From IMG/VR virus record IMGVR_UViG_2636415673_000006: a stretch of DNA of 44,007 bases; one strand, given 5' to 3'. The position numbers and the translations under genes are program-made. How positions within the stretch are numbered: the first letter of the stretch is position 1; each line of letters opens with the position of its first letter. The stretch is from a virus. Lineage: Duplodnaviria > Heunggongvirae > Uroviricota > Caudoviricetes. Positions 1 to 44,007 of the stretch are shown one piece after another. The notes under the pieces were generated by a model. It ran no database searches. It was not told where the DNA came from and saw only the letters and a program-made list of their open reading frames with translations.

Positions 1-525
1 TCACTAGATTCTGACGATTTCCAGAAGGGAGATTCAGCAGGCCAGCATCTGTAATCATTCAGATTTGCTGGCTTGCTGCTAAATATGGTTGCTAAGAAAA
101 ATAGCAGGCCAGTAATTTATTCAGATTACTGAATATAATAATTTTTCAGGAACGGTTATGCTGAAGGTAGTATGTTTAATCGACACAATTATTTGCTGAG
201 TCTAATATGAGGTGACATTTTTATGATCACTGACCAGCAAGACTGACCCGTATTGATTAGCCTGATTATTGGCAACTTATTGGGGTAGTCATTTTGACAT
301 CGAATGGGGGAGGTTTCCAGTTAAGTTCACGAATGCATGATGATTTGCGTTCACATATCGAAGTACTGGTTGACTATACTAAGGATTTTAAGATAACTCA
401 CTGATTGTAAGTGGGTTATTGCGAGGGGGATGATAAATGGTGTCCCCTGCAGACATCTACTTGAGGATGCAGGGGATTGATTGGAATGGTATTTTTGGTA
501 TGTGAAAAATATTTTACTCGCTATT

Positions 526-726
526 TTACCCATTGGCGCGGCTTAAGAGCTTATTTTTGAATTCACAATGGTCACGATATAACCATCTTGCTCGCCCGTG
601 GATAACTTTGGCTTTTGGCAGGTCGCCGGACTTAATCCGGTCGTAGATGAAGGTTTTACCGAAGCCAGTATCAGCCATGATGAATTTCAAATCAACCAGT
701 GAATCAGGTTGTAGTTCGTGTTGCAT
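526..726 (-). CDS. Excisionase-like / AlpA-family HTH DNA-binding protein (putative Xis)
   Basis: 66-aa ORF with HTH-like core (DLKFIMADTGFGKTFIYDRIKSGDLPKAKVIHGRARWLY) typical of AlpA/Xis-type excisionases; last gene of the leftward early operon; RBS GGAGA before the ATG. Confidence 0.55.
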   Translation of the reverse strand: MQHELQPDSLVDLKFIMADTGFGKTFIYDRIKSGDLPKAKVIHGRARWLYRDHCEFKNKLLSRANG

Positions 727-770
727 GAGTGCTATCTCCGAATAGGGAATCGAACCTGCAAATCAGGCAA

Positions 771-790
771 TAAAAAACCGCCATCAGGCG
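771..790 (-). terminator. Rho-independent terminator-like hairpin (leftward)
   Basis: Plus strand ccgcc-atca-ggcgg preceded by A6; on the minus strand this is a GC stem followed by a T-run. Confidence 0.35.
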
Positions 791-1008
791 GCTTGGTGTT
801 CTTTCAGTTCTTCAATTCGAATATTGGTTACGTCTGCATGTGCTATCTGCGCCCACAGCATCCAGTGGTCATAGCAGTCGTTGATGTTCTCTGCTTCGAT
901 AACTCTGTTGAATGGCTCTCCATTCCATTCACCAGTGACTCGGAAGTGCATTTATCATCTCCATAAAACAAAACCCGCCGTAGCGAGTTCAGATAAAAGA
1001 AATCCGCA

Positions 1009-1809
1009 TTAAGCGGCGTCGGTGAATTCAAATAAAAAACCGGCTTGCGCCGGCTCTCTCATCTTTCTGTCTACCCATGCTGATATCGATGGTGGGTGCA
1101 CCTTTTCAATAGCTGCGCGAAGTACAGATGTACGTGCCAGTTTGTCGGTAATCTCAGGAAATCGCTTCTCTGTCTTCGGTACGTTAACAGCAACATTAGT
1201 AGAATCCGCACTGGCGAACGGATACATACCAAGAACTCTCACGTCGAGCATTCGAAGACCATGAATTTTCACTTTCAAATTACGATTGATATAAAGCTCA
1301 GTGAAAACTTCATCCATTCTCTGTTCCCACCATTTAGAGCGTATGTGCCTGTGTGGGCCGCAGCATCCAATCGCCACCCATTCAAATTTGCCAGAAAGGC
1401 GTAAAAGACGATCAATTGATTCGTCGGTATGCCAGACCGGAACCGCTTTTGATTTTAGCCAATCAGGAACCAACTCAATCTGCTTGTCGTTTTCTGCCTC
1501 TGTCCCTTCGATAACGTCAGGTATAAGAAACCATTCAATTCTGCTGAACCACTTCCCAACAAAATCGTAGAATTTTGCTCGTCTCTTACTCCAGTCTACC
1601 GGAGTGCCTTTCTTTAATGCTTTCATCCAGTCGCTAAAAGCGCCGTTATCAAGGCGTATATCACAAGGGAACATGGCAATCTTTTTCATCTGCGCTGGTC
1701 TGGCAAATGAAACAAAAGCCCCACCATCACGGTAAAGGGCTTTAATCAGCATATCTGTAGGGGCATGCGCATCCCCCCATATTGGGCTGCCGTGAAAGTG
1801 GATGGTCAT
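1009..1809 (-). CDS. Conserved lambdoid early-left protein; candidate tRNA-guanine-transglycosylase-like (DpdA-like) DNA-modification enzyme
   Basis: 266-aa ORF. Motif RLDNGAFSDW resembles the TGT substrate-binding motif LTDSGGFQ, and the C-terminal half (FEWVAIG...HGLRML...FASADST) loosely parallels the TGT GGLAVGE...YLMGVG...MFDCV blocks. No PP-loop (SGGxDS), so not PAPS-reductase/DndC-like. The gene is confident; the function is tentative. Confidence 0.45.
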   Translation of the reverse strand: MTIHFHGSPIWGDAHAPTDMLIKALYRDGGAFVSFARPAQMKKIAMFPCDIRLDNGAFSDWMKALKKGTPVDWSKRRAKFYDFVGKWFSRIEWFLIPDVIEGTEAENDKQIELVPDWLKSKAVPVWHTDESIDRLLRLSGKFEWVAIGCCGPHRHIRSKWWEQRMDEVFTELYINRNLKVKIHGLRMLDVRVLGMYPFASADSTNVAVNVPKTEKRFPEITDKLARTSVLRAAIEKVHPPSISAWVDRKMREPAQAGFLFEFTDAA

Positions 1810-1867
1810 ATTATCCCCATATAAAAGAAATCCCCGCGAGTGCGAGGATAGTTACTTGTTCATATTA

Positions 1868-2167
1868 TTAATCGTCAATATATTTTGAGCATTGTGGGCA
1901 ATCATCAATCCCACAATACGATTCATATCCATCCTTTATTGCGTCGCGGGCTTCAGTAAGAGTATTGAATAAGTTGCAGCTATTATCTTTTTGATATAGG
2001 TAAGTTCCTAATTTATAAGCAGAAGAAGCATCATTTCCGCTGTCTAAAATTACATCGTTATGGATTCTGCACCTTGCAAGAACTCCTGATCCCATAAGGG
2101 TCTGCATAGCCCATTGCTCTTGATCTTCACACAAATCATGAATGCTCATTTCAACACCTCTCTTCAC
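1868..2167 (-). CDS. Hypothetical small Cys-rich protein (AT-rich moron-like gene)
   Basis: 99-aa ORF in a low-GC stretch; C-terminal CGIDDCPQC motif suggests metal binding. Confidence 0.45.
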   Translation of the reverse strand: MKRGVEMSIHDLCEDQEQWAMQTLMGSGVLARCRIHNDVILDSGNDASSAYKLGTYLYQKDNSCNLFNTLTEARDAIKDGYESYCGIDDCPQCSKYIDD

Positions 2168-2263
2168 GTTTCACACACGTTAAGATTAACAGTGTTTTTA
2201 CATGCTTTGGAAGATTTATTTTATAAAAACTCTTTTAATACAAATAGATATAATAGTTCACTA

Positions 2264-2920
2264 TTATAGCTCCTTTAATCGAGGCGGTTCTGGTAGAGGC
2301 ATCCAGTGGGTTACACCGCCAATTGGCTCATCGTCGTCGTACTCCAATGCGGCTATATAGAACCCGTCACGACGAGAATAAGAAATCCCTGACATTACAA
2401 TGCCATCCGAAACAACAATAATGTCACCCGTTTCTTCCGGCATTCGCTCACTACAGCTTATCCAACCATCCGGAATTACCGGAGAGTTGCCGCGTTCTTT
2501 AATGTGCAAGCGAGGCTCACCATCTTTTGGTTCAGGCCACTGGCGCTCCATGTTGATCTTCAATTTATCTTCCATAGCAGCGGTAATTTCAGCATCGCTG
2601 ATGCCAGCACGGCGCTGTGCATCCCACAACAGGAACTGCATATCAGCCCACTCGCTGAGATCGTCTGGTTCGGCTGCGGCTTCCAGAGCCTCTTTTGAGA
2701 GGTGTTTCAGTGGACCAATGGGGCCAACGCAGCCAAATGTGGAGTCAGACCATTTGGCATGCTCGTGGTGAATCTGTTCGCGTTCCAGTGAGGCGAAAGC
2801 GATTTTAAATGCTGTAAGCATGTGTGCTTGATCGTTGTCGAGTCCGAATGGCATTTCATCTCGTGCTGACTCAATACTGGTAATCGTATTTTGTAGCCAT
2901 TCTTTGGTAAAAGTGCTCAT
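2264..2920 (-). CDS. Lambdoid early protein with DUF551-like C-terminus (DUF550/DUF551 family)
   Basis: 218-aa ORF; C-terminal motif GVTHWMPLPEPP is characteristic of DUF551 proteins common in lambdoid prophages; stop overlaps the upstream gene start (coupling). Confidence 0.5.
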   Translation of the reverse strand: MSTFTKEWLQNTITSIESARDEMPFGLDNDQAHMLTAFKIAFASLEREQIHHEHAKWSDSTFGCVGPIGPLKHLSKEALEAAAEPDDLSEWADMQFLLWDAQRRAGISDAEITAAMEDKLKINMERQWPEPKDGEPRLHIKERGNSPVIPDGWISCSERMPEETGDIIVVSDGIVMSGISYSRRDGFYIAALEYDDDEPIGGVTHWMPLPEPPRLKEL

Positions 2921-3288
2921 CGTAAAATATCCTCTATACTGGTAAGTCCTTCATTATTTAGCCAGATCATGGCGTCATCCGGCAACTTGCTGTCTGGTTT
3001 GGCGTTTTTGAGAGAGGAACTCAGTCGCTTAATCCACATTGTCACCTCAGTAATGCGCCTGTCTTTGCCTTCCAGCTCAACACGCAGCTTCCCTACCGTT
3101 AGCGCAATATCCTCGTTCTCCTGGTCGCGGCGTTTGATGTATTGCTGGTTTCTTTCCCGTTCATCCAGCAGTTCCAGCACAATCGATGGTGTTACCAATT
3201 CATGGAAAAGGTCTGCGTCAAATCCCCAGTCGTCATGCATTGCCTGCTCTGCCGCTTCACGCAGTGCCTGAGAGTTAATTTCGCTCAC
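2917..3288 (-). CDS. Ead/Ea22-like early protein (coiled-coil)
   Basis: 123-aa acidic coiled-coil ORF in the ea22 position of lambdoid phages; overlapping start/stop with neighbours. Confidence 0.4.
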   Translation of the reverse strand: MSEINSQALREAAEQAMHDDWGFDADLFHELVTPSIVLELLDERERNQQYIKRRDQENEDIALTVGKLRVELEGKDRRITEVTMWIKRLSSSLKNAKPDSKLPDDAMIWLNNEGLTSIEDILR

Positions 3289-3506
3289 TTCGAACCTCTC
3301 TGTTTACTGATAAGCTCCAGATCTTCCTGGCAACTTGCACAAGTCCGACAACCCTGAACGGCCAGGCGTCTTCGTTCATCTATCGAATCGCCACACTCAC
3401 AAGAATGAGTGGCAGATATAGCCTGGTGGTTCAGACGACGCATTTTTATTGCTGTATTGCGCTGTAATTCTTCGATTTCTGATGCTGAATCAATGATGTC
3501 TGCCAT
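3285..3506 (-). CDS. TraR/DksA-family C4 zinc-finger protein
   Basis: 73-aa ORF with CECG...x17...CRTCASC four-cysteine zinc ribbon typical of phage TraR/DksA-like proteins. Confidence 0.7.
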   Translation of the reverse strand: MADIIDSASEIEELQRNTAIKMRRLNHQAISATHSCECGDSIDERRRLAVQGCRTCASCQEDLELISKQRGSK

Positions 3507-3559
3507 CTTCCATTAATCTCTGAATTGTTGGTTAATACGCTTGAGGGTGAATGCGAATA

Positions 3560-3582
3560 ATAAAAAAGGAGCCTGTAGCTCC
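3560..3582 (-). terminator. Rho-independent terminator (leftward) downstream of the DGQHR gene
   Basis: Plus strand A6-ggagc-ctgta-gctcc; on the minus strand a 5-bp GC stem followed by TTTTTTA. Confidence 0.45.
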
Positions 3583-3659
3583 ATGAAGATTTTGTTTTTC
3601 ATGCTCACCGTTCCTTAAAGACGCCGTACAGCATGCTGATATGAGACAATGTTGATTCA

Positions 3660-4724
3660 TTAAGTTGATTCCAGACTTCCTTTGGTAAAAGCTTGTATCA
3701 GTCTGTTTGCTGCTGCTTTCTGCGCTGCCACATTGGCAATAACAGATAGTTTTTCCTGGCTGGCTTTCGTGCAGATCCCCGCCCAGTTATCCATCAGAAA
3801 AAAATCCTCTCTTTCTGCAGAGCTGGTAGTTGCACATAGTTTTTCGATCATAGAAGTTATTTCTGCGATGGAATGATTAACCATCATCTGTTGAACCGCA
3901 AAACCGAAAGCGTTAATCATTACTCCATGGAACTGAATATAATCGCGCTTGTACGTAGCGTGGTGTACACCATGTCGGATTGAGTCAATCTGAGTTAGTG
4001 TAATCCATGCCTCCCAGACAGATTCTATATATCCCATTTCAAGTTGTTGATTGCCGTTCCTGGCGAACTTTGACGTTGCATCAGTGAGTGCCTTGAAACT
4101 CACCCACATATTACTTTTTAATGGCACTACGTTGTGTTCAAAATCGGTTATATCGGCAAATACAGTATGTTGGGTCAGGAAGGATATCATTCCCTGAGCA
4201 ATATCATCCCGGCCGTTATACGCCATATTGATGGTCGCTGATGGCTTAGAAACGTTGTTATTTATGTCCGAAAAGAACTGCTGCCGGGTTTTTAGCGGCA
4301 GATTCATTGTAAGCATCATGGGAACCATGAGCGTTGATGGGGAACTTCGGCAAAATATCTCAATGCCAGCTGCACGATGTTGACCATCAAAAAGTTTTAT
4401 TTCGGCGTCGAGGGGAATTCTGGCTATACCAACATTTGTGTTGCCAAACGGTACAAATTCTATATTCGAATCACAGTTACCTACGAGAGGGGGAATGATA
4501 AAAGGCTCATTTCTTGAGTCTGCGTTAGTGAGATAATTTAAAAATTTTCGTACTCGATTTGGATTAATTTCTCGCTGAGAGCGTTCCAGTGTATGGCCGT
4601 AATTATCTGAAGCGAGGAAACGAGCCAGCGATCTTCCTGGTATGGTAAGGAAGAGTGTAACAGTACCACCCTGTACACCTTGCGATGCCGGAAATTCGAA
4701 TGAATGATTACCAACCTGACTCAT
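3660..4724 (-). CDS. DGQHR-domain protein (DndB/DpdB-like, ParB-like fold)
   Basis: 354-aa ORF containing the exact DGQHR signature (KLFDGQHRAAGIE) about 120 residues from the N-terminus, as in DndB/DpdB family proteins. Confidence 0.75.
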   Translation of the reverse strand: MSQVGNHSFEFPASQGVQGGTVTLFLTIPGRSLARFLASDNYGHTLERSQREINPNRVRKFLNYLTNADSRNEPFIIPPLVGNCDSNIEFVPFGNTNVGIARIPLDAEIKLFDGQHRAAGIEIFCRSSPSTLMVPMMLTMNLPLKTRQQFFSDINNNVSKPSATINMAYNGRDDIAQGMISFLTQHTVFADITDFEHNVVPLKSNMWVSFKALTDATSKFARNGNQQLEMGYIESVWEAWITLTQIDSIRHGVHHATYKRDYIQFHGVMINAFGFAVQQMMVNHSIAEITSMIEKLCATTSSAEREDFFLMDNWAGICTKASQEKLSVIANVAAQKAAANRLIQAFTKGSLEST

Positions 4725-4885
4725 ATATCCTCCTGTTTATTATTTATCTTCTCAGCCAGCCCCTGTGCTTTCAGTGGATTTCTGATAACAGAAAGACCGG
4801 GAAATACCCAGCCTCGCTTTGTAATGGAGTAGACGAAAGTGATCGCGCCTACCCGGATATTATCGTGAGGATGCGTCATCGCCAT
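4721..4885 (-). CDS. Small hypothetical protein (54 aa) translationally coupled between exo and the DGQHR gene
   Basis: Hand-translated [57 protein letters not shown]; stop overlaps the DGQHR ATG as ATGA; start overlaps the exo 3' end. Below the 60-aa track cutoff. Confidence 0.3.
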
Positions 4886-5556
4886 TGCTCCCCAAATACA
4901 AAACCAATTTCAGCCAGTGCCTCGTCCATTTTTTCGATGAACTCCGGCACCATCTCGTCAAAACTCGCCATGTACTTTTCATCCCGCTCAACCACGACAT
5001 AATGCAGTCCTTCACGCTTCATACGCGGGTCATAGTTGGCAAAGTACCAGGCATCTTTTCGTGTCACCCACATGCTGTACTGCACCTGGGCCATGTAAGC
5101 CGACTTTATGGCCTCGAAACCACCGAGCCGGAACTTCATGAAATCCCGGGAGGTAAACGGGCATTTCAGCTCAAGGCCATTGCCGTCACTGCATAAACCA
5201 TCGGGAGAGCAGGCGGTGCGCATACTTTCGTCGCGATAGATGATCGGGGATTCGGTAACATTCACGCCGGAAGTGAATTCAAACAGAGTTCTGGCGTCGT
5301 TCTCGTACTGTTTTCCCCAGGCCAGCGCCTTAGCATTAACTTCCGGAGCCACACCGGTGCAAACCTCAGCCAGCAGGGTGTGGAAGTAGGACATTTTCAT
5401 GTCAGGCCACTTCTTTCCTGAGCGGGGCTTTGCTATCACGTTGTGAACTTCTGAAGCGGTGATGACGCCGAGCCGTAATTTGTGCCATGTATCATCCCCC
5501 TGTTCGACAGCTCTCACGTCGATCCCGGTACGCTGCACGATAATGTCCGGTGTCAT
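4876..5556 (-). CDS. exo: Lambda Exo (Red-alpha) 5'-3' exonuclease
   Basis: 226-aa ORF recognised as essentially identical to lambda Exo ([40 protein letters not shown]...). Confidence 0.95.
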
Positions 5557-6338
5557 GCTGCCACCTTCTGCTCAGTGGCTTTCTGTTTCAGGAATCCAAG
5601 AGCTTTCACTGCTTCGGCCTGTGTCAGTTCTGACGATGCGCGAATGTCGCGGCGAAATATCTGGGAACAGAGCGGCAATAAGTCGTCATCCCATGTTTTA
5701 TCCAGGGCGATCAGCAGAGTGTTAATCTCTTGCATGGTTTCATCGTTAACCGGAGTGATGTCGCGTTCTGGCTGACGTTCTGCAGTGTATGCAGTATTTT
5801 CGACAATGCGCTCGGCTTCATCCTTGTCATAGATACCAGCAAATCCGAAGGCCAGACGGGCACACTGAATCATGGCTTTATGCCGTAACATCCGTTTGGG
5901 ATGCGACTGCCACGGCCCCGTGATTTCTCTGCCTTCGCGAGTTTTGAATGGTTCGCGGCGGCATTCATCCATCCATTCGGTAACGCAGATCGGATGATTA
6001 CGGTCCTTGCGGTAAATCCGGCATGTACAGGATTCATTGTCCTGCTCAAAGTCCATGCCATCAAACTGCTGGTTTTCATTGATGATGCGGGACCAGCCAT
6101 CAACGCCCACCACCGGAACGATGCCGTTCTGCTTATCAGGGAAGGCGTAAATTTCTTTCGTCCACGGATTAAGGCCGTACTGGTTGGCGACGATCAACAA
6201 TGCGATGAACTGCGCATCGCTGGCATCACCTTTAAATGCCGTCTGGCGAAGAGTGGTGATCAGTTCCTGTGGGTCGACAGAATCCATGCCGACACGTTCA
6301 GCCAGCTTCCCTGCCAGCGTTGCGAGTGCTGTACTCAT
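5553..6338 (-). CDS. bet: Lambda Bet (Red-beta) single-strand annealing protein
   Basis: 261-aa ORF recognised as lambda Bet ([37 protein letters not shown]...); overlaps the exo start. Confidence 0.95.
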
Positions 6339-6343
6339 CCGTT

Positions 6344-6640
6344 TTATACCTCTGAATCAATATCAACCTGGTGGTGAGCAATGGTTTCAACCATGTACCG
6401 GATGTGTTCTGCCATGCGCTCCTGAAACTCAACATCGTCATCAAACGCACGGGTAATGGCTTTTTTGCTGGCCCCGTGGCGTTGCAAATGATCGATGCAT
6501 AGCGATTCAAACAGGTGCTGGGGCAGGCCTTTTTCCATGTCGTCTGCCAGTTCTGCCTCTTTCTCTTCACGGGCGATCTGCTGGTAGTGACGCGCCCAGC
6601 TCTGAGCCTCAAGACGATCCTGAATGTAATAAGCGTTCAT
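6344..6640 (-). CDS. gam: Lambda Gam (RecBCD inhibitor), GamS-length form
   Basis: 98-aa [24 protein letters not shown]... matches lambda Gam from its internal start; an in-frame stop lies upstream, so the long N-terminal form is not encoded. Confidence 0.9.
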
Positions 6641-6715
6641 GGCTGACCTCCTGAAAATGGCTGTGAAAATATCGCCCGCGAAATGCCAGGCTGATTAGGA
6701 AAACAGGAAAGGGGA

Positions 6716-7006
6716 TTAGTGATTCAGGCCGTTACCGCGTCCGTCGAGAAAAACTTCCACGAGCAAATCACGGGTATAAGTGCGCTCGATGCCGCGATGC
6801 AGATAAAGCCGTCCGCGTAAATTAGCTGATGCAGTCCAGGTACCATCTTTGTGTTTGACCAGCATTCCTGGCATGACCGCACCTCGATTAACGGTCTGCG
6901 TTCCATAATGTTGATGAACCATAAAAACTCCTGCCCGTAAGCTGGGCTGCTGAACATATAGAGACTTCTGCGCGTATTCAGGCGGTGGATGGCCGCCGGT
7001 TGTCAT
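6716..7006 (-). CDS. Early-left protein in the kil position (possible Kil-like host-division inhibitor)
   Basis: 96-aa ORF with RBS (gagg) before the ATG; first gene leftward of the putative OL/pL region. Function is by position only. Confidence 0.35.
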
Positions 7007-7195
7007 AACTAAGCCGCCTCGTTGAAGCGACTAAGGTATGAAATGTTGAGTTAATTTCAGCTGGTCACACCGACGTTCACGCGTCCGTTTCACCCCTCGC
7101 ACTCCCCGAAGCCTGCTGAAATTCAAACTGCGGATCTAAGCGGTCATCGCAACGGTGAATCAGGTAGTTGCCGTATCGTTGTGTTGTTGCGATGA

Positions 7196-7250
7196 ACTTA
7201 TTTAAAACTATAGTTGTTTTATCGTCAACAACAAAAGTTGTTTTATTGGC
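7196..7250. promoter_or_regulatory. Candidate OL operator cluster / pL region
   Basis: Clustered imperfect palindromes built on AACAAC/GTTGTT half-sites (aaaactatagttgtttt, caacaacaaaagttgtttt) that resemble the sites between cI and cro. Confidence 0.35.
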
Positions 7251-7373
7251 TGTTTTAGATATAACTGGTTGTATTTAGGATGGATTTATTTTGTGACTTG
7301 AATCGCATAGCGATAACTGAAGCGAGGTTATGGTGGTTTTTTTAACGGTGTGTGTGATGAGGGGAGGGCAAAA

Positions 7374-7402
7374 GAAAACCCGGCACGGTGACCGGGATTC
7401 TT
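7374..7402 (-). terminator. Rho-independent terminator downstream of the repressor gene
   Basis: Minus strand cccgg-tcaccgtg-ccggg followed by ttttctttt. Confidence 0.5.
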
Positions 7403-7517
7403 ACGCCGTTAGGTAAAGATATTATTGCGGTGGCTTAATATTACTACCTAGAGCAAAGATAGGAATTAGTTCTTTACTGAATGAGCACAATGCCCAGTTG
7501 ATAATTTTTAATTGGTA

Positions 7518-8207
7518 CTACCCATGCTTCCTATATGTCTGCGGCATGCTCCCAATAACCTTACCGAAGATGAACACCCGGTTCATCTCGTCTTTCTCGA
7601 TCGGGTCCCACGGTGAGTAGCTTTTGTTATCAGAGATGACCAGCAGCTTATCCTTCATCATTTGCAGGCGCTTTACATGGGCTGTGTCGTCGTACAGAAA
7701 CGCATAGATACCATCACCGTCGAAAGATTTAACTGTGATATCAACGAACAGCAGATCACCTGGTTCGATCGTTCCTGACATGCTGTCACCACGCACGTTA
7801 ATGATGCGGATATTTTCCGCCTTCCTACCATCGAACATGTGACGAGCATCGTCAAACGAGTACTCAACCGAGCGTAGAACTTCTACAAACTCACGGTTGA
7901 TGACTCCCGGCCCAGCACTGACTTCTATATCAAGAACGTCAATCTTGAAGTATTTGGAATGGCTGACAGTTGATTGTATTGGTTGCACTGTACTGTCTGA
8001 CATATTTCCAACGCCAGAAGATAACCATTCTGCGCGCACACCCAAAGCGTTCGCGATCTCCACGATTTTAGTTGTTTGATTAGCTTTCCCTGTTTCGATT
8101 TTCTGAATAGCAGCCTGGCTAACCCCGACCAAATCCCCAAGCGCCTTTTGTGTAAGGCCTCGCGCTAATCTGGCTTCTTTAAGTCTTTCTGAGAGTGTTG
8201 TTTTCAT
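7518..8207 (-). CDS. cI: CI-type prophage repressor (HTH_XRE + S24 LexA-like peptidase domain)
   Basis: N-terminal HTH (LSERLKEARLARGLTQKALGDLVGVSQAAIQKIETG) and C-terminal S24 motifs (GDSM...VKRL). Start placed at the internal Met (MKTTLSERL) at 8207; the track ORF extends to 8273. Confidence 0.85.
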   Translation of the reverse strand: MKTTLSERLKEARLARGLTQKALGDLVGVSQAAIQKIETGKANQTTKIVEIANALGVRAEWLSSGVGNMSDSTVQPIQSTVSHSKYFKIDVLDIEVSAGPGVINREFVEVLRSVEYSFDDARHMFDGRKAENIRIINVRGDSMSGTIEPGDLLFVDITVKSFDGDGIYAFLYDDTAHVKRLQMMKDKLLVISDNKSYSPWDPIEKDEMNRVFIFGKVIGSMPQTYRKHG

Positions 8208-8224
8208 AGTCCAAATGTACAACC

Positions 8225-8290
8225 AAGGTTTTATTCCATCAAACGAAAATGGTTGTTGACTAAAAACAACCATAGTTTTAATCTTGATTC
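8225..8290. promoter_or_regulatory. Candidate OR operators / divergent pRM-pR region
   Basis: Intergenic region between divergent cI and cro containing the palindrome atggttgtt-gactaaa-aacaaccat and a third half-site (acaaccaagg). Confidence 0.45.
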
Positions 8291-8311
8291 AAATTAACCA
8301 CGGAGGTTGTT

Positions 8312-8542
8312 ATGAACCCAGCTATCAAAACAGCGATCAATATCGTTGGTTCACAAAAGAAACTGGGCGCTGCTTGCGAAGTTTCACAGCAGGCCGTCTA
8401 TAAGTGGCTTCACAACAAAGCAAAGGTATCCCCTGAACATGTCGGCAGCATTGTTACGGCTACTGGTGGAGTAGTGAAGGCATACCAGATTCGCCCGGAT
8501 CTTCCGAAGTTGTTTCCACACACCGAAAAGAACGCAGCTTAA
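8312..8542 (+). CDS. cro: Cro-like HTH regulator (YdaS/Cro family)
   Basis: 76-aa ORF divergent from the repressor, RBS GGAGG, HTH-like core (GSQKKLGAACEVSQQAVYKWL). Confidence 0.7.
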   Translation: MNPAIKTAINIVGSQKKLGAACEVSQQAVYKWLHNKAKVSPEHVGSIVTATGGVVKAYQIRPDLPKLFPHTEKNAA

Positions 8543-8611
8543 ATTTCCATTTCACGCTCTTTAACAATAAGCAATCAACTTAACAGTCAATTCAAACTAA
8601 AGGAGTCAATT

Positions 8612-9151
8612 ATGCAACCACTTACATACCAACAGACTAGCGGATTTAGCCCGACTGCGGTGATAAATCGTTCTCAAACAAAACAGGTGCCAGGCCACGA
8701 AAAAATCCGTGATGCCGTCCGCGCCTGGTCGGCTGTAGATAATCAGGATGTCGTTGCCACACTCATTGTGAATGAGTATCGGGAGCAGGGCGGCGGCACC
8801 ATCGATTTCCCTGATGATGTCAGCCGTGCACGCCAGAAGCTGTTCCGCTTCCTCGATAACAAATTCGATTCTGAAAAATACCAAAATAACGTGCGTGAAC
8901 TGACCCCGGCAATTCTGGCGGTACTACCGCTGGAATATCGCGGTTACCTGGTTGAGCAGGATAGCTTCATGGCTCGGCTGGCTGAAATGGAAAAGGAACT
9001 CAGTGAGGCAAAGCAGGCGGTCATTCTCAACGCACCACGCCACCAGAAACTGAAGGAAATTAGTGAAGGTATTGTGTCGATGTTTCGTGTGGACCCAGAT
9101 CTGGCTGGTCCATTGATGGCGATGGTTACTACCATGCTGGGGGCGATATGA
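8612..9151 (+). CDS. YdaT-like protein in the cII position (putative regulatory protein)
   Basis: 179-aa ORF after cro with RBS AGGAG; positional analogue of cII. Family assignment by recollection only. Confidence 0.4.
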   Translation: MQPLTYQQTSGFSPTAVINRSQTKQVPGHEKIRDAVRAWSAVDNQDVVATLIVNEYREQGGGTIDFPDDVSRARQKLFRFLDNKFDSEKYQNNVRELTPAILAVLPLEYRGYLVEQDSFMARLAEMEKELSEAKQAVILNAPRHQKLKEISEGIVSMFRVDPDLAGPLMAMVTTMLGAI

Positions 9152-9237
9152 CAGGTTCAGAAATGGCGAAAGCCGGTCTGCTGGAACAGAACCGACTTTC
9201 AGGTGCAAATCGTAACACACTCATTGCGGGAGGAATT

Positions 9238-10167
9238 ATGGCAAACACTGCTGAGATATTCAATTTTCCAGTGCCGGATGCGGCACAAAAGGAGCCGCGC
9301 GTGGCAGATCTCGATGATGGTTATACGCGCATTGCAAATGAGTTGCTGGAAGCTGTGATGCTGACCGGATTAACACAGCACCAGCTTCTGGTCTTTCTGG
9401 CTGTCATGCGCAAAACATATGGCTTTAATAAAAGACTGGATTGGGTGAGCAACGAGCAACTTTCCGAATTGACCGGGATATTGCCGCACAAGTGTTCTGC
9501 TGCAAAAAGCGTTCTGGTAAAGCGTGGGATTCTTATTCAGAGCGGGCGGAATATCGGCATTAATAATGTGGTCAGTGAATGGTCAACATTACCCGAATCA
9601 GGTAAGAAAAATAAAGTTTACCTGAAAGAGGTAAATTTACCTGAATCAGGTAAGAAAAGTTTACCCAAATCAGGTAAAGGCGTTTACCCGAATCAGGTAA
9701 ACACAAAAGACAAACTAACAAAAGACAATATAAAACCTTTTTCGTCCGAGAATTCTGGCGAATCCTCTGACCAGCCAGAAAACGATCTTCCTGTGGTGAA
9801 ACCGGATGCTGCAATTCAGAGCGGCAGCAAGTGGGGGACAGCAGAAGACCTGACCGCCGCAGAGTGGATGTTTGACATGGTGAAGACTATCGCACCATCA
9901 GCCAGAAAACCGAATTTTGCTGGGTGGGCTAACGATATCCGCCTGATGCGTGAACGTGACGGACGTAACCACCGCGACATGTGCGTGCTGTTCCGCTGGG
10001 CATGCCAGGACAACTTCTGGTCCGGTAACGTGCTGAGCCCGGCCAAACTCCGCGATAAGTGGACCCAACTCGAAATCAACCGTAACAAGCAACAGGCAGG
10101 CGTGATAGCCAGCAAACCAAAACTCGACCTGACGAACACTGACTGGATTTACGGGGTGGAGCTATGA
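9238..10167 (+). CDS. O: Replication initiator O (lambda O family)
   Basis: N-terminus (ANTAEIFNF...VADLDDGYTRIANELLEA...KTYGFNK) parallels lambda O; contains the ori iterons internally. Start set at ATG 9238 with RBS gggagg; the track ORF begins at 9148. Confidence 0.85.
   Translation: MANTAEIFNFPVPDAAQKEPRVADLDDGYTRIANELLEAVMLTGLTQHQLLVFLAVMRKTYGFNKRLDWVSNEQLSELTGILPHKCSAAKSVLVKRGILIQSGRNIGINNVVSEWSTLPESGKKNKVYLKEVNLPESGKKSLPKSGKGVYPNQVNTKDKLTKDNIKPFSSENSGESSDQPENDLPVVKPDAAIQSGSKWGTAEDLTAAEWMFDMVKTIAPSARKPNFAGWANDIRLMRERDGRNHRDMCVLFRWACQDNFWSGNVLSPAKLRDKWTQLEINRNKQQAGVIASKPKLDLTNTDWIYGVEL
9589..9700. repeat. Origin iterons (ori-lambda type) inside the O gene
   Basis: Five ~19-bp direct repeats of consensus tttaccc(g/a)aatcaggtaa at about 23-bp spacing, followed by an A-rich tract (acacaaaagacaaactaacaaaagacaatataaaa). 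Confidence 0.8.
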
Positions 10168-10865
10168 AAAACATCGCCGCACAGATGGTTAACTTTGACC
10201 GTGAGCAGATGCGTCGGATCGCCAACAACATGCCGGAACAGTACGACGAAAAGCCGCAGGTACAACAGGTAGCGCAGATCATCAATGGTGTGTTCAGCCA
10301 GTTACTAGCAACTTTCCCGGCGAGCCTGGCTAACCGGGACCAGAACGAACTGAACGAAATCCGCCGCCAGTGGGTGCTGGCTTTCCGGGAAAACGGGATC
10401 ACCACAATGGAACAGGTTAACGCAGGAATGCGCGTAGCCCGTCGGCAGAATCGACCATTCCTGCCATCACCCGGGCAGTTTGTCGCCTGGTGCCGGGAAG
10501 AAGCATCCATTACCGCCGGGCTGCCAAACGCCAGCGAGCTGGTTGATATGGTTTACGAGTATTGCCGGAAGCGTGGCCTGTATCCGGACGCAGAGTCTTA
10601 TCCATGGAAATCGAACGCGCACTACTGGCTGGTTACCAACCTGTACCAGAACATGCGAGCCAATGCGCTGACTGACGCGGAATTACGGCGCAAGGCTGCC
10701 GATGAACTGACCTGTATGACAGCGCGAATTAACCGTGGTGAGGCTATACCTGAACCAGTAAAACAACTTCCTGTCATGGGCGGTAGACCTCTAAATCGTG
10801 CACAGGCTCTGGCGAAGATCGCAGAAATCAAAGCTAAGTTTGGGCTTAAAGGAGCAAGTGTATGA
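10164..10865 (+). CDS. P: Replication protein P (DnaB helicase loader)
   Basis: 233-aa ORF recognised as near-identical to lambda P (MKNIAAQMVNFDREQMRRIANNMPEQYDEKPQVQQ...). Confidence 0.95.
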   Translation: MKNIAAQMVNFDREQMRRIANNMPEQYDEKPQVQQVAQIINGVFSQLLATFPASLANRDQNELNEIRRQWVLAFRENGITTMEQVNAGMRVARRQNRPFLPSPGQFVAWCREEASITAGLPNASELVDMVYEYCRKRGLYPDAESYPWKSNAHYWLVTNLYQNMRANALTDAELRRKAADELTCMTARINRGEAIPEPVKQLPVMGGRPLNRAQALAKIAEIKAKFGLKGASV

Positions 10866-11164
10866 CGGGCAAAGAGGCAATTATTCATTACCTGGGGACT
10901 CATAAGAACTTCTGTGCGCAGGACGTTGCCGCGGTAACAGGCGCAACCGTAACCAGCATAAATCAGGCTGCGGCTAAAATGGCGCGGGCAGGAATCCTGG
11001 TCGTTGATGGTAAGGTCTGGCGAACGGTGTATTACCGGTTCGCTACCAGAGAAGAACGGGAAGGAAAGGTGAGCACGAATCTGATTTTTAAGGAGTGTCG
11101 CCAGAGTGCCGCGATGAAACGGGTATTGAGGGTATATAAAAGAACATCAATGGGTACACAATGA
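10862..11164 (+). CDS. ren: Ren exclusion protein
   Basis: MTGKEAIIHYLGTH...VTSINQAAAKMARAG matches lambda/DLP12 Ren; the C-terminus diverges where cargo follows. Confidence 0.85.
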   Translation: MTGKEAIIHYLGTHKNFCAQDVAAVTGATVTSINQAAAKMARAGILVVDGKVWRTVYYRFATREEREGKVSTNLIFKECRQSAAMKRVLRVYKRTSMGTQ

Positions 11165-11231
11165 TGAAACAGGTGAGTTGAGTTCAAACTGTAGTACAAT
11201 TCTCTCCAGTTTGAACAGGAAAGAATATGCT

Positions 11232-11564
11232 ATGAACCCTTATATTTATCTTGGTGGTGCAATACTTGCAGAGGTCATTGGTACAACCTTAATGAAGTTT
11301 TCAGAAGGTTTTACACGGTTATGGCCATCTGTTGGTACAATTATTTGTTATTGTGCATCATTCTGGTTATTAGCTCAGACGCTGGCTTATATTCCTACAG
11401 GGATTGCTTATGCTATCTGGTCAGGAGTCGGTATTGTCCTGATTAGCTTACTGTCATGGGGACTTTTCGGCCAACGGCTGGACCTGCCAGCCATTATAGG
11501 CATGATGTTGATTTGTGCCGGTGTGTTGGTTATTAATTTATTGTCACGAAGCACACCACATTAA
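11232..11564 (+). CDS. emrE: SMR-family multidrug efflux transporter EmrE
   Basis: 110-aa four-TM protein MNPYIYLGGAILAEVIGTTLMKFSEGFTRLW... recognised as E. coli EmrE. Start set at the internal ATG; the track ORF begins at 11178. Confidence 0.9.
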   Translation: MNPYIYLGGAILAEVIGTTLMKFSEGFTRLWPSVGTIICYCASFWLLAQTLAYIPTGIAYAIWSGVGIVLISLLSWGLFGQRLDLPAIIGMMLICAGVLVINLLSRSTPH

Positions 11565-11594
11565 AATAATTTGTTTCTAAACGACTAAAATATG

Positions 11595-11635
11595 GAGGCT
11601 CTTATATTTATATGAGCCTCGTTTTATGCTTTTTG
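11595..11635 (+). terminator. Rho-independent terminator after emrE
   Basis: gaggctc-ttatatttatat-gagcctc followed by gttttatgcttttt. Confidence 0.45.
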
Positions 11636-11818
11636 TTAATGTCTTTATTTTTTATGTATTCTTTTGTGCTTTCAAGATTATGGCGTAAGAAAATTGCAAT
11701 ACGATTATTGTTGTATATTCAAGATAATGTGACCTTAATTGTCTTTTTAAATAAAAATTAAACAAAAATTATATCCCACCACTAAGGTTTATAAAAGCAT
11801 ACGTTAGCAGGTGTCACC

Positions 11819-13345
11819 ATGAAAAAAGCCATAGCATATATGCGATTTTCATCACCAGGTCAGATATCTGGTGACTCATTAAACCGACAGAGAAGACTTA
11901 TTGCTGAATGGTTAAAGGTAAATAGTGATTATTATCTTGATACCATAACATATGAAGATTTAGGATTAAGTGCATTCAAAGGAAAGCATGCACAATCAGG
12001 AGCTTTTTCGGAATTTTTAGATGCTATAGAGCATGGTTATATATTGCCAGGAACTACATTGTTAGTTGAAAGTCTGGACAGACTTTCAAGAGAAAAAGTC
12101 GGTGAAGCGATTGAACGTCTGAAATTGATTTTGAATCACGGTATTGATGTTATAACTCTTTGCGACAATACAGTCTATAATATTGACTCTTTGAATGAGC
12201 CATATTCATTAATAAAAGCCATACTTATAGCACAAAGGGCAAATGAAGAAAGCGAGATAAAGTCAAGTCGGGTTAAATTATCATGGAAGAAAAAACGGCA
12301 GGATGCACTGGAATCAGGTACGATTATGACGGCGTCTTGTCCGAGATGGCTCTCATTGGATGACAAAAGAACGGCTTTTGTTCCAGACCCCGACAGGGTG
12401 AAAACTATTGAGCTAATTTTTAAACTCAGGATGGAAAGGCGCTCATTGAATGCAATAGCCAAGTATTTAAATGATCATGCTGTAAAGAATTTCTCAGGAA
12501 AAGAAAGTGCATGGGGACCTTCTGTAATTGAAAAATTATTAGCGAATAAAGCTCTGATAGGTATATGCGTACCTTCATATCGTGCAAGAGGGAAAGGGAT
12601 AAGTGAAATCGCTGGCTATTATCCCAGAGTCATATCAGATGATTTGTTTTACGCTGTACAGGAAATTCGGTTGGCACCTTTTGGTATTAGCAATAGTAGC
12701 AAGAATCCTATGCTAATAAATCTACTTCGAACAGTTATGAAGTGTGAGGCTTGTGGTAATACCATGATTGTTCATGCGGTATCTGGAAGTTTGCATGGCT
12801 ATTATGTTTGTCCGATGAGAAGATTACATCGATGTGACAGGCCATCAATAAAAAGAGATTTGGTTGATTATAATATCATTAATGAATTGCTTTTTAATTG
12901 TAGCAAAATTCAACCAGTTGAAAACAAGAAAGATGCTAATGAAACTTTAGAGTTAAAAATTATTGAGCTTCAGATGAAAATTAATAATTTAATTGCTGCA
13001 TTATCTGTTGCGCCTGAAGTTACCGCTATAGCAGAAAAAATCAGAGTATTAGATAAGGAATTACGAAGGGCTTCTGTATCATTAAAAACTTTGAAGAGTA
13101 AAGCGGTGAGCTCACTTGGTGATTTTCATGCTATTGACTTAACCAGTAAAAATGGGCGAGAGCTATGTCGTACACTTGCCTATAAAACATTCGAAAAAAT
13201 CATAATCAATACAGATAATAAAACCTGTGATATCTATTTTATGAATGGCATTGTTTTTAAACACTATCCTTTAATGAAAACAATATCCGCCCAGCAGGCG
13301 ATAAGTACTCTCAAATATATGGTTGATGGTGAGGTTTATTTTTGA
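11819..13345 (+). CDS. ybcK: Large serine recombinase (resolvase/invertase N-domain + recombinase domain + zinc ribbon), YbcK-like
   Basis: 508-aa ORF; N-terminal serine-recombinase motif (AIAYMRFSSPGQ...SLDRLSRE) and C-terminal Cys cluster (CEACGNTM...YYVCPMRRLHRC); AT-rich gene. Confidence 0.8.
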   Translation: MKKAIAYMRFSSPGQISGDSLNRQRRLIAEWLKVNSDYYLDTITYEDLGLSAFKGKHAQSGAFSEFLDAIEHGYILPGTTLLVESLDRLSREKVGEAIERLKLILNHGIDVITLCDNTVYNIDSLNEPYSLIKAILIAQRANEESEIKSSRVKLSWKKKRQDALESGTIMTASCPRWLSLDDKRTAFVPDPDRVKTIELIFKLRMERRSLNAIAKYLNDHAVKNFSGKESAWGPSVIEKLLANKALIGICVPSYRARGKGISEIAGYYPRVISDDLFYAVQEIRLAPFGISNSSKNPMLINLLRTVMKCEACGNTMIVHAVSGSLHGYYVCPMRRLHRCDRPSIKRDLVDYNIINELLFNCSKIQPVENKKDANETLELKIIELQMKINNLIAALSVAPEVTAIAEKIRVLDKELRRASVSLKTLKSKAVSSLGDFHAIDLTSKNGRELCRTLAYKTFEKIIINTDNKTCDIYFMNGIVFKHYPLMKTISAQQAISTLKYMVDGEVYF

Positions 13346-13456
13346 GTAATAATCACTTTTTCAACCGTGCTATAGTAAGAAAGTTAGGTAAGTACAATAA
13401 AATTATCTATCCTGAACGAAGCGTCCTGAGCTATGATTTTACTATAGGGACTGCCA

Positions 13457-13780
13457 ATGGATGCTGGCGTTCTCGTTCTAGCAGTTCAACAATCCCCAAT
13501 CACAAAACAATTCACTGATAACGAACTTTGCACACTCGCCTGGTTATGGCGAGCAGGGAATGTGATGTTAATTGCCTACCAGAACGTTACTCATCTTCTT
13601 CAGGATGCGGAGCATGGTGAAGCTGGTCACTTCACTTCCATCGAGCAAGAATATCCCCAGATACTCAACAGAGCGCGAGCAATCCTCGTCCGAGAAACGG
13701 CACATGTAAAACTTCAGCCGTGGCAGGATGATAAGTGGAGTCGAGTATTGCCGCATTTACCTCAGAATCTGTTTCAATAA
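13457..13780 (+). CDS. Hypothetical protein
   Basis: 107-aa ORF in the nin-region cargo; followed by a 10-bp perfect inverted repeat (cttccgtcat/atgacggaag) at 13799-13826. Confidence 0.4.
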   Translation: MDAGVLVLAVQQSPITKQFTDNELCTLAWLWRAGNVMLIAYQNVTHLLQDAEHGEAGHFTSIEQEYPQILNRARAILVRETAHVKLQPWQDDKWSRVLPHLPQNLFQ

Positions 13781-13954
13781 AGGCGCTAGTTAGTAAGGCT
13801 TCCGTCATTCTGCGATGACGGAAGTGCGGGCTGCGTACGGGAGAGCAATTGCATGAATAATATAAATATTCCGCTCACTCCATATAGCGATTTCTGATAC
13901 AAACTTATCTATTGTGGTAAAATTATAGAAACAAACTTATAGCGTACTAACCAT

Positions 13955-14737
13955 ATGGACAATATTAATAAACACGGGCTCTCAAGAAGAATACCTGAGA
14001 CAATAAAACGTCAGATAAGGCAAAGGTGCGGCTTTGGCTGTGTAATTTGTGGATTTGGATTTTATGATTATGAGCATTTTAAACCTGACTTCGTTGATGC
14101 CAAAGTACATGATCCGAATGGAATGACACTTCTTTGCTCCCAATGCAATCAAAAAAGAGCTCGTGGTAGACTTTCAGCACAGACAGTGGAAATAGCTGAC
14201 AGAAATCCCAAGTGCTTACAGGCTGGTTTTGCAAATGAAATGTTTGATTTTCATAATGAGCCTATAACAGTAAAATTTGCAGGAGTGACGTTTCATAACT
14301 GTCAAAATTTGATTGTAGTCAATGAACAACCCATTCTTTCTGTGAAACCTTCACCCATACCACATGGACCGATGCTTTTATCAGGAATTTTCTGTAATTC
14401 TATTGGTAAGGAGACTTTACTGATAGATGAAAATGAATGGAAAGCTAAATCAGACAATTGGGATGTGGAGTGTACCGGCCCGCGTATAACAATACGACGT
14501 GGGCCAGGAGAGTTTGCCCTCGTTCTAAAAATGGAACCTCCAACAGGATTGATTGTTGAGCGTCTTGATATGTTGTATGAAGGGGTCAGGATGAAAGGAG
14601 ATAAAGATCTGCTGGAAGTTTCGATTAATGGAGGTCCCTTGCACAGATGGCAATCATGCTCAATGTCAAATTGCCATACAGGGCTTGCGATTCAGGGCGG
14701 TATTAGAGCTGCTAATGATCCTTTGTATTGCGCCTAA
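13955..14737 (+). CDS. HNH-nuclease-domain protein with uncharacterised C-terminal domain
   Basis: 260-aa ORF; N-terminal HNH-like zinc-finger block (CGFGCVICG...YDYEH...NGMTLLCSQCNQKRARG); about 180 aa of unrecognised sequence follows. Confidence 0.55.
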   Translation: MDNINKHGLSRRIPETIKRQIRQRCGFGCVICGFGFYDYEHFKPDFVDAKVHDPNGMTLLCSQCNQKRARGRLSAQTVEIADRNPKCLQAGFANEMFDFHNEPITVKFAGVTFHNCQNLIVVNEQPILSVKPSPIPHGPMLLSGIFCNSIGKETLLIDENEWKAKSDNWDVECTGPRITIRRGPGEFALVLKMEPPTGLIVERLDMLYEGVRMKGDKDLLEVSINGGPLHRWQSCSMSNCHTGLAIQGGIRAANDPLYCA

Positions 14738-14929
14738 ATCCACTAAATTGATTTTCAACAATCAACTTGCCATAATTAAGTCACCGGAGTTTGAACTCCT
14801 CCGGTGACTTCTGCGCTAAACGGGGACGTTTATGCGCACATACAATCCAACCTCTCTTCTCCATTCTCAGATGCAGAAATGCACCTGCGATATTTTGCAT
14901 CCAGCGTTTGATCTCTGCGGAGGTGAAGC

Positions 14930-15385
14930 GTGAACCTCCCACAAGATGGTATCAAATTGCATCGCGGTAACTTCACCGCTATCGGTCGGCAGATCCAGCC
15001 TTATCTGGAGGACGGCAAATGCTTTCGCATGGTGCTTAAACCGTGGCGCGAGAGACGCAGTCTTTCCCAGAATGCACTCAGCCACATGTGGTACAGCGAA
15101 ATCAGTGAATACCTCATCAGCAAGGGTAAAACGTTCGCCACTCCAGCTTGGGTAAAAGATGCTCTCAAACACACATATCTCGGTTATGAAACCAAAGACC
15201 TGGTTGATGTCGTAACCGGTGATATCACCACTATCCAGTCGTTACGCCATACCTCCGATCTTGATACCGGAGAGATGTATGTCTTCCTGTGTAAGGTTGA
15301 AGCCTGGGCGGTGAATATTGGCTGCCACCTGACTATTCCGCAGAGCTGCGAGTTCCAGCTGCTCCGCGACAAGCAGGAGGCGTAA
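14930..15385 (+). CDS. ninB: NinB/Orf-family recombination protein (YbcN-like)
   Basis: 151-aa ORF with the NinB-type motif [17 protein letters not shown]; stop overlaps the ninE start (TAATG). Confidence 0.65.
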
Positions 15386-15555
15386 TGGCTACACCGCTTA
15401 TTCGTGTCATGAACGGACACATCTACAGAGTACCAAATCGTCGTAAGCGTAAACCTGAGCTGAAGCCATCCGAAATACCAACACTGCTCGGATATACCGC
15501 CAGCTTGGTTGATAAAAAATGGTTGCGACTGGCAGCAAGGAGGAGTCATGGCTGA
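15385..15555 (+). CDS. ninE: NinE-like small basic protein
   Basis: Hand-translated 56-aa [59 protein letters not shown] in the conserved ninB-ninE-ybcO-rusA arrangement. Confidence 0.6.
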   Translation: MATPLIRVMNGHIYRVPNRRKRKPELKPSEIPTLLGYTASLVDKKWLRLAARRSHG

Positions 15556-15838
15556 TTTGAGAAAAGCAGCGCGTGGTCGGGAATGCCAGGTAAGAATCCC
15601 TGGCGTATGTAATGGCAATTCTGAAACGTCTGTACTGGCACATATCCGGCTGGCTGGATTGTGCGGTACCGGTATCAAACCGCCAGACCTGATTGCCACC
15701 ATTGCATGTTCTGCCTGCCACGACGAAATCGACCGCCGCACACATTTTGTCGATGCTGCATATGCAAAAGAATGCGCGCTGGAAGGTATGGCGAGAACAC
15801 AGGTTATCTGGCTGAAAGAGGGGGTTATTAAGGCGTGA
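15548..15838 (+). CDS. ybcO: YbcO-like protein (DUF1364, putative nuclease)
   Basis: 96-aa Cys-rich ORF from [23 protein letters not shown]...; the track ORF starts upstream at 15509. Confidence 0.7.
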
Positions 15839-16197
15839 ATACCTACAGTATCACATTACCCTGGCCTCCGAGCAATAATCGCTATTACCGCCATAATCGC
15901 GGGCGCACGCACGTCAGTGCAGAGGGGCAGGCATACCGCGATAACGTCGCCCGAATCATTAAAAACGCAATGCTGGATATCGGCCTGGCTATGCCTGTGA
16001 AAATCCGCATTGAGTGCCACATGCCGGATTGCCGTAGCCGTGACCTGGATAATCTGCAAAAAGCCGCTTTTGACGCACTCACTAAAGCAGGTTTCTGGCT
16101 GGATGATGCTCAGGTCGTTGATTACCGCGTTGTGAAGATGCCTGTTACCAAAGGTGGGAGGCTGGAACTGACCATCACCGAAATGGGGAATGAATGA
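15835..16197 (+). CDS. rusA: Holliday-junction resolvase RusA
   Basis: 120-aa [27 protein letters not shown]... recognised as RusA. Confidence 0.9.
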
Positions 16198-16334
16198 TGT
16201 TTGAGTTTAATATGGCAGAACTTCTTCGCCACCGCTGGGGGCGTCTGCGCTTATATCGTTTCCCCGGCTCTGTTTTGACCGATTACCGAATACTGAAGAA
16301 TTACGCCAAAACACTGACAGGAGCAGGAGTATGA
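16194..16334 (+). CDS. ylcG: YlcG-like small protein
   Basis: Hand-translated 46-aa [49 protein letters not shown] overlapping the rusA stop. Confidence 0.5.
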
Positions 16335-16419
16335 AGTCAGAGATAACAATCAACTAATACTGTTTTGTTGATTTTTGCTTGTAATTGGCGTTCTGGTCTG
16401 AGTTTTGTGGAGTAAGTTG

Positions 16420-16797
16420 ATGCGTGATATTCAGATGGTTCTTGAGCGTTGGGGAGCGTGGGCGGCTAATAATCATGAAGATGTGACCTGGTCGTCCATT
16501 GCCGCCGGTTTTAAGGGATTAATTCCTTCAAAAGTAAAATCTCGCCCGCAATGTTGTGACGATGACGCGATGATCATTTGCGGGTGCATGGCCCGTCTGA
16601 AAAAGAACAACAGCGATTTGCATGATTTATTGGTGGACTATTATGTCGGCGGCATGACTTTTATGGCGCTTGCACGTAAGCATGGGCGATCTGATTGTTG
16701 GGTTGGCAGGATGCTCCAGAAAGCTGAGGGCGTAGTGGAGGGTATGCTGATGGTGTTGGATCTCCGATTGGAGATGGATGCTGATTGTTCGAAATAA
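16420..16797 (+). CDS. quuD: Late-gene antiterminator Q (phage-82/DLP12 QuuD type)
   Basis: [24 protein letters not shown]... with a Cys cluster ([12 protein letters not shown]); position immediately upstream of tR' and the lysis genes. The track ORF starts at 16405. Confidence 0.8.
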
Positions 16798-16896
16798 TTA
16801 AAGGAAAAGTTGCTGTCTGATTCTCATTAGTCTAACATTTTAAATGTTGGAATCGCAACGTAGTTATTATCATATAACAGCTTGTTTCCTGATTTA

Positions 16897-16925
16897 GCCA
16901 GCCTCCCCAAAGGCTGGTTTTTTTC
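16897..16925 (+). terminator. tR'-like rho-independent terminator (end of the short pR' transcript)
   Basis: ccagcc-tccccaaa-ggctgg followed by T7, about 100 bp downstream of Q. Confidence 0.6.
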
Positions 16926-16952
16926 TAATAAGTATTATTTCGGGTAGGGATT

Positions 16953-17477
16953 TTATTGTTTAACCCATAATAATTCATTGACATTGAATCCCAACTTTTG
17001 AGCGGTTCGCACATAGTCTGCTTTTACTTTATCTGGAATAGTTGGGGTCCTTGCCAGAATCCATAGGTATTCTCTGTTCGGACCACTGACAAGAGCATAC
17101 TTATACTCATCATCCAGTTTGATTACATTATAGCCACCATAGAAGGGGCCAAAAAACGAAACCTTCAACGCTGCAGTTTTAGTATCTCCAGTAAAGTATG
17201 CTTTACCTTCGCTCTCGCTCCATTTATTTTTCGTTGGATCGTATCCACGGTTAAGTACACGAATCCCTCCGTCGTTCCGTTTTCCATAGGTAGCGCTGAC
17301 CTGTTCCAGACCACGTTCGAACCGGTTCTCGAGGCGAGCTATTTCATACCATTTTCCGAGGTAGCGGTTGGCGTCAAAATTTGTAATCGGCTGCACACCT
17401 TTAGGTGGTGTCGGGGCCTTACATGCTATAAGAGTGAAAGAGAGTGCAATGCCAGTCAACACAGGCCATAACTTCAT
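16953..17477 (-). CDS. blc: Bacterial lipocalin Blc-like outer-membrane lipoprotein
   Basis: 174-aa ORF with lipobox (LIAC) and lipocalin signature (NFDANRYLGKWYEIARLENRFERG ... YLWILARTP), strongly resembling E. coli Blc. Confidence 0.85.
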   Translation of the reverse strand: MKLWPVLTGIALSFTLIACKAPTPPKGVQPITNFDANRYLGKWYEIARLENRFERGLEQVSATYGKRNDGGIRVLNRGYDPTKNKWSESEGKAYFTGDTKTAALKVSFFGPFYGGYNVIKLDDEYKYALVSGPNREYLWILARTPTIPDKVKADYVRTAQKLGFNVNELLWVKQ

Positions 17478-17669
17478 AATAAATCCTGTACTTTTGATAG
17501 TTGAGAGTAAGTATGAAAGATAGATGATTACGACCGATCACTTAAAGAACTTTCATACTATATTAGGAATAGTCTATAACAGAAAAATTGTCAGTGATGA
17601 CGCCAGAAAGGCAATTTATTCCGTGCACTACACAGTTTATGTGTTAATGAATTAGTCAAGGGGGAGAAT

Positions 17670-18629
17670 ATGATAAAAAAACCTGTGATTGGAATCAGCG
17701 GTTGTTTGGCCGGCTCTGCTGTTCGTTTTGATGGTGGTCACAAAAGAGCTGACTTTTTAATGGACAAATTAGTGGAATGGGTAACATTCAGACCAGTATG
17801 TCCGGAAATGGCTATAGGGCTGCCAGTTCCGCGTCCTGCTCTACGTCTTGTGCGCTCGACGCAAGGAAATATACGGATGTGTTTCAGCCACGACCAGAAT
17901 GAGGATGTGACAGAGAGAATGACAGAGTTTAGTCGTTCTTATATGGACAAATTAAAGGATGTATCGGGGTTTGTGGTTTGTGCTAAATCTCCCAGCTGTG
18001 GCATGGAGCGCGTGCGTGTCTATGATGAAAATGGTAATCGAGGTCGTAAAGATGGAGTGGGACTATTTACGAGCACTTTGATGGAAAAGTTTTCCTGGCT
18101 ACCGGTTGAAGAGGATGGGCGATTACATGATCCAGTGCTTCGTGAGAATTTTGTTGAAAGAGTTTTTGCTTTGCATGAGCTCAATCACCTTTACAAGGAG
18201 AAATTATCAAGAAGAGAGTTATTAGCTTTTCATAGTCGTTATAAGCTTCAGTTGTTGGCGCATAGTCAGGCAGGCTATAAAGATATGGGACCATTTGTGG
18301 CTGCAATACACGAGTGGGCGGACCTTGAATCATACTTTGAGGTGTATCGTGATAAGCTGATGGCGATTCTCAGAAAACCTGCATCACGTAAAAATCACAC
18401 GAATGTGCTGATGCATATACAGGGGTATTTTAGTAACTACTTAAGTACACGCCAGCGTAAAGAGTTGAGCGAGGTTATACTTAACTATCGTTCTGGCACA
18501 TTACCTCTTCTTGCGCCGTTGACTCTGCTGAAGCATTATCTGGGTGAGTATCCTAATGATTACTTGCTTACACAGAATTACTTCGCTCCCTATCCGGACG
18601 AACTGGCTCTAAGACTGATGGTAAATTAA
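17670..18629 (+). CDS. YbgA-like protein (DUF523/DUF1722 family)
   Basis: 319-aa ORF; N-terminus PVIGISGCLAGSAVRFDGGHK and domain organisation resemble E. coli YbgA; RBS GGGGGAG before the ATG. Confidence 0.6.
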   Translation: MIKKPVIGISGCLAGSAVRFDGGHKRADFLMDKLVEWVTFRPVCPEMAIGLPVPRPALRLVRSTQGNIRMCFSHDQNEDVTERMTEFSRSYMDKLKDVSGFVVCAKSPSCGMERVRVYDENGNRGRKDGVGLFTSTLMEKFSWLPVEEDGRLHDPVLRENFVERVFALHELNHLYKEKLSRRELLAFHSRYKLQLLAHSQAGYKDMGPFVAAIHEWADLESYFEVYRDKLMAILRKPASRKNHTNVLMHIQGYFSNYLSTRQRKELSEVILNYRSGTLPLLAPLTLLKHYLGEYPNDYLLTQNYFAPYPDELALRLMVN

Positions 18630-18971
18630 TTGTATGCGATATCATCCAAAAGGATGAGTTCCTGCATGCAAGATATTTACAATCGTAAAAACTACACTAT
18701 GATACCCAGAGTGTCAGTTTGTATAAAAACTCTGTTTACGCTGAAGAAACCATTGAGATGCAACTTAAAGTTGGTAAACATGCCAGTCAAAATATATAAT
18801 ATTATGATTCCACGCAGCTATATATAATATAACAGATTGGTTTAATAATTTGTCTTTGTGAGTTAAATACATAATTTTATACTTGTGATGCAATGAGATT
18901 TTCCTTATTGTTGAACTGGCGAATATTGATTTTCCACCTATACTTACCTGGTGTAACCCCAATGATATCAG

Positions 18972-19712
18972 GTGGATAATATGCCATACATATGTTCTAT
19001 CATTTTGGTGTTGAACTCGTTTGATGTCCGAATTGGTAAAGAAGATATTTTGTTTAAAAAAGGAAGTGCTGTTCTCATTGATTACAATTTAAAAGATTTT
19101 TTTTCATCAAATATAGATCATGTAATGATCGTAGATGTTGAAGAGAAAACAGTTAATGATTTCTTTAAAAGCAACACACTCTCACCTTTTTCTGTAAGAA
19201 GGTTTTATCCGGCATACTTGATGGTGGAATGTGAAGATTTTTCATTGTTAAAGAACTTGATTGCATGCTTGAATTGTGATGGCAGAACTGTGGATTTTGT
19301 TAGAAATCAAATATCACTTGCATGTCTTGCTATCTTATCTTCAGAGAAAATAGTGCAAAGTTTTTTATTTGGATGTCTTAATAGTTTAGGAAGTAAAGTT
19401 AAGGCTATTATTCACACGGATATATCTGCAGCATGGAGACTTTGTGATATATCTTCAAGACTGTATCTGAGTGAAAGTCTGTTAAAAAGAAAATTAAAGC
19501 ACGAAGGCTTATCATTTAGTAAGTTAATTCTTGAAGAGCGAATGGTGATGGCGGAAAGGTTATTAAGCTACAATTTATATTCTGTTGGAAAAGTTGCTGA
19601 GATATGCGGTTATGAAAACACGTCATATTTTGTAAGTGTTTTCAGAAGATATTTTGGTGTTCCTCCCCATCAATATTCATCAAGACTTTTTTTAGAAAAA
19701 GACATGATGTAA
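18972..19712 (+). CDS. AraC/XylS-family transcriptional regulator (AppY/EnvY/YbcM-like)
   Basis: 246-aa ORF with C-terminal AraC HTH (VGKVAEICGYENTSYFVSVFRRYFGVPPHQY); very AT-rich gene. Confidence 0.8.
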   Translation: MDNMPYICSIILVLNSFDVRIGKEDILFKKGSAVLIDYNLKDFFSSNIDHVMIVDVEEKTVNDFFKSNTLSPFSVRRFYPAYLMVECEDFSLLKNLIACLNCDGRTVDFVRNQISLACLAILSSEKIVQSFLFGCLNSLGSKVKAIIHTDISAAWRLCDISSRLYLSESLLKRKLKHEGLSFSKLILEERMVMAERLLSYNLYSVGKVAEICGYENTSYFVSVFRRYFGVPPHQYSSRLFLEKDMM

Positions 19713-19773
19713 CGTGATGCGTTTTAATGATTTTGTAATTTTCGTATTTAATAATTGTATGATGCTTTCAGCT

Positions 19774-19806
19774 ACGCCAGAATAATCGCTGGCGTTTTTC
19801 TTTTTG
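19774..19806 (+). terminator. Rho-independent terminator after the AraC-family gene
   Basis: cgccag-aataatc-gctggcg followed by tttttcttttt. Confidence 0.5.
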
Positions 19807-19900
19807 AATAGATGTTCAAGCCTTACGCTAATGTAACTTCTATACCTTTCCTCTTCGTTCCGAACCGTGTACACCATCCGTTATTTGCGGAGGTGAGGCT

Positions 19901-20116
19901 ATGAAATCCATGGATAAGTTAACAACGGGCATTGCCTACGGCACCTCCGCAGGCAGTGCTGGCTACTGGTTTTTACAGCTGCTCGATAAAGTCACGCCCT
20001 CACAGTGGGCAGCAATAGGTGTGCTGGGTAGCTTGGTATTTGGCTTGCTGACGTACCTGACAAACCTTTATTTCAAGATTAAAGAAGATAAGCGCAAGGC
20101 TGCGAGAGGTGAATAA
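19901..20116 (+). CDS. essD: Holin (phage-21 S-type pinholin, EssD-like) with dual-start motif
   Basis: 71-aa [29 protein letters not shown]... with two TM segments and a Met1/Met4 dual start. Confidence 0.85.
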
Positions 20117-20613
20117 TGCCTCCATCATTACGAAAAGCCGTTGCTGCTGCTATTGGTGGCGGAGCAATTGCTATAGCATCAGTGTTAATCACTGGCTCAA
20201 GTGGTAACGATGGTCTGGAGGGTGTCAGCTACATACCATACAAAGATATTGTTGGTGTATGGACTGTATGTCACGGGCATACAGGAAAAGACATCATGCT
20301 CGGTAAAACGTATACCAAAGCAGAATGCAAAGCCCTCCTGAATAAAGACCTTGCCACGGTCGCCAGACAAATTAACCCGTACATAAAAGTTGATATACCG
20401 GAAACAACGCGCGGCGCTCTTTACTCGTTCGTTTACAACGTGGGCGCTGGCAATTTCAGAACATCGACGCTTCTTCGCAAAATAAACCAGGGCGATATCA
20501 AAGGCGCATGTGATCAGCTACGTCGCTGGACATATGCTGGCGGTAAGCAATGGAAAGGTCTCATGACTCGTCGTGAGATTGAGCGTGAAATCTGTTTGTG
20601 GGGTCAGCAATGA
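20116..20613 (+). CDS. rrrD: SAR endolysin (T4-lysozyme-like glycoside hydrolase, phage-21 R type)
   Basis: 165-aa ORF with N-terminal signal-anchor-release segment ([26 protein letters not shown]) and lysozyme-like body. Confidence 0.85.
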
Positions 20614-21074
20614 ACAGAGTAACCGCGATTATCTCCGCTCTGGTTATCTGCATCATCGTCTGCCTGTCATGGGCTGTTAATCATTACCGCGATAACGCCA
20701 TTACCTACAAAGCCCAGCGCGACAAAAATGCCAGAGAACTGAAGCTGGCGAACTCGACAATTACTGACATGCAGGTGCGCCAGCGTGATGTTGCTGCGCT
20801 CGATGCAAAATACACGAAGGAGTTAGCTGATGCGAAAGCTGAAAATGATGCTCTGCGTGATGATGTTGCCGCTGGTCGTCGTCGGTTGCACATCAAAGCA
20901 GTCTGTCCGGACAAGCATAAAACCACCGCCGCCTCCGGCGTGGATGATGCTTCCAGCCCCAGACTTACTGACACCGCTCAACGGGATTATTTCGTTCTCA
21001 GAGAGCGCATCGAAACCATAACTAACCAATTGAATGGCCTGCAAGAATATGTGAGATCACAGTGTTCATATTAG
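20610..21074 (+). CDS. Rz: Rz i-spanin
   Basis: [47 protein letters not shown]... closely resembles lambda Rz; the track ORF starts at 20598. Confidence 0.85.
20830..21021 (+). CDS. Rz1: Rz1 o-spanin lipoprotein (embedded in Rz, +1 frame)
   Basis: [23 protein letters not shown]... with lipobox and proline-rich stretch (KPPPPPAW), nested within Rz as in lambda. Confidence 0.75.
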
Positions 21075-21112
21075 AAAAGTCTTATCATTAGATTTTTGTA
21101 TATGGATGCATT

Positions 21113-21487
21113 ATGTCTCAATACGCTCACGTTGCTTTAATCGCTTATCATTTGGTGGCTGATAGCTCAATGACTCCTCGTGATGCATGGGATGCAGCTG
21201 TCGCAGAGGTTACAGAAAGCGAATCGTCAAGAAAGAAGATATGCCCAAGGGCAACATTTCTCGCCCTGGCGGATAGCGGTTACCTCAAGAATGTAAAACC
21301 ACTGCATGGGGAGAAAAAGGGCGGTAAGTTGTACCAAAGGGCAATTGAAGTTGCGAATCTGATTCTTGATTTACCCGGAATCAGTAAAGCTGAATTGGTT
21401 GATAAAACTGGTTACAAAGACAGGCAAGGGTCTTATGACCTGATTCTCGCTCTGTATCATCATGAGCAACTCCAGCGATCGGAATAA
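21113..21487 (+). CDS. Hypothetical protein
   Basis: 124-aa ORF after the lysis cassette; no recognised motif. Confidence 0.45.
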   Translation: MSQYAHVALIAYHLVADSSMTPRDAWDAAVAEVTESESSRKKICPRATFLALADSGYLKNVKPLHGEKKGGKLYQRAIEVANLILDLPGISKAELVDKTGYKDRQGSYDLILALYHHEQLQRSE

Positions 21488-21604
21488 TTATCCCAGCATC
21501 AGTGTCAAAAATAGGCAGTGATACGCTATTTTCCTGAAAATACTTTACTAACATTTTATGAGAATTATCCTAGTGATGTGTTTATTTAAAAGGAGTTTGG
21601 GTTT

Positions 21605-21808
21605 ATGAAAATTCTCTGGGTCATCAGTCTTTTGTGTAGTGCTATTGGATTTATTGAAGGAATCCTCGGGGTTTTCGGTGCTCAGAGTGCTCCACAACAG
21701 GCTGCAGGTGCAGCAATGGGAGTAGCATGGGCAGTTATTCCATATTGTATTTGTCGTGCTATCCAACAATTGCGCCCTCGAGAAGTCATTATTAAAAAGG
21801 AAGAATGA
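21605..21808 (+). CDS. Small membrane protein (YbcW-like)
   Basis: 67-aa hydrophobic ORF; position matches DLP12 ybcW. Confidence 0.4.
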   Translation: MKILWVISLLCSAIGFIEGILGVFGAQSAPQQAAGAAMGVAWAVIPYCICRAIQQLRPREVIIKKEE

Positions 21809-21873
21809 CCAGATCTTATCCGGTGTTTTTTCTGTCTAAGCCTCGCGTCGCGGGGCTTTTTATTGGAGCCAGC

Positions 21874-22224
21874 ATGCCCCCACGAACCCCAAAAGCCTGC
21901 CGTGTTCGCGGCTGCCGCCATACCACCACTGACCCGTCAGGCTATTGCGAAAGCCACAAAAGCGAAGGCTGGAAGCAATACAAACCTGGACAATCCCGTC
22001 ATCAGCGCGGCTACGGTTCGAAGTGGGACAGTATCCGCGCGCGTGTCCTGAAGCGTGACAAAGGCCTGTGTCAGTTATGTCTGCGTTCTGGTGTGGTGCG
22101 TGAGGCGAAAACTGTTGACCACATCATCCCTAAAGCGCATGGCGGCACTGATGCTGACAGTAATCTGCAGAGTCTGTGCTGGCCGTGCCATAAGGCGAAG
22201 ACGGCCCGTGAACGGTTAAAGTGA
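21874..22224 (+). CDS. HNH endonuclease (terminase-associated)
   Basis: Cys/His zinc-binding and HNH motifs (CRVRGCRH...CESH ... CQLC...VDHIIPKAHGG...NLQSLCWPCHKAKT); immediately upstream of TerS as in HK97-like packaging modules. Start at the internal Met; track ORF starts at 21805. Confidence 0.8.
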   Translation: MPPRTPKACRVRGCRHTTTDPSGYCESHKSEGWKQYKPGQSRHQRGYGSKWDSIRARVLKRDKGLCQLCLRSGVVREAKTVDHIIPKAHGGTDADSNLQSLCWPCHKAKTARERLK

Positions 22225-22349
22225 TAATAATTCTCAACTGTCTGAGGGGAGGGGCGGGTCAAATCCCTGTGACCTGACGTCTTCCGGACTGCCCGCCCCA
22301 TCGTTTTTTTATACCCGCGAAAAATGAAATTTAACCAGGAGTGCCGCAT

Positions 22350-22844
22350 ATGGCTGGAACGGCGGGGCGTTCCGGGCGTCGCCCCAAGCCAACGGCGCGC
22401 AAGGCGCTGGCCGGAAACCCCGGCAAGCGAGCCCTGAATAAAGATGAACCTGTTTTTACGCCCATCAAAGGTGTTGAGCCACCGGAGTGGTTCGCTGAAG
22501 AAGATCTCCCTCTCGCTACGATCATGTGGCAACTGACAACTAAAGAACTCTGCGGTCAGGGCCTGCTGTGCGTGACTGACCTTGCGGTGCTTGAGCGGTG
22601 GTGCGTGGCCTACGAGTTCTGGCGACGTGCCGTGAAAAATATTGCCAGACAGGGCAACACCATCACCGGTGCAATGGGCGGTATGGTCAAAAATCCGGAG
22701 CTGACCGCCAAAAAAGAACAGGAGTCCGAGATGAGCAGTACGGGGGCAATGCTCGGACTCGACCCCAGCAGCCGCCAGCGTCTGATTGGCCTGGCGGGGA
22801 AGAAGAAAGCCACTAACCCGTTTCTGAAAATCATCGAATCATGA
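22350..22844 (+). CDS. Terminase small subunit (P27 family)
   Basis: [34 protein letters not shown]... typical of P27-family TerS; RBS AGGAG 8 nt upstream; stop overlaps the TerL ATG (ATGA). Confidence 0.8.
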
Positions 22845-24574
22845 GCCGGAAATCTTACCCCAACGTAAATGCTGCCAATCAGTATGCCCGGGATGTCGTG
22901 CGCGGAAAGATTGTGGCCTGCCAGTTTGTGATTCAGGCCTGCCAGCGCCATCTTGATGACCTGATGGCGGAAAAAAGTAAGTCGTTTAGTTACCGCTTCG
23001 ACAAGGACCTGGCTGAACGGGCCGCCAAATTTATTCAGCTGTTGCCGCACACCAAGGGTGAGTGGGCATTCAAGAGGATGCCCATCACGCTGGAGCCGTG
23101 GCAGCTCTTTGTGATCTGCTGCGCGTTTGGCTGGGTCAATAAAGGCTCCCGGCTGCGCCGCTTCCGGGAGGTGTATACCGAAATCCCCCGTAAGAACGGC
23201 AAATCAGCAATCTCTGCCGGTGTCGCCCTGTATTGTTTTGCCTGTGATAACGAGTTCGGCGCGGAAGTGTATTCCGGTGCCACGACGGAGAAACAGGCAT
23301 GGGAAGTCTTTCGTCCGGCAAGACTGATGTGTAAACGCACACCCATGCTGACGGAAGCGTTCGGGATTGAGGTTAACGCCTCAAACATGAACCGTCCGGA
23401 GGATGGCGCGCGGTTTGAACCGCTGATCGGTAACCCTGGTGATGGTTCATCACCCCACTGTGCGGTGGTGGATGAATATCACGAGCACGCCACCGATGCG
23501 CTTTATACCACAATGCTTACCGGGATGGGGGCGCGACGTCAGCCACTGATGTGGGCCATCACCACCGCCGGGTACAACATTGAGGGGCCGTGCTACGACA
23601 AGCGGCGGGAAGTTATCGAGATGCTCAACGGTTCGGTACCCAACGATGAACTGTTCGGGATCATCTATACCGTTGATGAAGGTGACGACTGGACCGACCC
23701 GCAGGTGCTGGAAAAAGCCAATCCAAATATTGGCGTGTCGGTTTATCGCGAATTTTTGTTAAGTCAGCAGCAGCGTGCGAAAAATAACGCCCGTCTGGCA
23801 AACGTCTTTAAAACAAAACACCTCAATATCTGGGTGTCGGCGCGTTCGGCGTATTTCAACCTGGTGAGCTGGCAGAGCTGCGAGGATAAATCACTGACCC
23901 TTGAGCAGTTCGAGGGGCAGCCGTGCATTCTGGCCTTTGACCTGGCGCGTAAGCTGGATATGAACAGCATGGCGCGACTTTATACCCGCGAGATTGACGG
24001 TAAAACGCATTACTACAGTGTGGCCCCGCGTTTCTGGGTACCGTATGACACGGTGTACAGCGTCGAGAAAAATGAAGATCGCCGGACAGCCGAACGCTTT
24101 CAGAAATGGGTGGAAATGGGCGTTCTGACCGTTACCGATGGTGCGGAGGTGGATTATCGCTACATCCTCGAGGAGGCCAAAGCGGCGAACAAAATCAGCC
24201 CGGTCAGTGAGTCACCCATCGACCCCTTCGGGGCGACCGGGTTGTCACATGACCTTGCTGATGAAGACCTGAACCCCATCACTATCATTCAGAACTACAC
24301 CAACATGTCCGACCCGATGAAAGAGCTGGAAGCGGCAATTGAATCGGGGCGCTTTCATCATGATGGCAATCCCATCATGACCTGGTGTATCGGCAACGTG
24401 GTCGGCAAAACCATTCCGGGTAACGATGATGTGGTGAAGCCCGTCAAAGAGCAGGCGGAAAACAAAATCGATGGTGCAGTTGCGCTGATTATGGCGGTTG
24501 GCAGAGCCATGCTGTACGAGAAAGAAGACACGCTGTCTGACCACATTGAGTCCTATGGGATCCGCTCGCTTTAA
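22841..24574 (+). CDS. Terminase large subunit
   Basis: 577-aa ORF directly after TerS; ATPase region ([10 protein letters not shown]...VVDEYHEH) and C-terminal nuclease region. Confidence 0.85.
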
Positions 24575-24585
24575 CTGAGGTAATT

Positions 24586-24768
24586 ATGATCATGCTGATT
24601 CTCGCGCCTCTGGTGGGCGTGCTGGGGGCGCTTTTGCTGGCGTATGGTGCCTGGCTGATTTATCCCCCGGCGGGGTTTGTTGTTGCCGGGGCGTTGTGCC
24701 TGTTCTGGTCGTGGCTGGTGGCGCGATATCTCGACCGTACACAGTCGTCTGTCGGCGGAGGTAAATAG
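24586..24768 (+). CDS. Small hydrophobic hypothetical protein
   Basis: 60-aa two-TM ORF between TerL and portal. Confidence 0.3.
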
Positions 24769-26009
24769 TGTTCTTTTCGGGATTATTTCAACGAAAAAGT
24801 GACGCACCGGTGACCACGCCAGCAGAGCTGGCGGATGCTATCGGGTTGTCCTACGACACCTATACCGGAAAGCAGGTCAGCAGCCAGCGGGCCATGCGAC
24901 TGACGGCGGTTTTTTCCTGTGTCAGGGTGCTGGCGGAGTCGGTCGGGATGTTGCCCTGCAACCTGTATCACCTGAACGGCAGCCTGAAGCAGAGAGCCAC
25001 TGGCGAACGTCTGCATAAGCTGATCTCCACGCATCCCAATGGCTATATGACGCCGCAGGAGTTCTGGGAGCTGGTGGTCACCTGTCTGTGCCTGCGGGGA
25101 AACTTTTACGCCTACAAAGTGAAAGCATTTGGCGAAGTGGCTGAACTGCTGCCCGTCGATCCCAGCTGTGTGGTACCGAAGCTTAACAGTAGCTGGGAGC
25201 CGGTCTATCAGGTCACATTCCCGGATGGCTCCACGGATGTACTGAGCCAGGAGGATATCTGGCATGTGCGCACGCTGACGCTGGACGGACTGGTGGGGCT
25301 GAATCCCATCGCCTATGCCCGCGAGGCAATATCGCTGGCGGCAGCGACCGAAGAGCACGGGGCCAGACTGTTCAGCAATGGCGCGGTGACGTCGGGTGTG
25401 TTGCGTACAGAGCAGACGCTGTCAGATCAGGCTTATGAGCGCCTGAAGAAAGATTTTGAGGAGCGTCACACCGGGCTTGGCAATGCTCACCGCCCGATGA
25501 TCCTTGAGATGGGACTGGACTGGAAGTCGATGGCGCTGAACGCCGAGGACAGCCAGTTCCTGGAAACCCGCAAGTTTCAGCTTGAAGAAATCTGTCGTCT
25601 GTTCCGGGTGCCGTTGCACATGGTGCAGAACACCGATCGCGCCACCTTCAACAATATCGAAGAGCTGGGGCTGGGATTTATCAACTATTCACTGGTGCCG
25701 TATCTGACCCGCATCGAACAGCGGATCAACACCGGACTGGTACGAAAAAGTAAGCAGGGCGTTTATTACGCCAAATTTAACGCCGGGGCGTTACTGCGCG
25801 GGGATATGAAGTCCCGTTTTGAAGCCTACGCCACCGGGATCAACTGGGGAATTTACTCTCCCAATGACTGCCGCGACCTGGAAGATATGAATCCACGACC
25901 CGGTGGTGATGTCTATCTCACACCGATGAACATGACCACGAAACCCTCCGATGGCAGTAAAGCCGGTAAGCAGAAGGATAACGCCAATGCAGACGAAACA
26001 ACGTCTTGA
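24768..26009 (+). CDS. Portal protein (HK97 family)
   Basis: 413-aa ORF in the canonical position; GTG start with RBS GGAGG. Confidence 0.8.
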   Translation: MFFSGLFQRKSDAPVTTPAELADAIGLSYDTYTGKQVSSQRAMRLTAVFSCVRVLAESVGMLPCNLYHLNGSLKQRATGERLHKLISTHPNGYMTPQEFWELVVTCLCLRGNFYAYKVKAFGEVAELLPVDPSCVVPKLNSSWEPVYQVTFPDGSTDVLSQEDIWHVRTLTLDGLVGLNPIAYAREAISLAAATEEHGARLFSNGAVTSGVLRTEQTLSDQAYERLKKDFEERHTGLGNAHRPMILEMGLDWKSMALNAEDSQFLETRKFQLEEICRLFRVPLHMVQNTDRATFNNIEELGLGFINYSLVPYLTRIEQRINTGLVRKSKQGVYYAKFNAGALLRGDMKSRFEAYATGINWGIYSPNDCRDLEDMNPRPGGDVYLTPMNMTTKPSDGSKAGKQKDNANADETTS

Positions 26010-26637
26010 TGTACCGCTGAGTCTGAAATCTGTCAGTGACTCCGGTGAGTTTGAAGGGTATGGCTCCGTCTTTGGTGTAAAGGACAGCCACGATGATGTG
26101 GTGATGTCCGGGGCATTTGCTGCTTCCCTGCGGGCGTGGAGTGACAGAAAAGCGTTACCTGCGCTGCTCTGGCAGCACCGCATGGATGAACCCATCGGTG
26201 TTTACACCGAAATGAAGGAAGACGATGTCGGGCTTTACGTCAGGGGACGGTTGCTTATTGATGATGATCCCCTCGCAAAACGCGCACATGCACACATGAA
26301 GGCCGGTTCGTTAACCGGCCTTTCTATTGGGTACGTCCTGAAAGACTGGGAATACGACCGGAGCAAAGAAGCCTTTCTGCTGAAAGAAATCGACCTCTGG
26401 GAAGTCAGCCTGGTGACGTTCCCGTCTAACGACGAGGCGCGGATCAGCGACGTCAAGAACGCACTGGCCCGCGGGGAAATCCCCGAACAGAAAAAAATCG
26501 AAAGAGTCCTGCGTGATGTCGGACTCTCCCGTACCCAGGCCAAAGCATTCATGGCCGGGGGCTATGGCGCACTGTCCCTGCGCGACGCTGAGGATGTGGG
26601 CTCTGCACTGAATGCACTGAAAAATCTGAACTTCTAA
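25951..26637 (+). CDS. Prohead maturation protease (HK97 family, S78/U35)
   Basis: 228-aa ORF between portal and capsid; alternative start at ATG 25987. Confidence 0.75.
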   Translation: MAVKPVSRRITPMQTKQRLDVPLSLKSVSDSGEFEGYGSVFGVKDSHDDVVMSGAFAASLRAWSDRKALPALLWQHRMDEPIGVYTEMKEDDVGLYVRGRLLIDDDPLAKRAHAHMKAGSLTGLSIGYVLKDWEYDRSKEAFLLKEIDLWEVSLVTFPSNDEARISDVKNALARGEIPEQKKIERVLRDVGLSRTQAKAFMAGGYGALSLRDAEDVGSALNALKNLNF

Positions 26638-26651
26638 TCAGGAGAAATACG

Positions 26652-27857
26652 ATGGCGGTTGATATTAAAGATGTCGAACAGGTCGCGCAGGAGCTGCAGC
26701 AGAAGTTTGACGACTTCAAAGCAAAGAACGACAAGCGCGTGGATGCGATTGAGCAGGAAAAAGGCAAGCTTGCCGGGCAGGTGGAAACCCTGAACGGGAA
26801 ACTCAGCGAGCTGGAAAATCTCAAAAGCGACCTTGAAAAAGAGCTGCTTGAGCTGAAACGTCCGGCAGGTGGAGCGCAAAATAAACTGGCCACCGAGCAT
26901 AAAGAGGCGTTTGTGGGCTTCCTGCGTAAAGGCCGTGAAGACGGTCTGCGCGATCTGGAGCGTAAGGCATTGCAGGTGGGTACCGATGAAGACGGTGGCT
27001 ACGCCGTGCCGGAAGAACTGGATCGCAACATTCTTAACCTGCTGAAAGATGAAGTGGTGATGCGTCAGGAAGCCACGGTGATCACCGTTGGCGGTTCCGA
27101 CTACAAAAAACTGGTGAATCTGGGCGGTACGGCTTCCGGATGGGTGGGGGAAACGGATACGCGATCCCAGACTGCCACCTCCAGACTGGAGCTGATTGAA
27201 CCTCTCATGGGGGAAATCTACGGCAACCCGCAGGCTACCCAGAAAATGCTGGACGATGCCTTCTTCAACGTGGAGGCCTGGATCAACAGCGAGCTGGCAA
27301 CCGAATTTGCCGAACAGGAAGAAATTGCCTTTACCTCAGGCAATGGCACCAAGAAGCCGAAAGGGTTCCTGGCGTATGAATCCACTGATGAAACCGACAA
27401 GGTCCGGGCGTTCGGCAAACTTCAGCATATTGTATCCGGCGAAGCGACCGCGGTGACCGCAGACGCCATTATCAAACTGATTTACACGCTGCGTAAGGCA
27501 CACCGCACTGGCGCGAAGTTCATGATGAACAACAACAGCCTGTTTGCCATACGTCTGCTGAAAGACACCGAGGGTAACTATCTGTGGCGTCCGGGGCTGG
27601 AACTGGGGCAGCCGTCCTCTCTGGCGGGTTACGGTATCGCTGAAAACGAACAGATGCCGGATATCGCCGCTGATGCGAAAGCCATTGCATTTGGTAACTT
27701 CAAACGGGGTTACACCATCGTTGACCGTATCGGCACCCGCATTCTGCGTGACCCGTACACCAATAAACCGTTTGTCGGTTTTTATACCACCAAGCGCACC
27801 GGCGGGATGCTGGTCGATTCGCAGGCCATCAAACTGCTGAAGATTGCAGCGGCGTAA
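26652..27857 (+). CDS. Major capsid protein (HK97 fold) with N-terminal coiled-coil delta/scaffold domain
   Basis: 401-aa ORF; N-terminal about 100 aa is a charged coiled coil (KFDDFKAKNDKRVDAIEQEKGKLAGQVETLNGKLSELENLK); RBS GGAGA. Confidence 0.8.
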   Translation: MAVDIKDVEQVAQELQQKFDDFKAKNDKRVDAIEQEKGKLAGQVETLNGKLSELENLKSDLEKELLELKRPAGGAQNKLATEHKEAFVGFLRKGREDGLRDLERKALQVGTDEDGGYAVPEELDRNILNLLKDEVVMRQEATVITVGGSDYKKLVNLGGTASGWVGETDTRSQTATSRLELIEPLMGEIYGNPQATQKMLDDAFFNVEAWINSELATEFAEQEEIAFTSGNGTKKPKGFLAYESTDETDKVRAFGKLQHIVSGEATAVTADAIIKLIYTLRKAHRTGAKFMMNNNSLFAIRLLKDTEGNYLWRPGLELGQPSSLAGYGIAENEQMPDIAADAKAIAFGNFKRGYTIVDRIGTRILRDPYTNKPFVGFYTTKRTGGMLVDSQAIKLLKIAAA

Positions 27858-27906
27858 TCATTCAGGGGGCGCAGAAGTGCGCCCCTGTTCTGACGGGTGA
27901 AGAATC

Positions 27907-28107
27907 ATGATCCTGAAACAAGATCTGAAATGGTCACCGGACGGTATGCGTGTTGAGGTCATTCGGGCCGGTGAGTATGACGACGGGGCGCTTCCTGCCC
28001 GGGTGCAGGAGATTGCACTTCAGGCCGGGTTAGCAGAGCGCGGAACCAGTGCAAAAAGCAGTAAAGCGACAAAAGAGAAAAAAGCCACGACCAGTAAAGA
28101 GGGCTGA
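27907..28107 (+). CDS. Hypothetical small head-module protein
   Basis: 66-aa ORF after the capsid gene with Lys/Ser-rich tail. Confidence 0.35.
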   Translation: MILKQDLKWSPDGMRVEVIRAGEYDDGALPARVQEIALQAGLAERGTSAKSSKATKEKKATTSKEG

Positions 28108-28109
28108 GT

Positions 28110-28433
28110 ATGCTTCTGACAATGGAAGAGATTAAAGCCCAACTCCGGCTGGATGAGGATTTCGATGCTGATGACCGCCATCTGCAACTGCTGGCCTGTG
28201 CGGCGCAAAAGCGGACGGAAACGTATCTGAACCGGAAGCTCTATGCACCGGATGAAACCATTCCGGACAGCGATCCGGACGGACTACACCTGCCGGATGA
28301 TATTCGTCTGGGGATGCTGATGCTTATCAGCCATTTTTACGAAAACCGCTCGTCGGTTACGGAAGTGGAGAAACTCGACATGCCGCAGAGTTTTGGCTGG
28401 CTTGTCAGCCCGTACAGGTACTTTCCGCAATGA
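28110..28433 (+). CDS. Head-tail connector protein (gp6-like)
   Basis: 107-aa ORF; position and size fit gp6-like connector proteins. Confidence 0.55.
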   Translation: MLLTMEEIKAQLRLDEDFDADDRHLQLLACAAQKRTETYLNRKLYAPDETIPDSDPDGLHLPDDIRLGMLMLISHFYENRSSVTEVEKLDMPQSFGWLVSPYRYFPQ

Positions 28434-28840
28434 AAATTCGTCAGGCGCAGACCAGCGCAACCTACATCCTGCCGGACCCCGGCGAACTGAATAAACGCGT
28501 CCTGATCCGCCAGCGGGTGGATATGCCCGCGGATAACTTTGGCGTGGAGCCTCAATACCCGGTTACGTTCCGGACATGGGCGAAGGTTATCCAGACCAGT
28601 GCCACCACCTGGCAGGAAACCGCGCAGACCGGGGACGCCATCACCCATTACATCACCATTCGTTACCGCCGGGGGATCACCGCTGATTATGAGGTGGTCT
28701 GCGGTGACAGTGTGTACCGGGTGAAACGTCAGCGCGATCTGAACGGGGTGCGGCGCTTTCTGCTGCTGGAGTGTACGGAGCTGGGCGAATGTAGGCAGAG
28801 TCACGGAGGCAACAATGACGACTTCCTTTTTGCACGTTGA
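28430..28840 (+). CDS. Head closure / head-tail adaptor protein
   Basis: 136-aa ORF overlapping neighbours in the head-tail joining module. Confidence 0.5.
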   Translation: MKIRQAQTSATYILPDPGELNKRVLIRQRVDMPADNFGVEPQYPVTFRTWAKVIQTSATTWQETAQTGDAITHYITIRYRRGITADYEVVCGDSVYRVKRQRDLNGVRRFLLLECTELGECRQSHGGNNDDFLFAR

Positions 28841-29321
28841 TTTTCAGCAGCCCGCGGAGATGCGCTTTAACCGCGCCCGTGTCAGGCGGGCGTTTGTCAC
28901 GATTGGTCAGCGTCATATGCGTGATGCCCGTCGGCTGGTGATGCGCCGTGCACGGTCGGCACCGGGTGAAAACCCCGGTTATCAGACCGGACGCCTGGCT
29001 CGTTCGATTGGTTACATGGTACCCAGAGCCAGTAAACATCGCCCTGGTTTTATGGCACGTATAGCCCCTAACCAGCGTAATGGAGAGGGAAACCGCCGTA
29101 TCAACGGTGATTTTTATCCGGCTTTTTTGTTCTATGGCGTGAGGCGAGGGGCAAAGCGTCGTCGCAGCCATCATCGTGGTGCATCCGGTGGCAGCGGCTG
29201 GCGACTGGCTCCACGTAATAACTTTATGGTGGAAACGCTTGAAAAGAACCGCAGCTGGACACGCTATTTTCTGGCGCGGGAATTGCGTAAATCACTGAAG
29301 CCGGAGCGACGACACAGATGA
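28815..29321 (+). CDS. HK97 gp10-like tail component
   Basis: 168-aa basic ORF in the head-tail joining module. Confidence 0.5.
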   Translation: MTTSFLHVDFQQPAEMRFNRARVRRAFVTIGQRHMRDARRLVMRRARSAPGENPGYQTGRLARSIGYMVPRASKHRPGFMARIAPNQRNGEGNRRINGDFYPAFLFYGVRRGAKRRRSHHRGASGGSGWRLAPRNNFMVETLEKNRSWTRYFLARELRKSLKPERRHR

Positions 29322-29878
29322 AACTGACGCCTGTTATTGCTGCGCTGCGTGCCCGCTGCCCGTATTTTGAAAACCGGGTGGCAGGCGCGGCACAGTTCAA
29401 AAATCTGCCGGAGGTCGGAAAGCTGAGACTCCCGGCGGCGTATGTGGTACCGGGTGATGACTCTCCGGGAGAAAACAAAAGCCAGACCGACTACTGGCAG
29501 GAGCTGAAAGAGGGCTTCTCCGTGGTTGTCATACTGAGTAACGGGCGTGATGAGCGCGGTCAGTTTGCCTCGTATGATGTGGTGGACGATGTCCGGCAGA
29601 TGCTCTTTAAGGCTCTGCTGGGCTGGAACCCGGAAGCGTGCGGTAACCCGATTACCTATGACGGCGGCACGCTGCTGGATCTGAATCGTCATGAGCTGAT
29701 TTATCAGTTCGATTTTTCGGTCATCAGCGAGCTGACCGAAGACGATACCCGCCAGCAGGATGACCTGAACAGTCTGGATGAACTGCGAACGCTGGCGATT
29801 GATGTTGATTATCTCGATCCCGGTAACGGGCCTGACGGCGATATCGAACATCACACCGAAATAACCCTTCCTTCCTGA
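29318..29878 (+). CDS. Tail completion / terminator-like protein
   Basis: 186-aa ORF immediately upstream of the sheath gene. Confidence 0.4.
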   Translation: MKLTPVIAALRARCPYFENRVAGAAQFKNLPEVGKLRLPAAYVVPGDDSPGENKSQTDYWQELKEGFSVVVILSNGRDERGQFASYDVVDDVRQMLFKALLGWNPEACGNPITYDGGTLLDLNRHELIYQFDFSVISELTEDDTRQQDDLNSLDELRTLAIDVDYLDPGNGPDGDIEHHTEITLPS

Positions 29879-29886
29879 GGATCCTC

Positions 29887-30057
29887 ATGTTTGTGAAACC
29901 TGTTAAAGGGCGGTCAGTGCCTGACCCTGCCCGCGGCGACCTTTTGCCCGCCGAAGGGCGAAATGTTGACGAGAACAACTACTGGCTGCGCCGTGAAGCA
30001 GCGGGTGATATCCGGCGCGTGAATAAAAAGGTGAATACCGATGACGATAAGCTTTAA
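29887..30057 (+). CDS. Small protein upstream of sheath (Mu-like tail-module small ORF)
   Basis: Hand-translated 56-aa ORF MFVKPVKGRSVPDPARGDLLPAEGRNVDENNYWLRREAAGDIRRVNKKVNTDDDKL overlapping the sheath start. Confidence 0.3.
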   Translation: MFVKPVKGRSVPDPARGDLLPAEGRNVDENNYWLRREAAGDIRRVNKKVNTDDDKL

Positions 30058-31537
30058 CACCATTCCGTCGAATACGCTGGTTCCGTTGTTTTATGCGGAA
30101 ATGGATAACCAGGCGGCGAATACTGCACAGGACAGCGGAGCATCGTTGCTGATTGGTCACGCCAATAACGGTGCAGAGATTGTTGCCAACAGTCTGGTGC
30201 TGATGCCGTCGGCAGACTATGCACGCCAGATTTGTGGTGCGGGAAGTCAGCTGGCGCGTATGGTCGAGGCTTATCGCCAGACCGACCCGTTTGGCGAGCT
30301 GTATGTGATTGCCGTTCCGGAAGCCGCAGGCGCGGCGGCAACGGTTACTCTGACGGTGACCGGGGCGGCAACCGAAACCGGCACGGTGAATGTGTATGTG
30401 GGACATACCCGCGTGCAGGCACCGGTGACCAACGGCGATAACGTCGCGACCATTGCCAGCAGTATCCAGGATGCTATCAATGCCGTTCCGGCCCTGCCGT
30501 TTACGGCCTCATTTTCGGCTGGCGTGGTCACACTGACCGCGCGTCATAAGGGACTTTGCGGGAATGAAATTCCTGTCAGCCTCAATTACTACGGCTTTGG
30601 TGGGGGCGAAGTGCTGCCAGCGGGTGTACAGATTGCTGTGGCGACGGGTACCGCCGGAACGGGCGCTCCTGTTCTCACCGGTGCGGTGGCTGCAATGGCG
30701 GATGAGCCGTTTGATTATATCGGTCTGCCGTTCAACGACACGGCCTCCGTTAACACGCTGGTGACCGAGATGAACGATACCAGCGGTCGCTGGAGCTATG
30801 CGCGTCAGCTGTATGGTCATGTGTATACGTCAAAGACCGGTACGCTGTCAGAACTGGTGACCGCAGGTGACCAGTTTAACCAGCAGCACATTACCCTGGC
30901 GGGGTACGAAAAAGAAACCCAGACACCTGCCGACGAGCTGGCGGCAAGCCGTACCGCCCGCGCAGCGGTGTTTATCCGCAACGATCCGGCACGTCCCACG
31001 CAGACCGGTGAGCTGGTGGGTATGCTGCCTGCGCCGAAGGGGAAACGGTTCACGATGACCGAGCAGCAGACCCTGCTGTCTCATGGCGTGGCAACGGCGT
31101 ATGTCGAAAGCGGGGTACTGCGCATTCAGCGTGATGTCACCACGTACAGGAAAAATGCTTACGGGGTTGCGGATAACAGCTACCTCGACAGCGAGACGCT
31201 GCATACCAGCGCGTATGTGCTGCGCAAACTGAAATCCGTCATTACCAGTAAGTACGGGCGTCACAAGCTTGCCAGTGACGGTACCCGCTTTGGTCCCGGT
31301 CAGGCGATTGTCACCCCGGCGGTGATCAAAGGGGAACTGCTGGCAACCTACCGTCAGCTTGAGCGTGCGGGGATCGTGGAAAACTACGAACTGTTTAAGC
31401 AGTACCTGGTTGTGGAGCGTGATGCCAGCGATCCGAACCGCCTGAACACGCTGTTCCCGCCTGACTATGTTAACCAGTTGCGTGTCTTTGCCGTGGTTAA
31501 CCAGTTCCGTCTTCAGTATTCAGAGGAGTCCGCATAA
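30041..31537 (+). CDS. Contractile tail sheath protein (Mu gpL-like)
   Basis: 498-aa ORF followed by a ~118-aa tube gene, a frameshifted chaperone pair and a tape measure: the Mu-like myovirus tail arrangement. Confidence 0.7.
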   Translation: MTISFNTIPSNTLVPLFYAEMDNQAANTAQDSGASLLIGHANNGAEIVANSLVLMPSADYARQICGAGSQLARMVEAYRQTDPFGELYVIAVPEAAGAAATVTLTVTGAATETGTVNVYVGHTRVQAPVTNGDNVATIASSIQDAINAVPALPFTASFSAGVVTLTARHKGLCGNEIPVSLNYYGFGGGEVLPAGVQIAVATGTAGTGAPVLTGAVAAMADEPFDYIGLPFNDTASVNTLVTEMNDTSGRWSYARQLYGHVYTSKTGTLSELVTAGDQFNQQHITLAGYEKETQTPADELAASRTARAAVFIRNDPARPTQTGELVGMLPAPKGKRFTMTEQQTLLSHGVATAYVESGVLRIQRDVTTYRKNAYGVADNSYLDSETLHTSAYVLRKLKSVITSKYGRHKLASDGTRFGPGQAIVTPAVIKGELLATYRQLERAGIVENYELFKQYLVVERDASDPNRLNTLFPPDYVNQLRVFAVVNQFRLQYSEESA

Positions 31538-31893
31538 TGGCCCGTATCGGGGGAACCTGTTATTTCAAAATTGACGGTCAGCAGCTATCGCTGACCGGCG
31601 GCATTGAGGTGCCCATGAACAGGACGGTCAATGATGACATCATCGGCCTGGACGGTTCAGTGGACCGCAAGGAAACTCACCGTGCGCCTTATGTCAAAGG
31701 GACCTTCAAGGTGCCGAAGAATTTTCCGGTGAGCAAAATCACCTCGTCTGATGAGATGACCATCACTGCCGAGCTGGCGAACGGTCAGGTCTATGTACTG
31801 TCGTCTGCCTGGCTGCACGGCGAAGCGAACCATAATGCCGAAGAAGGCACGGTCGATCTTGAGTTCCACGGTGAAGAAGGGGATTACCAGTAA
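31537..31893 (+). CDS. Tail tube protein (Mu gpM-like)
   Basis: 118-aa ORF directly after the sheath gene. Confidence 0.6.
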   Translation: MARIGGTCYFKIDGQQLSLTGGIEVPMNRTVNDDIIGLDGSVDRKETHRAPYVKGTFKVPKNFPVSKITSSDEMTITAELANGQVYVLSSAWLHGEANHNAEEGTVDLEFHGEEGDYQ

Positions 31894-32162
31894 TGAAAGA
31901 GCTTGAGTTAAAGAAACCGATTACCGCTCATGGCGAGACACTCTCCGTACTGGAGTTTGATGAGCCCACCGGGAAAGATGTCCGCGAGCTGGGGTATCCC
32001 TACCAGATGAATCAGGATGAGTCCGTCAGACTTCTGGCGCATGTGGTGTCGAAATACATTGTGCGGCTGGCGAAAGTGCCGCAAAGCTCTGTCGACCAGA
32101 TGTCTCCGGCAGACCTGAATGCAGCGGCGTGGCTTGTGGCTGGTTTTTTCCTCCAGGCCTGA
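31893..32162 (+). CDS. Tail assembly chaperone (upstream ORF of frameshift pair)
   Basis: 89-aa ORF between tube and tape measure; contains the slippery heptamer near its 3' end. Confidence 0.55.
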   Translation: MKELELKKPITAHGETLSVLEFDEPTGKDVRELGYPYQMNQDESVRLLAHVVSKYIVRLAKVPQSSVDQMSPADLNAAAWLVAGFFLQA

Positions 32163-32311
32163 CGGCTGAATACCTCACTGATCGCTTCTTTGACTGCGCC
32201 AGCTACTGGCGCATTAATCCCTTCGAATTGCTGAATATGCCGATCAGTGAAATTCCCTTGCTGGTCAGTCAGGCAAACAGGATAGAGCAGGAGAAACGCA
32301 CACATGGCTGA
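32129..32311 (+). CDS. Tail assembly chaperone frameshift extension (-1 frame)
   Basis: ORF in the -1 frame relative to 31893..32162, overlapping it and ending at the tape-measure start; predicted fusion about 139 aa. Confidence 0.5.
   Translation: MACGWFFPPGLTAEYLTDRFFDCASYWRINPFELLNMPISEIPLLVSQANRIEQEKRTHG
32144..32150 (+). other. Programmed -1 ribosomal frameshift slippery site (T TTT TTC)
   Basis: Heptamer TTTTTTC in the zero frame of the chaperone ORF, 10 nt before its stop; the -1 frame stays open to 32311. Confidence 0.5.
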
Positions 32312-34145
32312 ATTTGAGCTTAAGGCGTTGATCACCGGTGTCGACAGGCTTTCTCCCGCGCTGTCGAAAATGCAAAAGAAAATCCGGGGATTTAAACGCC
32401 AGGCGGAAGAAGCGTCACAGGGTGGGCTGGCGCTTGGTGGCGGACTGGCTGCGGGTCTGACGCTTTCCCTGAAATCTTATGCCGATCAGGAAAACGCCGC
32501 CACCGGGCTGAAAGTCGCCATGATGGATGCGAACGGCGAGGTTGGAAAGAGCTTTCAGGACATCAATAAACTGGCTATTGGTCTGGGTAACCAGCTACCC
32601 GGTACAACGGCTGATTTCCAGAACATGATGCAGATGCTGGTGCGTCAGGGGATCCCGGCAGAAAACATTCTGGGTGGTGTGGGTAAAGCGACAGCTTATC
32701 TTGCGGTACAACTGAAAAAAACACCGGAAGCGGCTGCTGAGTTTGCTGCAAAGATGCAGGATGCTACCGGAACGGCGTCAGAAGACATGATGGGGCTGTT
32801 CGACACTATCCAGAAGGCGTTTTATCTTGGCGTTGACGATACCAACATGTTGTCCTTCTTCACTAAAACCAGTTCTGTTCTGAAGATGGTGAACAAGGAC
32901 GGTCTTCAGGCTGCACAGAGCCTTGCCCCCATCAGCGTCATGATGGATCAGATGGGGATGAACGGGGAGTCGGCAGGTAATGCCCTGCGAAAAGTTATCC
33001 AGTCCGGATTAAGCGTTAAGAAAATCAGGGACGTCAATAAAGTCATGGCCCGCCAGAAACTCGGGGTACAGCTCGATTTTACTGACGGCAAAGGAAGTTT
33101 TGGCGGTCTTGATAACATGTTCAGGCAACTGGCAAAGCTGCGAAAACTGACCGACGTTAAGCGAACAGGTGTACTTAAGGCAATATTTGGTGATGATGCC
33201 GAAACCCTTCAGGTGGTCAATGCACTAATCGATAAAGGAAAGGATGGCTACGATCAGATCCAGCAGAAGATGAATAAACAGGCCAGCCTGAATAAACGTG
33301 TTCAGGCCCAGCTTGGTACGCTGTCCAACCTGTGGGAGGCAATGACGGGGACCGCAACTAACGGCCTTGCGGCTATTGGCGGCGCATTTTCTGGTGACGC
33401 CAAAAATATCACGCAATGGCTGGGGGAGTTAGGGGAAAAATTCACGAAGTTTGCGGATGAAAATCCCCGGGTTATTCGCGGCGTCGTCGGGCTTGCTGCC
33501 GGTCTTGCGATTCTGAAACTGGGATTGATGGGCGTTGGCGGGGCCATCAGTATTGTCAGCAGGATCATGTCGATGACGCCGATTGGAATGATTGCGACGG
33601 CGATAGCCCTGGCTGCGGGATTAATTATCACTAACTGGGATGTTGTCGGACCTTATTTCAAGAAGCTCTGGGAAACCATTGGTCCTTATTTTGAGGCTGG
33701 CTGGGAACTTCTGAAGAAGGTTTTTGCCTGGTCGCCGCTGGGGATGGTAATCAATAACTGGGGACCGGTTGTTAAGTGGTTTCAGGATATGTGGGACAAG
33801 CTGAAGCCAATTATTGAGTGGTTTACCGACAGTTCCGGTGACACGGTCGATGCCATTAACTCTGCGCAGTGGGGCGCGGGTGCTTATGATGCTTATGGGA
33901 CGGGATTCCCGGCGCGGGGATACACACCTTATCCGGCGATGGATCCGGCTCAGGCAAACAACGCCTCCGATGCCACAGGCCCGAATCCCTTCATGATTAA
34001 CAAAGCTTCTGCGCCAAAAGTTGACGGTGAGATCAAGGTCTCTTTTGTGAATTCGCCTCCGGGTATGCGGGTTATGGAAACGCGATCCAGCGGTATCGAC
34101 GTGAATCACGACGTTGGCTACACCCGATTTGGTATGGGGGGCTGA
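32304..34145 (+). CDS. Tail tape measure protein
   Basis: 613-aa ORF, alpha-helical and Ala/Gly-rich with internal TM-like segment (VVGLAAGLAILKLGLMGVGGAISIV). Confidence 0.75.
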   Translation: MAEFELKALITGVDRLSPALSKMQKKIRGFKRQAEEASQGGLALGGGLAAGLTLSLKSYADQENAATGLKVAMMDANGEVGKSFQDINKLAIGLGNQLPGTTADFQNMMQMLVRQGIPAENILGGVGKATAYLAVQLKKTPEAAAEFAAKMQDATGTASEDMMGLFDTIQKAFYLGVDDTNMLSFFTKTSSVLKMVNKDGLQAAQSLAPISVMMDQMGMNGESAGNALRKVIQSGLSVKKIRDVNKVMARQKLGVQLDFTDGKGSFGGLDNMFRQLAKLRKLTDVKRTGVLKAIFGDDAETLQVVNALIDKGKDGYDQIQQKMNKQASLNKRVQAQLGTLSNLWEAMTGTATNGLAAIGGAFSGDAKNITQWLGELGEKFTKFADENPRVIRGVVGLAAGLAILKLGLMGVGGAISIVSRIMSMTPIGMIATAIALAAGLIITNWDVVGPYFKKLWETIGPYFEAGWELLKKVFAWSPLGMVINNWGPVVKWFQDMWDKLKPIIEWFTDSSGDTVDAINSAQWGAGAYDAYGTGFPARGYTPYPAMDPAQANNASDATGPNPFMINKASAPKVDGEIKVSFVNSPPGMRVMETRSSGIDVNHDVGYTRFGMGG

Positions 34146-34226
34146 TACCCCGCTTAAACACGGGTTTTGTCGTTTAGCAGGTTCTTGGTAGGATTAGTCC
34201 GATACTTTAATGATGGGAATAGGGAT

Positions 34227-34904
34227 ATGAAAGTCTTAACAATTTATTCAGTTGTCGGCATGGCTCTTTTACTCGGGGGATGTACCTCTCCGAAGTACAA
34301 TTATTTACCAAAAACAGAAAATTATAGTGAACCTCCTGTAGGAAGCATTAATACAGCTTATGTCGGTGATTCAATGATTAAGCAGGGGGTGTCACAGAGG
34401 TTTGAAGGTCTGAAGGTTAATGCTCCTGCGAGAATTTCCTGGGCGTATACGATCACTCCGGGGATGCTGAAAAAGGTTGGTGAGGATAACAAGGCTGATT
34501 ATTACTTTCTCACAAACGGTGCTGATTCAGCCAATGTGGAAAAGGCAGCCCTTGCCGATATGTGGCAGGGCATCATGGTAGAAAAGAAAAAGAATGCCTT
34601 ATGTGTAATAACAGTTTTCGGTGTTACCAACTGTGAAACTAACATGCCTATCGAAAAGGTTACTCTGAATATCAGTGGTGATTCATCTTTCCAGCAAGCT
34701 CTGCTTTACAACGGAAGGGTCGGAAACAAAATCAACATTGGATATCGTGAATTTTCATCGAATACAGCACGCCCGGCCTTCAACAACGATGTTGAGTATG
34801 ATCTCGCGGAGTCTAAAACAATTGGCTATAAAGGGGCTAAATTCGAAGTACTTGATGCGAGTAACCAAAGCATAAGGTATCGGGTAATAAGTAACTTTAG
34901 ATAA
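34227..34904 (+). CDS. Lipoprotein of unknown function (moron inside tail module)
   Basis: Signal peptide plus lipobox (MKVLTIYSVVGMALLLGGCTSP); AT-rich relative to flanks; followed by its own terminator. Track ORF begins at 34167. Confidence 0.65.
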   Translation: MKVLTIYSVVGMALLLGGCTSPKYNYLPKTENYSEPPVGSINTAYVGDSMIKQGVSQRFEGLKVNAPARISWAYTITPGMLKKVGEDNKADYYFLTNGADSANVEKAALADMWQGIMVEKKKNALCVITVFGVTNCETNMPIEKVTLNISGDSSFQQALLYNGRVGNKINIGYREFSSNTARPAFNNDVEYDLAESKTIGYKGAKFEVLDASNQSIRYRVISNFR

Positions 34905-34918
34905 GCGATAATTTAATG

Positions 34919-34943
34919 AAACCCGCTTCGGCGGGTTTTTTTA
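34919..34943 (+). terminator. Rho-independent terminator after the lipoprotein moron
   Basis: aacccgc-ttcg-gcgggtt followed by T7. Confidence 0.7.
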
Positions 34944-34957
34944 TATCCGGAGTTTAT

Positions 34958-36286
34958 ATGACGTGGAAAGACAGACTTCAGGACGCGTCATTTCGCGGCG
35001 TGCCGTTTAAGGTTGAAGAAGAAAGTGCGGGAACCGGTCGTCGTGTGGAAACGCACGAATACCCGAACCGCGACAAACCCTATACCGAAGACCTGGGGAA
35101 AATCACTTTCCGCCCGTCCATCACGGCTTATGTGGTGGGAGATGACTGCTTTGACCAGCGCGATCGCCTGATTGACGCGCTGAATAAACCCGGTCCCGGC
35201 ACGCTTGTCCATCCGACTTACGGTGAGCTGAAAGTCTGTGTTGACGGAGAAGTTCGGGTCAGCACATCGAAGAGTGAAGGGCGTATTGTCCGCTTTGACC
35301 TGAAGTTTGTCGAAGCGGGAGAACTCTCTTACCCCACATCAGGTGCGGCGACGGCGCAGACGCTGATGTCATCCTGTTCTGCACTGGATGACTGCATCAG
35401 TGACAGTTTCAGTAGTTTCAGTATCGATGGCGTGGCAGATTTTGTGCAGAACGATGTCGTCGGTAATGCCAGCACAATGCTTGGGTATGTTTCTGATGCG
35501 ATGAAAGTGGTGGATTTTGCCGTATCGGATGCCGCCAGGCTGTTGCAGGGGGATATCTCGGTACTTCTGCCGCCGCCATCGTCAGGCAAAAATTTCGTTG
35601 AGCAGGTGCAGAAAATGTGGCGTACCGGGAAACGCCTTTATGGTAACGCCAGCGACCTGGTCACCATGATCAAAACGCTTTCCGGTGTCAGCCTCGGCAG
35701 CGATCTGCAACCGCGCGGCGTCTGGAAAACGGACAGTAAAACCACCGCCACGGCGACGCAGCAGCGTAACGTGGTTGCCAGCATCCTTCGTACGACCGCA
35801 ATCAGCGAAGCGGCGTATGCCGTCACCCGATTGCCTGCGCCAACAACTTCCGCGGTGATGCAGAATGCCGCAGTGGGGCAGGCAACAACACCCGCGCAGA
35901 GCTCCGGCTGGCCTGCCGTCACGCATCCGGTGCTGAACAATGCACCGGCGGTGAAAAACACGGTTGACCTGCCAACGTGGGAAGAACTGACCGACATTCG
36001 CGACACACTGAATATGGCAATTGATAAGGAGTTGTCCCGTACAACCAGTGATGCGCTGTTTCTGGCGCTGCGCCGGGTGAAAGCAGATCTGAATGCGGAT
36101 ATCAACACGCGCCTTGAACAGTCTGCTCGGATCATTCAGCGCACGCCGGATGAGGTTTTACCCGCGCTGGTGCTGGCGGCGGCCTGGTTTGATAACGCGG
36201 CGCGTGACGCGGACATTATCCGGCGTAATGCCATTACGCATCCCGGCTTTGTGCCGGTGATCCCTCTGAAGGTGCCAGTGCAATGA
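34958..36286 (+). CDS. Mu-like DNA circulation protein (gpN-like)
   Basis: Start placed at the internal ATG (MTWKDRLQDASFRGVPF) after the terminator, with RBS GGAG; the track ORF start at 34916 lies inside the terminator hairpin. Confidence 0.6.
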   Translation: MTWKDRLQDASFRGVPFKVEEESAGTGRRVETHEYPNRDKPYTEDLGKITFRPSITAYVVGDDCFDQRDRLIDALNKPGPGTLVHPTYGELKVCVDGEVRVSTSKSEGRIVRFDLKFVEAGELSYPTSGAATAQTLMSSCSALDDCISDSFSSFSIDGVADFVQNDVVGNASTMLGYVSDAMKVVDFAVSDAARLLQGDISVLLPPPSSGKNFVEQVQKMWRTGKRLYGNASDLVTMIKTLSGVSLGSDLQPRGVWKTDSKTTATATQQRNVVASILRTTAISEAAYAVTRLPAPTTSAVMQNAAVGQATTPAQSSGWPAVTHPVLNNAPAVKNTVDLPTWEELTDIRDTLNMAIDKELSRTTSDALFLALRRVKADLNADINTRLEQSARIIQRTPDEVLPALVLAAAWFDNAARDADIIRRNAITHPGFVPVIPLKVPVQ

Positions 36287-37362
36287 ACGACAATGTCACG
36301 CTACGGGTAAATGGCCGGGAGTGGAATGGCTGGACATCGGTGCGCATCGGTGCCGGTATTGAACGGCTGGCGCGGGATTTCAGTGTGGAGATCACCCGCC
36401 AGTGGCCGGGAGATGAGGGTATCACCACGCTTCAGCCGCGCATTAAAAACGGTTCAAAAGTGGAAGTGCTGATTGGTGATGAGCTGGTGATCACCGGCTG
36501 GGTGGAGGCGACTCCCGTTCGTTACGATGCCCGTTCGGTCAGCACCGGTATTGCCGGACGTAGTCTGACCGCTGACCTGATTGACTGTGCAGCCGAACCG
36601 ACACAGTTTAACGGACGATCGCTGGTACAGATTGCGCAGGCGCTTGCTGCGCCTTTCGGCATTGAGGTGGTGAACAACGGTGCACCGTCGGATGTTATTC
36701 CTGATGTCCAGCCTGATCACGGTGAAACGGTGATCGAGGTGATCAACAAAATACTCGGTCAGCAGCAGGCGCTGGCTTATGACGACCCGCACGGCAGGCT
36801 GGTGATTGGCGGTATTGGCTCAACGCGGGCACATACCGCGCTGGTACTTGGGGAAAACATCCTTTCCTGTGATACGGAGAAGAGTGTTCGGGAGCGTTTT
36901 TCAGTTTACCAGGTGGCGGGGCAGCGTGCCGGAAACGACGATGATTTCGGTGAGGCCACCACCACCGCGCTGCGGGCCCGCACAGAGGACGCATTTATTG
37001 CCCGTTACCGTCCGATGTATATCAGGCAGACAGGGCAGGCCACGGGGGCAGGCTGTATTGCCCGTGCTGACTTTGAAGCCCGGCAACGGGCGGCGCGGAC
37101 GGATGAAACCACCTATGTGGTGCAGGGCTGGCGACAGGGTAACGGTACGCTGTGGCAGCCCAACCAGCGGGTGATTGTCTTTGATCCGGTCTGTGGTTTC
37201 GACAATACCGAACTGCTTGTTTCGGAAGTCACGTTTACTCAGGACCAGAACGGCACCCTGACGGAAATCCGTGTCGGCCCGCCTGATGCTTATCTGCCTG
37301 AACCCGAAGCCCCCGGCGCGCGGAAAAAGAAAAAATCCAGAGTACAGGAGGACCCGTTCTGA
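36283..37362 (+). CDS. Mu gpP-like tail/baseplate hub protein
   Basis: 359-aa ORF in Mu-like order after the DNA circulation gene. Confidence 0.55.
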   Translation: MNDNVTLRVNGREWNGWTSVRIGAGIERLARDFSVEITRQWPGDEGITTLQPRIKNGSKVEVLIGDELVITGWVEATPVRYDARSVSTGIAGRSLTADLIDCAAEPTQFNGRSLVQIAQALAAPFGIEVVNNGAPSDVIPDVQPDHGETVIEVINKILGQQQALAYDDPHGRLVIGGIGSTRAHTALVLGENILSCDTEKSVRERFSVYQVAGQRAGNDDDFGEATTTALRARTEDAFIARYRPMYIRQTGQATGAGCIARADFEARQRAARTDETTYVVQGWRQGNGTLWQPNQRVIVFDPVCGFDNTELLVSEVTFTQDQNGTLTEIRVGPPDAYLPEPEAPGARKKKKSRVQEDPF

Positions 37363-37910
37363 TGAGGACGATTGAAGCCATGCAGCGACAACTCCTCGGC
37401 CTGATTGGGCGGGCCGTGGTGAAAAGCATCAGTGCCGCCACGAAATGTCAGACCGTGGATGTGTCCCTGATTGCCGGTGAACCCAAAGCCGGGGTTGAAC
37501 ATCTTGAACCCTACGGTTTTACCTCAAGGGCAAACAGCGGTGCGGAAGCGGTGGTGTTGTTTCCGGATGGCGACCGTTCTCATGCAGTGGTTGTTACGGT
37601 GTCGGACCGGCGCTACCGCCTGAAAGGGCTGCAGACGGGTGAGGTGGCTGTCTATGACGATCAGGGGCAGTCCGTGACGCTGACCCGGGAGGGGATCGTG
37701 GTGGACGGTGCAGGTAAAACGATCACGTTTCGCAATGCGCCTAAGGCACGTTTTGAAATGGACCTGGAAGTGACAGGACAGGTGAAAGACCTGTGCGACT
37801 CCGGCGGCACCACCATGTCAGCGATGCGGCTTGCCTATAACGGGCATCGTCACAGAGAGAACGGTCAGGGCAGTAACACCGACAAACCTGATAAAGCGAT
37901 GGAGGCATGA
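37362..37910 (+). CDS. Baseplate assembly protein V-like (spike, Mu gp45-like)
   Basis: 182-aa ORF in Mu-like order. Confidence 0.55.
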   Translation: MRTIEAMQRQLLGLIGRAVVKSISAATKCQTVDVSLIAGEPKAGVEHLEPYGFTSRANSGAEAVVLFPDGDRSHAVVVTVSDRRYRLKGLQTGEVAVYDDQGQSVTLTREGIVVDGAGKTITFRNAPKARFEMDLEVTGQVKDLCDSGGTTMSAMRLAYNGHRHRENGQGSNTDKPDKAMEA

Positions 37911-38335
37911 TGGAACTGTGGCTGACGGTGAACGGTAAACGCACCTGCGCCAGCGCACCGCTGGATCCGCTGACCCGCGCCGTGGTGATTTCCCTGTTTA
38001 CCTGGCGGCGGGCGGAGCCTGATGACAACGCCGACGTCCCGATGGGATGGTGGGGGGATACCTGGCCTGCGGTACAGAATGACCGTTACGGCTCCCGACT
38101 GTGGCTGCTTCAGCGCAGCAAACTGACCAATCAGCTGGTGCAGACGGTAAGGGGGTATATCCGCGAATGCCTGCAATGGATGATTGATGACGGCGTGGTG
38201 TCCCGTATTGATCTGGATATCCGCCGCACCGGGATTAATGAACTGGGTAACAGTATCACTCTCTGGCGTCGTGACGGACCGGTAATGATTTCTTTTGATG
38301 ATCTGTGGAGTGCGATAACGCATGGCGGACAGTGA
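37907..38335 (+). CDS. Baseplate protein (GPW/gp25-like, Mu gp46-like)
   Basis: 142-aa ORF in Mu-like order. Confidence 0.5.
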   Translation: MMELWLTVNGKRTCASAPLDPLTRAVVISLFTWRRAEPDDNADVPMGWWGDTWPAVQNDRYGSRLWLLQRSKLTNQLVQTVRGYIRECLQWMIDDGVVSRIDLDIRRTGINELGNSITLWRRDGPVMISFDDLWSAITHGGQ

Positions 38336-39380
38336 ATTTCAGCGCCCGACGCTGGCAGAAAATATCAGTATGCTCCGTAACGATTTATTCGCCAGGCTGG
38401 ACGTCAGCGACACGCTCCGGCGCATGGATGAAGACGTGCGGGCAAAGGTGTATGCGGCGGCGCTGCATACGGTTTACGGGTACATCGATTATCTGGCAAT
38501 GAACATGCTGCCTGACCTGTGCGATGAGTCCTGGCTGGCGCGACATGCTGCGATGAAACGGTGTCCGCGCAAGGGGGCCACGACTGCCAGCGGGTATATG
38601 CGCTGGGAAGGTGTCAGCGATGGCCTGAAGGTGACCGCCGGAAGTGTTATTCAGCGCGATGACCTGGTTCAGTACACGGCAACTGCCGATGCAACCAGCA
38701 CCGGTGGTGTCCTGAGCGTGCCGATCGCCTGCTCAAGTGCAGGCGCGGTCGGTAACGCTGACGACGGTACGTCATTAATCCTGGTCACGCCGGTTAATGG
38801 TCTGCCGTCTTCCGGCGAGGCAGATACCCTGACAGGTGGATTTGATATTGAAGAGCTGGAAACGTGGCGCGCCCGCGTCATTGAGCGGTATTACTGGACG
38901 CCTCAGGGCGGGGCTGACGGGGACTATGTCGTCTGGGCTAAAGAAGTGCCCGGCATTACCCGCGCATGGACATACCGACACTGGATGGGAACGGGGACTG
39001 TCGGTGTGATGATAGCCAGCAGTGACCTGATTAACCCCATTCCGGAAGAATCAACGGAAACGGCGGCAAGACAACATATCGAGCCACTGGCCCCGGTGGC
39101 AGGCTCTGATTTGTATGTGTTCAGGCCGGTGGCACATACGGTGGATTTTCATATCCGCGTGACGCCGGACACACCGGAAATACGGGCTGCCATCACCGCG
39201 GAGTTGCGTTCGTTCCTGCTGCGTGATGGTTATCCGCAGGGAGAACTGAAGGTATCGCGTATCAGTGAAGCGATTTCCGGTGCGAACGGGGAATACAGCC
39301 ATCAGTTGCTTGCACCGGCAGACAATATCTCCATTGCAAAAAATGAACTGGCGGTACTGGGGACGATTTCATGGACGTGA
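38322..39380 (+). CDS. Baseplate J-like protein (Mu gp47-like)
   Basis: 352-aa ORF in Mu-like order. Confidence 0.6.
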
Positions 39381-39955
39381 CAAACGATGATTACATCCGT
39401 CTGTTATCGGCACTGTTGCCCTCCGGTCCGGCGTGGTCAGCCAGCGATCCGGCGATTGCCGGTGCGGCACCGTCATTAACCCGCGTTCATCAGCGTGCGG
39501 ATGCCCTGATGCGGGAGCTGGATCCGCGCACCACCACTGAACTGATAAACCGCTGGGAGCGTCTGTGCGGCCTGCCGGATGAATGTATTCCGGCGGGAAC
39601 GCAGACCCTTCGCCAGCGTCAGCAACGGCTGGATGCGAAGGTTAATCTGGCGGGCGGCATCAATGAGGATTTTTACCTTGCACAGCTTGCTGCCCTGGGC
39701 AGACCAGATGCCAACATCACGCGATACGACAAAAGCACGTTCACCTGCTCATCGGTCTGTACTGACGCGGTGAATGCGCCGGAATGGCGGTATTACTGGC
39801 AGGTCAACATGCCAGCTGCCACCAACACCACCTGGATGACATGTGGCGATCCCTGTGATTCCGCACTGCGTATCTGGGGCGACACCGTTGTCGAGTGTGT
39901 GCTTAACAAACTCTGCCCGTCGCATACCTACGTAATTTTTAAATATCCGGAGTAA
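39371..39955 (+). CDS. Mu gp48-like tail protein (DUF2313-like)
   Basis: 194-aa ORF between baseplate J and tail fibre. Confidence 0.5.
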
Positions 39956-39958
39956 TTC

Positions 39959-40891
39959 ATGCATCGTATAGACACGAAAACCGCGCAGAAGGATAAGTTC
40001 GGCGCGGGTAAGAACGGTTTTACCCGTGGTAACCCCCAGACCGGCACGCCTGCCACCGATCTGGATGATGACTACTTTGACATGTTGCAGGAGGAGCTTT
40101 GCAGCGTGGTGGAGGCATCCGGTGCCAGCCTGGAGAAGGGGCGGCATGACCAGCTGCTTACAGCGCTTCGTGCGCTGCTGTTAAGCCGCAAGAATCCGTT
40201 TGGTGATATCAAATCGGATGGCACGGTGAAAACGGCTCTCGAAAACCTTGGTTTGGGAGATGGCTCGGGGCGTTACAGCAAAACTGTCGTTTTTTCATCG
40301 TCGGGTTCATATACGTGGCCAGCTGACGTAAAACGAATTGACGTTATTCTGACTGCGGCGGGCGGCGGTGGCGGTGGATGTAACGCGGAGAACGCAAATC
40401 AGACATTTTCAGGGGCTGGCGGAGGAGCCGGAGGTACTGTTTTTGCCACTATTTATGCGACAGACAACGATGCCGGGCCAGGGACCTATACAGTGACAAT
40501 TGGCAGCGGTGGTAGTGGTGCCAATGGGCCAGGGTCTGGAAATAATGGCGGTCATAGTTCGTTCATGACATTAACTGCGCTCGGCGGCCAGGGTGGGCAA
40601 TGGGGCGGCGCTACAAATACCGCTGGCGGGCTCGGTGGTGCAGGCTCTGGCGGTTATAAAACTGAACAAGGCGGAGACGGTTCAGACGGACAGGCGGGCC
40701 AGACGCTGTTAGTAGGCAATGGGGCATCGAGCTATTGGGGTGGCGGCGGCCGCGCTGGGCAACTGAGCGGTAATCCTGGAGCTTGCTCTGGCTCCGGCGG
40801 CGGGGGTGCATACGATAATAGCTATTCACACACGTCAGGACGTGGCGGGCACGGAGCTAATGGCGTGCTGGTAATTCGGGAGTACATGTAA
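39959..40891 (+). CDS. Tail fibre protein with glycine-rich C-terminal domain
   Basis: Conserved tail-fibre N-terminus ([51 protein letters not shown]) followed by about 200 aa of Gly-rich repeats ([28 protein letters not shown]). Confidence 0.7.
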
Positions 40892-41296
40892 ATGAATGAT
40901 ATCTATGCAGTTGTTGATAATAACGTTGTTATTAATGTCATTATCTGGGACGGAATTTCTGAATGGAAACCAGAGGCTGGTAATTTAGTTCCGTTAAACG
41001 GCGATGCTGGCATCGGTTGGTCATATTCAGACGGAGTATTTACCGCGCCACCTCCCCCAGAACGCTCTCACAACGCGTTAGTTGCGGAGGCTGAGCTGCA
41101 GAAATCAGCACTACTGACCGTAGCAAATAACACAATAGCACCGCTGCAGGATGCCGTTGATTTGGAAATGGCGACAGACGATGAACAGGCGTTACTGCTG
41201 GCGTGGAAAAAATACAGGGTGCTGCTGAACCGTGTTGATACCTCAGCGGCACCCGAAATAGAGTGGCCTACGCAACCGGGGGAGCGGGCCAGTTGA
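40892..41296 (+). CDS. Tail fibre assembly protein (Tfa)
   Basis: 134-aa ORF with the conserved Tfa C-terminus ([26 protein letters not shown]). Confidence 0.7.
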
Positions 41297-41520
41297 TATC
41301 AGGCGCAGCGTCAGCATCAACTGCTGTCACTGCGTCGATGTAGTCGAGTACCGCATTCAGCCGCGTTTTTTCATCATCAGTCAGTTTGCGGCCTGCACTT
41401 CTCCGTTGGCATCTTTGTTATATGGTACAACTGCGCAGAGGCCTGTCTCTTCAATTGTGCCAGTTGAATACTACGATACAACGCTCGGCCTTCCTGTTTG
41501 GTGGAACATAACCACATCCA
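41278..41520 (-). pseudogene. Remnant of a second, inverted tail-fibre assembly gene (5'-truncated and frameshifted)
   Basis: Minus-strand hand translation gives ...[46 protein letters not shown]-stop, with an upstream out-of-frame piece ...RALYRSIQLAQLKRQASAQL; both parallel the Tfa C-terminal consensus. No start codon; converges on and overlaps the plus-strand Tfa 3' end. Confidence 0.5.
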
Positions 41521-41554
41521 CATGGAAAAGAGCTGATGGTATAGATGTATAAAC

Positions 41555-41580
41555 TTAAAAAAGGCGCTTTTTAGCGCCTT
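41555..41580 (-). terminator. Rho-independent terminator downstream of the acyltransferase gene
   Basis: aggcgc-ttttta-gcgcct hairpin flanked by A/T runs on both sides; on the minus strand the stem is followed by tttttaagttt. Confidence 0.5.
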
Positions 41581-41584
41581 TAAA

Positions 41585-42709
41585 TTAAGATATTCTTTTA
41601 GCTATAGAATGACCTATATTTATAAACGGTTTTTCTATTACGTTATATATCAAGTAAGATAGGCTTATAGAAATTATGAGCGATGATATATAAATGGCAA
41701 ACGATCTATGTTCAGTGCTAACACCAATGCTGGAACCGTAAAACTCAATAAACTGTATAACAGGAACATGAATCAGATAAAGTGAATATGATATTCCACC
41801 AAGAGCAACAAGTGATTTATTGAATGAAATAACTTTATTATTTTCTAGAATAATAACACATAAAACAATCAGAAATGCAATATATGCAGATCGCGTCAAA
41901 CCATGTCCTTCAGACACCCCATTAAGCCAAAAAACAAACATCATTCCTAGAATGAAAACGCATAAACTATTTATAATAGCATTATTCATTCTTTTATGCC
42001 TAAGTAAAGGCATTGTCTCTGATATAATCATCCCTAAAATGAAATCATATACTATAGGGTTGCCTATGAATCCTATATGAGAAAACACTCCTGTTTTTGC
42101 AATATTGAATGATTGGGCGTCAATTACTACCGAGTGGTTAAAGTAAAGAGAAATAATTGTACTTACAGCAACTAGAAAACATGATGTGATTAATACCCTG
42201 TATTTTATACTTAATGACATGGATATTGCGAAAATAAAATAAAAATATATCTCGTACCCAAGTGACCATGAAACAATTAGCGTTCCCCACCCATAATATG
42301 GCGGTAGAGTTGAGCCATCTAAAGGGATGAGAAGAAATGATTTTATAATATTATTTATAGAAAAAACACCACCCCATGATACGCCTGTGTAAATATTGTG
42401 GTAAAAAAGAAAAACATAAACGCTTAATACTATTGCGTAAACAGGATAAATTCTAAAAAATCTCTTTACAAGAAATGAAGCGGTATTTCTTAAAGATGTT
42501 TTTGCTAAGTTTTTAGTTGAGTATGATATTATAAATCCGCTTATTATAAAAAACAATTCAACTCCAAATATAGCATTCGCGGTTATCTTGTCCATGAAAG
42601 AACCAGGATCTACTTGCCCGAAAAGACCTCTATTATGACCAATAGCTACAGCAAGAGCTGCAATTCCACGAAGCGCTTCTATTCCGTATAATTTATCTGT
42701 TTTCATCAA
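41585..42709 (-). CDS. Acyltransferase family 3 integral membrane protein (putative O-antigen/LPS O-acetyltransferase, lysogenic-conversion gene)
   Basis: 374-aa polytopic membrane ORF with the family N-terminus (LYGIEALRGIAALAVAIGHN); extremely AT-rich; located between tail fibre genes and integrase. Confidence 0.75.
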   Translation of the reverse strand: MMKTDKLYGIEALRGIAALAVAIGHNRGLFGQVDPGSFMDKITANAIFGVELFFIISGFIISYSTKNLAKTSLRNTASFLVKRFFRIYPVYAIVLSVYVFLFYHNIYTGVSWGGVFSINNIIKSFLLIPLDGSTLPPYYGWGTLIVSWSLGYEIYFYFIFAISMSLSIKYRVLITSCFLVAVSTIISLYFNHSVVIDAQSFNIAKTGVFSHIGFIGNPIVYDFILGMIISETMPLLRHKRMNNAIINSLCVFILGMMFVFWLNGVSEGHGLTRSAYIAFLIVLCVIILENNKVISFNKSLVALGGISYSLYLIHVPVIQFIEFYGSSIGVSTEHRSFAIYISSLIISISLSYLIYNVIEKPFINIGHSIAKRIS

Positions 42710-42849
42710 GTAATATAGTTAGTAGTTGATAAAATTGTTGCTGGAGTCTACCACCAAGAGCTTGGATGATCGACCAGTTAGCATCTCAAGCTGTATGCGT
42801 GAGACAAAAACGAGACACACAAAGCTTTGCAAGTCTTTGCGCTGTTTAC

Positions 42850-44007
42850 CTATGATACCTTCTCCTCAATCCAATCCGCCCACCACTGCATCATTTCTCT
42901 GCGCTTATCGAGATACTGAGCATGGTTGTAAATCCCGCGCACAGATCCGCCGTTGGCATGTGCCAGTTGCACTTCAATAGCATCAGCAGGCCATTCGTGC
43001 TCGTTCATAATCGTGCTGAATTCATGCCTGAATCCGTGACCGCTTTCCAGACCTTCATAGCCGATTTGTTTGATCACAAGCAGTACAGCGTTCTCGCAAA
43101 TTGGCTTCTTCTTATCGTTGCGCCCGGCAAAAACAAACTCTGATACTGGTTTGGTGATTGAACTTAGCGTAGTGAGAAGTTCAACTACCTGGTCTGACAT
43201 AGGAACCACATGAATTTTGCGTCCCTTCATCACACTGGCGTCGATGGTGATAATCCTGTTTTCAAAATCGACGTTCTTCCATAGCATGGAACGAAGCTCT
43301 TTTGTTCTGAGGGCAGTGTAGCGTAAAACTTTGGTCGCAATGAGCGATACGATACTTCCTGAAAATGTTGCCAGTGCTTTGTTGAATGCCGGGATCTGGT
43401 CTGCAGGAAGAAACGGGAAGTTCTTCTTGCGGTATCCTTTCATGGCGTCAGCAAGGTCAGGTGCCGGGTTATATTTAGCCCTGCCTGTGACAATAGCGTA
43501 ACGGAAAACCTCGCCGCATCTTCTGCGGGCTTTATTGGCTCGTTCCATTGCGCCGCGATCTTCAAATCTGCGGATTACTTCCAACAGTTGCATCGGCTCA
43601 ATATCCTGAATTTCAAGGCCGCCGATGATGGGTAAAATGTCGTCATCAAACATTTTTGCAAGTTCATTTGCATAGCCTACTGACCAGACTTGCTTCTTGT
43701 GCTCGTACCATTCCTTGTAAATGGCGCTAAAGGAGTTGTTGTTAGACGAAGCCTTTTTCGCTTTTACCGGATCGATGCCAACCGAGATGTCTTTCCTCGC
43801 AGTCCATGCTTTATCCCTTGCCTCCTGCAAAGTCATAAGCGGATATTTTCCTACGGTCAGTATTTTTTCCTTACCGTCAATCTTGTAGCGAAGCTGCCAT
43901 ACCTTTTTCCCGGATACAGGGACATAAAGGTACAGGCCATTACCATCGAGAAGGCGGTATGGTTTTTCTTTCGGCTTTGCTGCTTCAATCTGCTTAACGG
44001 TGAGCAT
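42850..44007 (-). CDS. int: Tyrosine integrase (P4/DLP12 IntD type)
   Basis: 385-aa ORF whose ATG is the last codon of the window (MLTVKQIEAAKPKEKPYRLLDGNGLYLYV...); C-terminal catalytic region HGFRHEFSTIMNE...AHANGGSVRGIYNHAQY contains the conserved R/H/R/Y residues. Confidence 0.9.
   Translation of the reverse strand: MLTVKQIEAAKPKEKPYRLLDGNGLYLYVPVSGKKVWQLRYKIDGKEKILTVGKYPLMTLQEARDKAWTARKDISVGIDPVKAKKASSNNNSFSAIYKEWYEHKKQVWSVGYANELAKMFDDDILPIIGGLEIQDIEPMQLLEVIRRFEDRGAMERANKARRRCGEVFRYAIVTGRAKYNPAPDLADAMKGYRKKNFPFLPADQIPAFNKALATFSGSIVSLIATKVLRYTALRTKELRSMLWKNVDFENRIITIDASVMKGRKIHVVPMSDQVVELLTTLSSITKPVSEFVFAGRNDKKKPICENAVLLVIKQIGYEGLESGHGFRHEFSTIMNEHEWPADAIEVQLAHANGGSVRGIYNHAQYLDKRREMMQWWADWIEEKVS

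Follow-up and report, generated by a model that had tools for sequence, protein, structure and literature searches.

A singleton-type phage DpdA homologue and a DndB-like DGQHR protein lie as probably independent accessory genes in the early-left operon of an E. coli lambdoid prophage

The DNA analysed here (the window; 44,007 nucleotides, IMG/VR record IMGVR_UViG_2636415673_000006) includes the early-left region, between exo and xis, of a lambdoid prophage of E. coli. Two complete E. coli genomes, NZ_CP104371 and NZ_CM137002, contain a prophage that is 100% identical over positions 500-5600. No integrase is annotated in the prophage, which may be defective. The preliminary description had proposed that two leftward genes between exo and xis form a DpdA/DpdB-like DNA modification module, and open reading frames encoding 266 and 354 residues were indeed found there on the minus strand, at 1009..1809 and 3660..4724. 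Each begins with ATG and is preceded by a plausible ribosome-binding site (GGGGA and AGGAGG, respectively). The flanking genes are exo (4876-5556) on one side and a TorI/Xis-like gene (526-726) on the other. The features of the region are as follows.

1009..1809, minus strand: putative DpdA of the phage 'singleton' type, 266 aa, a predicted TGT-like DNA guanine transglycosylase that would insert host-made preQ0 or a derivative into DNA
1034..1059, minus strand: terminator-like hairpin with an 11-bp stem and a trailing T run, 3' end of the dpdA-like gene (consensus scan only)
1198..1212, minus strand: SADST motif, residues 200-204, aligned with SCDSS of phage 9g DpdA
1252..1269, minus strand: KIHGLR motif, residues 181-186, including His183, aligned with KVHGFG of 9g DpdA
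1636..1653, minus strand: LDNGAF motif, residues 53-58, aligned with LDSGAF of 9g DpdA
1830..1849, minus strand: terminator-like hairpin just 5' of the dpdA-like start (consensus scan only)
1868..2167, minus strand: Ea8.5-family Cys-rich protein with six Cys (Pfam Lambda_ea8_5, 2.6e-15)
2264..2920, minus strand: dATP/dGTP pyrophosphohydrolase and DUF551 fusion (PF04447, 1.5e-41; PF04448, 7.9e-15)
2917..3288, minus strand: truncated Ead/Ea22-like protein (Pfam Ead_Ea22, 1.4e-21, residues 2-79 only)
3285..3506, minus strand: TraR/DksA zinc-finger protein (Pfam zf-dskA_traR, 1.8e-6)
3568..3582, minus strand: terminator-like hairpin in the gap between the DGQHR and traR genes (consensus scan only)
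3660..4724, minus strand: DndB-like protein with a DGQHR domain, 354 aa; N-terminal domain of the ParB-fold NTPase type, C-terminal domain helical
4374..4388, minus strand: DGQHR motif, residues 113-117, read from the sequence
4721..4885, minus strand: DUF1317 small protein (Pfam DUF1317, 4.2e-30), overlapping the exo stop and the DGQHR gene start

The dpdA-like and DGQHR genes are separated by 1.85 kb containing four genes, whose TraR-like, Ea22-like, DUF551 and Cys-rich identities, given in the preliminary description, were all matched by Pfam. The TraR/DksA gene belongs to no module. The Ead/Ea22-like gene, an incomplete pseudogene in the RefSeq annotation, marks a mosaic junction separating the dpdA-like gene from the DGQHR gene. 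The usual neighbour 5' of the DGQHR gene is DUF1317, found upstream in 43/80 viral loci (tblastn) and in Salmonella phage SPN1S; it is also annotated in lambda-type phages lacking DGQHR. The predicted hairpins at 1830-1849 and 1034-1059 flank the dpdA-like gene in a cassette-like manner.

Domain matches of both proteins lie far above chance level. The 266-aa protein matched PHROG 887 ('queuine tRNA-ribosyltransferase', 4.8e-101), and its AF2 model (pLDDT 90.9) has a TIM-barrel-type fold. Alignment of its family profile with phage 9g DpdA by hhalign gave a probability of 94% (E 1.5e-7) and 23% identity across 151 aligned columns. The DxGxF motif noted in the preliminary description corresponds to LDNGAF; among 41 family members, D54, N55, A57, His183, D202 and S203 never vary, and G56 and F58 are conserved in 90% or more. 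Asp54 is the predicted general acid/base and Asp202 the predicted nucleophile. The LDxGAF, KxHG and xDSx motifs and the His all match those of 9g DpdA, a DpdA1 enzyme of 317 aa shown experimentally to insert preQ0/G+ into DNA; the conserved His of its KVHGFG motif distinguishes DpdA1 from DpdA2 (Hutinet et al. 2019). Furthermore, of 80 viral relatives, 21 have a Vut_1/YhhQ-type transporter gene directly beside the start of dpdA, some of these relatives being 76-87% identical to the window protein, and a fusion to a Dam DNA methyltransferase occurs in one relative. The protein had no match among the DpdA/TGT models of Pfam, NCBIfam or PADLOC. Foldseek by itself was unable to tell DpdA apart from generic TIM barrels. 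Taken together, the fold, the catalytic residues, the preQ0-transporter genes beside relatives and the profile-level homology to a phage DpdA of proven function support identification of the protein as a phage singleton DpdA.

Over nearly their full lengths, the 266-aa protein is 97% identical to gp29 of Escherichia phage HK106 (YP_007151699) and 56% identical to the DpdA of Salmonella phage 7-11, both group 3 singletons (Hutinet et al. 2019) that likewise fall in PHROG 887 and occur in phages without preQ0 synthesis genes. The HK106 gene occupies the matching place, beside a lambdap35-like ORF and xis. It is nearly the same allele, with nothing substantive to tell the two apart; only the neighbouring mosaic genes vary. 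Hutinet et al. (2019) had placed HK106 among the phages with DpdA only, and the present DpdA was therefore already catalogued in that year through its homologue.

The 354-aa protein matched Pfam DndB (PF14072, 3.8e-46), TIGR03187 (DGQHR, 1.5e-55) and, strongly, the PADLOC DndB model. Residues D113 to R117 are invariant among 35 family members, and the NTPase-type motifs likewise show no variation across the family. In these domain matches, its DGQHR motif and its size the protein resembles DndB, the regulator/ATPase of the dndBCDE phosphorothioation operon, and the two align over about 290 of about 355 residues. However, identity to E. coli DndB is only 23%, the score of 107 bits is well under the 328-bit equivalog cut-off, and the gene is phage-borne in an early-left operon with no dndCDE nearby. 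The family is mostly confined to temperate phages of Enterobacterales, and the window allele recurs at 99% identity or more across 284 E. coli genomes.

Identification of this protein as DpdB was rejected. It did not match the NCBIfam DpdB model NF041060, on which a bona fide E. coli DndB reaches 26.7 bits; it matched DndB models instead, and it carries DGQHR rather than the DGQQR motif of DpdB. Compared with the bacterial Dpd system (Salmonella Montevideo; PDB 7UI4), neither window protein reaches its respective model (NF041059 for DpdA, NF041060 for DpdB), the genes are non-adjacent and dpdC-K genes are absent from the prophage. DpdB and DndB do have a ParB-like NTPase fold in common and both belong to the DGQ(H/Q)R group, which in principle would allow a DndB-like protein to do the work of DpdB.

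The two genes are distributed independently of each other. In a set of 5426 E. coli genomes, the dpdA-like gene is present in 82 and the DGQHR gene in 284, with both in one locus in six (6/82 and 6/284, respectively). Likewise, the overlap among IMG/VR loci was 2/80 from either side. HK106 possesses dpdA without DGQHR, SPN1S DGQHR without dpdA, and the genes lying between the two vary from prophage to prophage.

Conversely, the usual neighbour of the DGQHR family is a methyltransferase. In diverged relatives the gene stands first in a cassette of DGQHR, (HTH protein) and adenine methyltransferase: a same-strand DNA methyltransferase starts within about 500 nt downstream in 40/53 such loci, the stop codon of one gene frequently overlapping the start codon of the next. 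Four kinds occur, Dam (PF05869) and MT-A70 (PF05063), confirmed by Pfam, and N6/N4-type and Dam-type enzymes, assigned from sequence only. Methyltransferase matches were obtained at 49/80 DGQHR loci versus 10/80 dpdA-like loci. For the E. coli allele (at least 99% identity), however, 25 of 27 loci gave no methyltransferase match, and none of the 27 had one downstream of the DGQHR gene.

We consider it reasonably likely (a probability of roughly 0.7) that the apparent module consists of two accessory genes, independent of each other, that happen to lie close together in the mosaic, non-essential exo-to-xis stretch. By analogy with 9g DpdA, the 266-aa protein would be a TGT-like TIM-barrel transglycosylase that flips a guanine out of double-stranded DNA, with Asp202 attacking C1' and Asp54 serving as general acid/base, and exchanges the excised base for preQ0. 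Unlike 9g, which has its own FolE, QueD, QueE and Gat-QueC genes beside dpdA, the prophage encodes neither preQ0 synthesis genes nor a YhhQ transporter; the base would therefore have to be supplied by the FolE/QueD/QueE/QueC pathway of E. coli. Replicating phage DNA would then probably carry 7-deazaguanine marks that are sparse and sequence-selective and that may blunt some restriction enzymes, and DpdB would not be required. The 354-aa protein would be a DndB-like DGQHR (ParB-fold) NTPase or DNA-binding protein whose methyltransferase partner is missing beside the E. coli allele. Of this picture, the identities of the genes, the fold, the conserved residues and the absence of linkage are observed, and the chemistry, the origin of preQ0, the benefit against restriction and any activity of the DGQHR protein are predictions.

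The module originally envisaged, in which the DGQHR protein would serve the phage DpdA as a DpdB-like ATPase partner and allow or increase its insertion of preQ0, is highly unlikely. Such a role would fit the common strand between exo and xis, the invariant NTPase-type motifs, the kinship of DpdB and DndB and the dependence of bacterial DpdA on the DpdB ATPase. Given the common strand and probably a common transcript, the two proteins might also interact in this particular prophage. Nevertheless, 9g DpdA alone placed dPreQ0 in plasmids in E. coli MG1655 (K-12), and this independence of DpdB, together with the DpdB model failure, the DGQHR motif, the four intervening genes, the rarity of joint loci and the family's preference for methyltransferase neighbours, leaves the partnership unsupported. 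The supposed novelty of a phage DpdA/DpdB pair falls with it. Another rival reading is that the DpdA itself has diverged and no longer modifies DNA, being inactive, acting on tRNA or exchanging guanine only. The lack of Pfam or NCBIfam matches would agree with this, singletons are the least characterised DpdA group, with functional divergence raised as possible, and phage 7-11 DNA contains dADG at about 0.02% of G while the singleton-DpdA phage Orion lacks modification (Hutinet et al. 2019). We judge this unlikely, however: the Asp pair and His are invariant, a preQ0-transporter gene is tightly coupled to dpdA in relatives, the Dam fusion points to a DNA substrate, and the negative result for Orion is explained by a host without preQ0 (Hutinet et al. 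2019).

Two further readings concern the DGQHR protein. It is quite unlikely to act in phage-host or phage-phage conflict, either by interfering with or mimicking phosphorothioate-based Dnd/Ssp systems or as a prophage-encoded exclusion factor akin to the DGQQR NTPases DndI, SspE and GmrSD. Its full-length DndB-like architecture, the carriage of dndBCDE-dptFGH by E. coli strains, the use of DGQQR/ParB-fold NTPases as effectors in DndI, SspE and BrxU, and the near-identity of the allele among its 284 genomes, suggesting recent spread, are all compatible with such a role. Against it stand the low identity to E. coli DndB, the lack of any detected nuclease domain, the lytic early-left operon position, which speaks against a lysogen-expressed exclusion gene, and the absence of phage DGQHR proteins from the literature. 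Unlikely, if conceivable, is that the protein is an exchangeable accessory or regulator of DNA base-modifying enzymes, a ParB-fold NTPase acting by loading onto DNA or by controlling expression, serving adenine methyltransferases in most relatives and possibly DpdA where both meet. DndB provides a precedent as an ATP-modulated regulator of a DNA modification operon. Additionally, the methyltransferase association of the diverged loci recalls the coupling of ParB-superfamily NTPase-type domains to methyltransferases, frequently as fusions, in temperate phages and prophages (PNAS 2025, PMC12704722), although here the domain is of the DGQHR/DndB type and the genes are separate and unfused. However, the E. 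coli allele, lacking an adjoining methyltransferase, evidently needs no adjacent partner, and prophages without DGQHR can carry methyltransferases here too (H141). The association may be positional, reflecting an accessory-gene hot spot. The methyltransferase cassette pattern, rather than a pairing with DpdA, is the lead worth pursuing.

Both genes that a preliminary description had joined in a DpdA/DpdB-like DNA-modification module are present in the sequence, as are the DGQHR and LDNGAF motifs on which it drew. They encode a protein of 354 residues (the DGQHR protein) and one of 266 residues (the DpdA-like protein), and lie 1850 bp apart with four genes between them. The features of this region are as follows.

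Features of the early-left region of the window
6344-6640, minus strand: gam
5553-6338, minus strand: bet
4876-5556, minus strand: exo
4721-4885, minus strand: DUF1317 ORF
3660-4724, minus strand: gene for the 354-residue DGQHR protein, with ATG start and ribosome-binding site
4374-4388, minus strand: DGQHR motif (residues 113-117)
3568-3582: terminator-like hairpin after the DGQHR gene (consensus match only)
3285-3506, minus strand: traR
2917-3288, minus strand: Ea22-like gene, truncated
2264-2920, minus strand: dATP/dGTP pyrophosphohydrolase-DUF551 fusion
1868-2167, minus strand: Ea8.5-family Cys-rich protein
1830-1849 and 1034-1059: terminator-like hairpins around the dpdA-like gene (consensus matches only)
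1009-1809, minus strand: gene for the 266-residue protein, with ATG start and ribosome-binding site
1636-1653, minus strand: LDNGAF motif
784-951, minus strand: 55-residue ORF
526-726, minus strand: torI/xis

The assignment of the 266-residue protein as a TGT/DpdA-like enzyme was borne out. Whilst no model in Pfam, NCBIfam or PADLOC detected it, the protein matched PHROG 887 ('queuine tRNA-ribosyltransferase') at 4.8e-101. AlphaFold, supplied with 41 homologues, gave a confident model (pLDDT 90.9, pTM 0.87) of a beta/alpha barrel, corresponding to the TGT-like (beta/alpha)8 TIM-barrel fold expected of a phage DpdA. Foldseek comparison with the PDB retrieved generic TIM barrels only, and PDB sequence searches using both proteins and a DpdA-family profile returned nothing meaningful. 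Alignment of the family profile with the experimentally validated DpdA of phage 9g, performed with hhalign, gave a probability of 94% (E 1.5e-7) and paired LDNGAFS with LDSGAFS, KIHG with KVHG and SADST with SCDSS. All 41 homologues retain D54, H183 and D202. By analogy with D95 and D256 of S. Montevideo DpdA, D54 would be the acid/base aspartate and D202 the nucleophile, with H183 the putative equivalent of the conserved DpdA1 histidine that distinguishes DpdA from DpdA2. A missing TIM barrel or missing catalytic aspartates had been named as grounds for rejecting the DpdA call; neither lack was encountered, and the call stands. The protein had no match at E <= 0.1 to NF041059, the NCBIfam equivalog for bacterial DpdA. 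However, the validated phage 9g enzyme itself reaches only 13.9 bits on this model against a cut-off of 200, so the failed match rules out the bacterial subfamily and not phage DpdA.

This DpdA is already known. Its gene is 98% identical in DNA, and 97% in protein, to HK106 gp29 (YP_007151699). Hutinet et al. 2019 list that protein (Supplementary Data 1) under the 76 phages possessing DpdA but 'no G+ or preQ0 biosynthesis protein'; the window's enzyme belongs to the singleton group of that catalogue. Within the literature on DpdA together with HK106 or lambdoid phages, and on phage DGQHR/DndB-like proteins, we found no study of either gene in lambdoid phages past this supplementary listing. 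The nearest relative with analysed DNA is the DpdA of Salmonella phage 7-11 (56% identity), likewise listed by Hutinet et al. 2019, who reported dADG in the phage DNA at approximately 0.02% of G.

Neither que genes nor YhhQ are encoded in the window, so the modified base must be host-derived, as Hutinet et al. 2019 proposed for the DpdA-only group; preQ0 is made by the E. coli host. In 21 of 80 IMG/VR relatives, some of them 76-87% identical, the start of the dpdA-like gene coincides exactly with the end of a gene of the Vut_1/YhhQ type, the family of preQ0 transporters (viral loci L116-L125, L129-L137, L139 and L156; for example L134:9531-10753), and some phage records of the dpdA-like gene show QueD or VUT neighbours. 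Furthermore, P0006, a DpdA-like protein of 460 residues from metagenome/Logan sources that is 75% identical to the window's, carries a C-terminal Dam domain (PF05869, residues 283-452). From its sequence, P0006 is a putative fusion enzyme for two modifications, combining a DpdA-like enzyme with a DNA N6-adenine methyltransferase, and the fused methyltransferase points to DNA as the substrate. The transporter neighbour and the Dam fusion in these relatives would both support the DpdA assignment. We infer that the singleton DpdA most likely places sparse 7-deazaguanine marks on phage DNA, using preQ0 from the host and without a helper.

The identity of the 354-residue protein proved to be different from that proposed. 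It matched Pfam DndB PF14072 (3.8e-46, 158.2 bits against a cut-off of 29.1), the DGQHR-domain model TIGR03187 (1.5e-55, 188.8 bits against 58.85) and the PADLOC DndB model (4.3e-37); PADLOC, which includes a DpdA model, returned nothing else. On the DndB equivalog TIGR03233 it scored 106.9 bits, below the cut-off of 328, whereas E. coli DndB scored 462 bits, and it shares only 23% identity over 292 residues with the genuine E. coli protein. The 354-residue protein is therefore a DndB-like paralogue rather than DndB. No dnd genes are annotated across the prophage or in related loci, such that the linkage to dndCDE that accompanies DndB is lacking.

Nor can the protein be assigned to DpdB. On the NCBIfam DpdB model NF041060, upon which the comparison rests, it had no match at E <= 0.1, while bona fide E. 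coli DndB scored 26.7 bits. The DGQHR motif is invariant in the family of the 354-residue protein, whereas the motif of DpdB is DGQQR. Together with the non-adjacency of the gene to dpdA, these results argue that it is not DpdB. The DpdB-like partnership advanced in the preliminary description thus fails by family model, by motif, and by adjacency and co-occurrence, the tests of membership that were available. A true DpdA/DpdB pairing would have given a phage DpdA its first DpdB-type helper, and would have revised the view of phage 7-deazaguanine modification; this claim to novelty falls with the partnership from which it came, the DpdA having been catalogued in 2019. The reading best supported for the 354-residue gene is that of an orphaned DndB-like protein of putative ParB fold, with relatives found alongside methyltransferases.

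The distribution of the two genes was assessed in 5426 complete E. coli genomes. Of these, 82 carry the dpdA-like gene, strain W included; at approximately 1.5% of complete genomes, these carriers offer an easy system for studying the use of host preQ0 by a singleton DpdA. The DGQHR gene is present in 284 genomes, always beside DUF1317. Both genes share a locus in only six genomes, as judged from query coverage, and these six loci represent two arrangements that differ in the intervening genes. One further genome carries both genes approximately 700 kb apart. Random assortment would be expected to place both genes in about 4 genomes. Many prophages have the order DGQHR-traR-torI without dpdA; HK106 possesses dpdA and no DGQHR gene, and SPN1S the reverse.

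Viral sequences gave a similar picture. A dpdA-like gene was found in 2 of 80 IMG/VR DGQHR loci, 39 of which reach far enough downstream for it to be visible, and a DGQHR/DndB-like ORF in 2 of 80 dpdA-like loci, 59 of which extend far enough upstream; the positives in both counts are the same two contigs. GenBank phage records yielded 44 matches for the DGQHR protein and 105 for the DpdA-like protein, with no accession in common among the matches listed. A distant DGQHR homologue also occurs in Vibrio phages of 83 kb. One of them, PS14A.1, showed no dpdA-like gene in the 20 kb to either side of its DGQHR gene, a check covering 41 kb of the 84.6-kb genome. Moreover, the DpdA of phage 9g needs no partner to introduce dPreQ0 into plasmids in E. 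coli MG1655, a strain without DpdB. With six shared loci against 82 and 284 carrier genomes, and 2 of 80 in either direction in IMG/VR, the two genes do not behave as one module; the best-supported reading is that they are two independent accessory genes. The placement of the terminator-like hairpins, which are consensus matches only, would be consistent with separate cassettes.

The neighbourhood of the DGQHR gene suggests a different natural partner. In 80 viral loci the gene is preceded by DUF1317 and recombination genes and followed by a variable gene. DUF1317 was considered as a specific partner and rejected, being annotated also in lambda-type phages without DGQHR; a conserved neighbour within the operon, or a recombination boundary, seems the better description. 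In the E. coli allele, the version found in the window, the next gene is traR and no methyltransferase is present there. Among 53 diverged DGQHR loci (63-74% identity), however, 40 have a DNA methyltransferase gene on the same strand starting no more than about 500 nt downstream. Loci with this arrangement are listed below.

Loci in which a methyltransferase gene follows the DGQHR gene
IMG/VR viral loci L034-L072, L076 and L084, for example L045:10001-12133
Salmonella phage SPN1S, L002:6073-7658

The methyltransferase directly adjoins the DGQHR gene in 14 of the 40, where the stop codon of one and the start codon of the next often overlap. In the remainder, a single ORF of 154-179 residues intervenes; its 179-residue form has HTH-type Pfam matches (all between E 2e-7 and 5e-3), while the 154-residue form has none. 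The methyltransferases are of four kinds: Dam (PF05869) and MT-A70 (PF05063) are confirmed by Pfam, whilst the other two, one N6/N4-type (DPPY motif) and one of canonical Dam type, were judged from sequence only. Methyltransferase matches were obtained in 49 of 80 DGQHR loci versus 10 of 80 dpdA-like loci, and the pattern fits published evidence of frequent fusion between ParB-fold domains and prophage methyltransferases (PMC12704722).

These data suggest that the natural partner of the DGQHR family may be a methyltransferase. The same adjacency could instead reflect a hot spot at which accessory genes gather by position, which we regard as a live alternative. A further reading would make the DGQHR/DndB-like protein an exchangeable ParB-fold NTPase that assists or regulates DNA base-modifying enzymes and that also helps DpdA here. 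In such a scheme, most Enterobacterales relatives would open a cassette that includes one of the four kinds of adenine methyltransferase, and in rare mosaics such as the window's prophage the protein would meet DpdA and could enhance 7-deazaguanine insertion. This would amount to a phage counterpart of the way DpdA and DpdB work together, operating through a DndB-like and not a DpdB protein; we consider it improbable. With the two genes read as independent, the tight coupling of the phage DGQHR family (PHROG 7901) to DNA methyltransferases in many Enterobacterales prophages still provides a concrete lead on the role of ParB-fold NTPases in DNA modification.

Several further features of the locus were recorded. 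All 284 E. coli genomes with the DGQHR gene share an allele of at least 99% identity, whereas the next relatives stand at approximately 73% and 65%, and in NZ_CP148275 the gene is interrupted by an IS1 insertion. Between the two focal genes, a PF04447 dATP/dGTP pyrophosphohydrolase domain is fused to DUF551 (2264-2920). The Ea22-like ORF (2917-3288) aligns with no more than the N-terminal portion of the Ead/Ea22 family and is labelled an incomplete pseudogene in RefSeq; it is probably a recombination scar joining mosaic segments. Between positions 300 and 8400, terminator-like hairpins are over-represented (22 versus 7.9 +/- 3.2 in shuffled sequences), most of them on the minus strand between small early-left genes, and promoter-like sites are under-represented (6 versus 13.5).

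The window is an E. coli lambdoid prophage. It matches NZ_CP104371 and NZ_CM137002 with 100% identity over positions 500-5600, and the whole of it (1-44007) corresponds to NZ_CP104371 1366163-1410169 (locus L089). No integrase is annotated across the entire prophage, which has TorI/Xis at one end and gtrA/gtrB-like genes beside ybhB-bioA at the other; two genes, stfP (tail fibre) and one for tail fibre assembly, are annotated as partial. The prophage may be defective, which would restrict any test on virion DNA. The replication/nin region (window approximately 9000-17000; L089:29374-37559) contains DLP12-type genes, among them emrE (SMR efflux pump), ybcK (serine recombinase), ybcN ('DNA base-flipping protein') and rusA, indicating heavy mosaicism with the cryptic prophage DLP12.

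Follow-up and report, generated by a model that had tools for sequence, protein, structure and literature searches.

A compact DpdA-like protein lacking a zinc site is carried as a cassette in a lambda-like Escherichia coli prophage and most likely inserts host-made 7-deazaguanine into phage DNA

A 266-aa open reading frame (ORF) at positions 1009 to 1809 of the DNA analyzed here (hereafter the window, comprising all 44,007 nucleotides of IMG/VR virus record IMGVR_UViG_2636415673_000006) most likely encodes a compact phage DpdA (DpdA1, of the "DpdA-only" group) that inserts host-made 7-deazaguanine into phage DNA. The ORF, present from ATG to stop in the ORF list, lies on the minus strand, with its start codon at 1809 and its stop codon at 1011-1009; a GGGGA Shine-Dalgarno-like sequence is found upstream of the ATG, and the start Met is common to homologs. 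An earlier sequence-only reading of this DNA had reported the ORF, a motif resembling that of tRNA-guanine transglycosylases (TGTs), the lack of a zinc site, and a cluster of Cys and His residues, and had proposed a compact DNA-guanine transglycosylase variant or an unrelated fold. That observation is partly confirmed, since the strand had to be added and the cluster proved meaningless. The proposal of a compact DpdA-type enzyme is supported by the PHROG 887 assignment, homology to the DpdA of Escherichia phage CAjan, a TIM-barrel model, and conserved residues.

The protein is assigned to phrog_887, "queuine tRNA-ribosyltransferase" (PHROGs; E=4.8e-101), to which CAjan DpdA also belongs (E=8.2e-96). 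CAjan DpdA matched the 266-aa protein directly (BLASTP E=3e-5) as well as a 40-sequence profile of it (hhalign probability 95.4%, E=2e-8), in an alignment that is in register at LDNGAFS/LDSGAFS, VWH/CFH, AIG/TIG, and SADS/SCDS. Deletion of dpdA in CAjan results in the loss of dPreQ0 from phage DNA (Hutinet et al., 2019; PMC6884629). A tblastn search of phage genomes recovered homologs in HK106 (97% identity), Pectobacterium phage PEAT2 (64%), and Salmonella phage 7-11 (56%), with weaker matches in SEN1 (39%), BTP1, and SPN3UB (both 34%). For all six phages, Supplementary Data 1 of Hutinet et al. (2019; PMC6884629) has an entry under DpdA, and it places them in a group in which DpdA is present and preQ0/G+ synthesis genes are absent. 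A profile search returned 1897 representatives of 50% identity clusters at E<=1e-3, and the median length among the best 150 of these is 245 aa, indicating that the compact form is the norm in this family.

Pfam, NCBIfam, and PADLOC gave no match for the 266-aa protein, and neither it nor 90 relatives matched Pfam TGT (PF01702). Searches of PDB sequences with phmmer and a profile hmmsearch yielded chance matches only, CAjan DpdA had no match among PDB sequences, and comparison of a 90-sequence profile with the single E. coli Tgt sequence was null (hhalign probability 1.5%). Alignment to characterized phage and bacterial DpdA had been suggested as a check on the sequence-only reading; it succeeded for the phage enzyme of CAjan and failed for the bacterial one, as the PADLOC DpdA model gave no match to the protein at E<=1. 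Among the 90 relatives only CAjan DpdA touches that model (1.3e-3), and its segment IGG...SCDS weakly matches model positions 200-259, which span G206/G207 and D256.

An AlphaFold2 model built from the 40-sequence alignment (mean pLDDT 90.5, pTM 0.87) has the alternating strand/helix pattern of a TIM barrel, the TGT-superfamily fold expected of a phage DpdA, with disorder limited to the last 11 residues (256-266; pLDDT<50). With Foldseek, another suggested check, generic barrels dominate the PDB matches, with Cap10 ranked second, and every named match at E<=1e-3 in a viral structure library is a phage "queuine tRNA-ribosyltransferase". The latter include that of Dinoroseobacter phage R5C, which is also on the list of Hutinet et al. 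Taken alone, the predicted fold would be suggestive of a DpdA; the fold plus the sequence link to CAjan DpdA is convincing.

The counts of residue conservation come from 124 relatives, taken from clusters at <=50% identity. The TGT-like motif of the earlier reading, RLDNGAFSDW (residues 52-61; 1627..1656, minus strand), stands above chance: its residues 54-58 are near-invariant in these relatives (D54, A57, and F/Y58 in 122/124 each, N55 in 114/124, and G56 invariant or nearly so), and the motif, which lies at the C-terminal end of strand 50-54, aligns with the CAjan sequence LDSGAFS. We propose D54 as general acid/base and F58 as the residue that stacks on the base; the two share the D-x3-F pattern of D95/F99 in bacterial DpdA (PMC10164549), to which they are probably equivalent. 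D98 (1516..1518, minus strand) is present in all 124 relatives and the neighboring P97 in 122; by order and spacing, D98 would be the counterpart of D130 of bacterial DpdA and D122 of Cap10. H127, in the sequence VWH (1429..1431, minus strand), is conserved in 123/124 and aligns with the His of CAjan PCFHFGE. A conserved histidine of DpdA is mentioned in PMC6884629, as is H181 of the bacterial structure 7UI4 in PMC10164549; H127 is a candidate for this signature histidine, which DpdA2 lacks, or for the H181 equivalent. Further along, H183-G-L-R and S200-A-D202-S203 (1201..1263, minus strand) hold H183 and D202, the proposed nucleophile (D202) and its hydrogen-bond partner (H183), for which the H226/D248 pair of Cap10 is the analog; SADS aligns with SCDS of CAjan. 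H183 and D202 are each conserved in 114, and S203 in 111, of about 120 relatives without a gap.

In a 90-sequence alignment that includes CAjan DpdA, the columns of D54, H127, H183, D202, and S203 are invariant, and in the AlphaFold2 model the conserved residues are at or just past the C-terminal ends of consecutive strands, the usual place of a TIM-barrel active site. Three aspartates, candidates for acid/base, base recognition, and nucleophile, are retained across relatives (D54 in 122/124, D98 in 124/124, and D202 in 114/120). In bacterial DpdA the order of residues is D95-x3-F99, D130, H181, G206/G207, L236, and D256, with D95 and D256 being essential (PMC10164549), and in Cap10 it is D73/S74, D122, K154, and H226/D248 (10.1101/2025.04.06.647259). 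On the basis of order, spacing, and strand ends, D54, D98, and D202 would correspond to D95, D130, and D256 of 7UI4. This equivalence is well motivated, because the order matches that of two solved relatives and because the CAjan segment weakly matches the bacterial DpdA model.

The canonical TGT/DpdA zinc site is absent, as had been noted earlier: the protein has only three Cys residues (C49, C149, and C150) and no CxCxxC...H. Among 123 relatives, CxCxxC occurs in none and no Cys column is conserved; the validated CAjan DpdA likewise has no CxCxxC...H. The absence of the zinc site is a trait of the compact phage family, CAjan included, and not a peculiarity of the window gene. Hung et al. (2023; PMC10164549) reported that a CXCX2CX22H site and a large insertion, Ins8, are conserved across the bacterial DpdA family, so its absence genuinely sets the compact phage enzymes apart from bacterial DpdA and TGT. 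Ins8 also has no counterpart in the window protein, in which only about 64 residues follow the proposed nucleophile D202. A paper on phage iggy does not discuss zinc or structure.

The CCGPHRH cluster (residues 149-155), to which the sequence-only reading had drawn attention, is not conserved: Ser replaces C149 in 100/124 relatives and C150 in 87/124, and neither H153 nor H155 is constant. A replacement metal site formed by these residues was considered and is ruled out by this variation. The encompassing loop, G148-H155 (GCCGPHRH; 1345..1368, minus strand), follows strand 144-148 (strand 6), retains G148 in 119/124 relatives, and aligns with TIGGMVG of CAjan. By position it matches the Gly-rich loop through which TGT and DpdA contact the 7-substituent (PMC10164549), and therefore its variation (G-C-C-G in the window clade, G-S-S-G in the family, and G-G-M-V-G in CAjan) could affect base specificity. 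A bolder proposition, which we consider rather unlikely, is that this clade comprises minimal, zinc-free, helper-independent DNA transglycosylases working on the host pool of queuosine precursors, in which the Cys-Cys loop could shift specificity, for example to direct insertion of ADG; such a shift would, if true, account for the dADG in phage 7-11 DNA. In this scenario the one-gene cassette, borne by temperate coliphages, would give about 1.5% of E. coli strains a prophage capable of writing 7-deazaguanine marks into DNA.

The window phage is lambda-like and temperate (an E. coli prophage). On the minus strand the gene order is bet, exo, a DGQHR/DndB-like gene, a DksA/TraR-like gene, ea22, a dATP/dGTP pyrophosphohydrolase-DUF551 gene, ea8.5, the dpdA-like ORF, an orf55-like gene (lambdap35), and a xis-like gene. 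A cI-like repressor, O, P, and an integrase are encoded elsewhere in the window, and the sizes of later ORFs, judged by size alone, are consistent with terminase, head, and tail genes. By this gene order, the dpdA-like ORF is the distal part of the early-left operon driven by PL, and this position between ea8.5 and xis fits the label of an early protein given in the previous reading. The ORF is flanked by 16-nt direct repeats detected by a repeat search, CAGATAAAAGAAATCC on the left (990..1005) and CATATAAAAGAAATCC on the right (1818..1833), and both copies map to one lambda sequence between ea8.5 and lambdap35 (locus L012, 625-640). Window positions 758-1005 and 1818-1854 are contiguous in lambda with a 16-nt overlap; thus, 1006-1817 is an 812-bp insertion consisting nearly entirely of the dpdA-like ORF. 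The repeat resembles a target duplication, or else the joint of a short-homology recombination, left by insertion of a moron. At 95-100% identity the cassette is present in 82 of 5426 complete E. coli genomes, including strain W, and all 82 copies are chromosomal and annotated as "hypothetical protein". Unrelated lambdoid backbones carry it as well, HK106 being one example.

Two hairpins followed by U-tracts are associated with the gene. A terminator scan placed one, which is terminator-like, in the last ~15 codons of the ORF (1026..1059, minus strand; -17.2 kcal/mol, z=-4.8), about 20 nt before the stop codon and overlapping the disordered tail residues 256-266. A similar hairpin (73% over 40 nt) is present at 775-794. 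A stop codon would be missing from transcripts that end at the hairpin within the ORF, except when N antitermination carries transcription past it. The other (1830..1849, minus strand; -12.1 kcal/mol, z=-5.4) is between ea8.5 and the dpdA start; it is present in lambda and thus part of the backbone, outside the cassette.

Neighboring genes were examined in 80 viral loci that encode relatives. A gene for Vut_1 (a YhhQ-type preQ0 transporter) is located within 94 nt, and usually within 12 nt, of the dpdA homolog and on the same strand in 10 of 11 loci at 70-95% identity, in 10 of 14 at 50-70%, and in 2 of 25 below 50%; it was found in none of the 30 loci of the E. coli clade at >=95% identity. 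By Pfam gene calls, Vut_1 overlaps the homolog, being upstream in one lineage and downstream in another, and the linkage agrees with the GenBank annotation of PEAT2, PS25B.1, Tbat1_6, and Phleasolo. Que biosynthesis genes were found in none of the 80 loci, and neither Vut nor Que genes were found in the window, where tblastn with the CAjan Que proteins returned nothing. The lack of Vut in all 30 loci and of Que genes in the window fits the "DpdA-only" group of the literature, for which use of host preQ0 is assumed. Moreover, a DpdA-like protein 75% identical to that of the window (P0006) is naturally fused to a Dam DNA N6-adenine methyltransferase, giving a protein of 460 aa (locus L003, 7540-9383; also L004, L005, and L051), and this fusion indicates DNA as the substrate. 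In the same locus, a P22/lambda-like prophage with a SIR2_2 gene beside the repressor, an upstream Vut_1 gene overlaps the start of the fusion by 4 nt.

All 25 distinct gap-free alleles of the gene are intact, with a median pairwise dN/dS of 0.13, indicating that it is kept by purifying selection. In two further viral contigs (L068, 6175-6974; L069, 4049-4848) a 1-nt gap interrupts the alignment of the cassette (98% identity) with the window ORF, which may reflect frameshifted alleles or errors in sequencing.

For the activity of the protein, the base inserted, the target sequence, the timing, and the benefit, we infer the following by analogy. Like TGT and bacterial DpdA, the enzyme would exchange bases by double displacement. 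The deoxyguanosine to be replaced would flip into the C-terminal pocket of the barrel, where D202, oriented by H183, would attack C1', with guanine leaving, helped by D54, to give a covalent enzyme-DNA intermediate. D98, H127, and the G148 loop would bind a free 7-deazaguanine, most likely preQ0, whose attack via N9 would put dPreQ0, or a derivative (for example dADG), into the DNA. E. coli possesses a full preQ0 pathway. As the phage has neither Que nor transporter genes, the base must come from the host, presumably from this queuosine pathway (FolE/QueD/QueE/QueC), and host supply is the explanation offered for the DpdA-only group by Hutinet et al. (2019; PMC6884629). Given the distal position in the PL early-left operon, the enzyme would be expected early in lytic growth, so that replicated, double-stranded phage DNA could be modified before packaging. 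The expected benefit would be partial protection from restriction enzymes in the next host, as restriction evasion has been shown for other phages with 7-deazaguanine (PMC6884629). In phage 7-11, the sole member of the clade to have been measured, there were 50 dADG per 10^6 nt, or 0.02% of G, and no dPreQ0 (PMC6884629); a low level, and ADG as the final base, are therefore possible in the window phage as well.

That low level also bears on the alternative that the protein is a true DpdA homolog that is functionally marginal, a drifting moron with little or no insertion and no real protection. Besides the 0.02% of G in 7-11, no modification was found in phage Orion (PMC6884629), the E. coli clade lost or never had the Vut partner of its sister clades, the cassette is a rare accessory, and the two 1-nt gaps described above are possible frameshifts. 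However, the intact alleles and the low dN/dS speak against drift, every catalytic-candidate residue is kept, substrate is available because E. coli makes preQ0, and low-frequency, sequence-specific modification is still functional in bacterial Dpd. A marginal gene is thus unlikely. Less probable again is that the protein is a TGT-superfamily enzyme that acts on something other than DNA, either by base exchange in tRNA or on a protein-linked 7-deazaguanine, as Cap10 of type IV CBASS does. Cap10 (PDB 9NTN), at 9% identity, binds an NDG-modified CD-NTase and needs Cap9, yet no gene for a CD-NTase or a Cap9/QueC-like protein was found among the window ORFs scanned (a set that leaves out some small ORFs), by tblastn with CAjan QueC, or in the neighborhoods of relatives. 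The nearest validated relative by sequence, CAjan DpdA, is also zinc-free and is required for DNA modification, the DpdA of phage 9g fails to complement a tgt deletion (PMC6884629), and the Dam fusion, as noted, points to DNA.

Bacterial DpdA requires DpdB, a ParB-fold ATPase with a DGQQR motif (PMC10164549), raising the question of whether the DGQHR (DndB/ParB-fold) protein, whose gene is 1.85 kb away at 3660-4724, is the second member of a DpdA/DpdB-like pair. This 354-aa protein (TIGR03187, E=1.5e-55; PF14072, E=3.8e-46) is encoded in the same operon, and a "chromosome partitioning protein" is encoded beside the homolog in Pantoea phage AH07. Such a pair is nonetheless highly improbable. 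The DGQHR gene accompanies the cassette in only 2 of 30 close viral loci and in none at lower identity or in 15 other loci, it is absent from HK106 and three other prophage contexts, and in some E. coli genomes the DGQHR segment of the query finds a match but its dpdA segment does not. Moreover, the protein matches the PADLOC DndB model (4e-37) but none for DpdB, its gene is separated from dpdA by four unrelated genes, and DpdA2 enzymes act alone in E. coli. A DpdB analog is therefore rejected on the 2/30 co-occurrence and the DndB match, and the DGQHR gene is a mosaic neighbor. It should be noted that this gene (minus strand, phrog_7901), between exo and the DksA/TraR-like gene, has no dnd or ssp modification genes near it and that window positions 3641-4721 are without counterpart in the lambda segment compared. 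Finally, an unrelated TIM-barrel enzyme that carries a TGT-like motif by chance is scarcely credible for a motif near-invariant in 124 relatives.

The reading of a compact phage DpdA places the window gene beside several known systems. Closest is HK106 gp29 (YP_007151699 / AFH20717), which shares 97% identity along the full 266 residues, is one of the DpdA entries in PMC6884629, and is also at the distal end of PL, just before orf55-like, xis, and int genes of a lambdoid phage; its backbone differs, with an Erf/Abc2 recombination module and no ea8.5, exo/bet, or DGQHR gene, and it is still a "hypothetical protein" in GenBank. The DpdA-only enzyme of phage 7-11 (YP_004782407) is 56% identical, belongs to PHROG 887, and comes without phage Que genes, but is found in a lytic podovirus, is annotated at 234 aa, and is associated with dADG rather than dPreQ0. 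CAjan DpdA (YP_009196829; DpdA1), a genetically validated preQ0 DNA insertase, shares LD(N/S)GAFS, (W/F)H, IG, and S-x-DS and is likewise compact (306 aa) and free of CxCxxC...H. It differs in its ~17-24% identity, in a loop after strand 6 that reads GGMVG instead of GCCG, and in its phage, which has its own FolE/QueD/QueE/QueC and transporter and ~32% of G modified. The bacterial DpdA of S. Montevideo (PDB 7UI4) has ~413 residues in the crystal chain, Ins1-3, a 128-residue Ins8, and CXCX2CX22H, none of which occur in the window protein; bacterial Dpd, which needs the ATPase DpdB, is encoded in a dpdA-K cluster, whereas the window has no DpdB, DpdC, or dpdD-K and otherwise ordinary lambdoid genes. 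TGT (PF01702) shows no detectable sequence match to the window protein, which lacks its zinc subdomain; E. coli Tgt is about 110 residues longer and acts on tRNA, whereas the presumed substrate here is DNA.

The family, the role, and an orthologue of the window gene were thus already in the 2019 literature, such that the gene is known in kind and nearly in identity. The increments here are the explicit absence of the zinc site and Ins8 in a compact phage family, the cassette structure in a lambda backbone, the linkage of Vut in sister clades versus its absence in the E. coli clade, the DpdA-Dam fusion, and a lasting annotation gap. A literature search on DpdA together with HK106 or lambdoid prophages found no dedicated study. 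Modification of DNA with 7-deazaguanine is an established phage counter-defense against restriction enzymes. Here the system would be in its smallest form, a single 266-aa enzyme with no zinc site, helper ATPase, or biosynthesis genes that moves as a plug-in cassette among lambda-like prophages. Pfam, NCBIfam, and PADLOC miss the protein and RefSeq calls it "hypothetical" despite an orthologue in the 2019 survey, and a family model is missing. With lambda genetics, an E. coli host, and existing que mutants, the window phage also offers a tractable test case for DpdA-only phages.

Several genes around the cassette merit mention. The dATP/dGTP pyrophosphohydrolase (PF04447, 1.5e-41)-DUF551 fusion (2264-2920, minus strand) is two genes upstream of dpdA. 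The closeness of a dGTP-hydrolysing enzyme to a guanine-replacing one is suggestive, but a tblastn match to the fusion accompanies dpdA in only 15 of 30 close loci. On a short contig, a Lar restriction-alleviation gene (PF14354; locus L009, 235-537) is two genes upstream of a 98%-identical dpdA, which fits an anti-restriction theme in this part of the operon. Downstream of O/P, the window encodes a 508-aa large serine recombinase (11819-13345, plus strand) and, further on, a 2-thiouracil desulfurase/DUF1722 protein (17670-18629, plus strand) and an AraC-family regulator (18972-19712, plus strand), unusual cargo for a lambdoid phage. Past xis, window positions 1-525 hold no integrase, and none of the three reading frames on the xis strand contains a long ORF there. 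A complete integrase gene (385 aa) occupies 42850-44007 (minus strand), its start codon falling exactly at the window's final base, and an Acyl_transf_3 gene comes next (41585-42709). The xis-int junction may be the point at which a whole phage genome was opened to give the window.

Follow-up and report, generated by a model that had tools for sequence, protein, structure and literature searches.

A single DGQHR-family gene at the orf63 position in the early-left operon of a lambda-like Escherichia coli prophage

Does a phage gene for a DGQHR-domain protein form a unit of its own, complete with coupled partner and terminator, and what might its product do? The question is raised by a DGQHR/DndB-family gene encoding 354 amino acids on the minus strand at positions 3660-4724 of a 44,007-nucleotide stretch of viral DNA, the whole of which is referred to here as the window. 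A preliminary description of this DNA had read an exact DGQHR signature in the translation and had proposed that the gene, lying in a phage early operon, forms a self-contained unit with a 54-amino-acid ORF upstream and a hairpin terminator of its own. It had also named DNA-binding regulation, anti-defence action and a part in a modification system as functions that the protein could have, a list too broad to be put to a test. No stand-alone phage protein of the DndB clade has a known function, and literature on DGQHR, on DndB-like or phage-encoded DndB proteins, on PF14072 and on DUF1317 yielded no description of a function for prophage DGQHR proteins.

The early-left operon and the inserted cassette

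The left end of the window corresponds to the early-left (pL) operon of a lambda-like E. coli prophage, read from the minus strand, which bears out the placement of the gene in an early operon. First in order is a repressor gene (7518-8273), followed by a kil-like gene and then by gam (6344-6640), bet (5553-6338) and the lambda exonuclease gene exo (4876-5556; Pfam YqaJ, E 4.7e-30), the last three on the minus strand. The exo gene is 97% identical to that of lambda and belongs to the phage backbone, as does orf73 (3285-3506, minus strand), which lies on the other side of the DGQHR gene and encodes a TraR/DksA-type zinc-finger protein (Pfam zf-dskA_traR, TIGR02419, phrog_54) whose lambda counterpart has been described as Orf73 (PMC8614690). 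Past orf73 come, in order, an Ea22-like gene, a dATP/dGTP-pyrophosphohydrolase-DUF551 gene, an ea8.5-like gene, a gene for a protein of 266 amino acids (1009-1809) and an excisionase-like gene; an identical segment, with matching PGAP names, is present in E. coli 2021CK-01784. Alignment with lambda gives 97.3% identity between lambda 31194-33193 and window 4722-6722, and 95.8% between lambda 30177-30747 and window 3070-3640. [quoted passage not shown] In this phage, the stretch from the presumed pL to kil showed no N-like antiterminator gene, and an Rfam scan of window positions 1-10000 returned no matches, identifying no known RNA element or antitermination RNA.

The start codon of the DGQHR gene (ATG, 4724-4722) overlaps the stop codon (TGA, 4723-4721) of the 54-amino-acid ORF (4721-4885, minus strand) in an ATGA, and that ORF does begin inside the 3' end of exo; on both counts the preliminary description was accurate. 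This chaining is not peculiar to the DGQHR gene, however, because bet and exo also overlap by 4 nt: the bet/exo, exo/orf60a and orf60a/DGQHR gene pairs are all linked in this way, and ATGA coupling extends through the operon as a whole. By sequence, the small ORF is identified as lambda orf60a (Pfam DUF1317, 103.8 bits against a cut-off of 22.3, E 4.2e-30; phrog_1998), a backbone gene found after exo in thousands of prophages, irrespective of the cargo downstream. The start codon of the family is Met3 of the ORF, at 4879, where the alignment with lambda Orf60a begins; its use yields a product of 52 amino acids and overlaps the exo stop in a further ATGA, and the 52-amino-acid form (from the position equivalent to 4879) is the one that PGAP picks in the identical prophage. 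At the other end, the cassette joint cuts the C-terminus short, with divergence from lambda orf60a beginning after ...INNK in the alignment, and Orf60a ends after 60, 53 or 52-54 residues depending on the cargo (60 in lambda, 52-54 here). Translation of orf60a in lambda was confirmed by ribosome profiling, according to a review (PMC8614690), and deletion phenotypes for the lambda gene have been published (PMC6213356).

The hairpin and T-run reported after the DGQHR gene are likewise present, but they do not belong to that gene. On the minus strand, a stem at 3582-3568 is followed by TTTTTT (GGAGCTACAGGCTCC plus T6, 3562-3582), 78 nt past the DGQHR-gene stop codon and 56 nt upstream of the orf73 start codon, with a folding energy of -8.6 kcal/mol (z = -2.6). 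The block of DNA around this hairpin is 94-96% identical to lambda and to the E. coli prophages L003 and L004, all three of which lack the DGQHR gene and contain the hairpin essentially unchanged. Its sequence in the window, AAAATCTTCATGGAGCTACAGGCTCCTTTTTTATTATT, differs by only two changes, at and just 5' of the published stem base, from the published t2, AAAATCATCAGGGAGCTACAGGCTCCTTTTTTATTATT, which is listed as a predicted terminator of the lambda/phi24B exo-xis region between orf61 and orf73 (PMC4195576, Table 4). Because the same hairpin stands in lambda, L003 and L004 without the gene, and because it matches the published t2, it is a predicted backbone terminator and not the DGQHR gene's own. 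Differences measured by qPCR indicate that lambda mRNA is lower downstream of t2 (PMC4195576). A predicted terminator-like hairpin, t1, with a 9-bp stem, lies upstream of the DGQHR gene within orf60a (4793-4815, minus strand), in a region (4780-4830) whose folding energy is -16.6 kcal/mol (z = -3.0). This hairpin may correspond to lambda tL3, an identification that is not used as evidence here. It matches the published predicted t1 with two base changes (PMC4195576, Table 4) and is, like t2, a feature of the backbone.

Between these two hairpins, blastn breakpoints against lambda, L003 and L004 delimit an inserted cassette at ~3641-4735 (minus strand) that consists of a Shine-Dalgarno sequence, the DGQHR ORF and 19 bp. 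In junction alignments, lambda homology ends after AATAATAAAC, ~12 nt before the ATG, and returns 19 nt past the stop codon; the lambda segment that has been displaced runs from 30748 to ~31205 and contains orf63, orf61 and ~90 bp. The AGGAGG Shine-Dalgarno of the DGQHR gene (4729-4734, minus strand), 4 nt before the ATG, is borne by the cassette: the minus strand here reads AAACAGGAGGATATATG, where lambda and L004 have GAGGGGCTGT/GGGGGCTGT. The GC content of the cassette is 42.8%, versus 52% in exo/bet. Alignment of the left recombination joint places a remnant 3' end (…GVFKER*) at 3605-3640 (minus strand), derived from the backbone ORF found ahead of t2 in lambda, L003 and L004; in L003 and L004 the full ORF encodes a 71-amino-acid hypothetical protein, annotated at 3106-3321. 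An ORF of 42 amino acids at 3532-3660 was judged spurious because it spans this joint. Since its non-coding DNA amounts to 19 bp only, the cassette brings no cis site; no DndB-operator motif or local repeats were found near it, and the minus strand from pL to the DGQHR gene showed no sigma-70-like site. The foreign DNA, as delimited by these comparisons, is one gene only.

Three cargoes share a single ATG position: the DGQHR gene in this prophage, a Dam-like methyltransferase in L004, and orf63 in both lambda and L003. Of 5426 complete E. coli genomes, 283 (~5%) have the cassette at this site and ~3550 share the flanks and carry other cargo; relatives of the cassette gene occur in other Enterobacterales prophages. 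[quoted passage not shown] The DGQHR gene is ordinary mosaic prophage cargo in this well-known variable region. Both prophage induction and the choice between lysis and lysogeny are tuned by genes in the lambda exo-xis region, in Shiga-toxin phages too. Because the slot has been mapped exactly and can be swapped within a lambda backbone, clean isogenic tests are easy to build.

Family, motifs and predicted fold of the protein

The DGQHR domain is defined by a QR pair, a near-invariant DGQHR pentapeptide and an FxxxN motif (PMC4619093). All three are found in the translation, as Q50-R51, DGQHR at residues 113-117 and F151-S-D-I-N155, and all are invariant or nearly so in 44 homologues; the reading of an exact DGQHR signature is correct. 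The protein scores 188.8 bits against TIGR03187 (curated cut-off 58.85) and 158.2 bits against Pfam DndB, PF14072 (curated cut-off 29.1), values that identify the predicted product as a genuine member of the DGQHR family (TIGR03187/PF14072). Existing annotation agrees in calling it a DGQHR-domain protein in hundreds of genomes (PGAP) and in assigning it to phrog_7901 (PHROGs). The family is small, with 586 matches at E ≤ 0.001 among 1.84 billion 50%-identity cluster representatives. Across homologues that are 52-73% identical, ~90 alignment columns are invariant, a pattern that argues for purifying selection on the gene.

An AlphaFold2 model built from the 44 homologues (pLDDT 85.5, pTM 0.73) predicts an N-terminal domain with the ParB/sulfiredoxin (Srx) fold of DGQHR-family proteins, the ParB-like fold on which the earlier reading of the protein depended, and a helical C-terminal half (~residues 210-348) without a nuclease motif. 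A Foldseek search against the PDB gave no significant matches, and no solved DndB-clade structure was found.

The closest characterised relative is DndB (also DptB; TIGR03233), which is encoded in dnd phosphorothioation clusters and known from Salmonella Cerro 87 and Streptomyces lividans. The two proteins share PF14072 and TIGR03187, the QR, DGQHR and FxxxN motifs and a length class of ~355 amino acids, and the alignment covers profile positions 3-305 of 355. The similarity is clear (TIGR03233, E 1e-30; PADLOC DndB, E 4e-37), but the protein reaches only 106.9 bits against the DndB equivalog, TIGR03233, whose cut-off is 328 bits; because of this shortfall, it is best placed in a paralogous clade and not with DndB itself. 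The genetic setting differs as well: the gene lies in a prophage early operon, and no dndCDE lies near it, either in the window or at 27 related loci, where the neighbours are prophage early genes.

Relatives and neighbouring genes

Homologues that are 59-67% identical occur in Salmonella phage SPN1S, in Klebsiella phages and in prophages of Serratia, Tatumella, Enterobacter, Citrobacter, Lelliottia, Rahnella and others. At loci with annotated neighbours, the DGQHR gene lies between repressor or recombination genes and the integrase. We searched for a partner by clustering, all against all, the ORFs of 27 loci from many Enterobacterales genera. This search revealed no conserved partner: no neighbour family was present in more than ~10 of the 27 loci, and the top clusters were antisense artefacts within the gene itself or repressor, cro and cII-like genes. 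The co-conservation of the small ORF with DGQHR genes, which the preliminary description had raised, fails at this scale, as DUF1317 precedes the gene in only 7 of the 27 loci; elsewhere the upstream neighbour is HTH_ParB, an Rv2179c-like exonuclease or RdgC, and DUF550 is also among the immediate neighbours. Just downstream, an MT-A70-like methyltransferase gene is found in 4 of the 27 loci, with a 4-nt overlap in SPN1S.

Possible activities of the DGQHR protein

Taken together, these observations are best read, with moderate confidence, as an accessory gene that is autonomous and expressed early, encoding an NTP-gated DNA-binding protein. The cassette would have entered by recombination at a conserved joint at the end of orf60a; it replaces lambda orf63 and orf61, and its ATG lies exactly at the ATG position of orf63. 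Having apparently neither a promoter-like site nor a terminator of its own, the gene would be expressed early by read-through from pL, judging from its position in the segment between predicted t1 and t2, as orf63 and orf61 are in lambda; translation would proceed from the cassette's AGGAGG site at an ATG that overlaps the orf60a stop. From homology, motifs and the structural model, the product would combine an N-terminal nucleotide-binding domain with a helical C-terminal half, within the DGQHR/DndB clade of ParB/Srx-fold proteins.

Its activity is most likely that of an NTP-gated switch that binds DNA, by analogy with relatives that are ~30% identical or less. DndB is an ATP-modulated DNA-binding repressor of dndBCDE (PMC4507180), DpdB is a DNA-stimulated ATPase (PMC10164549), ParB and KorB are CTP-gated DNA clamps, and a DndB-like protein binds both ATP and GTP (PMC4507180, PMC10164549, bioRxiv 10.1101/2025.10.10.680097). 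The analogy with the CTP clamps ParB, KorB and PadC has its bounds: the DGQHR protein has no detectable sequence similarity to them, carries another nucleotide motif, and lacks both an HTH_ParB domain and a parA or parS partner. Because it has neither a nuclease domain nor an obligate partner gene, the protein would be expected to act alone on a target outside the cassette. As the cassette brings no cis DNA along when it moves among unrelated backbones, that target is probably a host factor or DNA, whether of the host or generic. The protein probably acts early, as other cargo of the region does, in host takeover, in counter-defence or as a modulator of development.

A bolder proposal, which we consider unlikely, would make prophage DGQHR proteins a new class of stand-alone ParB-fold NTPases that manipulate DNA-modification chemistry early in infection. 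Such a protein might serve either as a loader or activator of the phage's modifying enzyme (DpdA here, MT-A70 in phages of the SPN1S type) or as a DndB mimic that rewires host phosphorothioation and thereby evades defences that depend on or sense modification. The two roles also stand as separate alternatives to an autonomous DNA-binding switch, and each can be weighed against the loci at hand.

A pairing of the DpdA/DpdB type was considered because the 266-amino-acid protein encoded at 1009-1809 (minus strand) is a DpdA-like transglycosylase (phrog_887, 'queuine tRNA-ribosyltransferase', E 4.8e-101), 97% identical to a gene of HK106 that bears the RefSeq name queuine tRNA-ribosyltransferase. 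The DGQHR protein would then be a DpdB-like helper ATPase or loader for DNA-modifying enzymes, working with the DpdA-like protein (7-deazaguanine into phage DNA) here and with the adjacent methyltransferase in SPN1S-type phages. Bacterial DpdA needs the ParB-fold ATPase DpdB (PMC10164549), which resembles the DGQHR protein in pairing a ParB/Srx-fold N-terminal domain with a helical C-terminal domain devoid of a nuclease motif. The DpdA-like gene is in the same operon, 1.85 kb downstream; the overlapping methyltransferase gene of SPN1S and the Dam-like methyltransferase that fills the slot in other prophages point the same way. However, that 1.85-kb gap holds four unrelated genes and t2, and the motif of DpdB, a DUF262-like protein, is DGQQR (PMC10164549) and not DGQHR. 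Co-occurrence is also poor: this DpdA allele is present in 82 E. coli genomes and the cassette in 283, so that at least 201 carriers lack the allele, and the contiguous arrangement is confined to 2 genomes; beyond the window and one other E. coli genome, the gene does not accompany DpdA. HK106 has DpdA without any DGQHR or DndB-family gene, and none of the other 25 loci, copies of the window's prophage left out, has a DpdA within 6-8 kb. By these distributions, the DpdA-like gene assorts independently of the DGQHR gene. On the strength of the DGQHR/DGQQR difference, the poor co-occurrence and the HK106 case, this was rejected as the main reading, and we regard it as improbable.

Equally doubtful is the idea that the protein is a phage mimic of DndB directed against host phosphorothioate (PT) systems, which would bind dnd promoters or host DndB, alter PT modification and so evade or disarm restriction of the DndFGH/DndI type. 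DndB is, as noted above, both its nearest characterised relative and an ATP-modulated repressor, and phages do target Dnd systems, as exemplified by JSS1_004 (PMC12345140). Against this, dndBCDE is found in ~1.8% of bacterial genomes (PMC8569181), compared with a cassette that 5% of E. coli genomes carry and that is present in many genera, and the score lies far under the cut-off of the DndB equivalog model. The 44-kb window also contains 0 matches to the DndB operator TACGN10CGTA, where 0.23 would be expected, a count that says nothing on binding activity.

A prophage defence or superinfection-exclusion factor, made in the lysogen as a DUF262/GmrSD-like sensor, is very improbable. The fold of the DGQHR protein is common to the NTPase domains of BrxU, SspE and DndI, and defence genes are frequent in prophage accessory regions; but the DUF262 NTPases of GmrSD, BrxU, SspE and DndI are defence effectors fused to an HNH/DUF1524-type nuclease, whereas the DGQHR protein has no nuclease or effector domain, aligns to DndB over its whole 354 amino acids, and has DndB itself as its sole PADLOC match. 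Nor does its location fit expression in a lysogen, as the gene lies deep in the repressed pL operon, with no promoter-like site found upstream, and is translationally chained to exo and orf60a.

The proposal with which the preliminary description began, that the orf60a-like ORF, the DGQHR gene and the terminator form a self-contained, co-inherited two-gene module, is scarcely tenable: the ATGA overlap is real, DUF1317 lies directly upstream with the same 4-nt overlap in the 7 loci mentioned above, and among these 7 are divergent pairs in SPN1S, Citrobacter, Enterobacter and Lelliottia (DUF1317 48-62% and DGQHR 64-66% identical), but DUF1317 is missing upstream in the remaining 20 of 27 loci, the same E. 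coli orf60a (86-90% identical) precedes orf63 or the Dam methyltransferase in thousands of genomes, and the terminator is the t2 of lambda and phi24B, so that orf60a and t2 are lambda backbone into which a single gene has been inserted. In L014, orf60a is 90% identical and the DGQHR protein only 66%, a disparity that points to recombination at the joint between them.

The cassette's left joint and a small ORF across t2

At its left joint, the one-gene insert that carries the DGQHR gene interrupts an ORF, leaving behind only the 3' end of that frame (…GVFKER*) at window 3605-3640 on the minus strand; the equivalent segment of lambda lies at about 30712-30747. In L003 and L004, two E. coli prophages that share the backbone and lack the DGQHR gene, PGAP calls the interrupted ORF intact, as a hypothetical protein of 71 aa; lambda (NC_001416) carries no annotation for it. 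The adjacent minus-strand ORF, at 3513-3602, encodes 29 amino acids (MKNKIFMELQAPFLLFAFTLKRINQQFRD) and is conserved in lambda, where its counterpart reads MNMKSKIIRELQAPFLLFAFTLKRINQQFRD. This ORF starts 2 nt past the preceding stop codon, ends 6 nt short of the start of the zinc-finger gene orf73, and contains the predicted t2 terminator, both hairpin and T-run, within its coding sequence. Ribosome profiling is reported to show extra small ORFs in lambda (orf2311/orf2313, mentioned in PMC8614690), and the 29-aa ORF may be one of these.

Antitermination and immunity region

A presumed pL/operator region at about 7215-7245 contains repeated AACAAC/GTTGTT motifs. Between this region and the kil-like gene, no N-like antiterminator gene is visible in 7000-7520 on the minus strand, and an Rfam search of the same interval returned no match; two terminators, t1 and t2, are nonetheless predicted within the operon. 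In place of a lambda-type immunity region, this phage has one of the YdaS/YdaT type.

DGQHR homologues at other loci

A DGQHR protein 100% identical to that of the window is encoded, together with a DUF1317 ORF of 96% identity to the window's, on a 5.5-kb contig of a 'Bacillota bacterium' MAG (L013, JAEWTL010000063.1), an assignment that probably reflects contamination or mis-binning. Vibrio phages of 83 kb, among other sources, encode more distant homologues (30-39% identical), which measure 450-540 aa and possess an extra C-terminal region; examples include L012 7989-9461 (Vibrio phage PS14A.1) and many representatives (P0133-P0160). In Klebsiella prophages, a 262-aa HTH_ParB (Spo0J-like) gene sits immediately upstream of the DGQHR gene (L006 5216-6004, L002 5088-5873). 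The two genes share a 4-nt overlap at the DGQHR start in L006, which thereby encodes two ParB-fold proteins in tandem.

A DpdA-like gene and its operon neighbor

The 266-aa protein encoded at window 1009-1809 (minus strand) finds no match in Pfam or NCBIfam; it matches phrog_887, 'queuine tRNA-ribosyltransferase' (E 4.8e-101), and shares 97% identity with HK106 gp29 and 56% with a Salmonella phage 7-11 homologue. On these similarities, the product is likely a phage DpdA (7-deazaguanine DNA transglycosylase). Neither a preQ0 synthesis gene nor a transporter gene lies near it, and the window's allele occurs in 82 of 5426 complete E. coli genomes. The operon holds further nucleotide-metabolism cargo at 2264-2920 (minus strand), where a 218-aa dATP/dGTP pyrophosphohydrolase (DUF550)-DUF551 fusion is encoded between Ea22-like and ea8.5-like genes.

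What the first reader, a model, noticed from the sequence alone, without database searches (positions are those of the whole stretch)
11170..14760. Cargo island in the nin region: emrE, large serine recombinase, hypothetical and HNH-domain protein
Between ren and ninB, where lambda has only nin genes, there are about 3.6 kb of mostly AT-rich cargo: a multidrug efflux pump (emrE, with its own terminator), a 508-aa large serine recombinase, a 107-aa hypothetical followed by a 10-bp perfect inverted repeat, and a 260-aa HNH-domain protein. The ren C-terminus diverges exactly at the junction. emrE and ybcK also occur in DLP12; the HNH-domain gene may be additional cargo.
Basis: partly seen in the sequence, partly recalled or inferred. 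Interest (0 to 1): 0.55.

Follow-up and report, generated by a model that had tools for sequence, protein, structure and literature searches.

The report
Mosaic cargo slot in lambdoid prophage
Between the ren and ybcN genes of this lambda-like E. coli prophage lies a 3.6-kb accessory-gene slot holding the well-known DLP12 genes emrE, ylcJ and ybcK, a broken antirepressor gene and one unstudied nuclease gene, so it is mostly ordinary phage mosaicism with one gene worth testing.

Summary
Window 11129-14747 is AT-rich cargo between ren and the ybcN-type nin genes. The "107-aa hypothetical" is the 3' half of an rha antirepressor gene.

The island is a mosaic of three modules:
- emrE-ylcJ-ybcK (11129-13384), 98% identical to E. 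coli K-12 DLP12 and also carried by sequenced lambdoid phage genomes.
- An rha remnant (13470-13831).
- A 916-bp module (13832-14747) with a 260-aa protein, found in 82 of 5426 complete E. coli genomes.

Sibling phages hold other cargo between the same two junctions, including the validated defence gene PD-lambda-1. Cargo therefore turns over by recombination at conserved flanks, not through the YbcK serine recombinase.

The 260-aa protein has a structurally supported N-terminal HNH nuclease fold and an all-beta C-terminal domain with no known relative. The family is large, under purifying selection and has no partner gene. In 46 of 46 prophage loci the gene is lower in GC than its flanks, and it usually sits between long intergenic gaps, which is how morons look.

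I favour a prophage-encoded exclusion or restriction nuclease, untested. Overall this is a new member of a known kind, of modest interest.

The parts
10862..11164 (+). ren-like gene (100 aa). The left junction of the cargo slot lies inside it at 11128/11129. The last 11 codons (RVYKRTSMGTQ) belong to the emrE module.
   Evidence: PHROG Ren 9.6e-42. Homology to SfI, PhiR26_1 and PhiR30_1 ends at 11128-11137. The Ren tails of four cargo classes diverge after ...AAMKRVL.
11182..11216 (+). Imperfect 13-bp hairpin just upstream of the emrE ribosome-binding site. Role unknown.
   Evidence: the repeat finder I13. RNA fold -13.4 kcal/mol, z -2.5. Conserved in all emrE carriers.
11232..11564 (+). emrE, a small multidrug resistance efflux transporter (110 aa).
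   Evidence: PF00893 3e-35. 98.2% identical to K-12 EmrE, with Glu14 present. Annotated emrE in identical genomes.
11595..11634 (+). Probable intrinsic terminator of emrE: a hairpin at 11595-11620 followed by a U-rich tract. It overlaps the ylcJ start codon.
   Evidence: RNA fold -15.5 kcal/mol, z -3.46, 1 of 200 shuffles as stable. Sequence read.
   Evidence: PF23688 YlcJ 2.4e-35. 48 of 48 aligned residues identical to K-12 YlcJ. 8 nonsynonymous against 1 synonymous change versus phage 4A7.
11819..13345 (+). ybcK, an intact large serine recombinase (508 aa).
   Evidence: Resolvase, Recombinase and Zn_ribbon_recom domains. 97.8% identical to K-12 YbcK. The YMRFSS and DRLSR catalytic motifs are readable in the translation. 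dN/dS 0.07-0.16.
13457..13780 (+). rha remnant: a 107-aa ORF equal to the C-terminal half of an Rha/P22AR-type antirepressor. The N-terminal domain is missing.
   Evidence: PF10548 1.1e-13. Aligns to residues 100-202 of the 202-aa Rha of PhiR26_1 at 79.6% identity. The DNA homology spans 13470-13831. dN/dS 0.40.
13798..13825 (+). Strong hairpin with no U-tract at the 3' end of the rha module (10-bp perfect inverted repeat, extended to 12 pairs).
   Evidence: Sequence read. RNA fold -20.7 kcal/mol, 0 of 200 shuffles as stable. It lies inside the segment shared with PhiR26_1 rha.
13832..14747 (+). HNH module: a 123-bp AT-rich upstream region with one promoter-like match, followed by the 260-aa gene.
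   Evidence: No match to any of the phage loci compared. Present in 82 of 5426 complete E. coli genomes at 99.6% identity or more. Promoter-like site at 13894-13923.
13955..14737 (+). 260-aa protein: an N-terminal HNH (beta-beta-alpha-metal) nuclease domain of about 90 aa, then an all-beta C-terminal domain (about residues 94-250) of unknown fold family.
14748..14933 (+). Conserved right boundary or leader element: promoter-like TTGATT-17-CATAAT (14748-14776), a 12-bp perfect hairpin (14778-14810) and the 33-aa ylcH/orf33 ORF (14832-14933).
   Evidence: All compared phages realign from 14748. Phage 82 annotates the -35, -10 and a 'possible regulator-binding site' here. Hairpin -20.0 kcal/mol, z -5.7. 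The element is duplicated in PhiR26_1 and IdasGreatGrand.
14930..15385 (+). ybcN (phage 82 orf151 type NinB/Orf homologue), the first gene of the conserved nin block to the right of the slot.
   Evidence: NF007281 4.7e-83. PHROG NinB/Orf 9.2e-52. 96.7% identical to K-12 YbcN.

Best explanation
Window 11129-14747 is the accessory-gene (moron) slot of the DLP12 / phage 82 type nin region. It is not part of the phage backbone and not a single inserted element.

Shown:
- The slot is bounded on the left by a fixed junction inside ren. On the right it is bounded by a conserved leader element made of a promoter-like site, a hairpin and ylcH, just ahead of ybcN.
- It holds three modules of separate ancestry. 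The first is emrE-ylcJ-ybcK, the DLP12 module, which also travels on sequenced lambdoid phage genomes. The second is the 3' half of an rha antirepressor gene. The third is a 916-bp module encoding a solitary HNH nuclease with an unclassified all-beta C-terminal domain.

Inferred:
- Cargo is gained and lost by homologous or illegitimate recombination at the conserved flanks and at duplicated copies of the leader element, not by YbcK.
- emrE is a self-contained transcription unit that gives the lysogen cation and quaternary-ammonium efflux.
- YbcK is a functional recombinase whose substrate is unknown.
- The HNH gene is an independently transcribed moron. Its product most likely cuts incoming foreign DNA, possibly modified DNA, with the C-terminal beta domain choosing the target. 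The logic resembles the prophage-encoded McrA type IV restriction enzyme, with the domain order reversed.
For: Slot and junctions:
- Unrelated cargo sits between identical junctions. PhiR26_1 has PD-lambda-1 plus rha plus a 169-aa ORF, with PD-lambda-1 confirmed at 1.9e-198. PhiR30_1 has an acyltransferase and a lipoprotein. DLP12 and PhiR34_1 have ybcL-ybcM after ybcK. 4A7 has an esterase after ybcK. SfI has nothing.
- The ybcN-type right flank was found in 17 phage records. All 12 whose slot was measured or annotated here (10 distinct phages) carry cargo: 1.5-4.1 kb in the nine with both junctions mapped.

Mosaic structure:
- The shared part ends at 13384 (DLP12 type), 13630 (4A7) or 13760 (Turner).
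- 13470-13831 matches the rha 3' half at 85-87%.
- GC steps match these module borders.

Leader duplication: the leader occurs twice and brackets the rha cassette in two phages.

Moron hallmarks of the HNH gene in 46 diverse prophage loci:
- GC is lower than the flanks in 46 of 46, by a median of 8.8 points.
- The upstream gap has a median of 126 nt, against 3 nt for other co-oriented gene pairs (p = 6e-12).
- The downstream gap has a median of 85 nt (p = 1e-7).
- 22 of 46 loci have at least one antiparallel neighbour.
- By contrast, nin genes are normally packed with ATGA overlaps (PMC8022706).

No conserved partner gene was found.

Nuclease assignment:
- The Cys4 pattern, His41 and Asn65 are conserved: C29, C32, C61, H41 and N65 invariant, C64 at least 90%.
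- A distant family member passes Pfam HNH (25 bits).

Selection: dN/dS is 0.06-0.09 for the HNH gene and 0.07-0.16 for ybcK.

The phage has its own tyrosine integrase at 42850-44007.
Against: - No expression, phenotype or biochemical data exist for the HNH protein or for YbcK.
- The HNH protein matches no PADLOC defence family. The best hit is PtuB at E = 0.031.
- In 24 of 46 loci, and in the window, the gene is co-oriented with the early-right operon. It could therefore be transcribed in lytic growth rather than in the lysogen.
- Defence-type neighbours are few: one reverse transcriptase and one AbiC among 150 neighbours, and GmrSD_N twice and SLFN/AlbA_2 twice among 135.
- The only promoter evidence is a 9-of-12 consensus match, and the number of such matches in the region is no higher than in shuffles.
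- Recombination at the flanks is inferred from comparisons, not observed.
Confidence: 0.7

Rival explanations
1. The island, or at least emrE-ylcJ-ybcK, is a discrete mobile element that the large serine recombinase YbcK inserted into ren and can move between phages.
For: - YbcK has all three large-serine-recombinase domains.
- Its catalytic motifs are intact and it is under purifying selection (dN/dS 0.07-0.16).
- The module is conserved as a block in DLP12 and in at least ten sequenced lambdoid phages.
- Homologues at 52-56% identity sit at prophage ends next to host genes in Yersinia and Erwinia, which is an integrase-like position.
Against: - The left junction (11128/11129) is the same one used by cargo that has no recombinase, namely PD-lambda-1 and the acyltransferase set.
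- The right end of the shared block is ragged: 13384, 13630 or 13760.
- No inverted repeat links the two ends of the block. The only pairs found are short matches at chance level.
- Serine integration does not delete target DNA, yet both the ren tail and the 5' half of rha are missing.
- YbcK homologues occur without emrE.
- The block was found on no true plasmid.
Confidence: 0.08
2. The 260-aa HNH gene is a free-standing homing endonuclease: a selfish gene that cuts HNH-less sibling phages near its own locus and is copied in during repair.
For: - Free-standing HNH genes in phages are commonly homing endonucleases, and BFVD structural neighbours include annotated HNH homing endonucleases (all E > 0.09).
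- The gene is solitary, intergenic and patchily distributed across many phyla.
- It has a catalytic domain plus a separate domain that could bind DNA.
Against: - In sibling phages the same slot holds other genes rather than an uninterrupted target site, so this is replacement and not insertion.
- The family sits next to many different genes and also in non-phage chromosomal contexts.
- Purifying selection is strong (dN/dS 0.06-0.09), and identity between Enterobacteriaceae and Burkholderia is 50-60% over the full length.
- The C-terminal domain matches no known homing-endonuclease DNA-binding module.
Confidence: 0.15
3. The HNH protein is a lytic-cycle DNA-processing nuclease of the nin region, comparable to NinG/Rap, YbcO or RusA. 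It would serve phage recombination or replication, or degrade host DNA, and would be transcribed from pR.
For: - In the window and in 24 of 46 loci it is co-oriented with the early-right operon, between the replication genes and the Q genes.
- The nin region already holds several nucleases.
- A BFVD neighbour is annotated NinG.
- Frequent neighbours are Ead/Ea22, HolE-theta, DinI and DNA methyltransferases, which are early accessory genes.
Against: - Its gaps and GC are unlike those of operonic nin genes.
- 7 of 46 loci are antiparallel to both neighbours and 22 of 46 to at least one.
- Many homologues are in non-phage contexts in distant phyla.
- It is dispensable: only 82 of 5426 E. coli genomes carry it, and sibling phages lack it.
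Confidence: 0.2

Closest known systems
DLP12 cryptic prophage of E. coli K-12, renD-emrE-ylcJ-ybcK-ybcL-ybcM-ylcH-ybcN segment
   Same: Same gene order and junctions for ren-emrE-ylcJ-ybcK and for ylcH-ybcN-ninE-ybcO-rusA-ylcG-Q. Protein identities are 98.2% (EmrE), 97.8% (YbcK) and 96.7% (YbcN).
   Different: ybcL-ybcM are replaced by the rha remnant plus the HNH module. ren is intact here, whereas an IS3 interrupts it in K-12. The window prophage looks complete, with its own integrase and with head, tail and lysis genes.
Morons and accessory-gene hotspots of temperate phages (lambdoid morons; the P2/P4 defence hotspots of Rousset et al. 2022, PMC9122126; the prophage hotspots of Vassallo et al. 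2022, PMC9519451)
   Same: A fixed position between conserved genes holds unrelated, AT-rich, separately spaced genes in different phages. One occupant of the same slot, PD-lambda-1, is an experimentally selected defence gene.
   Different: I found no paper in the searched library that describes the ren-ybcN slot as a hotspot. Most of its occupants seen here are not defence genes: efflux pump, esterase, acyltransferase, ybcL/ybcM.
EcoKMcrA, the HNH type IV (modification-dependent) restriction enzyme encoded by the lambdoid e14 prophage
   Different: Domain order is reversed, with HNH at the N-terminus here. The second domain is all-beta and unrelated to McrA's DNA-binding domain. There is no sequence-level relationship. 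That e14 is the source of mcrA comes from my own knowledge.
Cap5 (CBASS) and PtuB (Septu) HNH effectors
   Different: There is no SAVED domain, no cyclase and no PtuA partner nearby. The gene is solitary in all contexts examined.
Large serine recombinases (phage integrases of the phiC31, Bxb1 and TP901-1 type; XisF)
   Same: YbcK has the Resolvase, Recombinase and zinc-ribbon architecture. It gives a weak match to the XisF equivalog model (47.5 bits, far below the cut-off of 375).
   Different: It lies in the middle of a phage that has its own tyrosine integrase. No att sites were identified and no substrate is known.

Membership tests
Small multidrug resistance (SMR) transporter, EmrE | Protein of about 110 aa that matches the SMR profile above threshold, with the membrane-embedded Glu14 | tested here: met
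   PF00893 121 bits against a cut-off of 23.7. Glu14 is in ...GGAILAEVIG. 108 of 110 residues identical to K-12 EmrE.
Small multidrug resistance (SMR) transporter, EmrE | Confers efflux of or resistance to quaternary cations | not testable with these tools
   Inferred from near-identity to the characterised K-12 protein. MIC assays are needed.
Large serine recombinase | N-terminal resolvase catalytic domain, recombinase domain and zinc ribbon, with the Ser nucleophile and the Arg/Asp catalytic residues | tested here: met
   PF00239 8.3e-19, PF07508 2.3e-14, PF13408 8.2e-08. YMRFSSPGQ and ESLDRLSRE motifs are present. dN/dS 0.07-0.16.
Large serine recombinase acting as the integrase or transposase of this island | Element ends carry att half-sites (imperfect inverted repeats around a central dinucleotide), and an empty site exists that equals the joined flanks | tested here: not met
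   No inverted repeat joins 11129-11170 with 13340-13400 or with 14700-14750 beyond chance-level 11-15-mers. The same left junction is used by cargo that has no recombinase. The right end is ragged.
HNH (beta-beta-alpha-metal) nuclease | Sequence match to the HNH profile above the curated threshold | tested here: inconclusive
   The window protein scores 14.5 bits, below the cut-off of 21.4. PHROG HNH families hit at 4.8e-4 and 4.5e-3. Family member P0187, found through the C-terminal domain, scores 25.0 bits and passes.
HNH (beta-beta-alpha-metal) nuclease | Beta-beta-alpha fold with a catalytic His, a metal-binding Asn or His, and (in this subclass) two CxxC zinc pairs | tested here: met
HNH (beta-beta-alpha-metal) nuclease | Metal-dependent nuclease activity | not testable with these tools
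   Needs purified protein and an H41A control.
Known anti-phage defence systems (PADLOC-DB 2.0) | Significant match to a defence-system protein model, with the system's partner genes present | tested here: not met
   The only hit is PtuB at E = 0.031 over 57 residues, and there is no PtuA. No conserved neighbour was found.
Moron (independently acquired accessory unit in a phage genome) | Lies between genes that are adjacent or differently filled in related phages, has a composition unlike its flanks, and has its own intergenic control regions | tested here: met
   Slot comparisons. Lower GC in 46 of 46 loci, and gaps of 126 and 85 nt against 3 nt. Promoter and terminator function was not tested.
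Rha / P22 antirepressor family (for the 107-aa ORF) | N-terminal Rha/ANT DNA-binding domain plus the P22AR C-terminal domain | tested here: not met
   Only PF10548 (the C-terminal domain) is present. The ORF aligns to residues 100-202 of a 202-aa Rha and the upstream frame is closed by stop codons. It is a remnant, not a full member.

The most novel reading that the evidence does not exclude
The 260-aa protein would represent a large, unrecognised family of single-gene anti-phage nucleases. The family has at least 1452 clusters at 50% identity, across many bacterial phyla and one archaeal MAG. In this reading the N-terminal HNH domain is the effector and the unclassified all-beta C-terminal domain is a new kind of target or infection sensor. 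The family would spread as a moron in prophage accessory slots such as ren-ybcN.
Probability: 0.35. Interest if true: 0.6.

Novelty: new member of a known kind. Interest (0 to 1): 0.35.

Why it matters
- emrE is the textbook small multidrug transporter. It is usually described as a gene of the defective DLP12 prophage. Here the same emrE-ylcJ-ybcK block sits in an apparently complete prophage and in sequenced lambdoid phage genomes, so a quaternary-cation efflux gene can travel by lysogenic conversion.
- The ren-ybcN interval behaves as an exchange slot with fixed junctions and a repeated leader element. That makes it a convenient place to look for further phage cargo, including defence genes, since PD-lambda-1 sits there in a sibling phage.
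- The one unstudied occupant is an HNH nuclease with an unclassified beta domain. It belongs to a large, widely transferred family with no assigned function, and it is a cheap and well-defined candidate for a phage-challenge experiment.

Tried and rejected
- YbcK as the agent of insertion. I looked for att-like inverted repeats at the module ends and found only chance-level matches. One is an 11-nt perfect inverted match at 11180-11190 / 14788-14798. About two such matches are expected in 4.3 kb, and the right copy lies in a hairpin loop that differs in all other phages.
- Plasmid carriage of emrE-ybcK. There were three hits. Two span the block on records of 1.3 and 4.9 Mb that are really chromosomes; the third covers only emrE (18% of the query) on a 393-kb record.
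- Sequence search of solved structures with the family profile. The only hit was a spurious one to HIV gp160 (E 0.033).
- A conserved partner gene for the HNH protein. Clustering of neighbours in 46 prophage loci and Pfam/PADLOC scans of 150 and 135 neighbours found none. DNA methyltransferases are near it in about a quarter of prophage loci but not in the window, so a classical restriction-modification pairing was rejected for this locus.
- Literature. No paper mentions the protein accessions or phrog_6544. For ybcK the only functional report read, of the 16 papers found, is a sabinene-tolerance phenotype on overexpression (PMC7181518). No paper on the PhiR phages was found.
- First BLAST script. 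The script returned nothing because the locus files are bundled in one FASTA. I repeated it correctly.

Full report
**What is there**

- A ren-like gene at 10862-11164.
- emrE at 11232-11564.
- A 508-aa large serine recombinase at 11819-13345.
- A 107-aa ORF at 13457-13780.
- A 260-aa ORF at 13955-14737.
- The ybcN-type NinB homologue at 14930-15385.
- Then ninE, ybcO, rusA, ylcG and Q.

Identical DNA in E. coli strain 2021CK-01784 carries the RefSeq annotation emrE, ylcJ, ybcK, "P22AR C-terminal domain-containing protein" and "hypothetical protein".

GC falls from 0.50-0.58 in O/P/ren to 0.30-0.41 in most of the interval. An island of 0.47-0.50 lies at 13400-13850, and GC returns to about 0.50 from 14750 onwards.

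**Boundaries**

I aligned the window against lambdoid phages that carry no cargo (SfI) or other cargo (PhiR26_1, PhiR30_1).
- Homology stops at 11128-11137, inside ren.
- It resumes exactly at 14748.
- The Ren proteins of four cargo classes are identical up to ...AAMKRVL and then each has its own short tail.

The right boundary is a conserved element. It has a promoter-like TTGATT-17-CATAAT, a 12-bp perfect hairpin (14778-14810; -20 kcal/mol, z -5.7) and the 33-aa ylcH/orf33 ORF.

**The island is a mosaic, not one insertion**

- 10801-13384 matches the DLP12-type phage PhiR34_1 at 97.8%.
- The match to 4A7 runs on to 13630, and the match to Turner to 13760.
- 13470-13831 matches the 3' half of the rha gene of PhiR26_1 and IdasGreatGrand at 85-87%.
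- 13832-14747 matches none of the phage loci compared.

The K-12 record shows renD-emrE-ylcJ-ybcK-ybcL-ybcM-ylcH-ybcN. EmrE is 98.2% identical to the window protein, YbcK 97.8% and YbcN 96.7%.

The 107-aa ORF aligns to residues 100-202 of the 202-aa Rha of PhiR26_1 at 79.6% identity. It has only the P22AR C-terminal domain, and the upstream frame is closed by stops. It is a 5'-truncated rha gene under relaxed constraint (dN/dS 0.40).

**The slot is an exchange site**

Between the same two junctions other phages carry different cargo:
- PhiR26_1: PD-lambda-1 (PADLOC 1.9e-198), rha and a 169-aa ORF.
- PhiR30_1: an acyltransferase and a lipoprotein.
- 4A7, Perceval and the 1W and 3W phages: emrE-ylcJ-ybcK plus an esterase.
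- DLP12 and PhiR34_1: emrE-ylcJ-ybcK plus ybcL-ybcM.
- Turner: emrE-ylcJ-ybcK plus the rha remnant plus small ORFs.
- SfI goes straight from ren to ninA-ninB.

The ybcN-type right flank occurs in 17 phage records. All 12 whose slot was measured or annotated here (10 distinct phages) have cargo, 1.5-4.1 kb where both junctions were mapped.

In PhiR26_1 and IdasGreatGrand the right-boundary leader element is present twice, bracketing the rha cassette. That gives an obvious substrate for gain and loss of cassettes by homologous recombination. This step is inferred, not observed.

**YbcK**

What is shown:
- It has the three domains of a large serine recombinase.
- The YMRFSS and DRLSR motifs are present.
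- dN/dS is 0.07-0.16 among four phage copies. It is therefore probably functional.

It is not the phage's integrase, because a tyrosine integrase lies at 42850-44007.

I found no evidence that YbcK placed the island:
- No att-like inverted repeats lie at the module ends.
- Cargo without a recombinase uses the same left junction.
- The right end of the shared block is ragged.
- Target sequence is missing: the ren tail and the rha 5' half.

Homologues at 52-56% identity in Yersinia and Erwinia lie at prophage ends, after the tail-fibre genes and next to host genes. One at 42% in Pantoea lies in a nin-like position. None has emrE beside it. The only functional report on ybcK in the papers I read is a solvent-tolerance phenotype on overexpression (PMC7181518). 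Its substrate remains unknown.

**The 260-aa protein: fold and family**

Sequence profiles alone are weak. Pfam HNH scores 14.5 bits, below threshold. PHROG HNH families hit at 4.8e-4. The full-length match is to phrog_6544, of unknown function. PADLOC gives only PtuB at E = 0.031.

A 45-sequence alignment shows an invariant R-x-R-C-G-x-G-C-x-x-C ... E-H ... C-x-x-C-N pattern (the fourth Cys, C64, is at least 90% conserved). An AlphaFold model built on that alignment has mean pLDDT 83.6.

A profile of the C-terminal domain alone finds 1452 clusters at 50% identity. Nearly all have about 90 residues in front of the domain. Some have extra C-terminal TPR, SEC-C or CxxCxxCC segments. One member passes Pfam HNH. 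The HNH assignment is thus supported, and the beta domain defines a large unnamed family.

**The 260-aa protein: context**

- In E. coli it occurs in 82 of 5426 complete genomes, at 99.6% identity or more. Almost all occurrences are in this same emrE-ybcK-rha' context.
- Relatives at 50-79% identity occur in Enterobacter, Klebsiella, Burkholderia, Comamonas, Pseudomonas and Vibrio.
- There are 104 hits in IMG/VR viral contigs.
- There are 214 hits among species-representative genomes from many phyla.

In 46 diverse prophage loci:
- The gene is lower in GC than its flanks in every case, by a median of 8.8 points.
- The upstream gap has a median of 126 nt and the downstream gap 85 nt, against 3 nt for other co-oriented pairs (p = 6e-12 and 1e-7).
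- At least one neighbour is antiparallel in 22 loci, and both are antiparallel in 7.

No neighbour is conserved. dN/dS is 0.06-0.09. Together these are the hallmarks of a moron. They contrast with the tight ATGA-overlap packing of true nin genes (PMC8022706).

**The 260-aa protein: function**

Nothing here tests function. I favour a prophage-encoded nuclease that excludes or restricts incoming DNA, for four reasons:
- It has the moron features just listed.
- It is solitary and is transferred widely.
- Prophage-borne HNH restriction enzymes such as McrA are a precedent.
- A validated defence gene occupies the same slot in a sibling phage.

I put this at roughly 0.35-0.4. The rivals are a lytic-cycle nin-type nuclease (about 0.2) and a homing endonuclease (about 0.15). 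Against homing, sibling phages show replacement at the slot rather than an empty target, and constraint on the protein is strong. Against a lytic role stand the gene's spacing, composition and orientation, and its presence in non-phage contexts.

**Verdict**

Most of it is already known: DLP12 cargo and lambdoid mosaicism. The added value is:
- the exact junctions;
- the three-module structure;
- the rha remnant;
- the repeated leader element;
- the lack of support for recombinase-mediated insertion;
- the characterisation of the HNH-beta gene as a moron from a large unstudied family.

Noticed in passing
window 16953-19712: A second cargo cluster lies between Q (16405-16797) and the lysis genes. 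It holds a lipocalin (Blc-like) gene on the minus strand (16953-17477), a YbgA / 2-thiouracil-desulfurase family gene (17670-18629) and an AraC-type regulator (18972-19712). nmpC occupies this position in DLP12.
   Followed up: partly
window 2264-4724: The early-left region carries a DndB-like (PF14072, DNA-sulfur-modification-associated) protein at 3660-4724 (-). It also carries a dATP/dGTP pyrophosphohydrolase plus DUF551 protein at 2264-2920 (-). Both look like further accessory genes.
   Followed up: no
window 41585-44007: An Acyl_transf_3 gene (41585-42709, -) lies next to the tyrosine integrase (42850-44007, -). This arrangement is typical of O-antigen-modifying serotype-converting phages.
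   Followed up: no
window 14748-14933; L011 about 3660-3840 and 5595-5780; L015 about 2130-2300 and 4135-4320: The right-boundary leader (promoter-like site, hairpin, start of the 33-aa ylcH ORF) is present twice in PhiR26_1 and IdasGreatGrand, bracketing the rha cassette. Its hairpin arms vary between phages, partly through changes that would keep G-U pairs in RNA.
   Followed up: partly
window 11180-11190 and 14788-14798: An 11-nt perfect inverted match sits at the two ends of the island, each copy inside a local hairpin. About two such matches are expected by chance in 4.3 kb, and the right copy is in a loop that differs in every other phage compared. I treated it as chance.
   Followed up: yes
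window 11612-11761: The ylcJ start codon lies inside the emrE terminator hairpin. Between the window and phage 4A7 the gene has 8 nonsynonymous changes against 1 synonymous change, so it is not under obvious protein-level constraint.
   Followed up: partly
L008, L046, L047, L069, L070, L080, L081, L085, L088, L092 (prophage loci with HNH-beta homologues): Large C5 or N6 DNA methyltransferases lie within about 3 kb of the HNH-beta gene in roughly a quarter of prophage loci, at varying distance and in varying orientation. None is near it in the window.
   Followed up: partly
L096-L100 (YbcK homologues): In Yersinia and Erwinia prophages, YbcK-like recombinases (52-56% identity) follow the tail-fibre and tail-fibre-assembly genes at the prophage edge. 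In Erwinia the host gene lepA comes next. In Pantoea a 42% homologue sits between the replication genes and the Q gene.
   Followed up: partly

Follow-up and report, generated by a model that had tools for sequence, protein, structure and literature searches.

Among large serine recombinases (LSRs), SprA of SPbeta, gp35 of Bxb1, Int of PhiC31 and the Listeria A118/LI Int each serve as the sole integrase, encoded beside attP at the prophage end. LSRs are also found as the transposases TnpX of Tn4451 and TndX of Tn5397, where the recombinase is combined with small resistance-type cargo in a compact low-GC unit. The serine recombinases Gin, Cin and Pin (from Mu, P1, e14, Rac and Qin) are small proteins (about 190 aa) whose HTH is C-terminal, and they are associated with flanking inverted gix sites. 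As for the E. coli protein YbcK, its three domains have been noted (PMC6637259) and it has been listed as a predicted recombinase (PMC9504249), while a Rho/NusG-dependent terminator in the untranslated ybcK leader was shown to keep the gene silent in K-12 (PMC4150792). The sole recorded ybcK phenotype concerns sabinene tolerance, which in BL21 went up on overexpression and down on deletion (PMC7181518). A literature search for recombination activity of YbcK found no report.

The stretch of DNA analysed here (the window) comprises the 44,007 nucleotides of IMG/VR record IMGVR_UViG_2636415673_000006, corresponding to positions 1030912-1074918 of the source genome E. coli LSC52 (NZ_CM137002.1). 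Sequence comparison identified its 508-aa recombinase gene with E. coli ybcK (b0544, UniProt P77698), an already annotated gene of DLP12-type prophages and also the RefSeq label for this region. The K-12 and window genes shared ~98% nucleotide identity, both encode 508 aa, and the order ren-emrE-ylcJ-ybcK is common to both. The downstream cargo differs, consisting of a truncated P22AR gene and a 260-aa gene in the window and of ybcL-ybcM in K-12, and so do the prophages, that of the window being complete, located at argW and equipped with a Mu-like tail, whereas K-12 DLP12 is defective and located at argU. This is therefore a known gene of a known family, and the co-occurrence of ybcK with a tyrosine integrase is already visible in the K-12 annotation; what is added here are the exact boundaries of the cassette, the strength of selection, the negative outcome of the searches for mobility and inversion, and the setting of the family, in which an att system in hofB can be read. 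The features of the region are collected in Table 1.

Table 1. Features of the window around ybcK and at the prophage ends, with pooled pN/pS values of the genes compared.
Feature	Coordinates	Strand	Pooled pN/pS	Remarks
torI	526..726	-		Excisionase-type recombination directionality factor (RDF); opposite prophage end from intS
P			0.091	Replication gene
ren	10862..11164	+	0.17	Variable cargo slot begins at ~11128-11137, the homology limit of prophages lacking the island
emrE	11232..11564	+	0.14	SMR efflux pump, upstream of ybcK
5' part of ybcK cassette	11567..11818	+		AT-rich leader; small ORF ylcJ (11612-11761); hairpin ~11593-11619
ylcJ	11612..11761		about 2	Small ORF within the 5' part of the cassette
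ybcK	11819..13345	+	0.080	LSR, 508 aa, ATG start; domains, alignments, AlphaFold2 model, PHROG
3' flank of cassette	13346..13457	+		Window lineage, ~112 bp, up to start of truncated P22AR gene
P22AR-C remnant	13457..13780	+	0.40	Antirepressor-like, 107 aa, 5'-truncated from a 202-aa gene; abuts cassette; 12/45 copies disrupted
ybcN			0.16	
intS	42850..44007	-		P4-type tyrosine integrase, 385 aa; PRK09692 match 1e-70; RefSeq intS

The gene is widespread in the species, being carried by 1424 of 5426 complete E. coli genomes with a median copy number of one; in 1398 of the carriers it was near full length, almost always at 95-99% identity. Twelve deposited lambdoid phage genomes also encode YbcK at ~98% protein identity, and Perceval, the one inspected among these, possesses ybcK together with its own tyrosine integrase and excisionase. 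The preceding gene is constantly emrE, the same emrE-ylcJ-ybcK 5' junction being found in 1402 genomes as against 1424 bearing ybcK. A PADLOC search gave no match for YbcK or its neighbours.

The domain content of the 508-aa ORF is that of an LSR. Pfam searches returned Resolvase (PF00239, residues 4-161, 8e-19), Recombinase (PF07508, residues 191-284, 2e-14) and Zn_ribbon_recom (PF13408, residues 302-357, 8e-8), and the protein matched PHROG 95 “integrase” (2e-119). An AlphaFold2 model generated from a 60-sequence alignment (mean pLDDT 83) displayed a catalytic domain (~1-125), a long helix E (128-166), a helical recombinase domain (~178-290), a small beta zinc ribbon (~300-345), a two-helix coiled coil (~346-428) and a beta domain (444-508). 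When this model was compared with the PDB using Foldseek, the best matches were full-length serine integrases, namely SPbeta SprA (9dxd, 6e-19), Bxb1 (9iu2) and PhiC31 (9tep, 9rah), with E values from 6e-19 to 1e-6, and the NTD+RD structure of PhiC31 (4bqq) was matched as well. A single-sequence phmmer search of YbcK against the PDB gave no match and a family profile was required, which recovered SprA at 1e-10 along with the TP901-1 catalytic domain. In the profile alignment the Y-M-R9-F-S11 stretch of YbcK aligned with the nucleophile motif R-V-S12 of TP901-1. Residues R9, S11, Q15, R23, D87, R88, R91 and E144 were invariant in alignments of 17 and 60 members reaching down to ~30% identity, and the zinc cysteines C309, C312, C331 and C339 were kept in at least 90% of family sequences. 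On the basis of its catalytic domain, recombinase domain, Cys4 zinc ribbon and predicted coiled coil, YbcK is thus assigned to the LSRs, in agreement with the preliminary description, which had called the product a 508-aa LSR with a zinc-ribbon domain and had allowed that the catalytic serine might prove absent; Ser11 is present and invariant. The protein would be expected to be catalytically active through the standard serine-integrase mechanism.

YbcK resembles SprA, Bxb1 gp35, PhiC31 Int and A118/LI Int in full-length architecture, predicted fold, the Ser-Arg-Asp set and the Cys4 zinc ribbon with coiled coil, although its identity to these integrases is only 14-21%. Its genetic setting is unlike theirs, as ybcK is internal to the prophage, accompanied by a tyrosine Int/Xis pair, and neither att sites nor an RDF were found with it. 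The prophage integrase system of the window consists of IntS and TorI (Table 1). At the intS end the RefSeq order in LSC52 is intS followed by tRNA-Arg (argW) and yfdC, so that IntS beside argW and TorI at the far end reproduce the layout of KplE1/CPS-53. The two proteins at argW fully account for the position and integration of the prophage; ybcK is not the integrase of its host prophage and takes no part in its integration or excision. A P4-type tyrosine integrase and an LSR are hence indeed present in one phage, as first described; both members of the presumed Int/Xis module exist as well, but they do not lie next to each other, intS and torI being at opposite prophage ends. In every context examined ybcK occupied an internal position rather than an edge beside attL or attR, which weakens any claim that it is the integrase of this prophage and leaves the LSR assignment unaffected.

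The gene forms part of a self-contained, inserted cassette of ~2 kb and low GC, consisting of the leader with ylcJ, ybcK and a short 3' flank. GC content dips to 0.35-0.37 over ~11000-13500, compared with ~0.5 in both flanks. The left edge could be placed at window position 11567, 3 bp past the emrE stop. A chromosomal fliE-emrE-ybcL-ybcM island contains emrE and lacks ybcK, and K-12 DLP12 aligned with this island to 2 bp past the emrE stop, the alignment resuming 155 bp upstream of ybcL. Between the two blocks K-12 has 2088 bp (ylcJ, ybcK and a 309-bp 3' flank; GC 0.34) and the island 11 bp, AATAATCATCC; this makes the ybcK unit a discrete indel. The two cassette ends and the empty site share an AATAAT-like motif, which is weak evidence. 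The window and K-12 3' flanks were ~65% similar over the first ~85 bp and unrelated beyond, and only two deep 3'-flank lineages of ybcK were recognized, both of phage DNA; the O157 arrangement is derived from the window/Perceval type through deletion. DLP12-like prophages that lack the island match the window as far as the ren 3' end (~11128-11137) and again from ~14748, just before ylcH/ybcN. The cargo slot so delimited is variable; other strains have ybcL-ybcM, a hydrolase, DUF4041, HEPN or a full-length P22AR gene there. A single fixed junction behind ybcK capturing varied cargo was considered and rejected, the right-hand breakpoints being scattered (13354, 13396, 13557, 13630, 13760 and 13831), one of them representing an IS insertion. 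An Rfam search of the region found nothing, and a promoter and terminator scan remained at chance level.

Recombination footprints were sought in 84 contexts, comprising 80 IMG/VR loci, K-12, Perceval and two genomes. The genes emrE, ylcJ and ybcK were collinear in all 84, minus-strand HSPs of at least 100 bp were absent from these phage contexts, and none of the phage or prophage contexts had ybcK beside host DNA or at a prophage boundary. Direct and inverted repeats around the emrE-ybcK block amounted to short matches at chance level. For the leader, the two 3' flanks and the empty site, a scan for dyad symmetry gave values within the range of shuffled sequences, LSR sites being often too weakly symmetric for such a scan; its top match was a terminator hairpin. 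These results uphold the earlier impression, gained by eye, that the gene has no obvious flanking repeats, and the low GC and clean indel lend weight to the accompanying suggestion of an inserted element. An inverted pair spotted by eye, CTATAGTAA...TTACTATAG (13370-13447), was discarded, as neither the Perceval nor the K-12 lineage conserves it through compensatory substitutions. A synthetic “excised” junction used as query for empty sites retrieved 2628 genomes, all with the diverged chromosomal type only, the best full-length identity being 87.8%; neither recent precise excision nor presence/absence polymorphism was thus found in a DLP12 background, and occupation of these potential empty sites was never observed across the 2628 genomes.

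The coding sequence is well preserved. Among the 84 copies 83 were intact, representing 46 distinct alleles with a median pairwise dN/dS of 0.07, and ybcK showed the lowest pooled pN/pS among 8 neighbouring genes (Table 1). The gene is under strong purifying selection, is the most constrained gene locally and is no decaying relic; this selection is silent as to which activity is selected.

Homologues of ybcK encoding proteins of 505-541 aa with 37-61% identity are common in Enterobacterales. One group, with 39% identity to YbcK and alignable with it end to end, was found in Serratia fonticola, Leclercia tamurae, Mixta tenebrionis and Rahnella inusitata (L031-L034). In these genomes host hofB is split at codons ~310/311, with the LSR start 52 bp from the junction; the second half of hofB lies 7.3-10.2 kb away, and the island in between encodes a small resolvase besides carrying two AbiTii genes. 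A GTNCTA core is common to the two hofB junctions, and the arms on the island side are similar to those of hofB; attP can be read (...GATGTGTAGTCCTA/ATTACAACTCTC...), with attB in hofB codons ~305-315. Judged by these junctions, the hofB-splitting relatives are true island integrases; they bound islands of 7-10 kb, unlike ybcK, which is without a host junction.

Other relatives have settings closer to that of ybcK. In Pantoea dispersa a 42%-identity LSR lies between the replication genes and Q in a prophage with its own tyrosine integrase, and in Atlantibacter a 60%-identity LSR occurs in the nin region within a shared block beginning 120 bp upstream of the gene; a partial DUF1367 duplication was seen at one of these Atlantibacter loci. 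LSR cassettes were also found behind tail-fibre or assembly genes in Ewingella, Erwinia, Yersinia and Atlantibacter. The Ewingella unit, extending from -62 to +405 around the gene, was present in three flanks, one with a tyrosine integrase and two with different host genes; its right boundary coincides with the stop codon of a small ORF. The prophage of Ewingella locus L020 has a tyrosine integrase. A prophage-end copy in Ewingella had been considered as the site-specific integrase of its prophage, which is not supported, since the same cassette occurs in three different flanks. Plasmid-borne copies were found in Pantoea and Duffyella, and one Atlantibacter copy lies 540 bp from the ssrA 3' end; a search for tRNA or tmRNA genes near family loci gave none at 25 loci. 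The family, as judged from these loci, includes genuine integrases, and the branches nearest YbcK recur as short single-gene cassettes. Several of the nearest-branch cassettes sit in phages without need of an LSR for integration.

The reading we favour, with a probability of roughly 0.45, is that ybcK is a functional accessory recombinase cassette of integrase ancestry, kept for action on putative sites. The cassette would have descended from an enterobacterial LSR family with island-integrating members, would have been inserted once, directly behind emrE, in the hypervariable ren-ninB cargo slot of DLP12-type lambdoid phages, and would then have travelled along with this slot. Ordinary illegitimate recombination at the borders of genes, of the kind seen with other phage morons, could account for its boundaries. 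YbcK is presumed to have substrates, and a dimer would be expected on each of two ~40-50-bp sites, with formation of a tetramer, 2-bp staggered cuts made by Ser11, subunit rotation and religation of the strands. The reaction is probably one-way, because no RDF candidate linked to ybcK was found in the search for one: there is no conserved small partner gene, and ylcJ is unconstrained as a protein. Given that the Rho-dependent leader terminator shuts ybcK off in K-12 lysogens, YbcK is probably made only upon N-antiterminated early read-through of the nin region. A more general proposal, which we regard as doubtful, is that a clade of YbcK-type LSRs consists of accessory recombinases that do not serve as integrases and are kept under strong selection by enterobacterial lambdoid phages that own a tyrosine integrase, for a lytic-cycle or early-gene function. 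This function might be a site-specific recombination that runs one way only, the partner site belonging to the host, to a competitor prophage or to cargo; examples would be the capture or exchange of ren-ninB cargo and the disabling of a resident element.

Several other explanations were weighed against the favoured accessory cassette. LSRs are typically integrases and relatives of YbcK integrate islands into hofB, so that ybcK might provide a second attachment of the whole phage through an attP beside the gene and a secondary attB used when argW (in K-12, argU) is already taken. Occupancy of attB sites is frequent for lambdoid phages, 2-6 places matching the region are common in a genome, and the strong selection on ybcK would also fit. 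A second integration system of this kind, raised in the preliminary description, is nevertheless unlikely in view of the 5' junction shared by 1402 genomes, against 1424 carriers, the restriction to two 3'-flank lineages of phage DNA, and the absence of host DNA or a prophage boundary beside any copy in the 84 contexts. We also consider it improbable that the cassette is a still-mobile selfish mini-element which circularises and enters other phages or the emrE 3' end. Such mobility is favoured by the clean 2088-bp indel, by the AATAAT-like motif shared by its ends and the empty site, and by cassettes about as large, each a gene with short flanks, whose positions differ among phages of Ewingella, Atlantibacter and Pantoea; against it, a single insertion site is used across E. 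coli while ~2600 genomes offer a potential empty emrE/ybcL site that is never occupied, near-identical empty sites were not found, the median is one copy per genome, and a selfish gene that no longer moves would be expected to decay, contrary to a pN/pS of 0.08. The comparison with TnpX and TndX elements points in both directions, since ybcK likewise links an LSR to a resistance-type gene, emrE, in a compact low-GC unit, whereas here emrE exists without ybcK, the indel is the ybcK unit and not emrE, and there is a single insertion context (~1400 genomes) in which neither end motifs nor multiple target sites were seen.

Domestication of the gene for a task at host level or outside recombination, for instance in DNA binding, regulation or stress tolerance, would be consistent with the intact ybcK in the defective DLP12 of K-12 and with the sabinene effect in BL21 (PMC7181518). 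We hold this to be quite unlikely, as the invariance of the Ser/Arg/Asp residues across the family argues for catalysis as the selected trait, the gene is silenced by Rho in K-12, and it is kept in deposited phage genomes as well. The notion of a relic, also put forward at the outset, draws on the lack of a known activity or substrate and on the fixed position; that ybcK is the inactive remainder of an old insertion is very unlikely, however, with 83 of the 84 copies intact, catalytic and zinc residues kept to 30% identity, and a pN/pS of 0.080 beside an adjacent truncated gene at 0.40. Least credible of all is a role within the phage as a DNA invertase or deletion switch, with tail-fibre or cargo genes as conceivable targets. 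Like Gin, Cin and Pin, YbcK is a serine recombinase in an E. coli prophage, several of its relatives directly adjoin tail-fibre or assembly genes, and the window includes an inverted tail-fibre-assembly fragment at ~41268-41396. Against this, inverted repeats were found neither near the fibre genes of the relatives nor around ybcK, and the protein has, at 508 aa, the LSR architecture with recombinase and zinc-ribbon domains and none of the features of the ~190-aa Gin/Pin type. The inversion system suggested earlier is further contradicted by the lack of orientation variants in the 84 phage contexts.

The present result is a sharpened question rather than a discovery. As an uncharacterised K-12 “y-gene” tied to emrE and present in roughly one in four complete E. 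coli genomes, ybcK combines constraint at the level of a replication gene with the absence of an integration, excision or inversion footprint, which points to an unseen recombination reaction. Once found, the sites of YbcK would explain a widespread phage accessory gene and could reveal how cargo is exchanged between ren and ninB. Together with its hofB-targeting relatives and their readable att sites, YbcK would be among the Gram-negative serine integrases that could be added to the genome-engineering toolbox.

Members of the YbcK family of large serine recombinases were also found at other enterobacterial loci. In four hosts (Table), a 541-aa member lies at the edge of a 7–10-kb island that interrupts hofB, the gene for a T2SS/T4P ATPase, at codons about 310/311. 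These islands carry two AbiTii genes and one small resolvase as cargo, and their attL, attR and inferred attP can be read directly, with the core GTNCTA. In Pantoea coffeiphila (locus L178, 11591-14500), a 1251-bp unit containing a 62-aa and a 142-aa ORF on opposite strands is present in ~3 tandem copies, the array beginning 46 bp past the recombinase stop codon. In Citrobacter koseri (locus L014, 6145-7826), the YbcK homologue gene is divergent from a PilV/Shufflon_N-like gene, the 5' end of which includes a (CTTGTTT)n heptanucleotide tract, in surroundings resembling a conjugative element (TraD, MobA).

A chromosomal fliE-emrE-ybcL-ybcM island, present in 2628 of 5426 E. coli genomes, is the exact counterpart of the DLP12 ren-ninB cargo minus ybcK. 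Further phage genes were absent near the copy at locus L174, where an IS200/TnpB element lies downstream.

Features of the window and of the compared loci
Feature	Location	Strand	Remarks
DGQHR-domain, DndB-like protein gene	window 3660-4724	-	PADLOC DndB, 4e-37
ylcJ	window 11612-11761	+	small protein by K-12 annotation
260-aa protein gene in cargo slot	window 13955-14737	+	N-terminal CxxC motifs
Second cargo island	window 16953-19712		between Q and lysis genes
Tail-fibre assembly gene, then inverted N-terminally truncated tail-fibre-assembly fragment	window 40892-41396		
hofB-splitting island	L031-L034, about 9948-10001 and 17239-20121		Serratia fonticola, Leclercia tamurae, Mixta tenebrionis, Rahnella inusitata
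Chromosomal fliE-emrE-ybcL-ybcM island	L174 (NZ_CP016546.1) 7002-9144		

Within the window, the DndB-like gene sits in the early-left operon, adjoining exo/bet/gam. The 260-aa product showed a weak HNH match (phrog_6544) and no match in either Pfam or PADLOC; its gene may serve in defence or exclusion. The second cargo island has a low GC content (about 0.33-0.39) and encodes a lipocalin (- strand), a YbgA/DUF1722 protein and an AraC-type regulator. The tail-fibre arrangement resembles what would be left of an invertible fibre segment; the window has no Gin/Pin-type invertase.

Upstream of ybcK, ylcJ showed a pN/pS of ~2 across phage copies; this region is more likely to be constrained through its role as leader of ybcK and site of Rho loading than through the protein it encodes.

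Follow-up and report, generated by a model that had tools for sequence, protein, structure and literature searches.

The 44,007-nt stretch of DNA from a lambdoid E. coli phage analysed in this study (the window) carries an exchangeable cargo block between the late antiterminator gene Q and the holin gene (positions 16780-19889), which is probably a lysogenic-conversion ("moron") cassette of three functional genes, with the working and origin proposed below. The cassette as such is real, widespread, common and made mostly of known parts. Its genes encode a lipocalin lipoprotein (blc), a tRNA 4-thiouridine desulfidase (rudS) and an AraC-type regulator (here araC). These three ORFs, both hairpin terminators, Q and the holin gene were all found where the first-pass annotation had placed them. 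The block is phage-borne, as had also been assumed: the window encodes exo/bet/gam-type early genes, TerL, an HK97-type capsid, a tail sheath and an integrase as well, and the cassette is also present in sequenced phage isolates.

Upstream, the block is bounded by a late antiterminator of the Q21/Q933W family (16420-16797, plus strand; 378 nt in RefSeq, with a possible alternative TTG start at 16405), which matches PF06530 with an E value of 2.5e-51 and is 87.5% identical to QuuD of K-12; the family description and assignment were taken from 10.1101/651190. The downstream anchor is a lysis cassette on the same strand (19901-21074), composed of a P21-type holin (19901-20116; PF04971), a lysozyme (20116-20613; PF00959) and Rz (20598-21074; PF03245). 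Homology to DLP12 of K-12 ends 18 nt upstream of the Q stop codon (breakpoint 16779) and restarts, with essD, at 19890, 11 nt 5' of the holin ATG. The Q-holin interval is filled by the porin gene nmpC/ompD in DLP12 and ev243-type phages, while in Stx2 phages the equivalent interval holds tRNAs and stx2AB. The cargo at this site therefore differs among phages, the comparators (DLP12, ev243 and Stx phages) all being cargo-bearing. Both the placement of the genes at a Q-to-holin cargo site and the proposed analogy with the stx site are borne out, the former by the breaks in DLP12 homology and the alternative porin cargo, the latter by the contents of the Stx2 phages.

A Q21-family late cassette comprises Q, pR', a Q-binding element, a sigma-dependent pause element and tR'. 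As in such a cassette, the PF06530 Q gene lies immediately upstream and is followed shortly 3' by an intrinsic terminator on the late strand. This candidate tR' (16896-16926, plus strand) consists of a hairpin (16896-16919) with a 9-bp G+C-rich stem, a 6-nt loop and a U7 tract, located 99 nt 3' of the Q stop codon, and the U-tract is found on the plus strand only. The 85 nt around it have a fold energy of -24 kcal/mol (z = -4.0), and the stem is identical in the allele of phage 1H12, which is ~10% divergent elsewhere. A strong tR'-like terminator had been annotated here, and the hairpin stands. The tR' label has to be qualified, since the leader around it is specific to cassette-bearing phages rather than general to this Q type, and has only short motifs in common with DLP12-type phages. 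No pR' could be placed with confidence in 16769-16838 and the leader, which yielded only two weak promoter candidates on the plus strand. Candidate (a), TGGAGA-18-AATAAT (16769-16798), straddles the Q stop codon and reached 9/12 in the consensus scan, with a TAATTAA around the -10 element that DLP12 shares unchanged; candidate (b), TTGCTG-17-TAACAT (16810-16838), is a by-eye reading of only 7/12. A search of the leader for the Q-binding element (two 8-bp direct repeats) found no clear 8-bp tandem subsites. Matches in the sigma-70 consensus scan were not enriched (13 sites versus 10.7 expected from shuffles), and terminator-like sites in the region were also not in excess (3 versus 2.9). The second terminator follows araC (19774-19805, plus strand), with a hairpin at 19774-19795 that has a 7-bp stem and a T-rich tail and folds at -12.1 kcal/mol (z = -1.7). 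The hairpin and T-tract are invariant in the window, 1H12, IdasGreatGrand and SCU-102, while the flanking bases vary, in agreement with the earlier view that the AraC gene has a terminator of its own. Both hairpins are unchanged between cassette alleles differing by ~10% elsewhere.

The first gene, blc (16953-17477, minus strand), is antisense to late transcription and encodes a 174-aa paralog of the outer-membrane lipocalin lipoprotein Blc, confirming what the first-pass annotation had proposed. The protein scores 316.1 bits against NCBIfam model NF007786 (cut-off 267; residues 1-174 of the 176-position model), matches PF08212 (E 7e-44) and the solved Blc structures (E ~1e-68), and is 60% identical to K-12 Blc. 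Whether a lipoprotein has Lys or Asp at position +2 is the basis of the rule for outer-membrane sorting. The N-terminus was read as MKLWPVLTGIALSFTLIAC19K, with the lipobox L-I-A-C19 and Lys, not Asp, at +2, and by lipobox and sorting residue the phage Blc is predicted to be a lipoprotein sorted to the outer membrane. Homology to the solved structures suggests that its calyx may bind lysophospholipids or fatty acids. In a proteomic study of an E. coli isolate, exactly this protein (WP_000780581.1) was found, at 2- to 3-fold higher levels under meropenem (PMC13459554). The divergent control region between blc and rudS (17478-17669) includes a perfect inverted repeat with 10-nt arms at 17510-17519 and 17550-17559. 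Each arm has a CATACT -10-like hexamer, and the repeat is not conserved in 1H12. No MerR operator was found in this spacer and the phage has no MerR gene; the promoter scan gave no strong sigma-70 match for blc.

The middle gene, rudS (17670-18629, plus strand), encodes a 319-aa fusion of a TudS (DUF523) domain (PF04463, residues 7-149, E 3e-40) and a DUF1722 domain (PF08349, residues 192-309, E 3e-40). No other sense-strand ORF lies between the leader terminator and this gene, whose Shine-Dalgarno sequence, GGGGGAG, is a strong one. Previously described as a YbgA-like DUF523/DUF1722 protein, it keeps both domains, and the description is refined to RudS, the protein being 93% identical to the tested RudS_vir of Escherichia phage 1H12 (gp66, H3V29_gp66). 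Overexpression of RudS_vir in E. coli lowers tRNA s4U as measured by HPLC-MS/MS (Jamontas et al. 2024, PMC11417400). The cluster ligands that Table 1 of that paper gives for RudS_vir (Cys12, Cys44 and Cys110) are present, and in the alignment Glu46, Ser107, Ser109 and Arg55 are homologous to Glu51, Ser111, Ser113 and Arg60 of RudS_KT; all residues named catalytic there (PMC11417400) occur in the window protein. Judged by its sequence, the middle gene is RudS, a [4Fe-4S] tRNA 4-thiouridine desulfidase converting near-UV-sensitive s4U to uridine. The catalytic part of RudS is not encoded in the K-12 chromosome. In the published work, RudS_vir was the less active of the enzymes tested, relative to protein level, and was assayed by overexpression only, RudS overexpression lessened the UVA growth delay, E. 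coli was described as being without RudS, and viral RudS genes were reported only in Siphoviridae (PMC11417400).

The third gene (18981-19712, plus strand; alternative GTG start at 18972) encodes an AraC/XylS-family regulator of 243-246 aa, with a double helix-turn-helix DNA-binding domain recognised by PF12833 (54.9 bits, cut-off 33.6) and PF00165 (44.1 bits, cut-off 26.6). Over ~234 aligned residues it is 54% identical to ECs_0287 of Sakai, 34% to GadW, 32% to YdeO and 31% to AppY, the four proteins covered by the clade comparison. ECs_0287 is probably PatE, as inferred from its position and length; identity to it is 72% in the DNA-binding domain and 38% in the N-terminal domain, and both recognition helices are near-identical. 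The protein is not a named ortholog, its scores being below the equivalog cut-offs for YdeO (126.8 versus 348), GadX (85.7 versus 500) and HilD (86.8 versus 354). It is an uncharacterised full-length member of the GadW/YdeO/AppY/PatE clade, which strengthens the earlier suggestion that it could act on host genes. The gadE/hdeA promoters are activated by PatE, PsrB and AppY (PMC10877973, PMC10057817). Because its DNA-binding domain is 72% identical to that of the probable PatE, with full-length homology at 54%, the phage regulator may probably activate these acid-resistance promoters as well. No other part of the cassette varies as much in length as the AT-rich spacer 5' of araC (18630-18980, plus strand; 32% G+C), with rudS-araC distances of 353 to 734 nt in the viral contigs; the spacer contains two sigma-70-like matches (18676-18703 and 18771-18800, plus strand, 10/12 each), with a scan total not above that of shuffles.

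The G+C content is 44% in blc and rudS and 32% in araC with its upstream spacer (31.8% in araC itself), against 48.9% in the whole window. The cassette genes are thus lower in G+C than the window, as is expected of morons, and the AT-richness noted earlier for the AraC gene is real. The composition split within the cassette suggests separate origins: araC would be a separate low-G+C acquisition, while blc and rudS may have been taken jointly from a blue-light/photo-oxidative stress locus of enterobacteria, leaving the MerR-type light regulator behind. Buttiauxella carries blc (79% identical) divergently from rudS (75% identical), arranged as in the phage, and next to the pair are two BluR/MlrA-type MerR genes, a gene for a BLUF-EAL photoreceptor, and genes of the SnoaL, SDR and amine-oxidase types. 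In Citrobacter, rudS stands at the end of a SnoaL-SDR-amine oxidase-DUF1365-CFA synthase-like cluster. A palindromic operator-like motif common to the chromosomal rudS promoters is absent from the phage. However, the joint origin is weakened by the fact that blc was next to rudS in only one of the six chromosomal loci examined.

In the proposed working of the cassette, the two hairpin terminators would confine transcription in the lysogen, with the lysis genes insulated by the araC terminator, and each gene would be driven by a promoter of its own, either weak or stress-dependent. The lysogen could thereby become more tolerant of envelope/lipid stress and of near-UV, and its gadE/hdeA acid-resistance regulon would probably receive a further input. 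Once the prophage is induced, RNA polymerase modified by Q would start from pR' and pass both terminators toward the holin gene, giving a late transcript with rudS and araC in sense and blc in antisense orientation, and cargo expression would be tied to lytic growth, as for stx. Transcription through the cassette by Q-modified polymerase is expected by analogy with other Q-to-S cargo; we infer this Q dependence as well as the lysogen promoters. Since gut E. coli see little light, it is not obvious that selection acts on a near-UV benefit.

The cassette was present in 998 of 5,426 complete E. coli genomes, in sequenced phage isolates and in all 80 viral contigs sampled, with near-fixed gene order. 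The blc-rudS spacer is 192-193 nt in all 80 contigs and the Q-blc spacer is near-fixed too. The flanks, by contrast, differ in RusA type, endolysin type and backbone (DLP12-like, Qin-like and sheathed-tail). These phages also carry the surface-modifying cargo iss/bor and an acyltransferase. Insertions of IS1, IS2, IS3, IS5, IS911 and ISVsa5 and IS-mediated deletions are frequent, and in BL21 araC is lost and rudS truncated, which suggests that many lineages can do without the cassette. Such damage would suit a neutral, decaying hitch-hiker kept only by linkage to a successful Q-holin module. This reading is disfavoured and very improbable, as purifying selection acts on each of the three genes, with dN/dS values of 0.06 (blc), 0.11 (rudS) and 0.27 (araC) between alleles with synonymous divergence of 0.2-0.35, compared with 0.05-0.08 for lysozyme and holin. 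The ORFs are intact in ~1,000 genomes, the terminators and catalytic residues are conserved, and the Blc protein has been detected by proteomics (PMC13459554).

Selection could instead act on the lytic cycle. [quoted passage not shown] The place of rudS as first sense ORF after the leader terminator, its strong Shine-Dalgarno sequence, a position fixed with respect to Q in all 80 viral contigs and the removal of the light-sensing MerR control of the chromosomal loci are all consistent with this, as is the easing of the UVA growth delay by RudS overexpression (PMC11417400). On the other hand, the substrate of RudS is s4U, with no sign in the work consulted here of action on tRNA that is already cross-linked, so late expression may come too late, and an antisense blc and an araC with promoter-like sites and a terminator are typical of lysogen-expressed cargo. 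We hold a mainly lytic role to be unlikely. Still less probable is a main role in altering the cell surface or keeping out other phages, in which Blc would stand in for the porins (nmpC/ompD) or lipoproteins (Bor, Cor) that sibling phages carry as cargo, and rudS and araC would be passengers. This would fit the outer-membrane location of the Blc lipoprotein, the outer-membrane porin encoded at the same site in sibling phages, and the iss/bor and acyltransferase cargo of these phages. However, a search against 5,027 defence models gave no match, we know of no receptor-blocking function for Blc, and rudS and araC are under purifying selection and co-inherited with blc at fixed spacing. The lysogenic-conversion cassette is the reading preferred here.

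A bolder possibility, which we regard as doubtful, is that the phage edits the tRNA epitranscriptome of its host. RudS, freed from MerR control and placed under the Q late promoter, would erase s4U8 on induction, or to a small extent already in the lysogen, and disable the near-UV growth-delay/stringent alarm, and the PatE-like regulator and Blc would complete a coordinated stress programme. If so, phage late proteins would still be made after the sunlight or UV exposure that triggers SOS induction, and about one fifth of complete E. coli genomes would have regained via prophages an activity that the literature calls absent from the species.

Among the closest known systems are the RudS family of tRNA 4-thiouridine desulfidases (PMC11417400) and, within it, the RudS_vir gene of 1H12, which encodes the same TudS-DUF1722 architecture of 319 aa with the same Cys ligands and catalytic Glu/Ser, and likewise lies between blc and an AraC gene downstream of Q. 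The window rudS is a different allele (7% amino-acid and ~8% nucleotide divergence) and belongs to a sheathed-tail phage, unlike the viral RudS genes of PMC11417400, which were known only from Siphoviridae; that paper did not take up the genomic surroundings, the blc and AraC genes linked to rudS or the prevalence in E. coli genomes. The chromosomal RudS proteins of Buttiauxella, Citrobacter, Kosakonia and Salmonella (ORF319/STM1389) are 68-76% identical to the phage protein. Their genes lie beside MlrA/BluR-type MerR, BLUF-EAL and/or SnoaL-SDR-amine oxidase-DUF1365-CFA-synthase-like genes, whereas the phage copy is without all of these. Phage Blc resembles E. coli Blc (b4149) in size, lipobox and a score above the NCBIfam Blc cut-off, but its gene is a prophage-borne second copy, 60% identical at the protein level and not beside ampC. 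PatE and PsrA/PsrB of EHEC prophages, AppY of DLP12 and the chromosomal GadW, GadX and YdeO have the same two-domain layout as the phage AraC protein. PatE, Psr and AppY are, like it, low in G+C and prophage-borne, but ECs_0287 and appY lie at the tail-fibre or attachment-site end instead of the Q-holin site. That site, bounded by Q with a leader terminator and by the holin gene, is shared with stx1/stx2 of Stx phages and nmpC/ompD of DLP12 and ev243-type phages; in contrast to those cargoes, the cassette described here consists of other genes, has one of them antisense to the late transcript and carries an internal terminator just before the holin gene.

The block between the antiterminator gene Q and the holin gene encodes three proteins, and the open reading frames proposed for it in the first-pass annotation, as well as the flanking Q and holin genes, were recovered in the ORF listing and profile searches. 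Q (16420-16797, plus strand; PF06530, E 2.5e-51) is followed by blc on the minus strand (16953-17477), whose lipocalin product scored 316 bits against the 267-bit cut-off of NCBIfam Blc. Profile searches identified the next two genes, both on the plus strand, as one for a protein of 319 aa that combines DUF523/TudS with DUF1722 (rudS, 17670-18629) and one for an AraC-family protein (araC, 18981-19712), and the genes from 19901 onward as P21-type holin, lysozyme, and Rz. Translation of araC could also begin at a GTG (18972); the RefSeq start, ATG 18981, has the better Shine-Dalgarno sequence. The regulator gene had been described as very AT-rich, and araC with its upstream spacer indeed has 32% G+C, compared with 44% in blc/rudS and 49% in the whole window. 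The remaining genes of the window are lambdoid (exo/bet/gam, repressor, cro, replication, TerL, HK97-type capsid, tail sheath, and integrase), and the block is therefore phage-borne rather than a piece of host chromosome. Unlike Stx phages, the window has no tRNA genes over its entire length, and a permissive Rfam search of 16000-20500 gave only sub-threshold chance matches. The divergent spacer between blc and rudS contains a perfect 10-nt inverted repeat (AGTATGAAAG at 17510-17519 and CTTTCATACT at 17550-17559), each arm of which includes a -10-like hexamer, CATACT, one pointing toward each gene. Its significance is doubtful because the repeat is not kept in the allele of Escherichia phage 1H12.

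The middle gene had been called YbgA-like, which is right for the DUF1722 half; judged from its sequence, the gene as a whole is rudS, and YbgA matches only that half. In RudS, DUF1722 is joined to a TudS desulfidase, and the enzyme strips sulfur from 4-thiouridine (s4U) in tRNA; six such enzymes were tested, among them RudS_vir, which is gp66 of phage 1H12 (Jamontas et al. 2024, PMC11417400). Phage 1H12 is among the matches of the cassette, and gp66 lies between blc and an AraC-type gene. Over its full length of 319 residues, the window protein shares 93% identity with gp66, and it retains Cys12, Cys44, and Cys110 as well as the Glu, Ser, and Arg residues shown to be necessary (PMC11417400). 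The s4U of E. coli tRNA was lowered by every RudS tested, RudS_vir being active, yet weaker relative to its protein level, and the UVA-induced growth delay was smaller when a RudS was overexpressed (PMC11417400). A 403-aa protein in one E. coli record (P0030) matches RudS with 99% identity across 92% of the query and additionally has a GGDEF domain (PF00990); it could be a fusion or an assembly or annotation artefact.

It was stated that E. coli lacks RudS (PMC11417400), and K-12 encodes only YbgA, i.e., the DUF1722 half, with 49% identity. The prevalence of the cassette contradicts this statement. A search of 5,426 complete E. coli genomes found it in 998 (coverage >=80%), so the statement is too broad and is untrue for the gene pool of the species. 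The copies in E. coli form roughly three allele groups, with ~99%, 94%, and 90% identity. Among isolated phages, the cassette occurs in IdasGreatGrand (98%) and, at ~90%, in 1H12 and ten other phage records, which are Lambda_ev and Lambda_2E9-type phages. The order Q-blc-rudS-araC-holin was essentially invariant among 80 viral contigs of IMG/VR, with spacers fixed at 161-163 nt (Q-blc) and 192-193 nt (blc-rudS); the flanks were variable, with RusA present or replaced and an unrelated endolysin in ~20 of the 80 contigs. The backgrounds include DLP12-like prophages at argU, Qin-like prophages, and the sheathed-tail phage of the window. Two short contigs (L018 and L020) of a Candidatus Nanosynbacter (Saccharibacteria) MAG (JARKOR01) also have the E. 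coli phage cassette (Q, Blc, RudS, AraC, and holin), with a protein identity of 93-100%, and are almost certainly binning contamination.

IS insertions and IS-mediated deletions in the cassette are common among E. coli genomes and involve IS1, IS2, IS3, IS5, IS911, and ISVsa5 (genome matches H6, H9-H11, H146, H159, H160, H177, H180, H183-H186, and H197). A blc-rudS pair without araC was considered as the ancestral two-gene form and rejected, since in the example examined (L023) IS1 occupies the position of araC, whose deletion is associated with this element. In BL21 TaKaRa (NZ_CP010816.1, 3521-6110) only Q, blc, and the first 49 codons of rudS are left, and Rosetta2-DE3 has the same remnant; the stub of this lineage was cut by IS3 inside a Qin-like prophage and is presumably inactive because Cys110 is missing. 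RudS enzymes were assayed in BL21(DE3), which was taken as a 'RudS-free' background. In AS19-RrmA- (H180), an IS3-like element in the cassette and separate annotations of a YbgA-family protein and a 2-thiouracil desulfurase suggest that rudS is split.

The AraC-family protein can be aligned over its whole length with GadW (34% identity), YdeO (32%), and AppY (31%), and reached no ortholog-level threshold in the profile search. Among relatives that have a known counterpart, the closest (54% identity) is ECs_0287 of E. coli Sakai. This regulator of 247 aa is encoded at the tail-fibre end of prophage Sp1, and from its position and length it is probably PatE (z0321, OI-8). ECs_0287 and the window protein are 72% identical in the DNA-binding domain and 38% in the N-terminal domain, and both recognition helices are almost the same. 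PatE, PsrB, and AppY, all encoded by prophages, activate gadE/hdeA and acid resistance, and type III secretion is repressed by PsrA and PsrB (PMC10877973; PMC10057817). Given the kinship with these prophage activators, the protein would most likely provide an input to the acid-resistance network. As a new candidate regulator, this uncharacterised protein adds a member to the prophage-borne PatE/Psr/AppY group, which feeds that network and, in EHEC, type III secretion. araC is also the most variable gene of the cassette: the window and 1H12 proteins are 82% identical, a second allele with 84-86% identity was found together with a 97% RudS, and the upstream spacers vary.

Similarity to the K-12 prophage DLP12 is lost at 16779, which is 18 nt ahead of the stop codon of Q, and returns at 19890, only 11 nt short of the start of the holin gene. 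The same interval is occupied by a minus-strand porin gene (nmpC/ompD) in DLP12 and phages such as ev243, and the equivalent interval of Stx2 phages holds tRNAs and stx2AB; with such different cargo at one place, the proposed analogy with the stx site holds. In the Stx2k phage phiSTEC1575-Stx2k (L029, 4001-4714), an AraC-type gene is found just upstream of stx2, in the stretch from Q to the tRNA-stx2AB block; its product is 39% identical to the window regulator, and such regulators thus recur as cargo in the Q-holin interval.

Hairpins with T-tracts are located at 16896-16919 and 19774-19795. The number of terminator-like sites in the region was not above shuffled expectation; the context of the 16896 hairpin has a fold z of -4.0, and both hairpins are unchanged between cassette alleles that are ~10% divergent elsewhere. 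The possibility that the 16896 hairpin also ends blc as a bidirectional terminator was rejected. Its minus-strand fold has no U-tract (z = -0.8), and the terminator is therefore probably unidirectional. There are two candidates for the late promoter pR', one at 16769-16798 (9/12 matches), which spans the Q stop codon and has a TAATTAA core common to DLP12, and one at 16810-16838 (7/12 matches), which was read by eye. Homology to 434 did not locate pR', the record being a 434/DLP12 recombinant with no promoter annotated, and the DLP12 alignment had only short motifs in common. No Q-binding element was recognised. The post-Q leader as a whole is present only alongside the blc-rudS-araC cassette.

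The phage RudS clade was found in E. coli only, and its next relatives (~76% identical) are chromosomal proteins of Citrobacter, Enterobacter, Klebsiella, Salmonella, Serratia, and others. On a Buttiauxella chromosome a 79%-identical blc is divergent from a 75%-identical rudS, a layout shared with the phage, but here the two are separated by an MlrA/BluR-type MerR gene. A second MerR gene of this type and a BLUF-EAL blue-light receptor gene are found downstream there, and SnoaL, SDR, and amine-oxidase genes come after blc on the same strand. In Citrobacter, rudS closes a gene cluster with the order SnoaL, SDR, amine oxidase, DUF1365, CFA-synthase-like, DUF2878, an unannotated ORF, and DUF3833. 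A palindrome, CTTAGACAAA-N7-TTTGTTGTGTAA (GACAAA-N7-TTTGT), precedes the ATG of chromosomal rudS by ~60-100 nt, downstream of the MlrA/BluR-type MerR gene, in Buttiauxella, Kosakonia, and a soil MAG (L013, L016, L017, and L019), and is a candidate for the operator through which light would control rudS. For the phage gene, both a leftover of MerR and a surviving MerR operator were rejected, as neither tblastn nor alignment found a MerR gene, a remnant of one, or the palindrome upstream of it. We infer that blc and rudS were captured jointly from a light/photo-oxidative-stress neighbourhood and then uncoupled from light sensing, with the caveat that blc adjoins rudS in one of the six chromosomal loci examined. 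Buttiauxella itself was rejected as the direct donor, the DNA identity being only ~70% and limited to coding regions. No literature was found on a connection between lipocalins and LitR/MerR light regulons.

Comparison of the window allele with that of 1H12 gave dN/dS values of 0.06 (blc), 0.11 (rudS), and 0.27 (araC), next to 0.05 for lysozyme and 0.08 for holin. All three cassette genes are therefore maintained by selection, and the explanation of the cassette as a neutral hitch-hiker is disfavoured by these values; the frequent IS insertions and deletions, on the other hand, count against a strong selective value. Blc of the window allele corresponds to WP_000780581.1, a protein of a genome 100% identical to the window over this region. 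It was quantified by proteomics in a clinical E. coli isolate, where it was up 2- to 3-fold under meropenem and was taken for ordinary Blc (PMC13459554). Expression reports for rudS or araC were not found in the literature. The lipocalin could be seen as a surface-remodelling or exclusion factor, a reading that receives no support from the PADLOC defence models; these had no match for any of the three proteins, and the cassette as a defence system was rejected on this result. For RudS, a role in the lytic cycle, in which translation would be kept up after UV-triggered induction, is an attractive rival explanation.

In the Q21 family, RNA polymerase starting from pR' halts at the downstream terminator unless it is loaded with Q, and the Q-loaded polymerase ignores terminator hairpins (10.1101/651190). 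Gene content, order, terminators, conservation, and prevalence were observed; the mode of action proposed here as the most likely goes beyond them. In the lysogen, the 16896 hairpin would stop the leader transcript, the 19774 hairpin would keep araC transcription out of holin, and blc, rudS, and araC would each be transcribed from their own promoters. Upon induction, the Q-modified polymerase would traverse the entire cassette before the lysis genes, producing sense RNA of rudS and araC and antisense RNA of blc.

Several other genes of the window were noted besides the cassette. A 266-aa protein of the early left operon (1009-1809, minus strand) belongs to a PHROG family labelled queuine tRNA-ribosyltransferase (E 5e-101) and has no Pfam match; we take it to be of the kind associated with 7-deazaguanine DNA modification. 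With the nearby gene for a DndB-like protein (3660-4724, minus strand; Pfam E 4e-46, PADLOC DndB E 4e-37), it may form a DNA-modification or anti-restriction module. Beside the integrase at the right end (41585-42706 and 42850-44007, both minus strand) is an Acyl_transf_3 acyltransferase; it is reminiscent of the O-antigen acetylases carried as cargo by serotype-converting phages, and its gene is likely a second one for lysogenic conversion. The EmrE-type small multidrug-resistance transporter (11232-11564, plus strand) and YbcK-type large serine recombinase (11819-13345, plus strand) of the nin region, the same as in K-12 DLP12, are further cargo of the early right operon. Accessory genes also encode a 260-aa protein upstream of ybcN (13955-14737, plus strand; no Pfam match, PHROG 6544 of unknown function) and a DUF6979 protein after Rz (21113-21487, plus strand), where many relatives have bor/iss.

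Because full-length phage-borne RudS occurs in 998 of the 5,426 genomes and BL21, the usual expression host, has a truncated rudS remnant, strain background may matter in experiments on tRNA 4-thiouridine, UVA growth delay, and 4-thiouridine labelling. The literature searched contained no description of the whole cassette, of where it probably came from, of how prevalent it is, or of the PatE-like regulator. By analogy, a tRNA-modification eraser and an acid-resistance-type regulator appear to be wired here in the way Shiga toxin is, and this arrangement raises the question of how s4U erasure affects a lysogen or a phage burst. The component families, the classic cargo site, and an assayed RudS ortholog are already known, and the sequence is annotated in hundreds of genomes; the cassette is no new kind of system, and the value of the present results lies in its correct annotation and its prevalence.
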